Shown: positions 1-43,100 of the stretch, one piece after another
Position numbering within the stretch: the first letter of the stretch is position 1
Layout: each line of letters begins with the position of its first letter
Source: Fidelibacterota bacterium
GTDB lineage: Bacteria; Fidelibacterota; JAANXI01
DNA: 43,100 bases
NCBI GenBank assembly: GCA_018263365.1
Contig: JAANXI010000062.1
Coordinates: forward strand, 1 to 43,100
Direction: 5' to 3'
The notes under the pieces: generated by a model
Told to the model about the DNA's origin: nothing
Seen by the model: the letters and a program-made list of their open reading frames with translations, nothing else
Databases searched by the model: none
Made by a program: the position numbers and the translations under genes

Positions 1-721
1 CAATTATTTTGGCTGCAGGCCGTGGAAACCGGTTGAAAACCGTCTCTGAGGAGACGCCGAAATGTATGATCGAAGTCGGTGATAAGTCTCTGATGCATCA
101 CCAGTTGACCGCATTGAAAAATAACGGGATCACCGATATCGTAGTGGGGGTCGGTTATCGCAAAGATGACGTAGCAGCGCATTCGCAGAAAATTGATGGG
201 ATGCGGTTTACGTTTGTGGATAATCCCGATTACGCCACCACGAATACATCGTACACGCTCTGGATGTGCCGCGAGGAAATGGACGACGATTTCCTGTATC
301 TCAACGCCGATGTGCTGTTTCACGAATCACTCATTACGCGACTGCTTGAAGCGCCCGAAGACAATGTGCTGGCGCTAGATAACAAGCGATGCGGTGCCGA
401 GGAAGTGAAAGCGATTCTGAAAAATGACACGATTCTCCACATCGGAAAAAGTTGGATCAGGGCAAGTGTTACGGTGAGTTTATCGGCATCGGAAAGTTCG
501 ACAAGTCCATAAATAAACAGTTTATTGCGCACCTGGATGAGACGGTCAATGAGAAGATGCTGGTCAACGAGTACTTCGAATATGCGTTGGATATGCTCGT
601 GAAGGAGGAGCCGTTCCATTATGTGGATATCTCGGACATCCCGTGCATCGAGATCGACTTCCCGGAGGATCTGAAACACGCCGAGGAAGTAGTGTATCCG
701 GAGATTCGGGAGTATAGTTAA
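1..721 (+). pseudogene. LicC/PntC-like nucleotidyltransferase (cytidylyltransferase family); 5' end outside the window, reading frame broken at an A5 run
   Basis: The frame of ORF 9..512 stays open back to nt 3 (IILAAGRGNRL, the G-x-G-x-R-L NTP-transferase signature), so the start lies upstream of the window. After ...NDTILHIGK this frame runs into low-quality sequence (SWIRASVTVSLSASESSTSP*). The -1 frame (ORF 452..721) carries the expected C-terminal half (KLDQGKCYGEFIGIGKF ... CIEIDFPEDLKHAEE), colinear with the intact paralogue at 4895..5635 (GELVGITKL ... WIEIDKAEDLQRA). The frame junction is the aaaaa run at 446-450. Confidence 0.7.
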
Positions 722-803
722 TCTGATTAATACATAAATTTTCCAGGCTGGGAGTCTGCTACTCTTCGACAAGCTCAGAGCGACTTTCCGATTTCTTAAA
801 TCA

Positions 804-1859
804 TCACACCCCCAGTTTCCCCAAAAACTCCACCGCCCGCTCCGTGGATTTCCCATCGTTAAAGTAGAAGCAGTTATCCAACATCTCCTTTAACTCCGCC
901 TCGTACTTGTTCTCGCGGATATTCTCATCAACTAGCGGCTTGATCGGTTCGTTTTCATCCCAGTGATCGACGATCCCGCGCACATCGTATTGGCCGGGCT
1001 TTTCCACAATTTTGTCCTCTTCCATACCCACAATAAGAATCGGCGTCTGGAAGATTAGAGATTGATATGCTACCGAAGAGTTATCGCTGATGAGCAGATC
1101 CGCGATAGCCAGGTTTTCCATGGTATCTTTGGTGCGGATATTCCACGGCTCCACCAGGTACACGTGCTTTGAACCATTCTTTTTCAAATATTTTTTAATG
1201 TGCTTCATCTTCCGCCAGTCGTAATAGTGCGGACGGATAAAGAGGTTGTAATCGTCGGTGAGGTCATCAATATATTTATAGGAGTGCTCCAGCAGTGTGC
1301 CGCCGCCCCATTTCCAGGTCGGCGCATACACGACATTGGGACGAGATTTGTCCTTCACACCGAAGTCATCCAGGATTTTCGTCCGGTCCATTTCTCTATT
1401 GATGACTTTGTCAAACCGCATATTGCCGATCTTAATCATCTGATCTTCGGAGAGTTCCAATCCCACGATATTCATGAGTTTGTCGTAGCGCATGGGACCG
1501 TCCAGAAAGTAATAATCGAAGTCCGCGCGGTCCCGATCTCTGGGCGGCTTGTAGCCGGTGCCATGCCCCGTGTTAATGGTGGTGAGTTCCTCCGGGACGC
1601 GCTCGTAATCGAACTGGATCGAACTGACCATCACGCCGGAGAGCTTGGAGTAATCCTGGTAATCCATGTACCGGGTTTTGGGCTGCAGACCGAACCAGCC
1701 ACGGGACGGGTTTTGGCTGGGGAATCCGAAGAAATTTTGCTCGAGCTGCAACAGGGAACGCGGCTTGTGCACGATAAAGTCGCCGCCGATCTTCCTGTAA
1801 AGCGGCTTCAGGTATGAGAACTGGTAAATGTTCAGCGCGAGGTAATAAAGGTCTTTCAT
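804..1859 (-). CDS. CDP-glycerol glycerophosphotransferase (TagB/TagF, Glyphos_transf) family phospho-alcohol transferase
   Basis: 351-aa ORF. NVVYAPTWKW and ADLLISDNSSVAYQSLIFQTPIL match the conserved xLYAPT(W/F)R and L(I/V)(T/S)DYSS blocks of TagB/TagF enzymes. It is divergent from the PEP mutase gene. Confidence 0.7.
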   Translation of the reverse strand: MKDLYYLALNIYQFSYLKPLYRKIGGDFIVHKPRSLLQLEQNFFGFPSQNPSRGWFGLQPKTRYMDYQDYSKLSGVMVSSIQFDYERVPEELTTINTGHGTGYKPPRDRDRADFDYYFLDGPMRYDKLMNIVGLELSEDQMIKIGNMRFDKVINREMDRTKILDDFGVKDKSRPNVVYAPTWKWGGGTLLEHSYKYIDDLTDDYNLFIRPHYYDWRKMKHIKKYLKKNGSKHVYLVEPWNIRTKDTMENLAIADLLISDNSSVAYQSLIFQTPILIVGMEEDKIVEKPGQYDVRGIVDHWDENEPIKPLVDENIRENKYEAELKEMLDNCFYFNDGKSTERAVEFLGKLGV

Positions 1860-2039
1860 TCCATAATAGCCCCGTCTTTTTTCACGTTGATTGGCAGAAA
1901 ATAGATAAATTTCCCCTCAGATAAAAGCGGCAGCTCACTCCCGGCATCCACTGGGACGAAATTGCTCACTTTGTTTGTCGCATCCTCTGTATTACATTAA
2001 AATTATTGATCACAGGAATGTTAACACGAGGGTAACAGA

Positions 2040-3761
2040 TTGACACTCCGAAATATTATCACGCCGGAAAATCGCCGACGCCTGCTCAAAGAATTAATAC
2101 GGGAGAAGGGATTTGTTCGCATCATCGAGGCGCACAACGGCATCAGCGCGCTCATCGGGAATAACGCACACATCGATGTGGAAGAGGACGGTCAGACTTA
2201 CCGAGAGGAGTTCGACGGACTGTGGGAGAGCAGCCTGACCGACACTGCCAGCAAAGGCTATCCGGATGCGGAGATCGTCGGCGTCGATTCGCGGCTGATG
2301 AACATCAACCAGATTCTGGATGTGACCAATAAGCCGCTCATCGTGGACGGCGACACCGGCGGCGACGCCTCCCATTTCGAGTACATGGTGAAGCGGTTCG
2401 AGGCTATCGGCATTTCGGCGGTGATTATCGAGGACAAAGTGTTTCCCAAGCGGAATTCCCTCTCCAAAGATGCCAAACAGGATCTGGAGGACCCGGAGAC
2501 CTTTGCCAGTAAAATCCAGCGAGGGAAGGCCATCCAGTCTACCGATGATTTTATGGTGATTGCGCGGCTGGAGAGTCTCATAGCCGGGCACGGAGTCGAA
2601 GATGCGCTTCACCGGGCGAAAACCTATCTTCAGGCCGGGGCCGACGGCATTATGATACACTCCAAGGTCAAAGATCCCGGCGATGTTTTTCGGTTCGCCG
2701 AAGAATACGATAAACTCTGCAAAGAACTCGGCGACCGGAAGCCGCTGGTGTGTGTGCCGACCGCGTACAATCACGTGCCGGAGCAGGAACTCATCGACCG
2801 GGGATTCAACGTGGCGATCCATGCTAATCATATGCTGCGCTCGGCGGTGAAATCCATGGAGAACGTGGCCAAGAATATCCTGATCCATAAGCGCTCCCTG
2901 GAAGTCGATCCGTATTGTACTCCGGTGAAAGAGATCTTCAACATGGTCGGCTTTACCGACGTGAAGGAAAAGGATGCGGCGTACCAGAAACAGACCGGCA
3001 TCACTGCGATTATCCCGGCGGCCGGCAAGAGCCGCGAATTTGACGATCCGAAGGCGCTGCTGAAAATCAATAACAAGGCCGTGCTGGAGCATCAGCTGGA
3101 GACGTTGAACCGCTGCGGCATCGGCAAAACGGCAGTGGTCCGCGGATTCAAACGGGACGAGTTTCCCGATGTCAACGTCGCCTACTACGATAATCCGAAG
3201 TACGAAAACGGCTTTTCCATCGATTCACTTTTCCACGCCGAGGACGCCATCTCCGGTAAATTTTTGTTCATCAATTCCGATGTGCTGTTCAATGAGTTTA
3301 TCATCAAAAATCTGGTGGACACAAACCTCGACATCGTTATCGCCATCGACGGGACCTACAAATATCACACCCACATGCAGGACAAGGTGCTGGACCTGGT
3401 GGTGGCGAAATCCTCGTTCGACGGGTCACCGCGCCGACTGATTAAGCCCGTCGATCAGAAGGTGCTCCGCATAGGGAAGCAGCTGGATATGGAGCAGGCC
3501 GAGGGCGAATACACCGGCATCGCCTACTTCTCCGAGGAAGGCGCGGAAAACCTGAAGACGGTCTATCACGATTGCAAAGATACCGAGGGTAAGTTCCACG
3601 AGGCCAAAAGTTTCAAAAAGGCCTCGATGACGGACATGCTGCAGGAGATGATCGACCGCGGCTACGATGTCCATTTTCTGGAGGTCAACAAGGGGTGGCT
3701 GGAGATTCATAATCCCGAGGATAAGGCCAGCGCCGAGGAAATGCTTTCAACCACAGCATAG
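2040..3761 (+). CDS. pepM: Bifunctional phosphoenolpyruvate mutase / LicC(PntC)-like nucleotidyltransferase fusion
   Basis: 573-aa ORF with a TTG start 7 nt after GAGGG. Residues ~10-300 carry IIEAHNGISALI, LIVDGDTGGD and EDKVFPKRNS; the last is the EDK-x5-NS motif that separates true PEP mutases from other isocitrate-lyase-superfamily enzymes. Residues ~320-573 carry ITAIIPAAGKSREF..PKALLKINNKAVLEHQL ... WLEIHNPED, a nucleotidyltransferase domain paralogous to 4895..5635. Confidence 0.9.
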   Translation: MTLRNIITPENRRRLLKELIREKGFVRIIEAHNGISALIGNNAHIDVEEDGQTYREEFDGLWESSLTDTASKGYPDAEIVGVDSRLMNINQILDVTNKPLIVDGDTGGDASHFEYMVKRFEAIGISAVIIEDKVFPKRNSLSKDAKQDLEDPETFASKIQRGKAIQSTDDFMVIARLESLIAGHGVEDALHRAKTYLQAGADGIMIHSKVKDPGDVFRFAEEYDKLCKELGDRKPLVCVPTAYNHVPEQELIDRGFNVAIHANHMLRSAVKSMENVAKNILIHKRSLEVDPYCTPVKEIFNMVGFTDVKEKDAAYQKQTGITAIIPAAGKSREFDDPKALLKINNKAVLEHQLETLNRCGIGKTAVVRGFKRDEFPDVNVAYYDNPKYENGFSIDSLFHAEDAISGKFLFINSDVLFNEFIIKNLVDTNLDIVIAIDGTYKYHTHMQDKVLDLVVAKSSFDGSPRRLIKPVDQKVLRIGKQLDMEQAEGEYTGIAYFSEEGAENLKTVYHDCKDTEGKFHEAKSFKKASMTDMLQEMIDRGYDVHFLEVNKGWLEIHNPEDKASAEEMLSTTA

Positions 3762-3770
3762 GACTACGCA

Positions 3771-4898
3771 ATGCTACGTTGCAACGAATTTGCTGAGATC
3801 TGCAAGAATTTCAACCTCACTTTTTTTACCGGTGTGCCGGACAGTACCTACAAATCCTGGATGAGTTTTCTGGAAGAGGATCATCCGGGATTTACGAATG
3901 TTCCGACGGTGAACGAATGTGAAGCCACAGCCGTCTGTGCCGGATATCATCTGGCGACCGGCAAGTTTCCGGTGCTGTACATGCAGAACTCCGGCTTCGG
4001 AAAGACGGTTAATCCGCTGACCTCCCTGCTGGGACCGGATATCTACAAGATCCCCGCCCTGCTGATGATCGGCTGGCGCGGCGAACCGGGCAAACCGGAG
4101 GCGCACCAGCATCGCCAGATCGGCCGCATCATGACGGATTTGCTCGACCTGCTGGATGTGCGGTACTCTATCCTGTCCGATGATGCCGGCGAGGCGGCGA
4201 ATCAGATCAACGAGGCGGTCAATTACATGAAAATCGAGAGTCAGCCGTATGCGCTGGTTGTTCGCAAGGGTGTGTTCGAGCCGCTGGAAGCAAAGCCAAA
4301 ACCGGCGTCCGATCTGATGTCCCGCGAGGAGGCCATCTTTGCCATAATGGAGCACATTTCCGACGAAGATATTCTCGTCTCCACCACCGGCAAAACCTCC
4401 CGCGAACTGAACGAAGCGTACCAGCAGTTGGAACGGACGACAGCCAACAAATTTTACAATCCCGGCGCCATGGGATGTGCCCCGTCGATTGCGCTGGGCG
4501 TCGCCCTGCAGAAGCCGCACTCCTGCGTGTTCACTATGGACGGCGACGGCGCTCTGCTCATGCAGATGGGTGCGCTCGCGACCATTGGAATACAGCAGCC
4601 GTCAAACTATTATCATATTCTGTTTGATAACAATGCACACGAGTCTACCGGCGGACAGATCAACAACTCCGATGCGGTGGATTTTCGGGCATTGGCGAAA
4701 TCCTGTGGCTACAAAGATGCCACGATCGTCCGTTCCAAAGATGCACTGGCGGAGGAATTCCCGAAGTTTGCGGAAGCTGATGGACCAGTGATGCTCGTGG
4801 TGAAAATCCGCACCGGATCGCGGCCGGATCTGAGTCGCCCTGAAGAGCCGCTGGAGATCAAGCGCAAATTCATGGAACACCTCGACACGCTCTCATGA
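3771..4898 (+). CDS. aepY: Phosphonopyruvate decarboxylase (ThDP-dependent)
   Basis: 375 aa. N-terminal FFTGVPDSTYKSW; C-terminal ThDP motif MDGDGALLMQMGALATIG...FDNNAHESTGGQ (GDG...NN). AGGA lies 7 nt before the ATG. The gene is immediately downstream of PEP mutase, the canonical pairing. Confidence 0.85.
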   Translation: MLRCNEFAEICKNFNLTFFTGVPDSTYKSWMSFLEEDHPGFTNVPTVNECEATAVCAGYHLATGKFPVLYMQNSGFGKTVNPLTSLLGPDIYKIPALLMIGWRGEPGKPEAHQHRQIGRIMTDLLDLLDVRYSILSDDAGEAANQINEAVNYMKIESQPYALVVRKGVFEPLEAKPKPASDLMSREEAIFAIMEHISDEDILVSTTGKTSRELNEAYQQLERTTANKFYNPGAMGCAPSIALGVALQKPHSCVFTMDGDGALLMQMGALATIGIQQPSNYYHILFDNNAHESTGGQINNSDAVDFRALAKSCGYKDATIVRSKDALAEEFPKFAEADGPVMLVVKIRTGSRPDLSRPEEPLEIKRKFMEHLDTLS

Positions 4899-5635
4899 AA
4901 GCAGTCATACTCGCCGCAGGTATGGGAACACGCTTGCGTCCCATTACCGAAACCTTACCAAAAGCCTTCCTGCCCATCGATGGTAAACCGCTGATCTGGT
5001 ATTCGCTGAATAATCTGATGCGCTCCGGCATCACAGATGTACTCATTGTCACCGGATTCCTGCACGACCGGTTCCACGTCCAAATCGGCGATACTTTTAA
5101 GGATTCATTGAACATCGAATATGCGCACAATCCAAGATACTCTGAAACCGGCAGTATGTATTCCCTCTCGCAGACAAAGGAAATGATCGATGAGGATATC
5201 CTCATGCTGGAATCCGATCTCCTGTATGAGCAGCGCGCCATCGAGAGACTTCTGACGCGCGAATTCCAGGATACCATGCTGGTCGCGCCGCTGTCCGGCT
5301 CCGGCGATGAGGTGTACATCACCGCCGATAATGAAATGCACCTGACAAATCTTGGCAAAGATATCCCGGAGAAAGATCAGGCCATTGGCGAACTGGTTGG
5401 CATTACCAAACTGTCTTACAGTTACCTGGAAAAGTTGTGGGAATACGCAGAGCGGGATTACGACAATGGCAAGGAAAATTATCACTATGAGGAGGTCATC
5501 GTCCGCGTGGCGCAGAACGAGCGACCGCTACAGTGCTTAGTACTACCGGAACTCGCGTGGATCGAGATCGATAAGGCGGAGGATCTGCAACGGGCGAAAA
5601 CGGAGATCTATCCGGCGATCCAGAGCAACGAATAA
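4895..5635 (+). CDS. LicC-like nucleotidyltransferase (sugar-/phosphoalcohol-phosphate cytidylyltransferase family)
   Basis: 246 aa. MKAVILAAGMGTRLRPIT..PKAFLPIDGKPLI N-terminal signature and WIEIDKAEDLQRA C-terminal block. The start overlaps the upstream stop as ATGA (4895-4898), indicating translational coupling. Confidence 0.8.
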   Translation: MKAVILAAGMGTRLRPITETLPKAFLPIDGKPLIWYSLNNLMRSGITDVLIVTGFLHDRFHVQIGDTFKDSLNIEYAHNPRYSETGSMYSLSQTKEMIDEDILMLESDLLYEQRAIERLLTREFQDTMLVAPLSGSGDEVYITADNEMHLTNLGKDIPEKDQAIGELVGITKLSYSYLEKLWEYAERDYDNGKENYHYEEVIVRVAQNERPLQCLVLPELAWIEIDKAEDLQRAKTEIYPAIQSNE

Positions 5636-5697
5636 CATATTTACCGCAGAGGACGCTGAGAACACTGAGACTCACAAAAGATAAAACTGCATGTAAC

Positions 5698-5721
5698 CGC
5701 AAAGGCGCGAAGGCGCAAAGG
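5698..5721. repeat. 3 x 8-nt degenerate tandem repeat (cgcaaagg cgcgaagg cgcaaagg)
   Basis: Read directly from the sequence. It sits inside the 220-nt spacer that splits the AEP genes. The same spacer also contains ctgaga-aca-ctgaga, cttg-cttg-cttg and ctggac-tgtggac-actggac mini-arrays. Confidence 0.7.
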
Positions 5722-5855
5722 TTAGAAAAATCAGTAATGCTAAAAACGAGACAGGGCCTTGCTTGCTTGTTGACCCTGGACTGTGGACACTGGACCCAAG
5801 ACAAAATTGAAACGAACTGCATAGTTTAAATACTTCACATTATCATGGAATTATT

Positions 5856-6986
5856 ATGAAGCCAATTCAACGCAATATCTTGTTAAATCCCGGTCCGGCG
5901 ACGACGACGGACACGGTGAAGTATGCACAGGTCGTGCCGGATATCTGTCCCAGAGAGAAGGAATTTCAGGAAGTTATGGACGGTATTCGTGCAGATTTAG
6001 TGAAGATTGTCAACGGCGGAGATGACTATACCTCCGTGCTGTTCGGCGGCTCCGGCACCTCCGGGATGGAGGCGACGCTGGCGTCGGTGGTTGCTTATGA
6101 TTCGCAGGTACTGCTACTCATCAATGGCGCATACGGACAGCGGATGCTGCAGATCACCGAAACTTACGATATCCCGACGGTAGTCTACAATGTGGAATGG
6201 GGCACGGCTATCGACTGGTCTGAGGTGGATGCCATGTGCGCCAACAATCCGGATATCGGGTACATCGCCATGGTGCATCACGAGACCACGACCGGCATTC
6301 TCAATCCGCTGGGACCGTTCCTGGAGATCGCGAGAAAATACGATTTAGTTACAATGGTGGATACGATTTCGAGTTACGCAGGCATTCCCATTGATCTGCA
6401 GGGGACACCGGTGGATTTTCTAATGTCCACCTCCAACAAGTGCATCCAGGGAATGGCCGGACTGGCGTTTATCATCTGCCGAAATGAAGTGCTGAAGCAG
6501 CTCAAAGATGTACCTGGCCGCACGGTCTACCTGGATCTATATAAGCAGTACGAATACTTCGAGCGCACCGGTCAGATGCGGTTCACGCCGCCGGTGCAGG
6601 TCGTTTATGCGCTGCGACAGGCTATTGATGAGTACCTCGACGAGGGCATACAAAATCGCTGGGAGCGTTACAGCACAAGCTATCAGGTGCTGACCCAAGG
6701 GCTGGAGGAAATGGGCTTCCGGTTCCTGCTCGGAGGGGATGTGGAGCATTCCCGCATCCTGATGACCATTTACGAGCCGGACGATCCGAATTACGACTTC
6801 ACCGAACTCCACGATCGCCTGTACGAGCGCGGATTTACCATTTATCCCGGAAAAGTATCGGACAAGGAGACGTTCCGGCTGTCGGTTCTCGGCGCAATCG
6901 ATCAAAATGATATTCGTGAGTTTTTGAGGAATCTGCGCGAAGTGCTGCGTGAGATGAACATCGAGGTGAAGTATACGCGGTTTTGA
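5856..6986 (+). CDS. phnW: 2-aminoethylphosphonate:pyruvate aminotransferase (class V aminotransferase)
   Basis: 376 aa. N-terminal ILLNPGPATTTDTVKYAQV and the PLP-lysine region MSTSNKCIQGMAGLAF match PhnW/AepZ-type transaminases. It is co-oriented with pepM and aepY. Confidence 0.85.
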   Translation: MKPIQRNILLNPGPATTTDTVKYAQVVPDICPREKEFQEVMDGIRADLVKIVNGGDDYTSVLFGGSGTSGMEATLASVVAYDSQVLLLINGAYGQRMLQITETYDIPTVVYNVEWGTAIDWSEVDAMCANNPDIGYIAMVHHETTTGILNPLGPFLEIARKYDLVTMVDTISSYAGIPIDLQGTPVDFLMSTSNKCIQGMAGLAFIICRNEVLKQLKDVPGRTVYLDLYKQYEYFERTGQMRFTPPVQVVYALRQAIDEYLDEGIQNRWERYSTSYQVLTQGLEEMGFRFLLGGDVEHSRILMTIYEPDDPNYDFTELHDRLYERGFTIYPGKVSDKETFRLSVLGAIDQNDIREFLRNLREVLREMNIEVKYTRF

Positions 6987-7007
6987 ATATTGCGTATTGC
7001 GTAAAAG
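6987..7007. repeat. Heptamer array at-ATTGCGT-ATTGCGT-aaaag starting on the first base after the phnW stop codon
   Basis: Seen directly. Near-identical to the element at 10775-10803 (at-ATTGCGT-ACTGCGT-ATTACGT-aaaaag), which starts 4 nt after another stop codon. Confidence 0.75.
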
Positions 7008-7010
7008 TAC

Positions 7011-7042
7011 CTGTCGGTGATCGCTGTCAGCGTCACCGACGG
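7011..7042 (+). terminator. GC-rich stem-loop downstream of phnW (possible terminator or RNA-stability hairpin; no U-tract)
   Basis: ctgtcggtga (7011-7020) pairs with tcaccgacgg (7033-7042): 10 bp with one G-U. The loop tcgctgtcagcg is itself self-complementary. No T-run follows, so intrinsic termination is uncertain. Confidence 0.35.
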
Positions 7043-7142
7043 AAGAGTACAGACGAAATAGGGAGTAATCTCCGTGGAAAGTGTTGACGAATCTGATTAT
7101 TTTTTTGGACACTGGTTTTGAAACCATTATTTATTTCAAGAA

Positions 7143-7580
7143 ATGAACCCAACACAGTTGAAATCTTCCCTTGATGCGAAGCAAGATGCGATTATCGAGG
7201 AGTTTTCGCAACTTGGCGACGACTGGACAGAAAAATATCAGTATCTCATTCGTCAGGGACAAGAATTACCAGAACTGGACTCCAGGTATGTAAACGACGA
7301 AACCAGACTGAAGGGATGCCAAGCGCAAGTTTGGCTGCATTCATATATGTCGGATGGAAATCTGCATTTCGAGGCAAAAGTCGACGCCCATATCGTTCGG
7401 GGGATTGCCGCTCTGCTGATTCGGGTGCTCTCAGACAATCCACCGGAAACAATTCATGATGCGGACTTGTACTTTATCGATAAAATTGGATTGGAGAAAC
7501 ATCTCTCACCGGTGCGCTCGAATGGCCTGAATGCGATGGTGGAGGAGATACGGAGACGAGCGAGAGACAAAAGCTCCTAA
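7143..7580 (+). CDS. sufE: SufE-family cysteine desulfuration (sulfur acceptor) protein
   Basis: 145 aa. LKGCQAQVWL (the active-site Cys loop GC-x-S/A-x-VW of SufE/CsdE) and IVRGIAALLIRVLSDNPP. Size is typical for the family. Confidence 0.85.
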   Translation: MNPTQLKSSLDAKQDAIIEEFSQLGDDWTEKYQYLIRQGQELPELDSRYVNDETRLKGCQAQVWLHSYMSDGNLHFEAKVDAHIVRGIAALLIRVLSDNPPETIHDADLYFIDKIGLEKHLSPVRSNGLNAMVEEIRRRARDKSS

Positions 7581-7584
7581 CGGC

Positions 7585-7616
7585 GTGTTATAGTGTTAGT
7601 GTGTTATGGTGCTACA
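7585..7616. repeat. (GTGTTANN)4 tandem array: gtgttata gtgttagt gtgttatg gtgctaca
   Basis: Seen directly, starting 4 nt after the sufE stop. It uses the same 8-nt unit as the arrays at 19015-19054 (same orientation) and 10919-10982 (opposite orientation). Confidence 0.8.
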
Positions 7617-7670
7617 GTTTCACAAATTCTGTCTGAGTATAATAGGTTGATGGAAATTACTTCAGCGCTT

Positions 7671-7734
7671 TTGTTCGTTGTAAGTTGTTTGTTGTTCACT
7701 GCCATTTGCTTACTGCTGATTGCCTACTGATCTC
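7671..7734. repeat. Heptamer-periodic block: ttgttcg ttgtaag ttgtttg ttgttca (c) tgccatt tgcttac tgctgat tgcctac tgatctc
   Basis: Seen directly. Nine consecutive 7-nt units each start with TTG/TGC, with one extra base. The block lies in the convergent spacer between sufE and the rhodanese gene. Confidence 0.65.
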
Positions 7735-7753
7735 AAATTTCTTATACCTTCCA

Positions 7754-7846
7754 TTTTATTCTCGTATTTTACGGTGTATTTCGGTGCTTTTTTCAGTGTA
7801 TTTCAGTGTTTAATCAGTTGTTTTATCGGCGGTTATCTGCTGTTTT
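7754..7846. repeat. Degenerate ~10-12-nt repeat block with phased T-tracts (cggtgtattt / cggtgctttttt / cagtgtattt / cagtgtttaat / cagttgttttat / cggcggttat / ctgctgtttta)
   Basis: T-tract centres fall near 7755, 7768, 7780, 7790, 7802, 7810, 7822, 7833 and 7844, a mean spacing of about 11 nt. That is the pattern expected for intrinsically curved DNA. Confidence 0.55.
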
Positions 7847-7870
7847 AGCGCAAATCTGTGTGCCATTCTT

Positions 7871-9160
7871 TTAATCAGGAATACCCGTCTCAGTCGGATT
7901 CTCCGGATCGGCGCTCCACTCGAACCAGCCGCCGTCAAACACTGACACTCTCGGCCAGCCCATGAGCCAGGCATTGTAGAACGCTTCGCTGCCGCGCCAG
8001 CCGGTCCCGCAGTAAAACGCCAGGTGCTTATCCGGTGTGATGTCCGCTTCCCTCCATATTTCCGCAATTTCGTGATATTCACGGGTGGTGTGATCCAGGT
8101 TGCGGTAATTTTCCATGTGATACGCATCGCTGCCGCAGTTACCAAAGATGGCGCCGGGAATCCTCCCGGTCGGTTCGATATAATTGTATCCACTGACCTC
8201 GCCGATGAACTCCGGCCAGCTGCGAACGCTGACCAGGTCACCGTCGGAGGACTGCAGTAACTCTTTCGCTTCCGGCAAATCGACGAACAGCTTCGGTCTC
8301 CCGGGGATTTTCGCACCGAAGTCGCTGATGGGCTCGGGTTTGTTTGCTTCAGTGGTCAACTCATACCCTGCATCTTCCCAGGACTGGATGCCGCCGTTCA
8401 ATACTCTGACGTCTTCCACCCCGGCGTACATCATAATTGCTGCGCAGCGGATGGCACCCAAATGCCCGGCGCTACTGCCGGGATACGGATCTTCATTTTT
8501 CGGATACGAGAACCGTCCATACACGATGACCGTCGTATCAGGTGCAATCCCGTGCTCTTCCAGCGCTGCCTTCAGTTCCTCCGGCGAGCGTCGATTCCAG
8601 GTTTCGGGTGACTCAAGCGCCCGGGTATCCATAGAAATCGCGCCAGGGATATGTCCTGCGGCGTAATCATCGGGATTCCGGTAGTGAGCATGGACAAGCA
8701 CGTATTTGTCGTTGTCATAGTGCTGCGGTTTTTCACCAGCCAAGACAGAATGCAGCCACTCCGGCGGGACGAGATGTCTGTGTCTCTGCAGCCGATCCAT
8801 AGGCAGATCAGGATCAGCAACCCACTCGTTCAGAAAACCGTAGTAGACACGAATTTTATCGTATCCTGTTTTGGCAAACATTTCAGCAACTTGGTCTGTG
8901 TTTGCCACATCGTATCCATACAGGATGATGGTTTTTTCCGGTGTGATATCCTTGGACTGAACGATCTCAATCCAGTCCATATATCTTGTCCATTTTGCCG
9001 GCAAACTCTTTGCACCCCGGATATGTCCACCCCGGGATTCTCCTCGGAGCGCCCAGCCGTTGTAGGCATCGATGGATCGCACATCCAGCAGGATGGCATC
9101 ATCTTGAGATAATAATTTTTGAAGGTCGCCTGTTGAAATTTCCTGAACATTATTTTCCAT
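7871..9160 (-). CDS. Multi-domain rhodanese-family sulfurtransferase (three rhodanese modules, only the C-terminal one catalytic)
   Basis: 429 aa. Module 1 (LLDVRSIDAY...GHIRGAKSLP...IILYGYD) and module 2 (GHIPGAISMD...VIVYG) lack the active-site Cys. Module 3 has RIPGAI... and the catalytic loop FYCGTGWRGSEA. Confidence 0.85.
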   Translation of the reverse strand: MENNVQEISTGDLQKLLSQDDAILLDVRSIDAYNGWALRGESRGGHIRGAKSLPAKWTRYMDWIEIVQSKDITPEKTIILYGYDVANTDQVAEMFAKTGYDKIRVYYGFLNEWVADPDLPMDRLQRHRHLVPPEWLHSVLAGEKPQHYDNDKYVLVHAHYRNPDDYAAGHIPGAISMDTRALESPETWNRRSPEELKAALEEHGIAPDTTVIVYGRFSYPKNEDPYPGSSAGHLGAIRCAAIMMYAGVEDVRVLNGGIQSWEDAGYELTTEANKPEPISDFGAKIPGRPKLFVDLPEAKELLQSSDGDLVSVRSWPEFIGEVSGYNYIEPTGRIPGAIFGNCGSDAYHMENYRNLDHTTREYHEIAEIWREADITPDKHLAFYCGTGWRGSEAFYNAWLMGWPRVSVFDGGWFEWSADPENPTETGIPD

Positions 9161-9510
9161 AGATAATCTGCCTGTCGCTAATAGTTACCGTTTCCGTCTG
9201 AACAAAAAGATGTCGGAAAAATAGGTTTGCGGCTCCATAATCGCAATAATTCAGGAGTGTCTGAAGCTAAAATAGGCTCATTTGAGTAATTCTCCTGGCA
9301 GGCCTGTCATGCGACTGCTCTGGAATCATCAGGAAAACCCTAAACTGCTCTAGGTTGACAGATATTTTGAAGTGATATGAAATGGTTCTGTAGATTACTC
9401 CATGAAAAAAACGGGGTATGCTAGCTTGCACTTCAGCTGGCAATTCCCTGAAAGTCATAATAAATTATATAATTACACAAAATTGAAAATAATGAGAGAC
9501 AGAGGATTAC

Positions 9511-10770
9511 ATGAGTCAACAAAATCTGATATTTATCACCCTGGATGCCGTGCGTCCGGATCATTTCAGCTGTTACGGTTACGACCGGTTCGAAACAAAG
9601 GGCATCGACGAAATCGCCGCCGAGGGCACGCTCTTCGAGAACAACATTTGTGCTTCCTGTCTGACGCCGATTTCCCACGCCACCATGTTGACCGGAAAAC
9701 AGCCCCAGAAACACGGTATTCGTCATCCCTTTTCCAAGGTCAAATCCAAGACGATTACTGAGATGATGAAGGAACAGGGCTACAGCACCGCCGGATTCGT
9801 CGGCATTAATTTCCTCGGTTCCACCCACGGCTTTGCTAAAGGTTTTGATTATTACAACGAGCCGACCAGCGAGTCCAGCTGGAACTCCAAGGAATATAAA
9901 AAAGACGACGAAACCATGCAGACCCTCTGGGGCAACTGGTGGATTCCAGACATGCTGGACTGGATGCAAAATCACGATGACAAGCCGTTCTTCATCTGGG
10001 CACATTATTTTGAGGTCCATTTCCTCTCGGAAAAATGGCTCCTGTATTCCGGCAAGATGCCCAAAGATGAGCTCTCCGACTGGGCGTACTATGACGGCAA
10101 ACTCAAGTACATGGACGAGCACTTTATCCAGCCGATGAACCAGCAGTTGAAAGATCTCGGCATCTGGGATAATACGGCCATTGCGTTGACCTCCGATCAC
10201 GGCGAAACCCTCGGTCCGGATAATCCCAATTGGGAGGATTACTATTTCAATTACCCACAGCACAAGACCATGCTGGAGGACGACATCCGCGTGCCGCTGA
10301 TATTCAAAGGCGCCGACGTTCCTAAAGGAAAACGTATCAAAAATACCACTACCGCAGTAGATTTGGTGCCGACCATCCTCGATTTCATGGATATCGATAC
10401 CGAAGAGGAATTCGACGGTCGCAGCCTCACGCCACTCTTTCACGATGAAGAACTGGATGAAACGGTCGCGTACGGTGAAGAACTCTACGAGGAACGTGGC
10501 AAGGGACCGCTGCAGTTTGTCCGGACCGATACGTATAAGCTTATCCGGAATCCGTCCGCCGGCGAAGAGGAATTCTACAATCTGGCAGAAGACCCCGGCG
10601 AGACGGATAACCGCATCGAAAAATTGACTGTTGAGGAAGCTGAAGTTGCCGAAAGATTCCGGAAAATCATGACGGATCAGTATGAAGGCTACCGTTCGGA
10701 TGATGCCGGTTTTACCGATGAAGAGTCAAAAAAGATCGAGGAGCGACTGCGGGACTTAGGATACATTTAA
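9511..10770 (+). CDS. Alkaline-phosphatase-superfamily metalloenzyme, sulfatase fold, with Thr rather than Cys/Ser at the nucleophile position (phosphodiesterase / pyrophosphatase-like)
   Basis: 419 aa. Sulfatase-like blocks NLIFITLDAVRPDHFSCYGY, ALTSDHGETLG and IRVPLIFKG. The nucleophile block reads C-L-T52-P-I-S-H-A-T-M-L-T-G-K-Q-P-Q-K-H-G-I, not C-x-P-x-R-x4-TG. GAGGA lies 5 nt before the ATG. No signal peptide is evident. Confidence 0.75.
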   Translation: MSQQNLIFITLDAVRPDHFSCYGYDRFETKGIDEIAAEGTLFENNICASCLTPISHATMLTGKQPQKHGIRHPFSKVKSKTITEMMKEQGYSTAGFVGINFLGSTHGFAKGFDYYNEPTSESSWNSKEYKKDDETMQTLWGNWWIPDMLDWMQNHDDKPFFIWAHYFEVHFLSEKWLLYSGKMPKDELSDWAYYDGKLKYMDEHFIQPMNQQLKDLGIWDNTAIALTSDHGETLGPDNPNWEDYYFNYPQHKTMLEDDIRVPLIFKGADVPKGKRIKNTTTAVDLVPTILDFMDIDTEEEFDGRSLTPLFHDEELDETVAYGEELYEERGKGPLQFVRTDTYKLIRNPSAGEEEFYNLAEDPGETDNRIEKLTVEEAEVAERFRKIMTDQYEGYRSDDAGFTDEESKKIEERLRDLGYI

Positions 10771-10774
10771 GGAA

Positions 10775-10842
10775 ATATTGCGTACTGCGTATTACGTAAA
10801 AAGACAATGAGGTGCACCTTTACGCAATACGAAATACGTAAT
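10775..10842. repeat. Heptamer array (ATTGCGT ACTGCGT ATTACGT aaaaag) plus its imperfect inverted copy (ctttacgcaatacgaaatacgtaat): long imperfect hairpin
   Basis: Left arm 10775-10803, loop acaatgaggtgcac (10804-10817), right arm 10818-10842. About 21 of 25 positions pair after a 2-nt A bulge. It starts 4 nt after the stop codon at 10768-10770. Confidence 0.7.
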
Positions 10843-10918
10843 AGTCAGTCTTTCACCTTTGCCGTCTCACGTTTCACGATTAGAGTGAGGACTCTGGACA
10901 CATGACTCGTGACAACTA

Positions 10919-10982
10919 TAACACGGTAACACAATAACACGGTGTTACTTGAACACCTGAACACTTTAACACTTGAGCACTC
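10919..10982. repeat. Eight consecutive 8-nt units (taacacgg taacacaa taacacgg tgttactt gaacacct gaacactt taacactt gagcactc), the reverse-orientation GTGTTANN family
   Basis: Seen directly. The array ends one base before the ATG at 10984. Positions 10944-10972 match the reverse complement of 19023-19051 at 28 of 29 positions. Confidence 0.8.
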
Positions 10983-10983
10983 A

Positions 10984-11553
10984 ATGAACTCTATTGTAAT
11001 CGTCTCCGGGCTGCCGCGCTCCGGGACTTCCATGATGATGAAAATGCTGGAGGCAGGCGGACTGGAAGTCGTCACCGATGATATCCGCAAGGCGGACGAG
11101 GACAATCCCAAGGGTTACTACGAATTTGAACAGGTCAAGCAGATCAAGGACGACCAGTCCTGGCTGCCGGGGTGCCAGGGGAAAGTGGTGAAAATGGTCT
11201 CCAGACTGCTACTGGATTTACCGGAGAACTGGGACTACAAGATCATTTTCATGCGCCGGAAACTGGAAGAAATTCTCGCATCCCAGCGGAAAATGCTGGA
11301 GCGGAGCGGCAAACGGGCGCCCAGTAAAGAGGAAGACGCCGAAATGGCGGCCCTCTTCGAACGCCACCTGGATCACGTAGACCAATGGATGGAGCAGCAA
11401 TCCAACGCGGATTTCATCCATGTCAGCTACAATAAAACAATCCGCTCTCCGCAGGAAACAGCAGAAAAAGTGACCGCCTTTCTTGGCCGCGATCTCGACG
11501 TGGAAAAAATGTTGACTGTAGTCGACACGAATTTATATCGCCAGCGGAAATAA
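10984..11553 (+). CDS. Sulfotransferase-family protein (PAPS-dependent type, small soluble)
   Basis: 189 aa from the ATG at 10984 (MNSIVIVSGLPRSGTSMMMKML). GLPRSGTS resembles the 5'-phosphosulfate-binding P-loop, and IIFMRRKLEEILAS resembles the 3'-phosphate-binding block. The TTG-initiated extension in the ORF track (10942) only translates the repeat array. Confidence 0.7.
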   Translation: MNSIVIVSGLPRSGTSMMMKMLEAGGLEVVTDDIRKADEDNPKGYYEFEQVKQIKDDQSWLPGCQGKVVKMVSRLLLDLPENWDYKIIFMRRKLEEILASQRKMLERSGKRAPSKEEDAEMAALFERHLDHVDQWMEQQSNADFIHVSYNKTIRSPQETAEKVTAFLGRDLDVEKMLTVVDTNLYRQRK

Positions 11554-11555
11554 TC

Positions 11556-12179
11556 TCAGTTATTCACCGTTCCCAGTACCAGAAAGATCTCACTCCCGGG
11601 TGTTACATGTTCAAAAGCCTGTTCCCGGTGAAAAGTTAACTGATCGCTATAGCGAGCCTTGATATCCTCGAGCGAGTCAAAGTACCGTAGGTGATCCTCG
11701 GCATCAAAGTTCGGCACCGAAAACAGGATATTCGTTCCGCCCCGAATCTTTTTTAAGATGGCGATATCTTCCCCGATATGCTCGAAGAATTCGAACGCGA
11801 TCACCAGATTGCAATCCCACCTCTGGTACACAGTGTCGTTGAAAGCATTTTCCACGGTAAATTTGCCGGCATGGTCCGGATTGTTTTCTCTGGCGAGTTC
11901 GATAGCCCGGGGACTGAAATCAAATCCGAGATACGAGGTGATCTCGTTTTCGAATAGCATCTGCGCAAACTGCCCCGGACCACAGGCAATCTCAAGAATG
12001 GACGGTCTATCCATCTCCCGGATCCACCGGACCGCCTCCTGCCAGACGTGAAAGTACATGCTGTCAGAATAGTGTTTATGGTATTCACCCTGCCACCCGC
12101 CGGATTTGTATTTCTTATCGTAATACCGCGGCGCCCGGTCAGGATCCCTGCTGAAAAATTTTTTAAATAACGAAAGCAC
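11556..12179 (-). CDS. Class I SAM-dependent methyltransferase
   Basis: 207 aa with a GTG start preceded by GGGAAG. Motif I is ILEIACGPGQFAQML, followed by GFDFSPRAIELAR and post-I acidic residues. Convergent with the sulfotransferase gene, leaving a 2-nt gap. Confidence 0.75.
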   Translation of the reverse strand: MLSLFKKFFSRDPDRAPRYYDKKYKSGGWQGEYHKHYSDSMYFHVWQEAVRWIREMDRPSILEIACGPGQFAQMLFENEITSYLGFDFSPRAIELARENNPDHAGKFTVENAFNDTVYQRWDCNLVIAFEFFEHIGEDIAILKKIRGGTNILFSVPNFDAEDHLRYFDSLEDIKARYSDQLTFHREQAFEHVTPGSEIFLVLGTVNN

Positions 12180-12319
12180 ACTGTCTTCCCACTTCCTGCT
12201 TGTAAGGACGGCCTAATATAGAATGCTCCGCCGGTAAAATGAACAGGAAAAACATGCATGGATTTCTTAATCTGATTTTATACCTTTCATCCAATTGAAG
12301 AAATCCTATGACGCTCTGA

Positions 12320-13444
12320 ATGAAAAAACCACTCTCCATTCTCATCCTACATCCCTGGATGTGTATCCGCGTAATAAAGCAGGCCTACGCATTGCTGAAC
12401 GAAGGACACTGCCTCTATTTCATTGTGGATAAGCCGGAGTCGCTCCCTTCTGATATTCAAAAACAAGCCGCGGGTATCCGGTACTTCCGATACAAGCTTA
12501 CCTGGTGGCGGCGCTGGTACTACCGGCGCTTAGTCGGGAAGTACTTGGATTACATCGACGTAATACATTGCCACAATGAGCCAAACCGCCATACACTTGA
12601 TGCAGTCAGGGCAAGCGAAGGAAGGGCGCCGGTTATCTACGACATTCACGATTTCACCTCCCTGCGGAAGGGAAAGCCGGATTCCACAGAAGAGAAGTGT
12701 TTTGACCAGGTGGACGGTATTGTCCATTCCGCAGACTCCTTTCGGAATATCGCCAAACGAAAGTACCCGGAAGCAAAACAGCAAAATATCGTCCTTTACA
12801 GCACACCGTCTCGGACGCAACTGCGGGGGAGTGAAGTCCTGCCAAAGATCGCTTCTGCACGGGAGGAAATCCACCTGGTTTATCAGGGCGGACTCATCGA
12901 TGAAAACTCCACCAACGCCGATCTGTTTAGCTACAGGGATTATCTCGACATTTTCCGATCCATTCTGAATGAAGGATTCCATCTACACCTATATTGTGCG
13001 TACGACAAAATCCCGACGGGATATCAACAGTTAGCCAGTGGTTTTCCGGAAAAACTCCATCTTAATGCGAGAGTTCCATATCCCGAGCTCCTTACCACCA
13101 TGAGCCGGTTCCACTGGGGGCTTACCGGGTTTAACTTCAGCAACCTTCGGAGTGAAACGACCCGGGAGTTTTTACACTCGGTGGTCCCGAACAAAATGTT
13201 TGACTATCTGCACGCAGGTATTCCCACCCTCGTGTTCAATGCCAACGCTGCAAGCCGGATAGCACGGGAGTACGGCTTCGGACTGGAAAAGGCTGAAGAG
13301 GAATCCTGGGCTGATGTCTTGGATCGGGGCGCATCAATGCTCAAAAAGGACTTGACCCCGGCGGCGGAATCCCTGACGATGGAGTCCCAAATCCCGAGGC
13401 TGGTGAGCCTCTATCGATCATGGACCGGAATCCGTAAATCATGA
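12320..13444 (+). CDS. GT-B fold glycosyltransferase (GT4-like)
   Basis: 374 aa. HCHNEPN...VIYDIHDF N-domain blocks and the C-domain VPNKMFDYLHAGIPTLV (E/K-x7-E-like nucleotide-sugar binding region). Confidence 0.7.
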   Translation: MKKPLSILILHPWMCIRVIKQAYALLNEGHCLYFIVDKPESLPSDIQKQAAGIRYFRYKLTWWRRWYYRRLVGKYLDYIDVIHCHNEPNRHTLDAVRASEGRAPVIYDIHDFTSLRKGKPDSTEEKCFDQVDGIVHSADSFRNIAKRKYPEAKQQNIVLYSTPSRTQLRGSEVLPKIASAREEIHLVYQGGLIDENSTNADLFSYRDYLDIFRSILNEGFHLHLYCAYDKIPTGYQQLASGFPEKLHLNARVPYPELLTTMSRFHWGLTGFNFSNLRSETTREFLHSVVPNKMFDYLHAGIPTLVFNANAASRIAREYGFGLEKAEEESWADVLDRGASMLKKDLTPAAESLTMESQIPRLVSLYRSWTGIRKS

Positions 13445-14463
13445 AAATCCTGATTTACTCCCCGAACTGGATCGGCGATGCGGTCATGGCCCTTCCCATG
13501 ATCAGGCGGACAAGGAAGGCCTTTCCCGGAGCAGAGTTTACCGTTTTTGCCAGGGACTGGGTAGCCCCGGTCTGCAGGTTTCTCGGAGAAGTCGATCTCA
13601 TTGTGGAGTTTTCCCGGGACGAGATAAAATCTTTCTGGTCCCGTCGCCGGATTATCAAATCATTGAAACAGGAAGATTACGATCAGGTCTTTCTGCTGCC
13701 GGACTCCTTTTCCACAGCTATGACGATGTTTCGGGCGCGCATTCCCGAGCGGATCGGTTATACCGGACAGTTCCGTTCTTGGATGCTGACCCGCCGGTAT
13801 CCCCTGGATATCGGAAGGACAATGCACCGATCGGATAAATACTGTCACCTCCTCACCGGTTACGCCGATAACGTTGAAATGGGATCACCGCCGCGCTTTG
13901 ACGGCCTGGAGGTTGGTCCGGTTGATTTGCCGGACTCGTGGGATAAATCGGCAATTACGATAGGCATAAACCCGCATTCGGTCGCCACCTCCCGCCGCTG
14001 GCCGGAGGAGTACTGGGTGCAGCTTTTCGAATCCTTTACGAATGAGAACATTCAGTTCGTTATTTTCGGAGGGGTAGATGCCAGGTCTATTGGTGATTCG
14101 ATCAGGAGTCAAACCAGCGCCGCGGTGCTGAACCAGGCCGGAAAAACTACCCTGAAAGAATCTATCCGGCTTATGGGCGAATGCCGGATATTTATTTCGA
14201 ATGATTCAGGTCCGATGCATATTGCAGATGCAGCCGGTGTCCCGACCATCGGATTATGGGGTGCGGGGAATACGGCGAAAACCGGACTCCGGTCGGAGCA
14301 TTCGGTCAATATCAACGCGGATGTGTACTGCAGTCCCTGTGAAAAGAACCACTGTATAAACAAGGAAGAGCCGATGCTCTGTATGCATTCGGTCACCCCA
14401 GATTGGGTGCGGGACAGCGCAAAAGACATGCTGAATAGTGCCCGCCCGGGGGGAGGCGTATAG
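13441..14463 (+). CDS. GT9 ADP-heptose:LPS heptosyltransferase family protein
   Basis: 340 aa. MKILIYSPNWIGDAVMALPMI N-terminus and ISNDSGPMHIADAAGVPTIGLWG, both hallmark GT9 (RfaC/RfaF) blocks. ATGA start/stop overlap with the upstream glycosyltransferase. Confidence 0.85.
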   Translation: MKILIYSPNWIGDAVMALPMIRRTRKAFPGAEFTVFARDWVAPVCRFLGEVDLIVEFSRDEIKSFWSRRRIIKSLKQEDYDQVFLLPDSFSTAMTMFRARIPERIGYTGQFRSWMLTRRYPLDIGRTMHRSDKYCHLLTGYADNVEMGSPPRFDGLEVGPVDLPDSWDKSAITIGINPHSVATSRRWPEEYWVQLFESFTNENIQFVIFGGVDARSIGDSIRSQTSAAVLNQAGKTTLKESIRLMGECRIFISNDSGPMHIADAAGVPTIGLWGAGNTAKTGLRSEHSVNINADVYCSPCEKNHCINKEEPMLCMHSVTPDWVRDSAKDMLNSARPGGGV

Positions 14464-14464
14464 G

Positions 14465-15595
14465 ATGGCAAAGGACCTCACTGGATATACCGTGATCTGC
14501 TTTTCACCTAACGACTGGTTTGGACTTCAGACCAGCAAGCAGCACCTGATGCGACAGTTTGCCAAATCGAACAAGATTATCTACGTGGAACCGGTAAAGG
14601 AGATTTTTTCCGTACTGGGGCGCCGCTCCCGGTGGTATAAATTCCGACGATCCCGCCTCGTTGCGCCAAATATCCGGGTGGTCAGTCCTGTGTCCGTTAT
14701 CATCCACAAGCGCCACAAATGGATCCGCCAGTTCAATCAGCATCTGAAGCTGTTTTTCCTTAGGCGGCATTTGAACCCGGAACAGGAACGATATATACTC
14801 TGGGCATACAATCCGTCAGCCCATGTGTATTTCTCAAATCTGCCTGCGGAGCTCAAGGTTTACTTCATCGCTGATGAATACGCCGCGGCCAGTGGAACGG
14901 TCTCGCCCTTTATTCAGTCCGAAGAGGAGAAAACGCTGCGGCAGGCGGACATCGTCTTTGCCATCACTCCGGAACTGGCCGATCAGAAACAACGAATGAA
15001 CGAAAATATTCACGTAGCCAGGAATGCCGTGGACACCTCGCTCTTCCGGCCGGAGCAGACTTACCCTGTACCGGAACCTCTCCGGCATGTCTCCTCGCCA
15101 GTGATCGGTTACATCGGCTCCTTCCGGCACTGGGTGGATGTCGAATTGATTGTTAAGGCGGCAAATCAAATACCGGAATTCCGGTTTGTGCTGGCCGGTC
15201 CGGGACTTGGGCAACACAATTTTCCAGAGAATGTCACCACCGTCGGCAAAATTCCGTATGAGGACGTCCCTAAATATATCTCTGGTTTCGACGTTGGGAT
15301 CATTCCGTTCAAAAATATCGAGTACGCCAGACATGCCGACCCGCTGAAGCTCTACGAATACTTGATTCTTGGGAAACCGGTGGTCTCCATTGGGGTAGAT
15401 TCGGTTACTCCAGTGCCCGGTGTGGTTTATACGGCGGCAACGGAAGACGAGTTTATATCGCATCTGAAGGTCGCCTGGGAGGACCGGTCCGAAAGCCGGG
15501 ACATTGCCGTAGAAATCGGGCAGCAGAACTCCTGGGAGGAGCGCACTGATTTTATCACTAAAAAACTCACCGGACAGCTCTATGCCACAGATTAA
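14465..15595 (+). CDS. Glycosyltransferase (GT4-like, TuaH-type)
   Basis: 376 aa from the ATG at 14465, 1 nt after the upstream stop. VICFSPNDWFGLQTSKQHLMRQFAK..IIYVEP N-terminus; VIGYIGSFRHWVD and ADPLKLYEYLILGKPVVS C-domain blocks. Confidence 0.7.
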   Translation: MAKDLTGYTVICFSPNDWFGLQTSKQHLMRQFAKSNKIIYVEPVKEIFSVLGRRSRWYKFRRSRLVAPNIRVVSPVSVIIHKRHKWIRQFNQHLKLFFLRRHLNPEQERYILWAYNPSAHVYFSNLPAELKVYFIADEYAAASGTVSPFIQSEEEKTLRQADIVFAITPELADQKQRMNENIHVARNAVDTSLFRPEQTYPVPEPLRHVSSPVIGYIGSFRHWVDVELIVKAANQIPEFRFVLAGPGLGQHNFPENVTTVGKIPYEDVPKYISGFDVGIIPFKNIEYARHADPLKLYEYLILGKPVVSIGVDSVTPVPGVVYTAATEDEFISHLKVAWEDRSESRDIAVEIGQQNSWEERTDFITKKLTGQLYATD

Positions 15596-16700
15596 GGTCC
15601 TGTTCAAGATGTTCTATTTGTATCACAAGGCAGCGTATGATCCTCTGATTGACGTGTTTGAGGAGGATGATCGGTTTGACGTATATCTTTCACTCTCACA
15701 TGAACTGGTACGCCGGTTTTTCATCTTTGAAATTGACAAGACCAAACCGTACCTGGAGCAGTTCAAGCGGGAAGGCCACCAGATCACCTACGAGGAAGAG
15801 CACTTCGATGTGGTCATTTGCCCTGATACTGTGAATGAAAAGAAATACGGCAAAACTATGCTGTGCCTTGTACATCACGGTATGGGACTCAAAACCGTAC
15901 TCTTCCGGAATCTGAAGAAGCACAACTCCCATCATTACAATATTCTGGTGGAAGGGCAGTACCGGGTAGAGACATTGCAGGAATCCGGGGTCTTGAACGG
16001 GTCGGAAGTGCACAAGGTTGGACTTCCGAAGCTGGACCCGCTCTTCTGGGACGGTCATTACGACCGGGAGGAGATACTAAACAACCTGGGACTGGATCCG
16101 GCCAAAAAGACTGTGCTCTTCGCCCCAACATATAAGCCGACCTGCATCTATGATGTAAAGGACGCCATCTTCGAGGAGACCGCCGCCTATAACCTGATTG
16201 TCAAAATCCACCACTACGCTTGGATGGGCAAGTTTGCCCGCCACAGCCAGCACCGGGTGATCCAGCGCCGGATCAGGAAGTACGAACACGCGGTGCTGAT
16301 CCCGAAGGAGACTTACAATATTATCCCGCTGATGTACGCTGCCGATACGCTGGTGGCCGAAGCTTCCAGCACGGTCTACAATTTTCTGGCCACCGGGAAG
16401 ATCGGCGTAATTTACGACCTAGATCACGATAACCTGCGTCATTCGGACGGCCAGCATATCCTCAATATCGATAACCGGGAATTTCTCAAAGACGCGTACG
16501 TTCACGTCTCCTCGCCAGAGGAACTGGCGGACGGCATTACTCGGGCGCTGCATCCCACGCCGGAGATGCAGCAGGCCGCTGACAAACAACGGGAATACTA
16601 TTACTATAAACCGGACGGAAAATCGTCACTTCGCACCCGGGAAAAGATTTACGACCTGTACCAGGAAGGCGGGCATCTGAATGATCCGGACAATGTCTAA
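15582..16700 (+). CDS. Second TagB/TagF-family (CDP-glycerol glycerophosphotransferase-like) phospho-alcohol transferase
   Basis: 372 aa. KTVLFAPTYKP and ADTLVAEASSTVYNFLATGKIGVIYD correspond to the LYAPT and DYSS blocks. It overlaps the upstream glycosyltransferase by 14 nt; an alternative ATG at 15609 is possible. Confidence 0.7.
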   Translation: MPQIKVLFKMFYLYHKAAYDPLIDVFEEDDRFDVYLSLSHELVRRFFIFEIDKTKPYLEQFKREGHQITYEEEHFDVVICPDTVNEKKYGKTMLCLVHHGMGLKTVLFRNLKKHNSHHYNILVEGQYRVETLQESGVLNGSEVHKVGLPKLDPLFWDGHYDREEILNNLGLDPAKKTVLFAPTYKPTCIYDVKDAIFEETAAYNLIVKIHHYAWMGKFARHSQHRVIQRRIRKYEHAVLIPKETYNIIPLMYAADTLVAEASSTVYNFLATGKIGVIYDLDHDNLRHSDGQHILNIDNREFLKDAYVHVSSPEELADGITRALHPTPEMQQAADKQREYYYYKPDGKSSLRTREKIYDLYQEGGHLNDPDNV

Positions 16701-16723
16701 TCGCAGCGTATAACTAGTATCCC

Positions 16724-17497
16724 ATGGTCTATAAGCCGCTGGATGGTCTCAACCTGACCAACGATCAAATTGCCAAATTGTCTGCCCGGGATTGGGTGCT
16801 TGAACACGCTGCGTACATTTATAAAGATCACACCAACCTGGTGGCAAAACTGGATTATCCCATTGAGAATGCACCGAATAAGTATGTCATCAAGCTGTTT
16901 GGCTGGCGCAATACACTCTCTAAAATTTTGAGTCCGGTGATGCGGTCCCGGGCAAAAAAGTCTTGGGATACTGCGCATTTTCTCCTGTCCAATGATATCC
17001 CAACACCCGCACCGCTCGCTGTGTATACTTCCAGACGCTACGGATTCGTGCGCAAAAATTTTTACCTCTGCGAATGTATCAACGATTTTAATTCAGCACG
17101 AGCTGTTTTGCGTCGGTTGGATACGCCGGAGCCGGAAAAGGCGAAATTGGTAAAAATCATTGCAAAGATAGTCCGACGGATGCACAAGGCGAATTTTGTG
17201 CACAATGATCTGACGCTGGCCAATTTCCTGGTGGAAAAAATTCAGCCGGATAGAGTCTACCTCGTGGACCTGAACCGGGGAGTGCACTACTGTTATCTCA
17301 GGAATTACCGGCGTATCATGGATGTGGCCAAAATGGACCTGTGCAGCTGCGATTTCACGGAATCACATTCCGGATGTTACCGGGACCAGTTTCTCCGACA
17401 GTATAGAGATGATTACGAGCGGGATCGCCGGTTACTCCGGATGGCACTCCAGCGGAAAGGGTGGAAAAAACGTTGGAAGAACCGGATACGAAAGTAG
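16724..17497 (+). CDS. Lipopolysaccharide kinase (Kdo/WaaP/InaA family) protein
   Basis: 257 aa. YVIKLFGWRN (ATP-Lys region) and MHKANFVHNDLTLANFLV....VYLVDLNRG (catalytic loop H-x-D-L-x-x-x-N plus a DxN/D metal loop), typical of PF06293-type LPS kinases. Confidence 0.7.
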   Translation: MVYKPLDGLNLTNDQIAKLSARDWVLEHAAYIYKDHTNLVAKLDYPIENAPNKYVIKLFGWRNTLSKILSPVMRSRAKKSWDTAHFLLSNDIPTPAPLAVYTSRRYGFVRKNFYLCECINDFNSARAVLRRLDTPEPEKAKLVKIIAKIVRRMHKANFVHNDLTLANFLVEKIQPDRVYLVDLNRGVHYCYLRNYRRIMDVAKMDLCSCDFTESHSGCYRDQFLRQYRDDYERDRRLLRMALQRKGWKKRWKNRIRK

Positions 17498-18112
17498 TTA
17501 TTCGGGCTCAAGCAGCAGAATCGTTTGGGCGTGAATACCCGGCAGGATTTTTTTCGAGTCCAGGATGTTCAGGCCAGCCTCGTTGACTTCTTTCTGGATT
17601 TGATTATCATCAGCCATGGTAATTTTGTGATGGTCCCGGAAAAAGCGCATGAGCTTATGGGCAGCTGATGTAGTGTAGACAGAGACAACAGCCCAGTCCG
17701 AAATCACCCGCCGAATTTCTGAAAAGGCCTGAATCCGGGCTTCCGGCGTATGAAAATGCTGAATGAGTCGCATGGAGAGTAATCCGTGGAAAGCGGCAGC
17801 CTTGAACGGAAGTTGCATAATATTGGCGTTGGCGAACCGGGGCTGTGCACCAAATCGCTCGCGAACCCGAAGCAACATATTCATGCTCAAATCGGCAACA
17901 ACAACATTCATGGGATGGTCCAATAACATTGCGGTAAACCGGCCATAGCCGCACGGTAAATCGATGACGTTATCGTTAACTGCATATATTTCATCGACGA
18001 AGTTTCGGACTATCCGATACTCGCGGTTATGGACAATCCGCTGATCTAAGCCCTTATATCGCTTGCCCTCGTATCGCCGAATTCCCGCCAACTGATCATT
18101 TTTCGCTGCCAT
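17498..18112 (-). CDS. Class I SAM-dependent methyltransferase
   Basis: 204 aa. Motif I VIDLPCGYGRFTAMLL, then VVADLSMNML and IMQLPF. Its stop codon abuts the stop codon of the convergent kinase gene (17495-17500). Confidence 0.75.
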   Translation of the reverse strand: MAAKNDQLAGIRRYEGKRYKGLDQRIVHNREYRIVRNFVDEIYAVNDNVIDLPCGYGRFTAMLLDHPMNVVVADLSMNMLLRVRERFGAQPRFANANIMQLPFKAAAFHGLLSMRLIQHFHTPEARIQAFSEIRRVISDWAVVSVYTTSAAHKLMRFFRDHHKITMADDNQIQKEVNEAGLNILDSKKILPGIHAQTILLLEPE

Positions 18113-18200
18113 AGCGCAAAAAGTAAGCTTTTTCCGCTCACACTACAAACAGAAGACAGCCTTAATAGAAATATTTTCAGAATTTCACTGCGAATCACGC

Positions 18201-18229
18201 TTGGTGTTTCAAAATTTATAACATATAAT
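18201..18229 (+). promoter_or_regulatory. Candidate sigma70-type promoter TTGGTG-N17-TATAAT for the DUF3108 gene (would give a near-leaderless mRNA)
   Basis: TTGGTG at 18201-18206, a 17-nt spacer, TATAAT at 18224-18229, and the ATG at 18238 only 8 nt further on. Pattern match only. FCB-group promoters may use a different consensus. Confidence 0.25.
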
Positions 18230-18237
18230 TGCAGCCT

Positions 18238-18960
18238 ATGCAAAGATTCTCTTTACTCTTGCTGGTATGTGTTATCTGGGCTTTTACTCCGGCACACGGA
18301 CAAGATTTCCATATCGGGGAAAAACTGACGTTTGCCCTGAATTACGGTATCATCAATGCCGGGTCTTCTACCATGGAAGTGGAGGCACTGGATACCGTGC
18401 ATAGTCACATCACCTATCGGCTGCGGTCGCGAACCCGATCGAACAATTTTGTTGATACCTTTTACAAAGTCCGGGATAAACTTACCAGCTGGATCGATAC
18501 GTCTACTTATGCCACTGTCCGGTTCGAAAAATCACTAAACGAAGGCAAATACGAAAAGGATTACGACGTTTGGTTTGATTACCGAAGGATGAAGGCCTTT
18601 TCCAATAACGATACTACTGACATTGAAACGTACATGCAGGATGTGCTCTCACTGTTTTACTATATCCGGTCGCTGCAAATGAGTGTCGGGGATACTATCA
18701 GGATGTCAAACTTCGATAATGATAAAATATCGCCGTTTCTTCTGCGGGTTACCGGCACCGGCAAAGTGAAAGTGCCGGCCGGAAAGTTTCACTGTTATGT
18801 GGTTGAGCCGTTTGTCGAATCCGATTTTTTGTTTAAGTACAAAGGCCGGTTACAGATTTGGCTGACCAAAGATGAGCGAAAAGTCCCGGTGCTGATGAAG
18901 AGCGAAGCCACAATCGGATCGATGATTTTAAAGTTGACCGATTATAAGGCGGGAAAATAG
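18238..18960 (+). CDS. Secreted DUF3108-like protein
   Basis: 240 aa from the ATG at 18238. Signal peptide MQRFSLLLLVCVIWAFTPAHGQ. GEKLTFALNYGIINAGSSTMEV, FYKVRDKLTSWID, DVLSLFYYIRS and LQIWLTKDERKVPV resemble the DUF3108 architecture, as recalled from memory. Confidence 0.6.
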   Translation: MQRFSLLLLVCVIWAFTPAHGQDFHIGEKLTFALNYGIINAGSSTMEVEALDTVHSHITYRLRSRTRSNNFVDTFYKVRDKLTSWIDTSTYATVRFEKSLNEGKYEKDYDVWFDYRRMKAFSNNDTTDIETYMQDVLSLFYYIRSLQMSVGDTIRMSNFDNDKISPFLLRVTGTGKVKVPAGKFHCYVVEPFVESDFLFKYKGRLQIWLTKDERKVPVLMKSEATIGSMILKLTDYKAGK

Positions 18961-19014
18961 TAGTACAGATTTAACTGTTGTTGGAGAGTGCGCTTCCAAG
19001 CATTGATTAAATTC

Positions 19015-19054
19015 GTGTTACGGTGTTAAAGTGTTCGGGTGTTCAAGTAACGGC
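19015..19054. repeat. (GTGTTNNN)5 tandem array: gtgttacg gtgttaaa gtgttcgg gtgttcaa gtaacggc
   Basis: Seen directly, 55 nt after the DUF3108 stop. Positions 19023-19051 are the inverted partner (28/29) of 10944-10972. Confidence 0.8.
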
Positions 19055-19073
19055 ACTCTGCCATATTTTTTCC

Positions 19074-19103
19074 TAATCTTAATCATAATCTTATTCTTAC
19101 TCG
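19074..19103. repeat. 5 x 6-nt degenerate tandem repeat (taatct taatca taatct tattct tactcg)
   Basis: Seen directly, immediately after the 8-mer array. Confidence 0.65.
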
Positions 19104-19275
19104 CTTTTTCCAAACACCGTTTCTCTATTCAGCTCTGGTGGGCTTCACTCGAAATGACAGTGCGAAAGAAAGGTAAATTAGCTGAACCATTTTAAGGAAG
19201 AAAAGCGAGTGGAAGGATCTCTGTTACTCGGCACGATAGTGTAACAACTTAAGATTCTATTGATTACGCCAACAC

Positions 19276-19317
19276 ATAAAAATAAGACCCTTTCGGGGTT
19301 CAAACCCTGAAAGGGTC
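19276..19317 (-). terminator. Rho-independent terminator of the rseP-terminated minus-strand array
   Basis: 13-bp stem: gaccctttcgggg (19286-19298) pairs with ccctgaaagggtc (19305-19317), with one G-U and loop ttcaaa. On the minus strand it is followed by TTATTTTTAT. It lies 32 nt downstream of the rseP stop. Confidence 0.75.
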
Positions 19318-19348
19318 AATTAAGTAAGAGTCGTTGATACTAGGTAAC

Positions 19349-20410
19349 CTACAACAACCGCAGAATATCGTTATAAATCACAAAGACCATCAACGTCAAC
19401 AGCAATGCCATACCGATCTGCTGCACGATCATGCGTGTTTTCACGCTGAGCGGTTCACCTTTGGCGCCCTCAATCAACGTAATGACCAGATGTCCGCCGT
19501 CCAGTGCAGGGACAGGCAGAATATTCAGAAACCCGATATTAATGCTGATAATCGCCACCAGATTCAGCAAATCAAGAAGGCCGCTTCGGGCGGAATCGCC
19601 TGCAAGTTTGGCAATGAAAATTGGGCCGCCGATAGACTTCATCGATTCCTGGCCAGTAACCAGCATTTTCAAAGAGACCACGGTCACTTTCCCCCAATAC
19701 CACATCTGTGAGATGCCGGAACCAAACGATTCGAAGACGCCGGCATTTCGGTAAGTCACCTCGGGGGCGATACCTATCAATCCGATCTCCTTGAGCTCCC
19801 CGTCAATCATCTGTTTATCAACTTTGGTTGTCACGGACGCGGATTTGGTATCACCGTCGCTTGTCCACGTAACACTGATTTCGGTATTGGGCAGATTGTG
19901 AATAATTTTGGTCAGGTCTTCCCAGGTATCCACTGATTTATTGTTGATCGAAACAATTCGATCTCCGGCAGTCATGCCTGCTTCTGCCGCCGGATAGTCC
20001 GGCATTACCTGCTCGACCACCGTGGTGTTCGAACTCTCCGGAATGCCCATGAAAAAGGTAATTATAGCAAACAGCACGGCTGCCAGGATGAAGTTCATCA
20101 GTACACCGGCTGTGAGGATAAATATCTTCTGGGGAACGCTTTTCGAGGCGAATTCCCACGGCTCGCCCTTGATCTCCTCATCCATATTTTCGTCCAGCAT
20201 ACCGGCCATCTTCACGTAGCCGCCCAGTGGAATAATTCCCAGACAATATTCTGTCTCCCCGGACTGTTTTTTGAAAAAGTGCGGCGGAAACCCGATAGAA
20301 AACCGGTCAACACGCACGCCGGACCATTTGGCTGCTAAGAAATGCCCCAGCTCGTGTACCAGGACAATAATACCCAGCGCAAAAATAATTGCTAATATAT
20401 TCGTTAACAT
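19349..20410 (-). CDS. rseP: RIP metalloprotease RseP (site-2 protease, M50 family, PDZ domain)
   Basis: 353 aa. VHELGHFLAAKWSGVRVDRFSIGFPP (HExxH), a central PDZ-like segment, and NILPVPALDGGH (the LDG motif). Confidence 0.9.
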   Translation of the reverse strand: MLTNILAIIFALGIIVLVHELGHFLAAKWSGVRVDRFSIGFPPHFFKKQSGETEYCLGIIPLGGYVKMAGMLDENMDEEIKGEPWEFASKSVPQKIFILTAGVLMNFILAAVLFAIITFFMGIPESSNTTVVEQVMPDYPAAEAGMTAGDRIVSINNKSVDTWEDLTKIIHNLPNTEISVTWTSDGDTKSASVTTKVDKQMIDGELKEIGLIGIAPEVTYRNAGVFESFGSGISQMWYWGKVTVVSLKMLVTGQESMKSIGGPIFIAKLAGDSARSGLLDLLNLVAIISINIGFLNILPVPALDGGHLVITLIEGAKGEPLSVKTRMIVQQIGMALLLTLMVFVIYNDILRLL

Positions 20411-20465
20411 AAAATTCCGTTCAATTCGCTTGCAGTTTATTGTAACCCGGATATCTTATCCGGAA

Positions 20466-21626
20466 TTAATCTAATTTAGGTTGCAAAAACTCCTTTGTCC
20501 ACCGTTCCGTTTCCAGGATATCGTCGAGTGCGGGGTCCTGAATTGATGCGTGGGCGTCCATCGCTGCTGACACTAACTCTGGTATCTCCGGAAACCGGAT
20601 TTGTTCCCGCAGAAAGGCGTAAACGGCGGTATCGTTTGCCACATTCAGCACAACCGGTAAAGTGCCGCCGTGTTTCAATGCGGTAAATGCCAATTCGAGG
20701 CATCGGAATTTATCATAGTCGGGCTTTTCAAACGTTAATTCTCCCAGCGAAGTAAGATCCAGCCGCTTCCAGTCCGCCGATGCGTGTTCGGGGTACAACA
20801 GCGCATACTGGATGGGTACTTTCATGTCCGGTACGCCGAGTTGCGCCTTTATAGAGCCGTCGACAAACTCGACCAGGGAATGGATGATCGACTGGGGATG
20901 CACCAGTATATTAATGCGCTGCAGCGGAAGATTGAACAGCCAGTGTGCTTCGATGACCTCGAAACCCTTGTTCATCATCGTGGCGGAATCGATGGTAATT
21001 TTATTACCCATGTCCCAGTTCGGATGGTTAAGCGCATCGTGGACGGTGATTTTAGAGAATTCCGACTTCGGCATATTGCGAAACGGGCCACCGGATGCGG
21101 TTAAAATAATGCGCCGGACTTCCTCGAGTTTCTCACCGGCGAGACATTGCCAGATTGCGCTGTGTTCACTGTCCACCGGATTGAGCGCTGCCGAATGTTC
21201 CTCCATTAGCCGCCGAATGAGATCGCCGGCCATCACTAAACTTTCCTTGTTCGAGAGGGCAACGTCAATGCCGGATTCCACAGCCTGAATGGTTGGTTCC
21301 ATGCCTGGCACGCCCACGATAGCGTTCAGCAGGAGCGTGGCGTCATCTCTGGAGGCAAGTTCAAGTAAGCCGATTCTGCCTGCCGTCACCTGAATGCTTT
21401 CCGGGGCCAATGCGGATTTCACTTCGTCGAGTTTCGATTCGTCGCCAATATTGACAATTCGCGGATGAAACCGACGTGCCTGTTCAATCAGCCGTTCCGC
21501 GTTTGAATGCGCAGACAGCCCGACAATCGAAAATCGCTCCCGATGAGCCTCGACAACCCGGAGCGCATTCTCGCCAATCGAACCGGTGCTGCCGAGAATG
21601 GTCAGAAGTTTGATGGGAGACTCCAT
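20466..21626 (-). CDS. dxr: 1-deoxy-D-xylulose-5-phosphate reductoisomerase
   Basis: LTILGSTGSIGENALRV NADPH-binding start, LNAIVG, DSEHSAIWQCL and NKGFEVIEAHWLF blocks. The start is placed at the ATG at 21626 (MESPIKLLTILGSTGSIG). The track's longer version (to 21698) adds 24 non-conserved residues and overlaps the upstream gene further. Confidence 0.9.
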   Translation of the reverse strand: MESPIKLLTILGSTGSIGENALRVVEAHRERFSIVGLSAHSNAERLIEQARRFHPRIVNIGDESKLDEVKSALAPESIQVTAGRIGLLELASRDDATLLLNAIVGVPGMEPTIQAVESGIDVALSNKESLVMAGDLIRRLMEEHSAALNPVDSEHSAIWQCLAGEKLEEVRRIILTASGGPFRNMPKSEFSKITVHDALNHPNWDMGNKITIDSATMMNKGFEVIEAHWLFNLPLQRINILVHPQSIIHSLVEFVDGSIKAQLGVPDMKVPIQYALLYPEHASADWKRLDLTSLGELTFEKPDYDKFRCLELAFTALKHGGTLPVVLNVANDTAVYAFLREQIRFPEIPELVSAAMDAHASIQDPALDDILETERWTKEFLQPKLD

Positions 21627-22378
21627 CCAATGGTGGCGTTGACGTTCCAGATATTCGGTGTGTAGCGCAGGGTCAGGCCTCCGGAAAGTCGGTTCCATTC
21701 ACGAATCACCGCAAATCCTGTATGGATTACTCGTTTTTCGAATTTTCCATCATGGGCAGTGCCAATTGCCTGGTTTGTGCTGACATCCACTTTGCCGGAA
21801 ATATAACTGGCTGTCAAGTCGATCCGGTAGGTCAAGCGAGGGCGGAACCAGCCGTATTGTAGCGAAAAATCCAATGTCTTTGCAAAGAAGGGATCGGCAT
21901 CGGCCAGTTTCTGCAGCATTACACCGAACGCCAGAGCGTGGAGACTGTCCGTACCGACTGCGGAACGGAACCGTGCGCCGTATCCGTTGAGTACGACTGC
22001 GCGATTGTCAACAGGGAGTGCATTATACCTGAACAGTAACTGCAGGTTTGATGTCAGATCGCCCATAACTGTAAAAACGCCCAGGCTGGTAAACCCATTG
22101 GTTGGATTGTTGTCATACCGGCCCTCCGTAAAGGTGTACCCCCCGGACTGTTGATAGAAAATCCGGATGCGCGGAAATTCCCTGTCCTGCTGAAAGACAA
22201 AGCCAGGGATGTTCCCGATATCGACGCCGATATGGTTGGCAAACCGTTCCAAATCATCGGATATCCGTAACGAATCACTGCCGGAAAAGTCAATGGGAAG
22301 CAGGTATTGTGCGGACAGCGGGGCAGACCAGAGTACCAGCACGGAACTAAGTGCGAGAATTATCCTTTTCAGAAACAT
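21602..22378 (-). CDS. Hypothetical outer-membrane beta-barrel protein
   Basis: 258 aa. Signal peptide MFLKRIILALSSVLVLWSAPLSAQ, alternating-hydrophobicity strands rich in Y/G/T, and a C-terminal ...GWSLPSNF ending in Phe, as in many OMP beta-signals. No family was recognised. Confidence 0.55.
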   Translation of the reverse strand: MFLKRIILALSSVLVLWSAPLSAQYLLPIDFSGSDSLRISDDLERFANHIGVDIGNIPGFVFQQDREFPRIRIFYQQSGGYTFTEGRYDNNPTNGFTSLGVFTVMGDLTSNLQLLFRYNALPVDNRAVVLNGYGARFRSAVGTDSLHALAFGVMLQKLADADPFFAKTLDFSLQYGWFRPRLTYRIDLTASYISGKVDVSTNQAIGTAHDGKFEKRVIHTGFAVIREWNRLSGGLTLRYTPNIWNVNATIGWSLPSNF

Positions 22379-23186
22379 GGCGTTCTAATATACGGTATTT
22401 TTCCCGGCGATGTCGAATGCTTTGAAGCTCGTCATCGGTGAACGGTTCGGTATTGAATGTGCAATGAAATGTCTCCGCAAATCCTTCCTGAATTGCACGG
22501 CACAGTGGAGCCAATGCTACTGAATCGTCGGAATGCCGGGACAGTTCGGTTGTTTTCTGCTTAAACTGCTGGGCGATATCCTCTTGTTGTTCAGCTGTAT
22601 AATGCATGTATTGAATCAGGCTCTGGTGCTCCGACCCAATCAGAATTGACCCGTGCTGCAGCACAGTATGCTGGAATTTTCGCTGGGCGCTGCCGACCAC
22701 CTTTTTGCCGTCGATTTGCAGCTCGTACTTCGCCGAGGTTGAAAAACAAGCATCTGCATCCGCATCGTTGGAATAGTGCTGCCGAAGATCCGCTTTCCGA
22801 GAATTCAGTTTGACCTCGTATCCCAAAGATCGGAGCCCGCCGGAGATAGCGAAACTGATTCGGTTATGAATATCATGCACACCGCCCCTGGCGATGGGTG
22901 ATTTCCGGGGAATTACCACAGCATACGTGAGTTCCTCGGCGTGCAAAATGGCCCGGCCGCCTGTGGGGCGTCGCACGACATCGAGGTTTTTCTGAGTCCG
23001 ACATAACTCCATATTAATGGATGCGGTTTTTTGGTGAAACCCCAGTGAGATGGCGTGTGGATCCCAGCGATAAAAACGGAGGACAGGTTGCTCTGTCATC
23101 TGCTCTGCCAGAAAGCCATCGGCTGCCATGTGGAAAGAGCCGGATTCAGTGAGGAGGGGGATATAACGCCAGCGGACAGCGCTCAT
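22347..23186 (-). CDS. Lipoate-protein ligase / octanoyltransferase family protein (LplA/LipM-like catalytic domain only)
   Basis: 279 aa. VVRRPTGGRAILHAEELTY (the RRxTGGGAV-H motif) and KKVVGSAQRKF (catalytic Lys block). TAATG overlap with the lpxA stop and a 32-nt overlap with the downstream OMP gene. Confidence 0.75.
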   Translation of the reverse strand: MSAVRWRYIPLLTESGSFHMAADGFLAEQMTEQPVLRFYRWDPHAISLGFHQKTASINMELCRTQKNLDVVRRPTGGRAILHAEELTYAVVIPRKSPIARGGVHDIHNRISFAISGGLRSLGYEVKLNSRKADLRQHYSNDADADACFSTSAKYELQIDGKKVVGSAQRKFQHTVLQHGSILIGSEHQSLIQYMHYTAEQQEDIAQQFKQKTTELSRHSDDSVALAPLCRAIQEGFAETFHCTFNTEPFTDDELQSIRHRREKYRILERHVSEKDNSRT

Positions 23187-23956
23187 TAGCCGATGATGCC
23201 GCGCTCGCTTGATTCGACAAAATCGACGATATACTGGATTTCTTCGGTCTGAGGAAGGTCTTTTTTAATCTGCTCGAGTGCCTGAGAAGTATTGTATTCT
23301 GAACGAAAGATCAGGCGGTACGCTTTTTTGATGAGCGATCTATTCTCAGAGGTGAACCCCCGGCGGCGCAGTCCTACAATATTTAACCCGGAATAGGCCA
23401 AGGGTTCGGAACTCGCCAGGATAAACGGAGGTACATCTTTGGAAACCCGAAATCCGCCGCCGATATAGGAGTGTTTTCCTATTTTTACGAATTGATGTAC
23501 CGGGACGAGTCCGCCCAAAATGGCGTACTCTTCGATCGTGACATGCCCTGCGAGATTCACCGCATTCGCCAGAATCACATTATCGCCAAGCAGGCAGTCG
23601 TGGGCCACGTGCGCATAAGCCATAATCAGGCAGTTCCGGCCAATGACGGTTTTCAAGCGATCATTGGTGCCCCGGTGAATGGTCACATATTCCCGGATCA
23701 CCGTATTTTCGCCGATTTCCGTCGTGGTATTTTCGCCCTGAAATTTCAGATCCTGTGGAATTTCCCCGACGACTGCGCCATGAAATACTTTACAGTTCCG
23801 GCCAAGTTTTGTATTGGAAGCAATAACGGCGTTCGCGCGAATCTCCACGCCGGCCTCGATAACGACATTTTCTTTGACGAGGGAAAACGGACCAATGGTG
23901 ACATTCTCGCCGATTTCGGCGGAGCCATGAATAATGGCCGTTTCGTGGATACTCAC
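23186..23956 (-). CDS. lpxA: Acyl-ACP:UDP-N-acetylglucosamine O-acyltransferase
   Basis: 256 aa. MSIHETAIIHGSAEIGENVTIGPFS... hexapeptide repeats, EIPQDLKFQGE, TVIREYVTIHRGT, and a C-terminal helical domain. Confidence 0.92.
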   Translation of the reverse strand: MSIHETAIIHGSAEIGENVTIGPFSLVKENVVIEAGVEIRANAVIASNTKLGRNCKVFHGAVVGEIPQDLKFQGENTTTEIGENTVIREYVTIHRGTNDRLKTVIGRNCLIMAYAHVAHDCLLGDNVILANAVNLAGHVTIEEYAILGGLVPVHQFVKIGKHSYIGGGFRVSKDVPPFILASSEPLAYSGLNIVGLRRRGFTSENRSLIKKAYRLIFRSEYNTSQALEQIKKDLPQTEEIQYIVDFVESSERGIIG

Positions 23957-23958
23957 AT

Positions 23959-25359
23959 CTATTCGTCCTGCTCAACGACGGAGGCGCTGAGATCTGCTTC
24001 GGCGGCGACCTGGCCGTTCACGTAGGCCTTGCCCCGCATTTTGCAAATAGATAGCCGATATTTTAGCAGTTCCAACTCCAACCGGATTTGATCGCCGGGC
24101 ACAATCGTCCTGCGGAATTTGACGTTATCCATGCCGGTAAAGTAAACCAGTTTATTTTCGGGATTATCTACGGTATTCAGCAGCAGGATTCCGCCAGCCT
24201 GCCCCATGGCTTCAACCACAAGTACACCCGGCATAATCGGCTGTCCCGGGAAGTGGCCCTGAAAAAAATGTTCATTGATGGACACATTTTTTATGGCGGT
24301 GACCCGCTTTTGCGGTTCCAGGTCTAAAATCCGGTCCACAAGCAGAAACGGGTACCGGTGCGGCAGTATTTTGCTGATTGCTTTAATATCGAAGAAATAA
24401 TCGCCATCTCCGCGATCACCCTGATATTTTTCCTGGAGCAGCTGCCGCTCGTAGGCCTTCTTAACCTTTTTCACCAGTTCCACATTGGCTTTGTGGCCGC
24501 TGCGGGCGGCGATAATATGGCCTTTAATCGGCATACCCAATAACGCGAGGTCGCCGATTAGATCAACCACCTTATGCCGAACCGGCTCGTTGTAAAACCG
24601 GAGTTCTTTCCTGTCCAAAATCCCGTTGGTTCCCAGGGAGATGTCTTCCTCGATTTTGAACAGTTCTTTCAGGCGATGAAATTCCGATTCCTCGATTTCC
24701 CGATCCACAATGACAATAGCGTTATCGACGTTACCGCCCTTGATAAGGCCCCGTTCTTTCAGCTCTTCCACTTCGTGGAGAAAGCAGAATGTGCGGGCTT
24801 CAGCAAATTCATCGGCGAATTCATCTTCCAGGGAATAGAGCGCTGTATACTGTGTCCCAAGGGTGGGATTTTTGTAGTCAATCATGAATGTGATGCGTAG
24901 CCGATCTGATGGCAGCAAATGAATATCGACTTCACGCTCCGGTTCGGAGTAGGTAATGGTTCGGTCGATTTGAAGTTCTTGCCGTTCCTCGTCCTGCTCC
25001 TTAAACCCGACTTCGAGGATGGCATCCACGTACGGTTTCGCGCTGCCGTCCATTACCGGCGGCTCCGGGCCGTCCAGGTCGATGAGTATATTGTCAAGCT
25101 GCAATCCGGCCAGCGCAGAAAGCACATGTTCCACAGTATGGACTTTCGCTCCGTTCGCCTGAATCGTTGTGCCACGTGATATGTCAACCACGTGGTCAAT
25201 ATCAGCCTGAATAGCCGGCGAATCTTCAATATCTGTACGCCGGAACTGAAATCCGGTGTCTGCCTCAGCGGGCCGGAATGTCATCTTACACGGCTCGCCG
25301 GTATGCAAACCGTACCCTTCTATGGATATGGGACTTTGTATCGTCTTCTGCTTTTTCAC
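23959..25359 (-). CDS. lpxC/fabZ: Bifunctional UDP-3-O-acyl-GlcNAc deacetylase / 3-hydroxyacyl-ACP dehydratase (LpxC-FabZ fusion)
   Basis: 466 aa with a GTG start overlapping the lpxD stop (GTGA). N-terminal: [19 protein letters not shown]...TVEHVLSAL (LpxC). C-terminal: [19 protein letters not shown]...[23 protein letters not shown] (FabZ). Confidence 0.92.
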
Positions 25360-26387
25360 TCGGAGGAATCTCCCTGCGCTAACTTCCCTTCCAGATCCTT
25401 CAGTCGTTGGACCATCTCCGGAAGTTGCCTGATATACACAATTTGCCTGCGGTCATCGTTATGCGGAATTGCGGGAAATCCGGAAACCGTTTGCCCGGCG
25501 TCGATATCTTTGGTAACGCCTGCCTTGGATGCAACAGTCACCTGGTCACCGATTTGGAGGTGACCGGCAAACCCTGCCTGTCCGCCCACAATCACATAAT
25601 CGCCCAGTTTGGTGCTGCCAGCGATACCGACCTGAGCCACAATCAGACACCCTTTGCCAATTTTTACGTTGTGGCCAATCTGTACTAAATTGTCCAGCTT
25701 CGAACCCTCTCCAATGATGGTTTCGCCGAGGGTCGCCCGGTCAATCGAGCAGTTGGATCCGATTTCCACATCATCTTCGATGCGAACGGAGCCAACCTGG
25801 CGGATCTTTTTGTGGATGCCGTCTTCCTGGGTAAATCCGTATCCATCGCTGCCAATTACCGTACCACTGTGGAGAATAACTCTGGCGCCGATTGTGCAGC
25901 GATCATACAACGTCACACCAGGGTAAATATGCGTATCATGGCCAACCGAACATTCCTGGCCGATGTTGACATTACTCCCGATAATCGTCTTATCCCCGAT
26001 AATCGAGTCTAACCCGATCACTGCGCCGGGGCCAATCGTAACATTTTCGCCAATTTTTGCTGTCTGATGGATCACCGCCGTTTCGTGGACGCCTTCGAAC
26101 GATTGTGGCCGGAGCGGCCGAAAATGGTCGATAAGTATTTTTACCGCCAACTGCGGGTTTTGCACAACGATCCGCGGCGTGAAATCTCCGCTGTACTTTG
26201 CCGGGAGAATAACCGCTGCCGCGTCCGTGGTTTCAAGATGCTTGTAATACCTGGAATTGCCGACAAAAGTGACCTCTGTGGATGTTGCGTTCTGGATTTC
26301 GGCAATATCCGTAATAGTGGTTTCAGGGGAGCCGCCATGCAGCTCACCCTGCACCATCTCAACTATATCAGATAATGTCGTGGACAC
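25356..26387 (-). CDS. lpxD: UDP-3-O-acylglucosamine N-acyltransferase
   Basis: 343 aa. N-terminal uridine-binding domain (LSDIVEMVQGEL...VTFVGNSRY), a long hexapeptide-repeat LbH region, and a C-terminal helix. Confidence 0.9.
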   Translation of the reverse strand: MSTTLSDIVEMVQGELHGGSPETTITDIAEIQNATSTEVTFVGNSRYYKHLETTDAAAVILPAKYSGDFTPRIVVQNPQLAVKILIDHFRPLRPQSFEGVHETAVIHQTAKIGENVTIGPGAVIGLDSIIGDKTIIGSNVNIGQECSVGHDTHIYPGVTLYDRCTIGARVILHSGTVIGSDGYGFTQEDGIHKKIRQVGSVRIEDDVEIGSNCSIDRATLGETIIGEGSKLDNLVQIGHNVKIGKGCLIVAQVGIAGSTKLGDYVIVGGQAGFAGHLQIGDQVTVASKAGVTKDIDAGQTVSGFPAIPHNDDRRQIVYIRQLPEMVQRLKDLEGKLAQGDSSE

Positions 26388-26414
26388 TGGTTTTACGAAA
26401 TTCGATAGATGGAG

Positions 26415-26969
26415 TTACGGATTCGAGCCGCCTGAATCTGAACTTCCGCCGCCCCGGCGTAATTCGTACAGGACGTCCGCGGTGATATTATGCTTCTCTT
26501 CCGCATACAGGATGTTGCCGCTGACGGAGTCCAGCACATAATCGTAACTGCCATCTGAGGCCACTTTTTTGATGGCGGTGTTAATCTTTTGGAGTACCGG
26601 GCCAAGGATTTGTTCCTGCTTGGCATAGATTTGCCCCTGCGGACCGACGTTCTCCGTCTGAAACTGCTGAATCCGCCGACGGAGGTTCTGAATTTCCTGC
26701 TGTTTCTGCTGGCGTCGCTCTTCGCTCATCACAAACTGTTGCTGCTGAAACGACCGGTTCAGGCTGTCCAGCCCCGAGGTCATTTGCATATACTGGTCTT
26801 CGAGCTGTTTGGCCTCGAGATCCAATTTTTTCTGAGCTTCCCGTGCTTCCTCGTATTCCTGCATAATCCGGTCGGAATTGACGTAGGCAATTTTGAGCTG
26901 CCCGAATGCCGGAACGCTGATAAGAATTGAGAGCCCGAGCAGTACTCCGAGTTGTGTTATCCGTTTCAC
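26415..26969 (-). CDS. skp: OmpH/Skp periplasmic chaperone
   Basis: 184 aa. Signal peptide, LKIAYVNSDRIMQEY, and a long Q/E/K-rich coiled coil. It sits between bamA and lpxD as in the canonical cluster. It carries an unusual G/S-rich tail, RRGGGSSDSGGSNP. Confidence 0.85.
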   Translation of the reverse strand: MKRITQLGVLLGLSILISVPAFGQLKIAYVNSDRIMQEYEEAREAQKKLDLEAKQLEDQYMQMTSGLDSLNRSFQQQQFVMSEERRQQKQQEIQNLRRRIQQFQTENVGPQGQIYAKQEQILGPVLQKINTAIKKVASDGSYDYVLDSVSGNILYAEEKHNITADVLYELRRGGGSSDSGGSNP

Positions 26970-27012
26970 GCTTTCCTCCTTGTAGGTCTCAAATGTTTTT
27001 ATACTCTAATGA

Positions 27013-29397
27013 TTAAAACGGTTGTCCAAAGATAAAATGTGTCTGCCAGCCCTCTGGCTGGGTCGATCCCGGATCCAGCGAATCGAACCCGTAGCCGAAA
27101 TCGAAGCCGAGAATACCTAGCATCGGCATGAATAACCGAAATCCGACGCCGGCTGAGCGCTTCAAATCATACGGATTTATATGCTCAACATCCAGATAAG
27201 TATTGCCGCTTTCGAAAAAGCCCAGTCCGTAGAGCGTTGGATTTTCCGAGATGGGAAATCGCAATTCCAGCGAATATTTTAATAAGGCACGCCCACCCAG
27301 CGGATAGCCATTGAATGTCGGTCCGACAGACCGATCCGGGTAACCCCGGAGCGCCGATCCGTACACCATCCCGGAGCCGCCCATGAAGAACTGTTCGTCA
27401 TACGGGATAACGGAATTATCCTGCAGGCCTTTCAAGGCCCCCGTCTCAATATTCGTGTATAACACTAATTTCCAAAACATGGGTGTGAACCATTCGATCT
27501 GTAACTCATGCTTATGATATTCTTCGTTGCCGCCCAGCGGGCCGCCGGAAAGCGCGGAAGTGAGCGAAACCCGTGAACCCTGTGTCGGAAATTCCGGGCG
27601 GTCCCGGCTGTCGCGGCGCAGTGTTTGTGTAAGCCGTACGCCCCGAGTGGGATTGGTTCCGGTTTCATTAATTCGTTCAAAGGTCGTGGAGTCCTCAATA
27701 TTTGTGTATTCCTTGGTATCGAGATACAGCGACCAGTTTCCGCGGAAATAACTATCCGGCCAGCGGAAGCGGTGTCCCACCGACACCGAACCGCCGCGCT
27801 GGGTGATATCAAAGGGCAGGTAATACTGTCTGGTTGAACCTGCCAGTTGGCCACGATCCGAATAAAACACACTGAATCCCACCGGATTGGGCCGGTTAAA
27901 CGGCCAGGGTTCATTAAACCGAAACCGAAAGGACTGATAAAATTGCCCCCGCTGGTAATTCAGCACCACCTGCTGCCCGTTTCCGAGAAAGTTATTGAAC
28001 TCCACGCCAACGCTTCCGAGCAGGCCATCCCGCTCGCTGTATCCGATAGAAGCATTGGCTCTGTCGGTCTGCTTTTCTTCGACTTCAACAGAGAGATCCA
28101 CGTGCTTGTCATCCACGGGGACGACATCCGGGACCACGTTAGAGAAATAGTTGAGAATAAAAATTTCCCGTTGACTTCGGATTAGTCTCTCACGGCTGAA
28201 AATATCACCAGGAAAGATTCGCAGCTCCCGGCGAATGACATCTTCTTTTGTCTTCGTGTTCCCTGTAATATTGATGAGGCGGACATCAACCTGGTAGTTC
28301 TCCTGGATTTGAAAACTTACGTCAACAGAGTTTTCGGAGACCGGAACTTCCTGTGGTGTGATCTGGAAATACAAGTATCCGCGGTCCATGTACAGGCTGC
28401 GGATATTTTCCACACCAGCCTGGAATTCTTCCTGATTATACTGATCCCCGGGGTCAATCCCCAGCGCTCTGCTCAGCTCTTCCTCTGTGTAGAGCGTGTG
28501 GCCCGACCAGGTGAATTCACCGTACTCGTACTTGTTGCCTTCGTCTATCCACATGTCGATAAACAGGCGGGTGCGTTCATCGTTGTAATAGATGGAGTCC
28601 CGGACGATTTCCGCGTCGCGAAAGCCCTCGTTTTTGTAATAGTTAATGATGTTAGTTTGGCTGGTCAGGTAGTTTTCCTGGTTGTATTCCACATCCTGGA
28701 ACAGTTTCCACCACCGCTGCTCTTTTACCTTCTCCATCTGCTTGCGCAGCTTCCGTTCTGAGATGGATTTGTTGCCGTGAAAGGTAATGTCCCGGATTTT
28801 TACCTTTTTGCCCTCATCGATATTATAGATGAGTTTGACATAGTTTTCCCGGTTCTCAGCAGGAACAGTTTCCCCGGTGATCTCAGCCAGCAAAAAGTTT
28901 TTATCCTTGTACAACTGCTTCATTTTTTTTGCATTGGCATGGATTTCCTGGGGATCAAGCACCTGACCGGGAATCAGGTTCAATTCTTCTTCGAACTTTT
29001 TGTCCTTTATTTTATCATTCCCCTTGTAGACTACTTTGGAAAGCCGGGGATGCTCTTTCACCTGGATCACGAGATACACGCCGTTCGCGGTCTCCCGTTC
29101 TAATACGATGTTCACATCGGAAAACAGGCCGAGCTCCCATAACCGGTCGATCGCCTTTTGGATGGTTTCGAGGCTGAGCGACTGGTCAATCCGCAAACCG
29201 GAGTTCGCTTTGATAATATTCGCATTTGCAGTGACGTTCCCTTTGACAGAAAGGCCCAGCAATTTTACCGTTTGGTCTGTGCCCGGAGCTTGCGCCTGGA
29301 CTGCCGGAGCGCTTACAGCAAGGAACAATCCCAGACAGATGAGTATTACCGGGATACGGCTTGTGGAGCGAAAAAAATGCGAAAAAACAACAGTCAT
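27013..29397 (-). CDS. bamA: Outer membrane protein assembly factor BamA (Omp85, POTRA repeats + beta-barrel)
   Basis: 794 aa. Signal peptide, five POTRA-like segments (e.g. IRDITFHGNKSISERKLRKQM, VRLINITGNTKTKEDVIRREL), and a C-terminal barrel ending HFIFGQPF. Confidence 0.9.
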   Translation of the reverse strand: MTVVFSHFFRSTSRIPVILICLGLFLAVSAPAVQAQAPGTDQTVKLLGLSVKGNVTANANIIKANSGLRIDQSLSLETIQKAIDRLWELGLFSDVNIVLERETANGVYLVIQVKEHPRLSKVVYKGNDKIKDKKFEEELNLIPGQVLDPQEIHANAKKMKQLYKDKNFLLAEITGETVPAENRENYVKLIYNIDEGKKVKIRDITFHGNKSISERKLRKQMEKVKEQRWWKLFQDVEYNQENYLTSQTNIINYYKNEGFRDAEIVRDSIYYNDERTRLFIDMWIDEGNKYEYGEFTWSGHTLYTEEELSRALGIDPGDQYNQEEFQAGVENIRSLYMDRGYLYFQITPQEVPVSENSVDVSFQIQENYQVDVRLINITGNTKTKEDVIRRELRIFPGDIFSRERLIRSQREIFILNYFSNVVPDVVPVDDKHVDLSVEVEEKQTDRANASIGYSERDGLLGSVGVEFNNFLGNGQQVVLNYQRGQFYQSFRFRFNEPWPFNRPNPVGFSVFYSDRGQLAGSTRQYYLPFDITQRGGSVSVGHRFRWPDSYFRGNWSLYLDTKEYTNIEDSTTFERINETGTNPTRGVRLTQTLRRDSRDRPEFPTQGSRVSLTSALSGGPLGGNEEYHKHELQIEWFTPMFWKLVLYTNIETGALKGLQDNSVIPYDEQFFMGGSGMVYGSALRGYPDRSVGPTFNGYPLGGRALLKYSLELRFPISENPTLYGLGFFESGNTYLDVEHINPYDLKRSAGVGFRLFMPMLGILGFDFGYGFDSLDPGSTQPEGWQTHFIFGQPF

Positions 29398-29401
29398 AAA
29401 T

Positions 29402-30187
29402 TCAGGATTGTTCGGCTAGAAGTGGTTGATTTTTAATTTGTTCGCTTACTTTGCCGAATCTGCGTTCCCGGCTTTGAAAATCCAGGATGGCTTTGTACAG
29501 CTCTTCCCGGCGGAAATCGGGCCAGTACTTTGAAGTGATATACAGTTCGGTGTAGGCTAATTGCCATAAGAGGAAGTTACTAATCCGGGCTTCCCCGCTT
29601 GTCCGGATAAGAAGGTCCGGATCAGGGCAGTTTCCTGTGTGCATGTAGGAACTGAAGAGTTCTTCGGTGAGATCCTCAATGGAATGCACGCCTTTTTGAA
29701 TGTCGCGGTAGAGCCCTTCAACGGCTTCCAGGATTTCGCCCCGGCCGCCGTAACTCAGCGCCAAATTCAGTTGCAACCCGGTGTTATGCGCTGTGCGCTC
29801 AATCGCCTCCAGCATCCCGTTCCGCGGTTCAGTCGGGAGATCGTCCAAATCCCCAATGACGTGGACTTTGACGTTATTTTCGTCCAACTCATCGACCTCT
29901 TTGCGGATAGTGCGTAACAGCAGCTTCATCAGCGCCGACACCTCTTTGGGTGGCCGGTTCCAGTTTTCCTTGGAGAAGGTGTACAGCGTCAGCACCTCTA
30001 TGTTCAGTTCACCGCAGGCCCGCACCACTTCCCGAACGGAGTTAATACCTTCATTGTGACCGGCCAGGCGCGGAAGGCTGCGTTCCTTGGCCCAGCGGCC
30101 ATTGCCATCCATAATAATCGCGATATGCTGGGGAAGGGAGCCGTTGCTTCTTATTTGTTGTTCGAGCGCGTCTAAGTCGTTTGTCAT
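29402..30187 (-). CDS. uppS: Undecaprenyl-diphosphate synthase (isoprenyl transferase)
   Basis: 261 aa. HIAIIMDGNGRWAKER, LTLYTFSKENWNRP, DLLIRTSGEARISNFLLWQLAYTELY. Confidence 0.92.
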   Translation of the reverse strand: MTNDLDALEQQIRSNGSLPQHIAIIMDGNGRWAKERSLPRLAGHNEGINSVREVVRACGELNIEVLTLYTFSKENWNRPPKEVSALMKLLLRTIRKEVDELDENNVKVHVIGDLDDLPTEPRNGMLEAIERTAHNTGLQLNLALSYGGRGEILEAVEGLYRDIQKGVHSIEDLTEELFSSYMHTGNCPDPDLLIRTSGEARISNFLLWQLAYTELYITSKYWPDFRREELYKAILDFQSRERRFGKVSEQIKNQPLLAEQS

Positions 30188-30378
30188 ATTATTTTTTCTT
30201 ATTCGCCTATATCAAAATGAATTTATTTTCTCCCCCTCAGGAAGTCAAGACAAAGGTCAGACCGGAAAGTCCCGACAATACGTCCCTACGGGGAGTTTTT
30301 ATTCGCATTCCAATGAATTTGGCTTCGTTCAAATCGTATTTGTCTTGAGCGAACAAACGCACGTTGTTAATCGACTGC

Positions 30379-31470
30379 CTAACGAATTTGTTCCGCTAAA
30401 TTCTGCGCGATGTTGTTAAACGCTTCCGCAGCTGCTGACTCCGGTTCGGACAGCACAATCGGCTTGCCCCGATCCGAGGCTTCCATAACTTCCGTCTGCA
30501 GCGGGATGCGGCCCAGTAACGGCACCTCCAGACGATGACTCTCCTTTTCACCGCCGCCCCGGCTGAACACATCGGTGTCTTCACCGCAGTGCGGGCATTT
30601 GAAGTAGCTCATATTTTCGATGATGCCCAGCACTTTTGAATCGACCTTCCGGAACATATTAGCACCCTTTTTCACATCCTGGAGCGCCAACTCCTGCGGC
30701 GTAGTCACAATCACCGCGCCGGTGATTTCGATTTTCTGGACCAGCGTCAATTGCACATCGCCGGTACCGGGCGGCAAATCCAGGATCAGATAATCCAGCG
30801 CCTTCCAATCGATGCCATTCAGGAACTGATCCACCATTTTGGCCACCATCGGGCCGCGCCAGATCACCGGTGAGTCATCGCCGAGGATGTTCCCGAAGGA
30901 CATGAGCTTCAGTCCGTATTTTTCCAGCGGAGCGATTCGCTCATCCTGGGTGAGATACGGTTGATCGGTTATGCCGAACAACGTGGGCAGACTGGGACCA
31001 TAAATATCCAGATCGAGCAATCCGACCGTGTGTCCCTGTTCCTTCAGGCTGGCGGCAAGATTGGCGGCAACGGTGGATTTTCCGACCCCGCCCTTTCCGC
31101 TGGCCACGGCGATTACGTGGTTCACATTGGGGATGGCATGATGGTCTGCCCAGGGATCGCCTGCGCCCTGCTGTGCCGCCTGTCCGCCGCCGGGCCCGCC
31201 AATCGATTGCGACGATCCACTCTCGACGGGATCAACCAGCGAAATCGACACGTCCGAAACGCCTTCCTGCTTAATTGCGTCGCGCACTTCCTGCACAACT
31301 TGCTGTTTTTTGTTCTCATCGCTCGAGGAGATCTTCAGCTCGATTTGAACCGAACCATTTTCAATGGTCACATCTCCGACCATCCCGAACGACACAATAT
31401 TCCGGCTGAATCCCGGATAGGTGATCCCCTCCAGGATGTTCATTATATCTTCGCGACTCTCTATTGCCAT
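30379..31470 (-). CDS. apbC: Mrp/ApbC/NBP35-family Fe-S cluster carrier ATPase with N-terminal DUF59 domain
   Basis: 363 aa. ILEGITYPGFSRNIVSFGMV (DUF59), IAVASGKGGVGKSTVAANLA (deviant Walker A), CPHCGEDTDVF (CxxC). Confidence 0.9.
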   Translation of the reverse strand: MAIESREDIMNILEGITYPGFSRNIVSFGMVGDVTIENGSVQIELKISSSDENKKQQVVQEVRDAIKQEGVSDVSISLVDPVESGSSQSIGGPGGGQAAQQGAGDPWADHHAIPNVNHVIAVASGKGGVGKSTVAANLAASLKEQGHTVGLLDLDIYGPSLPTLFGITDQPYLTQDERIAPLEKYGLKLMSFGNILGDDSPVIWRGPMVAKMVDQFLNGIDWKALDYLILDLPPGTGDVQLTLVQKIEITGAVIVTTPQELALQDVKKGANMFRKVDSKVLGIIENMSYFKCPHCGEDTDVFSRGGGEKESHRLEVPLLGRIPLQTEVMEASDRGKPIVLSEPESAAAEAFNNIAQNLAEQIR

Positions 31471-31473
31471 CGA

Positions 31474-31809
31474 TTATTTACTCCTTTTTGACTGTAATTG
31501 ACGTCCTAATCTCTGTTCGACAGATTTTACCTTTCCGGCAATGCGATCGGTCGCATCCCGTCGATAATCTATTTTGATAGTTGTTGAAATTCGTTCACTC
31601 TCTTGTTCCAATAATTGATGACACTGTTTCATTGTAGCCATTACCTCATCCCAGGGCCCTTCCAAAAGCGTACCCATTGCATGGAGCTCGTAATCCAGCC
31701 CGCTTTTACCAATGATGTTCAGTATTTTGGCAACGTAAGGACTTAAACTTGTGCCTTTATCAAGAGGAGCCATGCTGAACTCAGCCAGGATGTGCGGCGA
31801 TTCTGTCAC
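31474..31809 (-). CDS. MTH1187/YkoF-family (DUF77, thiamine-binding-like) small protein
   Basis: 111 aa if started at the GTG at 31809, which overlaps the upstream TGA as GTGA. ILAEFSMAPLDKGTSLSPYVAKILNIIGKSGLDYELHAMGTLLEGPWDEVM matches the family's beta-alpha-beta core. The longer track ORF (to 31965) would overlap the membrane-protein gene by 160 nt. Confidence 0.7.
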   Translation of the reverse strand: MTESPHILAEFSMAPLDKGTSLSPYVAKILNIIGKSGLDYELHAMGTLLEGPWDEVMATMKQCHQLLEQESERISTTIKIDYRRDATDRIAGKVKSVEQRLGRQLQSKRSK

Positions 31810-33056
31810 GGGTATACGGTTGTCCTGGGACTGTATTTGAGGAGAATATAAAGCGAAAGTAAAGCCACAATCAGGCCGAGAGCTCCGGCGCCGATAAACA
31901 ACACTGTTGCAGCGGCAAAGAACCCACCAATCATGACAAGCAGAGCAAGTGTGATAAAAATCCACGCGAATTTAAAGGGACCGGGATACAAAAACTGTTG
32001 CAGTCTGCTATGATCGGATATGCTGGCATCCTGCAAAGCAAGCGTCGTGAGCGGTATTTCGGATAACAGCGCCATAAGAAATGTCAGCAGTACCCAGCCG
32101 CCGACCCCGAAAATCCGGTGCGAGCCTGCACGTCCGCTGGGGTAATTCACGGCGATATCAAATCCGAGCAAAATGGTTAGGGACAGCGCAAGAAATCCCA
32201 CGATAATGAACGGTAACAATTTAAGGGAACCACCGGCATCTTCCCGCTGTGAATTGGTACTTCCCAGGTCCCCCACTTTCGGCATACTGTAACCATAGCC
32301 TAAAAATCCGAGCAAGATTATTCCACCAGCGATCATCAGGGAGGACAGTTTCCATGCGACCATAAAACTCAGGAGTGTCACAATCCCAATCAGCCACACC
32401 CACGCGCTTCCCTGAAGGACTGGCACAGATTTCGTCACTGGCAATTCACCGCCCCGGAGCGCCACACCGATTCCCAGGAGTCCCAGCGATGCCCAGCCGA
32501 CAAATCCGGCGTGAATATGCGGTAACCGCATACTCTGCAGTGTATTTTCGCTCAGATATCCGTGGAACAGATATCCGCCGATCAGGATGGTAATTGCTAA
32601 TCCCAGCGAACCGAATGCTCCGAATAACAGTGCGCCTTTCCTATCCTGCGGTTCTGCCTGGAAGAACCACCGGAAATACTGGATCACCCACCAGAAACCG
32701 GCGTACGCTACACCAATAAAGCCAACAGCCATGACAGGCCAGGTATCGAGGAGAAATCCCAGAGTCAGGATACCGATGCCGACATTCATTATTATATGGA
32801 TGGTTTTGACTGTCCACTCATTTACACGAACGGATTCGAGGCTATAGAATAAGCGGAGGTACAGCCCCATGAGTCCGAGGGTCAGCGCCCCAAGCGTTCC
32901 AAGGTGCAGCGTCGCAATCGTAATCGGAACCGCGATAAAAATATTGAAAACACGTAACCCGAAAATAACGGCGGTGAGAGTCGCCGTGAGCAACAGATAA
33001 AGAATTGCTGTCCGGTAGTACCGTAACAACACCCGCGCCTTTTCCTGGGTCAGCAT
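31806..33056 (-). CDS. Polytopic integral membrane protein (about 12 TM helices), unknown function
   Basis: 416 aa of almost continuous hydrophobic helices, with conserved-looking His positions (TLHLGTLG, LPHIHAGFVGW, FHGYL). GAGG lies 7 nt upstream of the ATG. No family was recognised with confidence. Confidence 0.7.
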   Translation of the reverse strand: MLTQEKARVLLRYYRTAILYLLLTATLTAVIFGLRVFNIFIAVPITIATLHLGTLGALTLGLMGLYLRLFYSLESVRVNEWTVKTIHIIMNVGIGILTLGFLLDTWPVMAVGFIGVAYAGFWWVIQYFRWFFQAEPQDRKGALLFGAFGSLGLAITILIGGYLFHGYLSENTLQSMRLPHIHAGFVGWASLGLLGIGVALRGGELPVTKSVPVLQGSAWVWLIGIVTLLSFMVAWKLSSLMIAGGIILLGFLGYGYSMPKVGDLGSTNSQREDAGGSLKLLPFIIVGFLALSLTILLGFDIAVNYPSGRAGSHRIFGVGGWVLLTFLMALLSEIPLTTLALQDASISDHSRLQQFLYPGPFKFAWIFITLALLVMIGGFFAAATVLFIGAGALGLIVALLSLYILLKYSPRTTVYP

Positions 33057-33166
33057 GTGAACCTCGCTCGTTATTGAAATTTAGCTTGTGAGTGTACCCA
33101 AATCAGGGACGGGAATCAACTTAAAATGAGCAGAGATTATTATGCGAATTTGTAAGGTTTCTAATT

Positions 33167-33204
33167 AAAAAAAAACGGCGCCCGGTAACTGACGGACGCC
33201 GTTT
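33167..33204 (-). terminator. Rho-independent terminator downstream of the 3D-domain gene
   Basis: On the minus strand: caaacggcg-u-ccg-ucaguuac-cgg-g-cgccguuu followed by a U9 run (plus-strand A9 at 33167-33175). A second small hairpin (gtaatcgat/atcgattac, 33205-33230) overlaps the stop codon. Confidence 0.75.
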
Positions 33205-33226
33205 GTAATCGATGGAAAAAAATCGA

Positions 33227-33784
33227 TTACGAGTCTGATCGGCTGGCAAGGAAGACGTTCCGCCTGCCCCATTGCAGGGCGGTCTTGTAGTCTTCCAGCC
33301 AGATATCGGCACGATTTTGGTACCGGCGGTTCATGGTATCATGCACAACCATCGGTTTAACATACACCACATAGACGGTATCGCCATAAGCGTATGCGCC
33401 GGTTGGATTGAAGCCCATCCGATGCATCAGGTCGGATTCAGCCTGGATCATATCCCTGCTGAGGGCTAGCGTTCCGTCCTGGACCTTTTTCCCGCTGGAC
33501 GTGGTAAAAGGATCATTATTTGTTTGCCAGGTAAAGCTATTATATGCTGTGGCAACGATCCGGCTGATTTGGATTTTGGAGACCGTGGAAATGTCATCCT
33601 CTATCTGGGTAGCGACGGTTCGCAGGGAATCCACTGTCTGTTGGAGTTCCGCCTTTTGGTTTGCCAGGGTGCGCAGTTCTTTTGCATAATCGGATTTGGC
33701 GGCATACAGAAGCAAACCGAACAACAACACCGGCACAATCAGCACCCCAAGAACGCTCCAGCGCAGTTGTTTGTTTGATTTCAT
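33227..33784 (-). CDS. Membrane-anchored 3D-domain (MltA/RlpA-like double-psi barrel) cell-wall protein
   Basis: 185 aa from the ATG at 33784, with GGAGGA 7 nt upstream. N-terminal TM anchor, a coiled coil, then VATAYNSFTWQTNNDPFTTSSGKKVQDGTLALSRD ... VVHDTMNRRYQNRADIW, carrying the three conserved Asp positions of 3D domains. Confidence 0.7.
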   Translation of the reverse strand: MKSNKQLRWSVLGVLIVPVLLFGLLLYAAKSDYAKELRTLANQKAELQQTVDSLRTVATQIEDDISTVSKIQISRIVATAYNSFTWQTNNDPFTTSSGKKVQDGTLALSRDMIQAESDLMHRMGFNPTGAYAYGDTVYVVYVKPMVVHDTMNRRYQNRADIWLEDYKTALQWGRRNVFLASRSDS

Positions 33785-33852
33785 TTGCTTTCCTCCGGAT
33801 TTATTCTCATAAATCATGATGTCAAATTCTCTGAGTTAATAAACGAAAAAAG

Positions 33853-34017
33853 TTAAATACGTGCAGGAGCCGCGTAATCAGCGCTGTGGATGGTACCGGT
33901 TGACACTCTGTCTGCCTCATTGCCGGATACTAACACTTTCAAAGGCATAAATGTGTGATGTTGATTACATTTCATCACAGGCTGTACCGCTCCTGTGATC
34001 TGAATCAAAGGTGTCAT
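33853..34017 (-). CDS. Possible 54-aa small ORF (MTPLIQITGAVQPVMKCNQHHTFMPLKVLVSGNEADRVSTGTIHSADYAAPARI)
   Basis: ATG at 34017 is preceded by GAGGAGAGGG (plus-strand 34027-34036) at 9 nt. No family was recognised. An ORF of this length is not statistically compelling, and the region also folds (see findings). Confidence 0.25.
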   Translation of the reverse strand: MTPLIQITGAVQPVMKCNQHHTFMPLKVLVSGNEADRVSTGTIHSADYAAPARI

Positions 34018-34238
34018 ATTTGCATTCCCTCTCCTCATATTTACGAATAATAGATTTCCAATACTCAAATGTCAAATATTTTTTTGTTTTTCTGTTGTAA
34101 GGGGTAGGGTAAATATTTACGATTTATTCGGGATGGATAAAGCACCAAAGAATATCGCCCGGGAACATTTTGTAGACAGATTACTTCAATTGAATGAATT
34201 GAAAAGATAGTTTTCCACTGAACGCACAAGGACCGAAT

Positions 34239-34493
34239 ATGCAAAGTAAAGCACAGGAAGAAAAAGCGCTGCGGCGACTTCGATTGATGACGGACATCAC
34301 CTGCCAGACCTTGGCAAAGGGGAGCACCACCCTAACAGAAGCTTATAATTTGATTTTTCACGTTCGCCGGCAGGCTCTTTCTCTGTTTCCCGATAAAGCC
34401 GACACATTCGATATGATATACGGGAGACGCTTCCACCGGATACTGGAAGAAAAAGGGGAATTATTCAGTATTGCGTACCCATTCTGGAATTAA
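34239..34493 (+). CDS. Hypothetical 84-aa protein
   Basis: ORF with plausible composition (MQSKAQEEKALRRLRLMTDITCQTL...). No recognisable family and no clear SD. Confidence 0.4.
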   Translation: MQSKAQEEKALRRLRLMTDITCQTLAKGSTTLTEAYNLIFHVRRQALSLFPDKADTFDMIYGRRFHRILEEKGELFSIAYPFWN

Positions 34494-34777
34494 ATATTTT
34501 GGTGTACTTGTGGATAAAAACTACTTGAAAAACAGGGGGGGCTACAGTACTTTTCGCCACTTGCCTGTAGAAAACTGTTATACCAATCACAAAGGGTAAA
34601 TGATAAACAGAGACAGGTAAGTAAGGGAAAAAATTTTACGAGCGAGCGATTGCACGCACCGTTCGTGCAGATGAAAAATATAATTAGCTGAGTGAAAATA
34701 AATTTTAGGTACCGCTTCTGTTTTAATGTAAGGGATTAAGACAGAAGCACATAGTATTTGAAGGAATTGCCAGTTTG

Positions 34778-35167
34778 ATGTTGAAAACGAAGAAATTCAC
34801 AATGTGGCGGTGGATAGCAATGTTCATCATTCCGGAGGCCGTCAATGTAAGCAGATCCCGGTATAGCGCATTTGCTTCTACACACCCATTTCGTATGACC
34901 GAATTACATCAATTGGAATCATTGGGGCAATTAGATATCGCAACATTTTTACGCCGATGGTACCAGAAGATCTCTTCGTTATTACACACGCCGATTGAAA
35001 AAAGTGGAGCCAATCGACGGCAGGATGACAGAAGCCGGATACAAACCGGCGCTTATCGACAATTTTCTTTGATGAGCAAATGCCGAGATCTCCAAAATGG
35101 TGCTTTTGTCTTGTCCGAACAGCACCTTCATCAGTATGATTCCCGCCTTTCCTTCAAATCACATTAA
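34778..35167 (+). CDS. Hypothetical 129-aa protein (orphan)
   Basis: An open frame of about 130 codons at roughly 47% GC is unlikely by chance, and it is the only ORF of 60 codons or more between 34494 and 35203. No motif was recognised and the composition is atypical (R/S/H/Q-rich). Confidence 0.3.
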   Translation: MLKTKKFTMWRWIAMFIIPEAVNVSRSRYSAFASTHPFRMTELHQLESLGQLDIATFLRRWYQKISSLLHTPIEKSGANRRQDDRSRIQTGAYRQFSLMSKCRDLQNGAFVLSEQHLHQYDSRLSFKSH

Positions 35168-35259
35168 ATCCTGACGGCTTCCCCACACCGGGATGCCTGT
35201 ATTTACAACCGCGTCAATACCCTTACTGTTGGCCACAGATGGAATGAAGGGTTTGTTCT

Positions 35260-36792
35260 ATGAGGAAAGAAATATTTATAAACGAGTCGTCCGGTGAGAC
35301 CCGGATAGCTATACTCGAAGACTCGCAACTGGTGGAGTTTTACGTTGAGAAGCCGGAAAACGAGCGCATGGTCGGAAACATTTACAAGGGCCAGGTGGAG
35401 AATGTCATCAATGGAATGCAGGCGGCCTTTGTAGATATTGGTCACGAGACGAATGCGTTTTTACCGTTTAGTGAAGTGGAGGACAATAATAGCCCGTTTC
35501 CAGGGATGCTCGATGCGCCGGATGATGAGGAATCCAACGGGAATTTCCGCTCCAACAGGCGAAATAAAGCGCATCCTGGCCTGAAATCCGGCGAAGATAT
35601 CATTGTCCAGGTTATCAAGGAACCGTATCGCGGCAAAGGTCCGCGAGTGACGACCGCCGTCTCCATCCCGGGGCGATTTATGGTGTTATTGCCGTATGCG
35701 GATCATGTAGGCGTCTCCAGAAAAATTCATAAGAGGAAGGAGAAACGGCGGCTCAAGCGTATCGGTTACGAAATTAAGCCGGAAAATTACGGGTTAATTG
35801 TGCGGACGGTGGCGGACGGAAAGTCCAAAGAAGAGCTGCAGAGTGATATTGATTATCTAATTTCCACGTGGCGGAAAATTGAGAGCAATATTAAAAAAGG
35901 GAAGGCGCCCTGCATCGTATATAAGGATATGGAGATGGCAAGCAGTATCATCCGGGATGTGTTCACGTCGGATGTTGATCGGGTGATCTGTGACGATAAG
36001 AAGCTCTATAAAAAATTGAACAGTTATCTCAAATCCACCACGCCGCAGCTGGAGGATAAGCTCCACCGGTATGACGGCCGCGATCCCATCTTTGATAAAT
36101 ACAATATCGACAAGGAGATCGAGAAATCGCTCAACCGGAAGGTCTGGCTGAATAGCGGTGGTCATTTGGTTATTGAGCACACGGAAGCCATGGTTACCAT
36201 TGATGTAAATAGCGGCAAGTTCATCGGGCGGAAAAACCATGAGCAGAACTCGCTGAAAATCAATCTGGAAGCGGCCCGGGAAATTGCCCGGCAGCTGCGG
36301 TTGCGGGATATCGGCGGTCTGATTGTCGTGGACTTCATCGATCTGAAGGATGATAAGAACAAGAAAAAACTGTACGATGAGATGAAAAAGGAAACCAAAA
36401 AGGATCGCGCAAAGATCGCGATGGCGCCTGTTTCCGAATTCGGGCTGATGGAGATGACCCGGCAGCGGGTGCGCCTGAGTCTGCTCCTGTCCACGAGTGA
36501 GGAATGTCCGGTGTGCCGCGGCACCGGCCGCGTCCTGTCCAAGGAATCCATGGTCACCAAAATTGAAAGCTGGATTAAACGCTTTAAATCCGAATGCAAC
36601 GAGCGACGCTTAATATTAAAGGTGCATCCCACTATTAGCGATTATCTGACCGAAGGCACCAAGAGCATAATTCGGCGGCTTATGTGGCATCATATTATGA
36701 AGATCGACGTTCAGCCGGATGAGGCGATTAACATTGACGATTTCCGCTTCATTTCGAAAAAGCAGAAACAGGATGTTACCGATCAATATTAA
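35260..36792 (+). CDS. rng: Rne/Rng-family ribonuclease (RNase G-like)
   Basis: 510 aa. S1 domain (VGNIYKGQVENVINGMQAAFVDIGHETNAFLP), DNase-I-like/catalytic region (VTIDVNSGKF..., GGLIVVDFIDL), and a Zn-link CPVCRGTG. Confidence 0.88.
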   Translation: MRKEIFINESSGETRIAILEDSQLVEFYVEKPENERMVGNIYKGQVENVINGMQAAFVDIGHETNAFLPFSEVEDNNSPFPGMLDAPDDEESNGNFRSNRRNKAHPGLKSGEDIIVQVIKEPYRGKGPRVTTAVSIPGRFMVLLPYADHVGVSRKIHKRKEKRRLKRIGYEIKPENYGLIVRTVADGKSKEELQSDIDYLISTWRKIESNIKKGKAPCIVYKDMEMASSIIRDVFTSDVDRVICDDKKLYKKLNSYLKSTTPQLEDKLHRYDGRDPIFDKYNIDKEIEKSLNRKVWLNSGGHLVIEHTEAMVTIDVNSGKFIGRKNHEQNSLKINLEAAREIARQLRLRDIGGLIVVDFIDLKDDKNKKKLYDEMKKETKKDRAKIAMAPVSEFGLMEMTRQRVRLSLLLSTSEECPVCRGTGRVLSKESMVTKIESWIKRFKSECNERRLILKVHPTISDYLTEGTKSIIRRLMWHHIMKIDVQPDEAINIDDFRFISKKQKQDVTDQY

Positions 36793-36875
36793 CTTGATAT
36801 CGCAAAAACAGAAATCTAAATTAATATGCTTTTGGAGAAACGATAAAATTCAGGAAGAAACAGGAGTACCAGCTC

Positions 36876-37292
36876 ATGTACGCGGTTGTTGAAATTAAGG
36901 GGAAACAGTTTAAAGTCACCTCGGGGGCGGAAATCAATATTCCAAAGACCGATGCGGAAGAAGGCGACAAACTAACGTATAACCGTGTGCTGTATATGCA
37001 CAATGGCAAAGATCCGGTAATCGGCACACCCACCATAGATGGCGCAACGGTGGAAGCGACGGTGCTTGGACACGGCAAGTCGAAAAAAGTGATGGTGTTC
37101 AAGAAAAAACGCCGGAATAATTATCGGCGGAAGCGCGGACATCGGCAGCAATTTACCTCCGTCCGGATTGATGATATCAAGGCAGCCGCACAGAAGAAAT
37201 CCAAGTCGAGCAAATCGTCGAAAAAGAAATCATCGAAAAAACCGGAAGCCAACGCAGAGGCTTCCGCTGAGAAAAAGAAATCAGAGGAGTAA
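36876..37292 (+). CDS. rplU: 50S ribosomal protein L21 with a Lys/Ser-rich C-terminal extension
   Basis: MYAVVEIKGKQFKV...VFKKKRRNNYRRKRGHRQQFT is the L21 core (~105 aa), followed by AAAQKKSKSSKSSKKKSSKKPEANAEASAEKKKSEE. Confidence 0.92.
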   Translation: MYAVVEIKGKQFKVTSGAEINIPKTDAEEGDKLTYNRVLYMHNGKDPVIGTPTIDGATVEATVLGHGKSKKVMVFKKKRRNNYRRKRGHRQQFTSVRIDDIKAAAQKKSKSSKSSKKKSSKKPEANAEASAEKKKSEE

Positions 37293-37295
37293 ACG

Positions 37296-37553
37296 ATGGC
37301 ACATAAAAAAGGTGTTGGATCATCGAAAAACGGTCGCGACAGCAATGCGCAACGTTTGGGTGTGAAAACCTACGGCGGCGAATTTGTGACCGCGGGCAGC
37401 ATTATTATCCGGCAGCGCGGCACCAAAATTCATCCCGGCTGGAACGTGGGACGCGGCGGCGATGATACCCTGTTTGCAAAGATCGACGGCCGGGTAACGT
37501 TTGAACGGCGCGGCCGGGACCGGAAAATTGTCAGTGTCTATCCTGAAGCATAA
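37296..37553 (+). CDS. rpmA: 50S ribosomal protein L27
   Basis: [24 protein letters not shown]...[13 protein letters not shown] is an unmistakable L27 sequence. The gene starts 3 nt after rplU. Confidence 0.95.
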
Positions 37554-37661
37554 ATATTCAGGGTAGCTACTACCTATATATCCCGATAATGGGATAAATC
37601 AAAAATTCAGGTTCTCTTATGCGAAAGAGACTGGATTCGACATGGTTGGTACAATAAGTTT

Positions 37662-37695
37662 AAGGCGTGGACGGAATCCACGCCTTTTGTTTTTC
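37662..37695 (+). terminator. Rho-independent terminator after rplU-rpmA
   Basis: aaggcgtgga (37662-37671) pairs with tccacgcctt (37677-37686), loop cggaa, followed by TTTTGTTTTT. Confidence 0.8.
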
Positions 37696-37720
37696 TATGC
37701 GCAATTATTTAATCTTGCAC

Positions 37721-37742
37721 CAGTTTCCGGCTCCGGAAACTG
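37721..37742. promoter_or_regulatory. Perfect palindrome CAGTTTCCGG-ct-CCGGAAACTG just upstream of the mdh RBS (operator or 5'-UTR hairpin)
   Basis: 10-nt arms are exact reverse complements. The element ends 4 nt before AAGGAGG (37747-37753) and 16 nt before the mdh ATG. Confidence 0.3.
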
Positions 37743-37758
37743 AACAAAGGAGGTTTTT

Positions 37759-38682
37759 ATGAAAGTATCAGTCATTGGCGCTGGACATGTCGGCGAAAAC
37801 ACGGCTCGCCGAATCGCCGAAAAGGAATTAGCTGAGGAAGTAGCGCTGGTCGACATCGTGGAAGGGATGCCTCAGGGAAAATCGCTGGATATGTGGGAGT
37901 CCGCGCCGGTCGAAGGATTTGACACCCATCTCCTTGGCGCGAACGGTTACGAGGAAACCGCCGGATCGGCAGTCACCGTCATTACTGCCGGATTAGCGCG
38001 GAAACCCGGTATGAGCCGGGACGATCTGCTGGCGAAAAACACCGAAATTATTACGGAAGTTGTGGAAAACGTGGTGAAACATTCGCCGGACACGAAAATC
38101 ATTATGGTGACCAATCCTCTGGATGTGATGGCATACGTCGCGCTGAAGGTCAGTGAATTCGACTCCAACCATGTGATGGGGATGGCCGGGATTCTGGATA
38201 CGGCGCGGTTCCGTTCGTTTGTGGCACTGGAACTGGGCGTTTCCGTCCGGGATATCCAGGCGATGGTGCTGGGCGGACACGGTGATACGATGGTGCCGCT
38301 CCCGCGCTACGCCACCGTAGCAGGGATCCCGCTGCCGGACCTGCTGGCACAGGAAAAGATTGATGCAATCGTCGAGCGTACCCGCGGCGGCGGCGGAGAA
38401 ATCGTAAGCCTGCTGAAGAGCGGCAGCGCCTATTATGCGCCCTCGTCGGCGGCAACCGAAATGGTGGAAGCTATCGTCAAGGATAACAAACGCATCCTGC
38501 CGTGCGCGGCTTGGCTTACCGGTGAGTACGGATTGAATGATCTGTATATGGGCGTCCCCGTCAAACTCGGTAAAGACGGTATTGAGGAAATCCTGGAAGT
38601 GAAGCTGAACGATGAGGAAAAGACCATGCTGGAGAAATCTGTGGAGCACGTGCGCAGCAACCTTGCGAAGGTTTCACTGTAA
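37759..38682 (+). CDS. mdh: Malate dehydrogenase (LDH-like type)
   Basis: 307 aa. MKVSVIGAGHVG (Rossmann), ITAGLARKPGMSRDDLL (substrate-specificity Arg), GGHGDTMVPL. Confidence 0.92.
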   Translation: MKVSVIGAGHVGENTARRIAEKELAEEVALVDIVEGMPQGKSLDMWESAPVEGFDTHLLGANGYEETAGSAVTVITAGLARKPGMSRDDLLAKNTEIITEVVENVVKHSPDTKIIMVTNPLDVMAYVALKVSEFDSNHVMGMAGILDTARFRSFVALELGVSVRDIQAMVLGGHGDTMVPLPRYATVAGIPLPDLLAQEKIDAIVERTRGGGGEIVSLLKSGSAYYAPSSAATEMVEAIVKDNKRILPCAAWLTGEYGLNDLYMGVPVKLGKDGIEEILEVKLNDEEKTMLEKSVEHVRSNLAKVSL

Positions 38683-38710
38683 GTTAATTTCAGGAGTTAT
38701 GTTCTTGCGG

Positions 38711-38750
38711 AAAGCGCGGTTCGGTTTCCGGGCCGCGCTTTTTGTTTGTT
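38711..38750 (+). terminator. Rho-independent terminator after mdh
   Basis: aaagcgcgg (38711-38719) pairs with ccgcgcttt (38733-38741), with an inner cgg/ccg extension, followed by TTGTTTGTT. Confidence 0.75.
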
Positions 38751-38831
38751 GGTGAGTTCTGCTACGTGTATTAACTTTACAGCGTTTGTGAATTACTGAG
38801 GTTATTCGGAAGAAGATTGAAGGAGCAGAAA

Positions 38832-39740
38832 GTGGCTATTTTAGTTGTGGGATCAGTTGCACTGGATACGATAGAGACACCGTTTGCCAGGCGGGAAGAT
38901 GCCCTGGGTGGATCAGCGATGTACTTTAGTGTCGGCGCCAGTTTTTTCTCTGATGTCCGGCTGGTTGGCGTGGTCGGGACGGACTTTCCGGCGGATGCAA
39001 TTACATTATTACAGAACCATAACGTGGACATCACGGGATTACAGCAGGTCGAGGGGAAAACGTTTCGGTGGTCGGGCCGGTATCACATGGATATGAACCA
39101 GCGGGATACGCTGGATACGCAGTTGAACGTCTTTGAAGAGTTTTCTCCGAAGATCCCGGATGAGTATAAATCAACGGATTACCATTTTCTCGCCAATATC
39201 CATCCGGCGCTTCAGTTAGATGTCCTCTCTCAGGTCGAAAAGCCTGAACTCATCATTACCGATACCATGAATCTCTGGATCGACACCACTCCAGATGATC
39301 TTTGGAAAGTCATCGCGCAGACGGATATTATGCTCATCAGCGATTCTGAGATTCGCCAACTAACGGACGAACCAAACCTGCTGGTTGCCGGGAAGAAACT
39401 ACTGAAAGAAGGACCTGAGTACGTCGTCATCAAGAAGGGAGAGCATGGCGCCATGCTGGTGGATAATGGGGGGGTTTTCTTTGCTCCGGGCTTTCCTCTG
39501 GAAGATATTGTTGATCCAACCGGCGCCGGGGATGTTTTTGCCGCCGGGCTGGTCGGGTATCTGGAAAAGACCGGCACTGTAACGGATGTAACACTTCGCC
39601 AGGCGGTGATTTACGGGAGCACCCTGGCCAGTTTTAACGTCGAGGATTTCAGCTTGGAACGCCTGAAGACACTCACCGAAGATGAAATAAAAGAACGGTA
39701 CCGGATGTTCAAACAGATCACGCACTTCGAGAGCGAGTAA
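38832..39740 (+). CDS. PfkB/ribokinase-family carbohydrate (or nucleoside) kinase
   Basis: VAILVVGSVALDTIETP...GGSAMYFS N-terminus and the C-terminal DPTGAGDVFAAGLVGYL (PfkB signature 2). GTG at 38832 is preferred, with AAGGAG 6 nt upstream. The track's TTG at 38817 lies inside that SD. Confidence 0.8.
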   Translation: MAILVVGSVALDTIETPFARREDALGGSAMYFSVGASFFSDVRLVGVVGTDFPADAITLLQNHNVDITGLQQVEGKTFRWSGRYHMDMNQRDTLDTQLNVFEEFSPKIPDEYKSTDYHFLANIHPALQLDVLSQVEKPELIITDTMNLWIDTTPDDLWKVIAQTDIMLISDSEIRQLTDEPNLLVAGKKLLKEGPEYVVIKKGEHGAMLVDNGGVFFAPGFPLEDIVDPTGAGDVFAAGLVGYLEKTGTVTDVTLRQAVIYGSTLASFNVEDFSLERLKTLTEDEIKERYRMFKQITHFESE

Positions 39741-40159
39741 TGGACATATTTACGGAGTATATTCAACTCGACACGGAATCGAACATCGACATTATCGATA
39801 TTTCCAATGATGTCAGAACACTGGTGCGCAAGCATAATATTTCCAGCGGGCAGGTGACAATATTTTGTCCGGGATCGACCGGAGGTATCACAACCATCGA
39901 ATATGAACCAGGTCTGCTGAAGGATATTCCAGAGTTGTGGGAGCAGATCGCACCGGCTGGGAAAACCTATCATCATAACGAGACGTGGCACGACGGGAAC
40001 GGGCATTCGCACATCCGGGCGGCGATGACCAAGCCCGATCTCAACGTGCCGATTGTCGACGGGGAACTCACGCTGGGCACCTGGCAGCAGATTGTGTTTA
40101 TCGATTTCGATGTACCGGCCCGGCAACGCAGATTGGTGGTGCAGATCATTGGAGAATAA
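39740..40159 (+). CDS. yjbQ: YjbQ/UPF0047-family protein (secondary thiamine-phosphate synthase family)
   Basis: 139 aa. GQVTIFCPGSTGGITTIEYEPGLLKD, NGHSHIRAAM, LTLGTWQQIVFIDFD..RQRRLVV. The start overlaps the kinase stop (TAATG). Confidence 0.8.
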   Translation: MDIFTEYIQLDTESNIDIIDISNDVRTLVRKHNISSGQVTIFCPGSTGGITTIEYEPGLLKDIPELWEQIAPAGKTYHHNETWHDGNGHSHIRAAMTKPDLNVPIVDGELTLGTWQQIVFIDFDVPARQRRLVVQIIGE

Positions 40160-41207
40160 ATCGCTTAACATCGCAAAGTCCATCTGGTGGGAAAACGGCG
40201 TGATTCACATGCTGGATCAGACGAAACTGCCCGCCAAAGAAGTCAAACTGCACATTACAAATGCGGATGACCTGATCGAGAGCATCAAGCGGCTCTCGAT
40301 CCGGGGCGCGCCGGCGCTGGGCGTGGCGGGCGCATACGGAATGTTGCTGGTGGCAGATGACTGGAAAGATTCATCCGAAGCACCGGACTGGGAAGCAATT
40401 AAGTCCGATTTGGAGCCGCTCCGCAATGCGCGCCCGACCGCGGTAAATTTATCGTGGGCGATTCACAGGATTCTCGAGGAAGCAGAGTCGCAAAATCCGG
40501 CTAACAAATCCGAAGCGTATCACCTGATGAAGCAGCAGGCCATGGCGCTTCACCAGGAGGACGAAGACCGCTGTCGGGAAATCGGCGAGTACGGCGCAGA
40601 ATTGCTTTCGGATACCTCACAGGTCGTCACGCACTGCAACACCGGCGCATTGGCTACAGGCGGCATCGGCACGGCGCTTGGGGTGATTTACGCTGCGGTA
40701 ATGCACGGGAAGAACATCAGCGTGTACGCTGACGAAACCCGCCCGTTGCTCCAGGGCGCACGGTTGACGGCCTGGGAACTTCAGCGGGCGAATATTCCCG
40801 TAACTGTCATGACGGACGGGATGGCGGCGCCGCTGATGCAGCGGGAAAATATCGATGCGGTGATAGTTGGCGCCGATCGGATTGCCAATAACGGGGATAC
40901 GGCCAATAAAATCGGCACGTATCAGCTGGCGATAGCTGCGAAAGCGCATGATGTGCCCTTCTACGTGGCTGCGCCCACCTCGACGATAGACACATCTTTG
41001 GAATCCGGCGAAGATATCCCCATTGAAATGCGTGGCAGCGATGAGGTAATCCGGTGGGGAGATATTCCGACTGCACCGAAAAATATCCCGGTGTATTCGC
41101 CGGCGTTTGACGTGACCCCGGCTCAATACATCGCTGGGATAATTACTGATGTTGGAATCGCCCGCGAACCCTATGATTTCAGTGGTTTCATCGGATCAGA
41201 AAAGTAA
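40149..41207 (+). CDS. mtnA: S-methyl-5-thioribose-1-phosphate isomerase / eIF-2B-like (e2b2) pentose-phosphate isomerase
   Basis: SIWWENGVIHMLDQTKLP, IRGAPALGVAGAYG, TAVNLSWA, THCNTGALATGGIGTALGVI, ETRPLLQGARLTAWEL, VIVGADRIANNGDTANKIGTY, PFYVAAPTSTID. The start is uncertain. TTG at 40149 (11-nt overlap with yjbQ) gives a family-typical N-terminus. The track start at 40053 would run 107 nt through yjbQ. Confidence 0.8.
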   Translation: MENKSLNIAKSIWWENGVIHMLDQTKLPAKEVKLHITNADDLIESIKRLSIRGAPALGVAGAYGMLLVADDWKDSSEAPDWEAIKSDLEPLRNARPTAVNLSWAIHRILEEAESQNPANKSEAYHLMKQQAMALHQEDEDRCREIGEYGAELLSDTSQVVTHCNTGALATGGIGTALGVIYAAVMHGKNISVYADETRPLLQGARLTAWELQRANIPVTVMTDGMAAPLMQRENIDAVIVGADRIANNGDTANKIGTYQLAIAAKAHDVPFYVAAPTSTIDTSLESGEDIPIEMRGSDEVIRWGDIPTAPKNIPVYSPAFDVTPAQYIAGIITDVGIAREPYDFSGFIGSEK

Positions 41208-41298
41208 GAGAACAGGCATTTTTCTTCTTGAATTCGCCGCACTTTTCAGATACTTTTAATCGCATGTTGAATTTAAATGAATTTAGAGGAGTCCACGC

Positions 41299-42405
41299 AT
41301 GAACCTTCGACGTTTGCCCCTGATATTTGCGTTGATCGCAGTGGTTGGGACTGTGTTTTATGCATGTCAAAGTCAGGAACTCACATCCGCAAAACTGTAC
41401 ATTCAGCAGCAGAATTGGGAGAAGGCAGAAGAATATCTGAAAAAAGCCGAAGAAGTTGAACCAAAGAATCCGGAAATACCTTTACTGCTTGGTACGGAAG
41501 TGTATGCCCGTCAGAAAAAATTTCAGAAGATGAATGAAGCGTTTGACCGTTCATTGGCTATCAGTGATCAGTTTAAGGAGGAGATTAAGACTGTCCGGAT
41601 TAAATACTGGACTGAGAATTTTAATTCCGGAGCAAAAACGTACAATTCCGCTATTCAGGAAGAAGGGGAAAAGCGGGATGAAATGCTTCAGAAAGCCATT
41701 AATAGTTTTGAAACAGCTGCGGTCATAATGCCAAGTAAACCGGAAACCTACGGCAGTTTGGCTACTGCGTATCTGTTAACGGAGAATATTGAACGCGCCA
41801 AGGAGACGTTTGACAAAGCACTTGAGACCAACCCTGAAAATTTTCAGGTAGCGTTCAATTACGGCCGGATGCTCGCGGAAGAAGGCAATACCGAACGGGC
41901 TGTTGATCTGCTGAAACGGGCGCATGAGTTAAAACCGGAAAATACCACCGTCGTTCAATTACTGGCGAATTTGTACATCAAGCTGGACAAGAAGAACGAA
42001 GCGTTATCGATGTATAACGCAGCGCTGGAGCAGGAAACTGGTAATCCGGATCTCTATTTTAACAAGTCGATCTTGCATATTCAGCTGGCCCAGAATTTGG
42101 AATCCGAAGGCGACACGACTGCGGCAGAAGACCAGTACCAAAAGGCAATCTCCACCATGGAGAAGTCGGTTGATCTGAATCCGGATGATATTGAAGCGAA
42201 AATCCGGTTGGGTGAGTTATACCAGGAAATGGAAATGTGGGAAAAAGCCTCGCAGACCTTTGAAGCCGTTCTGGAGGAACAGCCGGAAAATGCGCAGGTG
42301 ATGAAAAAACTGGCTATTACGGTGTATCGGATGGGAGAACCTCAGCGAGGCCAGGAATTGTTGGAAAAAGCGAAAAAATTGGAAGCAGGAGACGGCAGCG
42401 AGTAG
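41299..42405 (+). CDS. TPR-repeat lipoprotein
   Basis: 368 aa. Signal peptide with lipobox-like TVFYAC, then about 8 TPR-like helices (NWEKAEEYLKKAEEVEPKNPE, ERAKETFDKALETNPEN, ...). AGAGGAG lies upstream of the ATG. Confidence 0.8.
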   Translation: MNLRRLPLIFALIAVVGTVFYACQSQELTSAKLYIQQQNWEKAEEYLKKAEEVEPKNPEIPLLLGTEVYARQKKFQKMNEAFDRSLAISDQFKEEIKTVRIKYWTENFNSGAKTYNSAIQEEGEKRDEMLQKAINSFETAAVIMPSKPETYGSLATAYLLTENIERAKETFDKALETNPENFQVAFNYGRMLAEEGNTERAVDLLKRAHELKPENTTVVQLLANLYIKLDKKNEALSMYNAALEQETGNPDLYFNKSILHIQLAQNLESEGDTTAAEDQYQKAISTMEKSVDLNPDDIEAKIRLGELYQEMEMWEKASQTFEAVLEEQPENAQVMKKLAITVYRMGEPQRGQELLEKAKKLEAGDGSE

Positions 42406-42432
42406 GCCGATTCGGTTTTTTCGGTAATTGTT

Positions 42433-42475
42433 AGCCCGGATACACTTTTTGGTATCCGGGCTTTTTTATTTTTCG
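42433..42475 (+). terminator. Rho-independent terminator after the TPR gene
   Basis: agcccggatac (42433-42443) pairs with gtatccgggct (42452-42462): 11 perfect bp, followed by TTTTTTATTTTT. Confidence 0.85.
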
Positions 42476-42529
42476 TCAGTTTGCTATTATCTGCACAGCG
42501 AAGACAGATAAAACAGGGCTTTGGAAACT

Positions 42530-43100
42530 ATGAAACGGTTGATACCTACAGCGATTGTCGGATTCATTGTGTTGGTTTTTACTGTACTGGCGTTTTCCTA
42601 TGGACGAGGGCCGGTCAATAAAAAAACCGGCGCACCCGGCGAAGGCATTTGTGTACAAAGCGATTGCCATATCACCCATGAGGTTAACAGCGGTCCCGGC
42701 ACATTAATATTGCATGGAGTGCCGACCGTGTACCAACCGGGTAAATTATACCCCTTAACCGTTGAACTGGCTCAGGAAGGCCAATCCCGATGGGGATTTC
42801 AGGTCACAGTGATCAACGATAGTCTAGTCAGGAGCGGCGAAATCGTAAAATACGATGAGGACCTCACCCAGTTGGATGACGATAACGTGGAAGGCAAGGA
42901 GCGCTACTACCTGAACCATACCAGAGAAGGAACTTTTCGGGGAACCGATGATGGCCCGGTCAAGTGGAATTTCACCTGGCGCGCACCGGAAGAACCTGAA
43001 GGGAGTATCTCTTTCTACGTAGCCGGCAACGCGGCGAACGGTAACAAAAAACCGACGGGCGACTATATTTATAATATCGTTGAAAATAGCTATCCCGATT
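42530..43100 (+). CDS. Partial (3'-truncated by window end) membrane-anchored/exported protein with a C-x4-C-H motif; absent from the ORF track
   Basis: My own translation from the ATG at 42530: MKRLIPTAIVGFIVLVFTVLAFSYGRGPVNKKTGAPGEGICVQSDCHITHEVNSGPGTLILHGVPTVYQPGKLYPLTVELAQEGQSRWGFQVTVIND...VKWNFTWRAPEEPEGSISFYVAGNAANGNKKPTGDYIYNIVENSYPD. It stays open to nt 43100 and has an N-terminal TM/signal anchor. Confidence 0.6.
   Translation, partial: MKRLIPTAIVGFIVLVFTVLAFSYGRGPVNKKTGAPGEGICVQSDCHITHEVNSGPGTLILHGVPTVYQPGKLYPLTVELAQEGQSRWGFQVTVINDSLVRSGEIVKYDEDLTQLDDDNVEGKERYYLNHTREGTFRGTDDGPVKWNFTWRAPEEPEGSISFYVAGNAANGNKKPTGDYIYNIVENSYPD

Follow-up and report, generated by a model that had tools for sequence, protein, structure and literature searches.

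We analysed a 43,100-nt stretch of DNA from a Fidelibacterota bacterium (hereafter the window), in which the open reading frames between positions 804 and 6986 fall exactly where the earlier note had placed them. The minus strand carries a TagF-like transferase, called TagFa here (804–1859, 351 aa; PF04464, Glyphos_transf, 4e-17). Diverging from it across a 180-nt intergenic region, defined by the ORF coordinates (1860–2039), the plus strand carries a fusion of PEP mutase (Ppm) to a LicC-like nucleotidyltransferase (NTase) (2040–3761, 573 aa), a ThDP-dependent phosphonopyruvate decarboxylase (Ppd; 3771–4898, 375 aa), a stand-alone, PntC-type AEP cytidylyltransferase (4895–5635, 246 aa) and a 2-aminoethylphosphonate (AEP):pyruvate transaminase (AEPT) of the biosynthetic, AepZ type (5856–6986, 376 aa). 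On the same strand lie a LicC-like NTase that is frameshifted and has its start cut by the window edge (1–721), a cytoplasmic sulfatase-like enzyme with a Thr nucleophile (9511–10770; PF00884, 3.6e-42), a sulfotransferase (10942–11553; Sulfotransfer_3 and Sulfotransfer_1) and an LPS-core assembly block (12320–17497), in which Pfam and NCBIfam models identify GT4, heptosyltransferase II and GT1 genes, a second TagF-like gene (15582–16700; Glyphos_transf, Pfam) and a Kdo/WaaP-family kinase. The sulfotransferase gene adjoins the sulfatase-like gene in the window and in two of the related loci compared here (L090 and L081). The Pfam families for which the earlier note had proposed a search (Glyphos_transf, PEP_mutase, NTP_transf_3, TPP_enzyme_N/C, NTP_transferase, Aminotran_5) were all matched, and the PEP mutase, decarboxylase and PhnW-type transaminase that it had recognized each score above the NCBIfam trusted cut-off.

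The 2040–3761 protein matches both PEP_mutase (1e-50) and NTP_transf_3 (2e-10) in Pfam, the mutase occupying residues 1 to ~315 and a divergent LicC-like NTase residues ~316–573. It scores 352 bits with the NCBIfam equivalog TIGR02320 (trusted cut-off 319.6), matches the PDB PEP mutases 5UNC (1e-46) and 1M1B (3e-44), and carries the previously noticed motif EDKVFPKRNS at residues 131–140 (nt 2430–2459). Methylisocitrate lyase and carboxy-PEP mutase, the alternatives named at that time, were rejected together with phosphonopyruvate hydrolase: only TIGR02320 passes, the rival NCBIfam models scoring far below their cut-offs. Ppm-NTase fusions of the present type make up ~33% of all Ppm proteins (PMC6697681). 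The decarboxylase contains both TPP_enzyme_N and TPP_enzyme_C (Pfam) and reaches 395 bits with TIGR03297 (NCBIfam cut-off 312.5), and the transaminase is recognized by Aminotran_5 (Pfam, 1e-23) and by the PhnW-AepZ model TIGR03301 (NCBIfam, 429 bits, cut-off 361).

The LicC-like NTases had been handled as interchangeable AEP activators, a view that has to be revised since only one of them is PntC-like. The best PDB match of the stand-alone enzyme (NTP_transferase in Pfam, 6.5e-21) is Tde1415 PntC (6PD1), over the full length and with E=4e-36, and its E106 and E199 fall at the alignment positions of E104 and E196, which bind the AEP amine in Tde-PntC; PntC biochemistry is described in PMC6697681. 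It looks like a PntC-type enzyme making CMP-AEP and is the sole NTase here that resembles a validated AEP cytidylyltransferase. The proposed activation of AEP is supported for this protein. The fused domain has Asn/Thr in place of the two PntC glutamates and, searched alone in the PDB, matches only LicC (3.6e-6). The ATGA stop/start overlap that had been reported at 4895 was verified (4895–4898); judged from this overlap, the PntC gene is translationally coupled to that of Ppd. The third NTase gene (1–721; NTP_transf_3/NTP_transferase, 1e-9 for the first frame) points towards that of TagFa. The NTase frame is broken near position 443, where one nucleotide is missing, the two frames rejoining as LHIGK followed by KLDQGKCYGEF, and an intact orthologue of 243 aa (L090, 7706–8437) locates the single-base gap in the window copy. 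Another intact orthologue (L084), whose best match is LicC 1JYK (8e-21), carries Asn and not Glu at the position of PntC E104. Taken together, sequence comparison confirms a complete predicted gene set for AEP synthesis and its loading onto CMP, inside an LPS-core locus.

TagFa belongs to the TagB/TagF family and consists of the GT-B part only, without the polymerase N-domain. Its AF2 model (pLDDT 92.5) retrieves TagF 3L7J first in Foldseek (2e-13), then Cps3D, Bcs3 and TarL. We compared it with the TagB/TarB/TarF primases and Gram-negative TagF-like capsule polymerases (TagF 3L7I, TarL 8VA1, Cps3D 8QOY, Bcs3 8A0C). It shares with TagF-type enzymes the GT-B TagF fold, two invariant histidines and the YAPTW, RPH and SDxSS motifs, and with teichoic-acid primases the single-domain architecture, whereas sequence identity to TagF-type enzymes is only ~17%. 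The histidines, H99 and H211, are invariant among relatives, and H211 aligns with TagF H584. The expected chemistry would follow TagF-type transfer (PMC10901376): in a CMP-linked donor, the distal phosphorus is attacked by a hydroxyl of the acceptor, and CMP is released. Where TagF-type enzymes take CDP-glycerol or CDP-ribitol, TagFa is predicted to use a CMP-phosphonate, with a C-P bond, and to act on the LPS core instead of a teichoic-acid linkage unit or capsule; unlike TagF-type enzymes, the relatives of TagFa appear to use CDP-inositol. We know of no TagF-family enzyme for which a CMP-phosphonate donor has been demonstrated. The AEP-linked TagFa sequences form one clade in the tree, with a bootstrap of only 41–58%; no residue was found fixed only in them, and where they differ from MIPS-linked sequences they agree with L002, L089 and L082, all without the cassette.

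Four lineages retain the divergent arrangement of TagFa and Ppm (window/L080; L090, 86% identity; L081, 67%; L086-88, 59%), even where the other flank differs, with a spacing of 174–186 nt in L081, L086 and L090; a promoter scan of 1860–2039 gave nothing above background. Wherever upstream sequence exists for a Marinimicrobia lineage (four lineages), TagFa lies alongside the cassette, and in L081 it moves with the cassette away from MsbA, with no further NTase nearby. Most of its relatives either form the last gene of MIPS-NTase operons (inositol-phosphate synthase with a cytidylyltransferase; 9 loci) or are found with LicD (at least 10 loci), and PEP mutase lay within 10 kb of TagFa relatives in none of the 21 informative loci of species-representative genomes. 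Retention beside the AEP genes, with relatives mostly in inositol-phosphate or LicD settings, suggests that TagFa is a head-group transferase whose donor cassettes can be exchanged. As the clade is elsewhere fed by inositol-phosphate synthase and a CDP-inositol-type NTase, or accompanied by LicD, the AEP genes would be an exchangeable cassette at a fixed LPS-core slot; the LicC-like NTase adjoining TagFa is a possible source of a different donor. In equivalent cassettes elsewhere the transferase slot is filled by LicD (L131, L132) or CDP-OH_P_transf (L132, L136). Independent TagF-like genes belong to a hydroxyethylphosphonate-type operon in L083 and, in L031 (Endomicrobiales), come immediately behind a cytidylyltransferase::Ppm fusion. 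The earlier note had proposed the TagF-like enzyme as the AEP transferase. That assignment gains from the conserved junction and from the LicD and CDP-alcohol phosphatidyltransferases in the same slot, and loses from the ties of the family to inositol-phosphate and LicD settings and from its distance from Ppm in those 21 loci.

The cluster is surrounded by LpxL, MsbA, heptosyltransferase II (TIGR02195 of NCBIfam, 181 bits, cut-off 135, in the LPS-core block), a Kdo/WaaP-type kinase and LpxA/C/D. In the window, L090 and L086 the cassette has MsbA/LpxL on one side and the heptosyltransferase block on the other, and the LPS-core block directly abuts TagFa in L084, L086 and L019. As the locus is an LPS-core/lipid-A region, gene context makes the LPS core the likely AEP acceptor, which sharpens the surface-glycan destination proposed before.

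Our proposal, to which we give about an even chance, is that a cytoplasmic phosphonyl-tailoring (Pnt) pathway puts AEP on the LPS core with TagFa as the transferase. PEP mutase would convert PEP to phosphonopyruvate, and the decarboxylase would form phosphonoacetaldehyde, pulling the unfavourable mutase equilibrium forward. The AepZ-type transaminase would then make AEP, and PntC would join it to CTP to give CMP-AEP; strong homology supports this predicted route as far as CMP-AEP. Conserved synteny and chemistry lead us to infer that TagFa is the CMP-AEP:LPS-core transferase. Acting like a teichoic-acid primase at the inner membrane face, its invariant His would deprotonate a hydroxyl of the nascent core oligosaccharide, which would attack the phosphonate phosphorus with CMP as leaving group, and the product would be flipped by MsbA.

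The cassette inventory of the earlier note had overlooked a fifth conserved gene, that of the sulfatase-like enzyme (9511–10770). It follows AEPT directly in L081, L091, L131 (an archaeon) and L136, is part of the Ppm cluster in L132 and occupies the same position in L090 as in the window, so that the order transaminase to sulfatase-like gene has both bacterial and archaeal examples; no other accessory gene of the cassette is as well conserved, and its linkage is tighter than that of TagFa. In the alignment with 7P24, the T-P-I-S-H of the enzyme falls on the S/C-x-P-x-R motif: an invariant Thr takes the place of the formylglycine motif and the metal ligands are kept (T52-P53, D12, D229-H230 and H251 do not vary among 19 homologues). 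This member of the alkaline-phosphatase superfamily may be the AEP transferase, as a serious rival to TagFa, or may process CMP-phosphonates. It is possible, although rather doubtful, that Thr52 attacks CMP-AEP and passes AEP from a covalent enzyme adduct to the acceptor, as in EptA/MCR-1 and LtaS with lipid donors, TagFa moving another head group supplied by the adjacent LicC-like NTase or the Ppm-fused NTase. Besides its conservation and its Thr-Pro, the protein lacks a signal peptide, TagFa has an NTase of its own next to it, and the 8-kb contig of L091 holds the five-gene cassette with neither a TagF-like gene nor LicD found. EptA/MCR-1 and LtaS belong to the same Pfam family (PF00884) and likewise have Thr as nucleophile and conserved metal ligands, and phosphoethanolamine has its phosphonate analogue in AEP. 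Against this, known Thr-type transferases of the sulfatase fold are membrane-anchored, extracytoplasmic and use phospholipid donors; the present protein is soluble and closer in sequence to true sulfatases, its nearest relatives being hydrolytic sulfatases and phosphonate monoester hydrolases. Moreover, every longer contig with the cassette has LicD, a TagF-like gene or CDP-OH_P_transf near it, a gene that would be superfluous with the sulfatase-like enzyme as transferase, and TagFa of L081 has no NTase partner beyond the cassette's own.

The destination has its own alternative: CMP-AEP would be made here, and a transferase encoded elsewhere in the genome would deliver it to a target other than the LPS core, such as a phosphonolipid, a glycoprotein or a sugar of the capsule or O-antigen, the TagF-like and LPS genes being positional neighbours only. 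Related cassettes do lie in a Wzx/Wzy polysaccharide locus with CDP-alcohol phosphatidyltransferases in L136 and in a locus rich in LicD and radical-SAM genes in L132, the cassette of L081 lies away from LPS genes, and glycoproteins are named as carriers of marine phosphonates (PMC8931226). We consider this unlikely, given the company of TagFa in four of four Marinimicrobia lineages, the position between MsbA/LpxL and the heptosyltransferase block, and the failure to detect CDP-OH_P_transf or LicD genes anywhere in the 43-kb window. Highly improbable is a role in AEP catabolism or in a diffusible natural product: AEP degradation also uses PhnW-family transaminases, but the catabolic model TIGR02326 stays below its cut-off (362 bits, cut-off 401) where the biosynthetic one passes, Ppm and Ppd are enzymes of biosynthesis, cytidylyl activation is a sign of transfer onto a macromolecule (PMC6697681), and, as noted earlier, phosphonatase, C-P lyase and antibiotic-type tailoring genes were not found in Pfam scans of the larger ORFs of the window, nor were PhnA, PhnY/Z or ATP-grasp, NRPS and oxygenase tailoring genes in its Pfam/NCBIfam scans.

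The nearest known systems are the Pnt clusters of Atopobium rimae, Olsenella uli and Treponema denticola (Rice et al. 2019, PMC6697681) and the AEPT-type neighbourhoods of Li & Horsman 2022 (PMC8942020). They share Ppm fused to a PF12804 NTase, Ppd, a second, stand-alone PntC one or two genes away, AEPT, activation to CMP-AEP and cell-surface glycans as presumed target. There the next step is proposed for LicD-like phosphotransferases or glycosyltransferases, whereas here a TagF-like GT-B takes that place, the host is diderm, the cluster lies within an LPS-core locus and the cassette includes the Thr-nucleophile sulfatase-like gene; sulfatases receive a single mention in these papers, for Selenomonas. 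As in the Lic pathway (LicA/B/C/D; phosphocholine on LPS or teichoic acids), a zwitterionic head group would be cytidylylated by a LicC-family NTase for an envelope glycan, and a LicC-like NTase, frameshifted here, adjoins TagFa; unlike there, the head group, with its C-P bond, is synthesized de novo, and LicA kinase, LicB permease and LicD transferase are absent from the window. Fosfomycin Fom1 also fuses Ppm to a cytidylyltransferase, with an N-terminal PF01467 domain and hydroxyethylphosphonate as substrate. FomD is a precedent for dedicated later processing of a CMP-phosphonate and may offer a parallel to the sulfatase-like gene, although its fold is unrelated to sulfatases and the window has no Fom3/Fom4-type genes. 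AEP synthesis and CMP activation as the core pathway are already published (Rice 2019), as is the logic of the pathway (PMC6697681, PMC8942020). What is new is the pairing with a TagF-like transferase and with a sulfatase-like enzyme, the two candidates for the step that would attach AEP.

The coordinates given in the earlier note coincide exactly with five open reading frames, and the HMM search it had proposed, with the families it named, placed the expected Pfam domains on all of them. TagFa, a TagB/TagF-family protein of 351 aa (804-1859, minus strand; Glyphos_transf), faces away from four plus-strand genes. These encode a fusion of PEP mutase and nucleotidyltransferase, Ppm::NTase (2040-3761, 573 aa; PEP_mutase and NTP_transf_3 in one protein), phosphonopyruvate decarboxylase, Ppd (3771-4898, 375 aa; TPP_enzyme_N/C), a stand-alone NTase (4895-5635, 246 aa; NTP_transferase) and the 2-aminoethylphosphonate (AEP) transaminase, AEPT (5856-6986, 376 aa; Aminotran_5). 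Ppd starts 10 nt beyond the end of Ppm, and the ATGA overlap at 4895, noticed earlier as a sign of translational coupling, is real.

The Ppm domain has the isocitrate-lyase/PEP-mutase fold (PF13714, 1e-50). The PEP mutase motif reported previously is indeed present: the Ppm-specific EDKxxxxxNS occurs as EDKVFPKRNS at residues 131-140 (nt 2430-2459), and the NCBIfam PEP mutase equivalog TIGR02320 gives 352 bits (cut-off 319.6). Three further NCBIfam models, TIGR02321 (170 versus a cut-off of 374), TIGR02317 (99 versus 354) and TIGR02319 (53 versus 420), which between them cover methylisocitrate lyase, carboxy-PEP mutase and phosphonopyruvate hydrolase, all remained far below their cut-offs, so that an assignment of Ppm to the first two of these families, considered beforehand, was not borne out. 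Ppm is predicted to convert PEP to phosphonopyruvate. The two following steps were also correctly named. Ppd, a ThDP enzyme, passes the equivalog TIGR03297 (395 bits, cut-off 312.5), and AEPT, a class-V aminotransferase described at first as PhnW-type, passes the biosynthetic AepZ-type model TIGR03301 (429 bits, cut-off 361). The catabolic PhnW model of NCBIfam did not reach its cut-off on AEPT. A role of these genes in AEP catabolism was rejected in view of the model scores.

Three LicC-like NTases are carried by the window: the stand-alone protein, the domain fused to Ppm and a gene at 1-721. It had been suggested that such domains may be AEP cytidylyltransferases of the PntC type; homology supports this for the stand-alone enzyme but not for the fused domain. 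Residues 2-246 of the former align to residues 4-242 of Treponema denticola Tde1415 (6PD1, E=4e-36), compared to 1e-18 against LicC in an alignment limited to residues 1-112. Rice et al. showed that two PntC glutamates contact the AEP amine, with Asp found in the phosphocholine-specific LicC (PMC6697681). Both glutamates are kept in the window protein (E106 and E199, counterparts of E104 and E196 in Tde-PntC) and in its orthologues from the related loci L081 and L086. The 4895-5635 product is thus named PntC here, as a predicted AEP cytidylyltransferase. The window's other NTases have N/E or N/T at these positions. In the Ppm-fused domain they are Asn and Thr, the signature GKSREF loop is shortened, the sole match is a weak one to LicC (3.6e-6) and 6PD1 gave no match. 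Exactly this combination, in which a Ppm::PF12804 fusion is accompanied at a distance of one or two genes by a stand-alone PntC, has been described for clusters of Atopobium, Olsenella and many Burkholderiales (PMC6697681, PMC8942020). The part of the pathway leading from AEP to CMP-AEP is ordinary and already known, and its assignment here is very likely correct.

The third NTase gene (1-721, plus strand) has lost its 5′ end at the window edge and is convergent with TagFa. Compared with the intact orthologue of locus L090 (7706-8437), one nucleotide is missing near position 443, which creates a frameshift; another intact orthologue, in L084, has LicC as closest match (8e-21). In L080, a Logan contig from a near-identical genome (TagFa 100% and Ppm 99.7% identical), the same gene is called as two separate ORFs, as would be expected from an identical frameshift. 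The gene is either a recent pseudogene or the product of an assembly error common to both assemblies.

The cluster lies in an LPS locus. Downstream of AEPT come SufE, a triple-rhodanese protein, a sulfatase-like gene, a sulfotransferase and a methyltransferase, then GT4, heptosyltransferase II, GT1, a second TagF-like gene and a Kdo/WaaP-family kinase, and further on RseP, Dxr, LpxA, an LpxC-FabZ fusion, LpxD, Skp, BamA and UppS. To the left of the window, the L080 contig continues with the frameshifted NTase, an MsbA-type ABC transporter and Sua5, together with LpxL, a lipid-A acyltransferase. Among named sequences, the homologues closest to TagFa belong to Candidatus Neomarinimicrobiota/Marinimicrobia, followed by Cloacimonadota and Fidelibacterota, and on this basis the host is a probable member of the Marinimicrobia. 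Signal peptides are absent from all the enzymes, and the chemistry would therefore be expected on the cytoplasmic side of the membrane, the site of core assembly ahead of the MsbA flip. Delivery of AEP to the LPS core is well supported by this setting, and we regard it as probable.

Several other features of the locus were recorded. The second TagF-like gene (15582-16700, plus strand) lies between GT1 and the Kdo/WaaP-family kinase. Since many related loci free of AEP genes carry an orthologue of it together with heptosyltransferase II, it is taken to perform a phosphotransfer step of its own, conserved in the assembly of the LPS core. LpxC and FabZ form a single 466-aa fusion protein (23959-25359, minus strand) within an LpxD / LpxC-FabZ / LpxA operon adjoining Skp and BamA. 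Rfam and tRNA scans detected no RNA genes in the window, and promoter and terminator scans of the cluster gave scores no better than shuffled sequence. No LicD was found in the window, either by tblastn with the LicD of L086 or as PF04991 in Pfam scans; the same tblastn query detected LicD in at least 10 related loci.

We then consider TagFa as the enzyme transferring AEP. Its assignment to the TagB/TagF family, made at first reading, is borne out by a PF04464 score above the gathering cut-off and by a TagF-type fold match. An AlphaFold (AF2) model built from 22 homologues (pLDDT 92.5, pTM 0.90) has S. epidermidis TagF as best Foldseek match (E=2e-13, TM 0.69), with further matches to the Gram-negative capsule polymerases Cps3D and Bcs3 and to TarL. 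Exactly two histidines, H99 and H211, are invariant in the alignment of the 22 family members. The known enzymes used for comparison have the catalytic pairs H444/H584 (TagF) and H300/H433 (TarL); in TarL the two invariant histidines are essential, one of them assisting the CMP leaving group (PMC10901376). H211 (RPH) was aligned to TagF H584 (RMH) by profile alignment. H99, in G-H-G-T-x-x-K, resembles the W-H444-G-T-x-x-K of TagF at the motif level only, the HMM alignment being unreliable there. TagF-like polymerases have an extra N-terminal domain (PMC10901376). This domain is absent from the AF2 model of TagFa, whose 351 aa form a GT-B fold only, and the protein therefore resembles primases of the kind of TagB and TarF, whose addition is a single one (PMC10901376).

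The CMP-O-P electrophile of CMP-AEP is identical to that of CDP-glycerol, C replacing O on the far side, which makes transfer by a TagF-type enzyme a chemically reasonable candidate reaction. No genes for CDP-glycerol or CDP-ribitol synthesis (TagD, TarI/J) were seen in the window. Gene neighbourhoods point to CMP-AEP as the predicted donor for TagFa and to CDP-inositol in relatives whose TagF-like gene is linked to myo-inositol-1-phosphate synthase (MIPS). Eight positions set AEP-linked TagFa apart from the MIPS-linked proteins, including N96 (beside H99) and N260, Q266 and S267, within or just past the SDxSS donor motif. The residues at 260, 266 and 267 are common to all four closest loci without the cassette (L085, L002, L089 and L082), and a search for specificity-determining residues revealed no position with a residue unique to AEP-linked TagFa.

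To what extent TagFa is associated with AEP genes was examined in 79 loci from species-representative genomes, seeded by the TagFa family alignment and searched with the window proteins. The link drawn in the earlier note stood in part: the divergent junction is conserved in four lineages, but Ppm, Ppd or AEPT was found within 10 kb of TagFa in none of the 22 close relatives. A LicC-like NTase is near TagFa in 19 of these 22, MIPS and an NTase lie immediately upstream on the same strand in seven, and LicD directly adjoins it in about 10. These contexts weigh against an AEP-dedicated function for the TagF-like family as a whole. The count of 0/22 was rejected as a refutation of the link itself: L001, one of the 22, is a 4.9-kb contig ending exactly at the TagFa start, and L086, from the same species, has the AEP cassette on its contig.

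The junction was compared in the loci that possess it. L090 (TagFa 86% identical, 260-kb contig) has the gene order of the window all the way between LpxL and the sulfotransferase, and its left NTase is intact. L081 (67%) keeps the divergent TagF-like / Ppm::NT-Ppd-PntC-AEPT arrangement, in a setting without MsbA or any other NTase. The arrangement is also kept in L086-88 (59%), where LicD comes after the AEP genes, along with a second TagF-like gene, heptosyltransferase II and a LicC-like NTase. TagFa and Ppm are separated by 174-186 nt in each of the four lineages. Neighbour-joining grouped the AEP-linked TagFa sequences together, with L085, whose upstream region is missing. This group is sister to two cassette-free loci and next to the MIPS-linked L083 and L084 (modest bootstrap support, 41-58%). 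A metagenome scan seeded with the Ppm::NTase fusion recovered 41 loci, of which L090, the closest relative, was the only one with TagFa; no TagF-like gene was detectable in the others, mostly hydroxyethylphosphonate-type clusters. The TagF-like/AEP pairing is thus real and limited to certain lineages.

In L084 (56%) and L083 (53%), the slot immediately upstream of TagFa is filled by MIPS and an NTase. We read the occurrence of the AEP operon and of an inositol module at the same position by one conserved transferase as donor-cassette exchange. The MIPS-linked NTase is most similar to the archaeal CTP:inositol-1-phosphate cytidylyltransferase (IPCT; 2XME is the best PDB match), and the TagF-like enzyme there is accordingly expected, as a prediction, to move inositol phosphate from CDP-inositol. 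Operons of MIPS, an IPCT-like NTase, sometimes a sulfotransferase, and a TagF-like gene were observed in nine relatives: L084 (5187-9103), L083 (7519-10665) and, about 2 kb upstream of position 10001 or equivalent, L005, L006, L008, L010, L013, L018 and L019. All nine adjoin MsbA/LpxL/heptosyltransferase genes. From this organization, the envelope of Marinimicrobia and Cloacimonadota is predicted to be decorated with inositol phosphate in a CDP-inositol-dependent manner.

Besides TagFa, two TagF-like lineages lie beside PEP mutases. In L083, a hydroxyethylphosphonate-type operon (321-6693, minus strand) carries cytidylyltransferase::Ppm, Ppd, Fe-ADH, Glyphos_transf, a sulfotransferase and a LicC-like NTase, and is transcribed divergently from that organism's MIPS-NTase-TagF operon. 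In L031 (8205-10684, plus strand), from an Endomicrobiales MAG, a PF01467 cytidylyltransferase::Ppm fusion is directly followed by a Glyphos_transf gene and three glycosyltransferases, in a glycosyltransferase/MBOAT locus where no Ppd was detected within 10 kb. Separately, in L082 (897-6771), a TagFa orthologue of 52% identity sits beside a PhnC/D/E-type phosphonate ABC importer, one binding-protein copy of which is fused to the permease, with a 136-aa cytidylyl/adenylyl-transferase adjoining; external phosphonate may thus be salvaged here for the same decoration. Full-text searches returned no paper linking PF04464/TagF to PEP mutase clusters; an earlier mention of TagF-like genes may exist for actinomycete phosphonoglycan clusters.

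A further gene, outside those listed in the earlier note, provides the main rival to TagFa as AEP transferase. The cytoplasmic product of 9511-10770 (plus strand; PF00884) has T-P-I-S-H where type I sulfatases have the formylglycine motif C/S-x-P-x-R; it is, judging from its residues, a sulfatase fold and not a canonical sulfatase. T52-P53 and the metal-ligand positions D12, D229-H230 and H251 are invariant in 19 homologues of 41-81% identity, none of which has a signal peptide. The homologues with more than 40% identity, about 42 clusters of bacterial and archaeal origin, stand sharply apart as a group. All members with readable upstream context are in Ppm clusters, with the sole exception of L134 (43% identity), whose contig ends close to the gene. 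The gene is directly 3′ of AEPT in L081 (3595-4869), in L091 (5729-6988), in the Thermoplasmatota archaeon L131 (8001-9260), with LicD nearby, and in L136 (10001-11260), a Wzx/Wzy polysaccharide locus with two CDP-alcohol phosphatidyltransferases. In L132 (8001-9755) it is beside a cytidylyltransferase::Ppm fusion, with three LicD and one CDP-alcohol phosphatidyltransferase. Five genes thus make up the recurrent unit, encoding Ppm::NT, Ppd, PntC and AEPT along with the Thr-type sulfatase-fold enzyme.

In the window and L090, SufE (7143-7580, plus strand) and a three-domain rhodanese (7871-9160, minus strand) lie between AEPT and the sulfatase-like gene; this pair is absent there in L081 and L091. 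A sulfotransferase (10942-11553) follows the sulfatase-like gene. A link of SufE, rhodanese and sulfotransferase to sulfur or sulfate handling is possible.

EptA and LtaS use a Thr nucleophile. By analogy, the sulfatase-like enzyme could itself be the AEP transferase, or else an enzyme processing CMP-phosphonate or phosphonate esters. The class of transferase found near the cassettes varies (TagF-like, LicD or CDP-OH_P_transf), and this can be read in two ways. It leaves the sulfatase-fold enzyme as the component most tightly linked to the cassette among those unexplained; it also lends support to a TagF-like enzyme playing the part that LicD has elsewhere. On balance, we consider transfer by the sulfatase-fold enzyme unlikely, and TagFa as AEP transferase the best single hypothesis, with the chances of its being right or wrong evenly balanced. 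We propose, tentatively, a wider reading in which Marinimicrobia and their relatives would diversify the LPS core by swapping cassettes before one TagF-like primase clade: de novo AEP synthesis with PntC, inositol-phosphate synthase with a CDP-inositol-type NTase, or LicC/LicD. TagFa would act there as a phosphonyltransferase, with an obligatory step by the sulfatase-like enzyme.

Rice et al. (2019) proposed LicD-like enzymes and called the downstream steps enigmatic (PMC6697681), and Li & Horsman (2022) mentioned sulfatases for Selenomonas clusters only (PMC8942020). Full-text literature searches yielded no paper identifying a CMP-AEP transferase acting from CMP-AEP onto a glycan. The core AEP/PntC biochemistry is not new; the locus is of value because it opens the transfer step to direct testing and provides evidence that head-group cassettes are swappable. 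Together with its relatives, it narrows the search for the transferase to two small, soluble and expressible candidates, the TagF-like GT-B protein and the Thr-type sulfatase-fold enzyme. Natural controls are provided by the TagF-like orthologues in predicted CDP-inositol operons and by cassettes associated with LicD or CDP-alcohol transferases. If the proposal is true, TagFa would be the first TagF-family phosphonyltransferase, and the sulfatase-like enzyme, found from bacteria to Thermoplasmatota archaea, would represent an unrecognised obligatory phosphonyl-tailoring step.

Cell-surface molecules are believed to account for about half of the capacity of microbes for phosphonate biosynthesis, and Marinimicrobia (SAR406) are abundant members of the ocean microbiota. 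Marinimicrobia LPS bearing AEP would provide a concrete origin for marine high-molecular-weight phosphonate, and the AEP would constitute a variable surface trait relevant to the evasion of phages and grazers.
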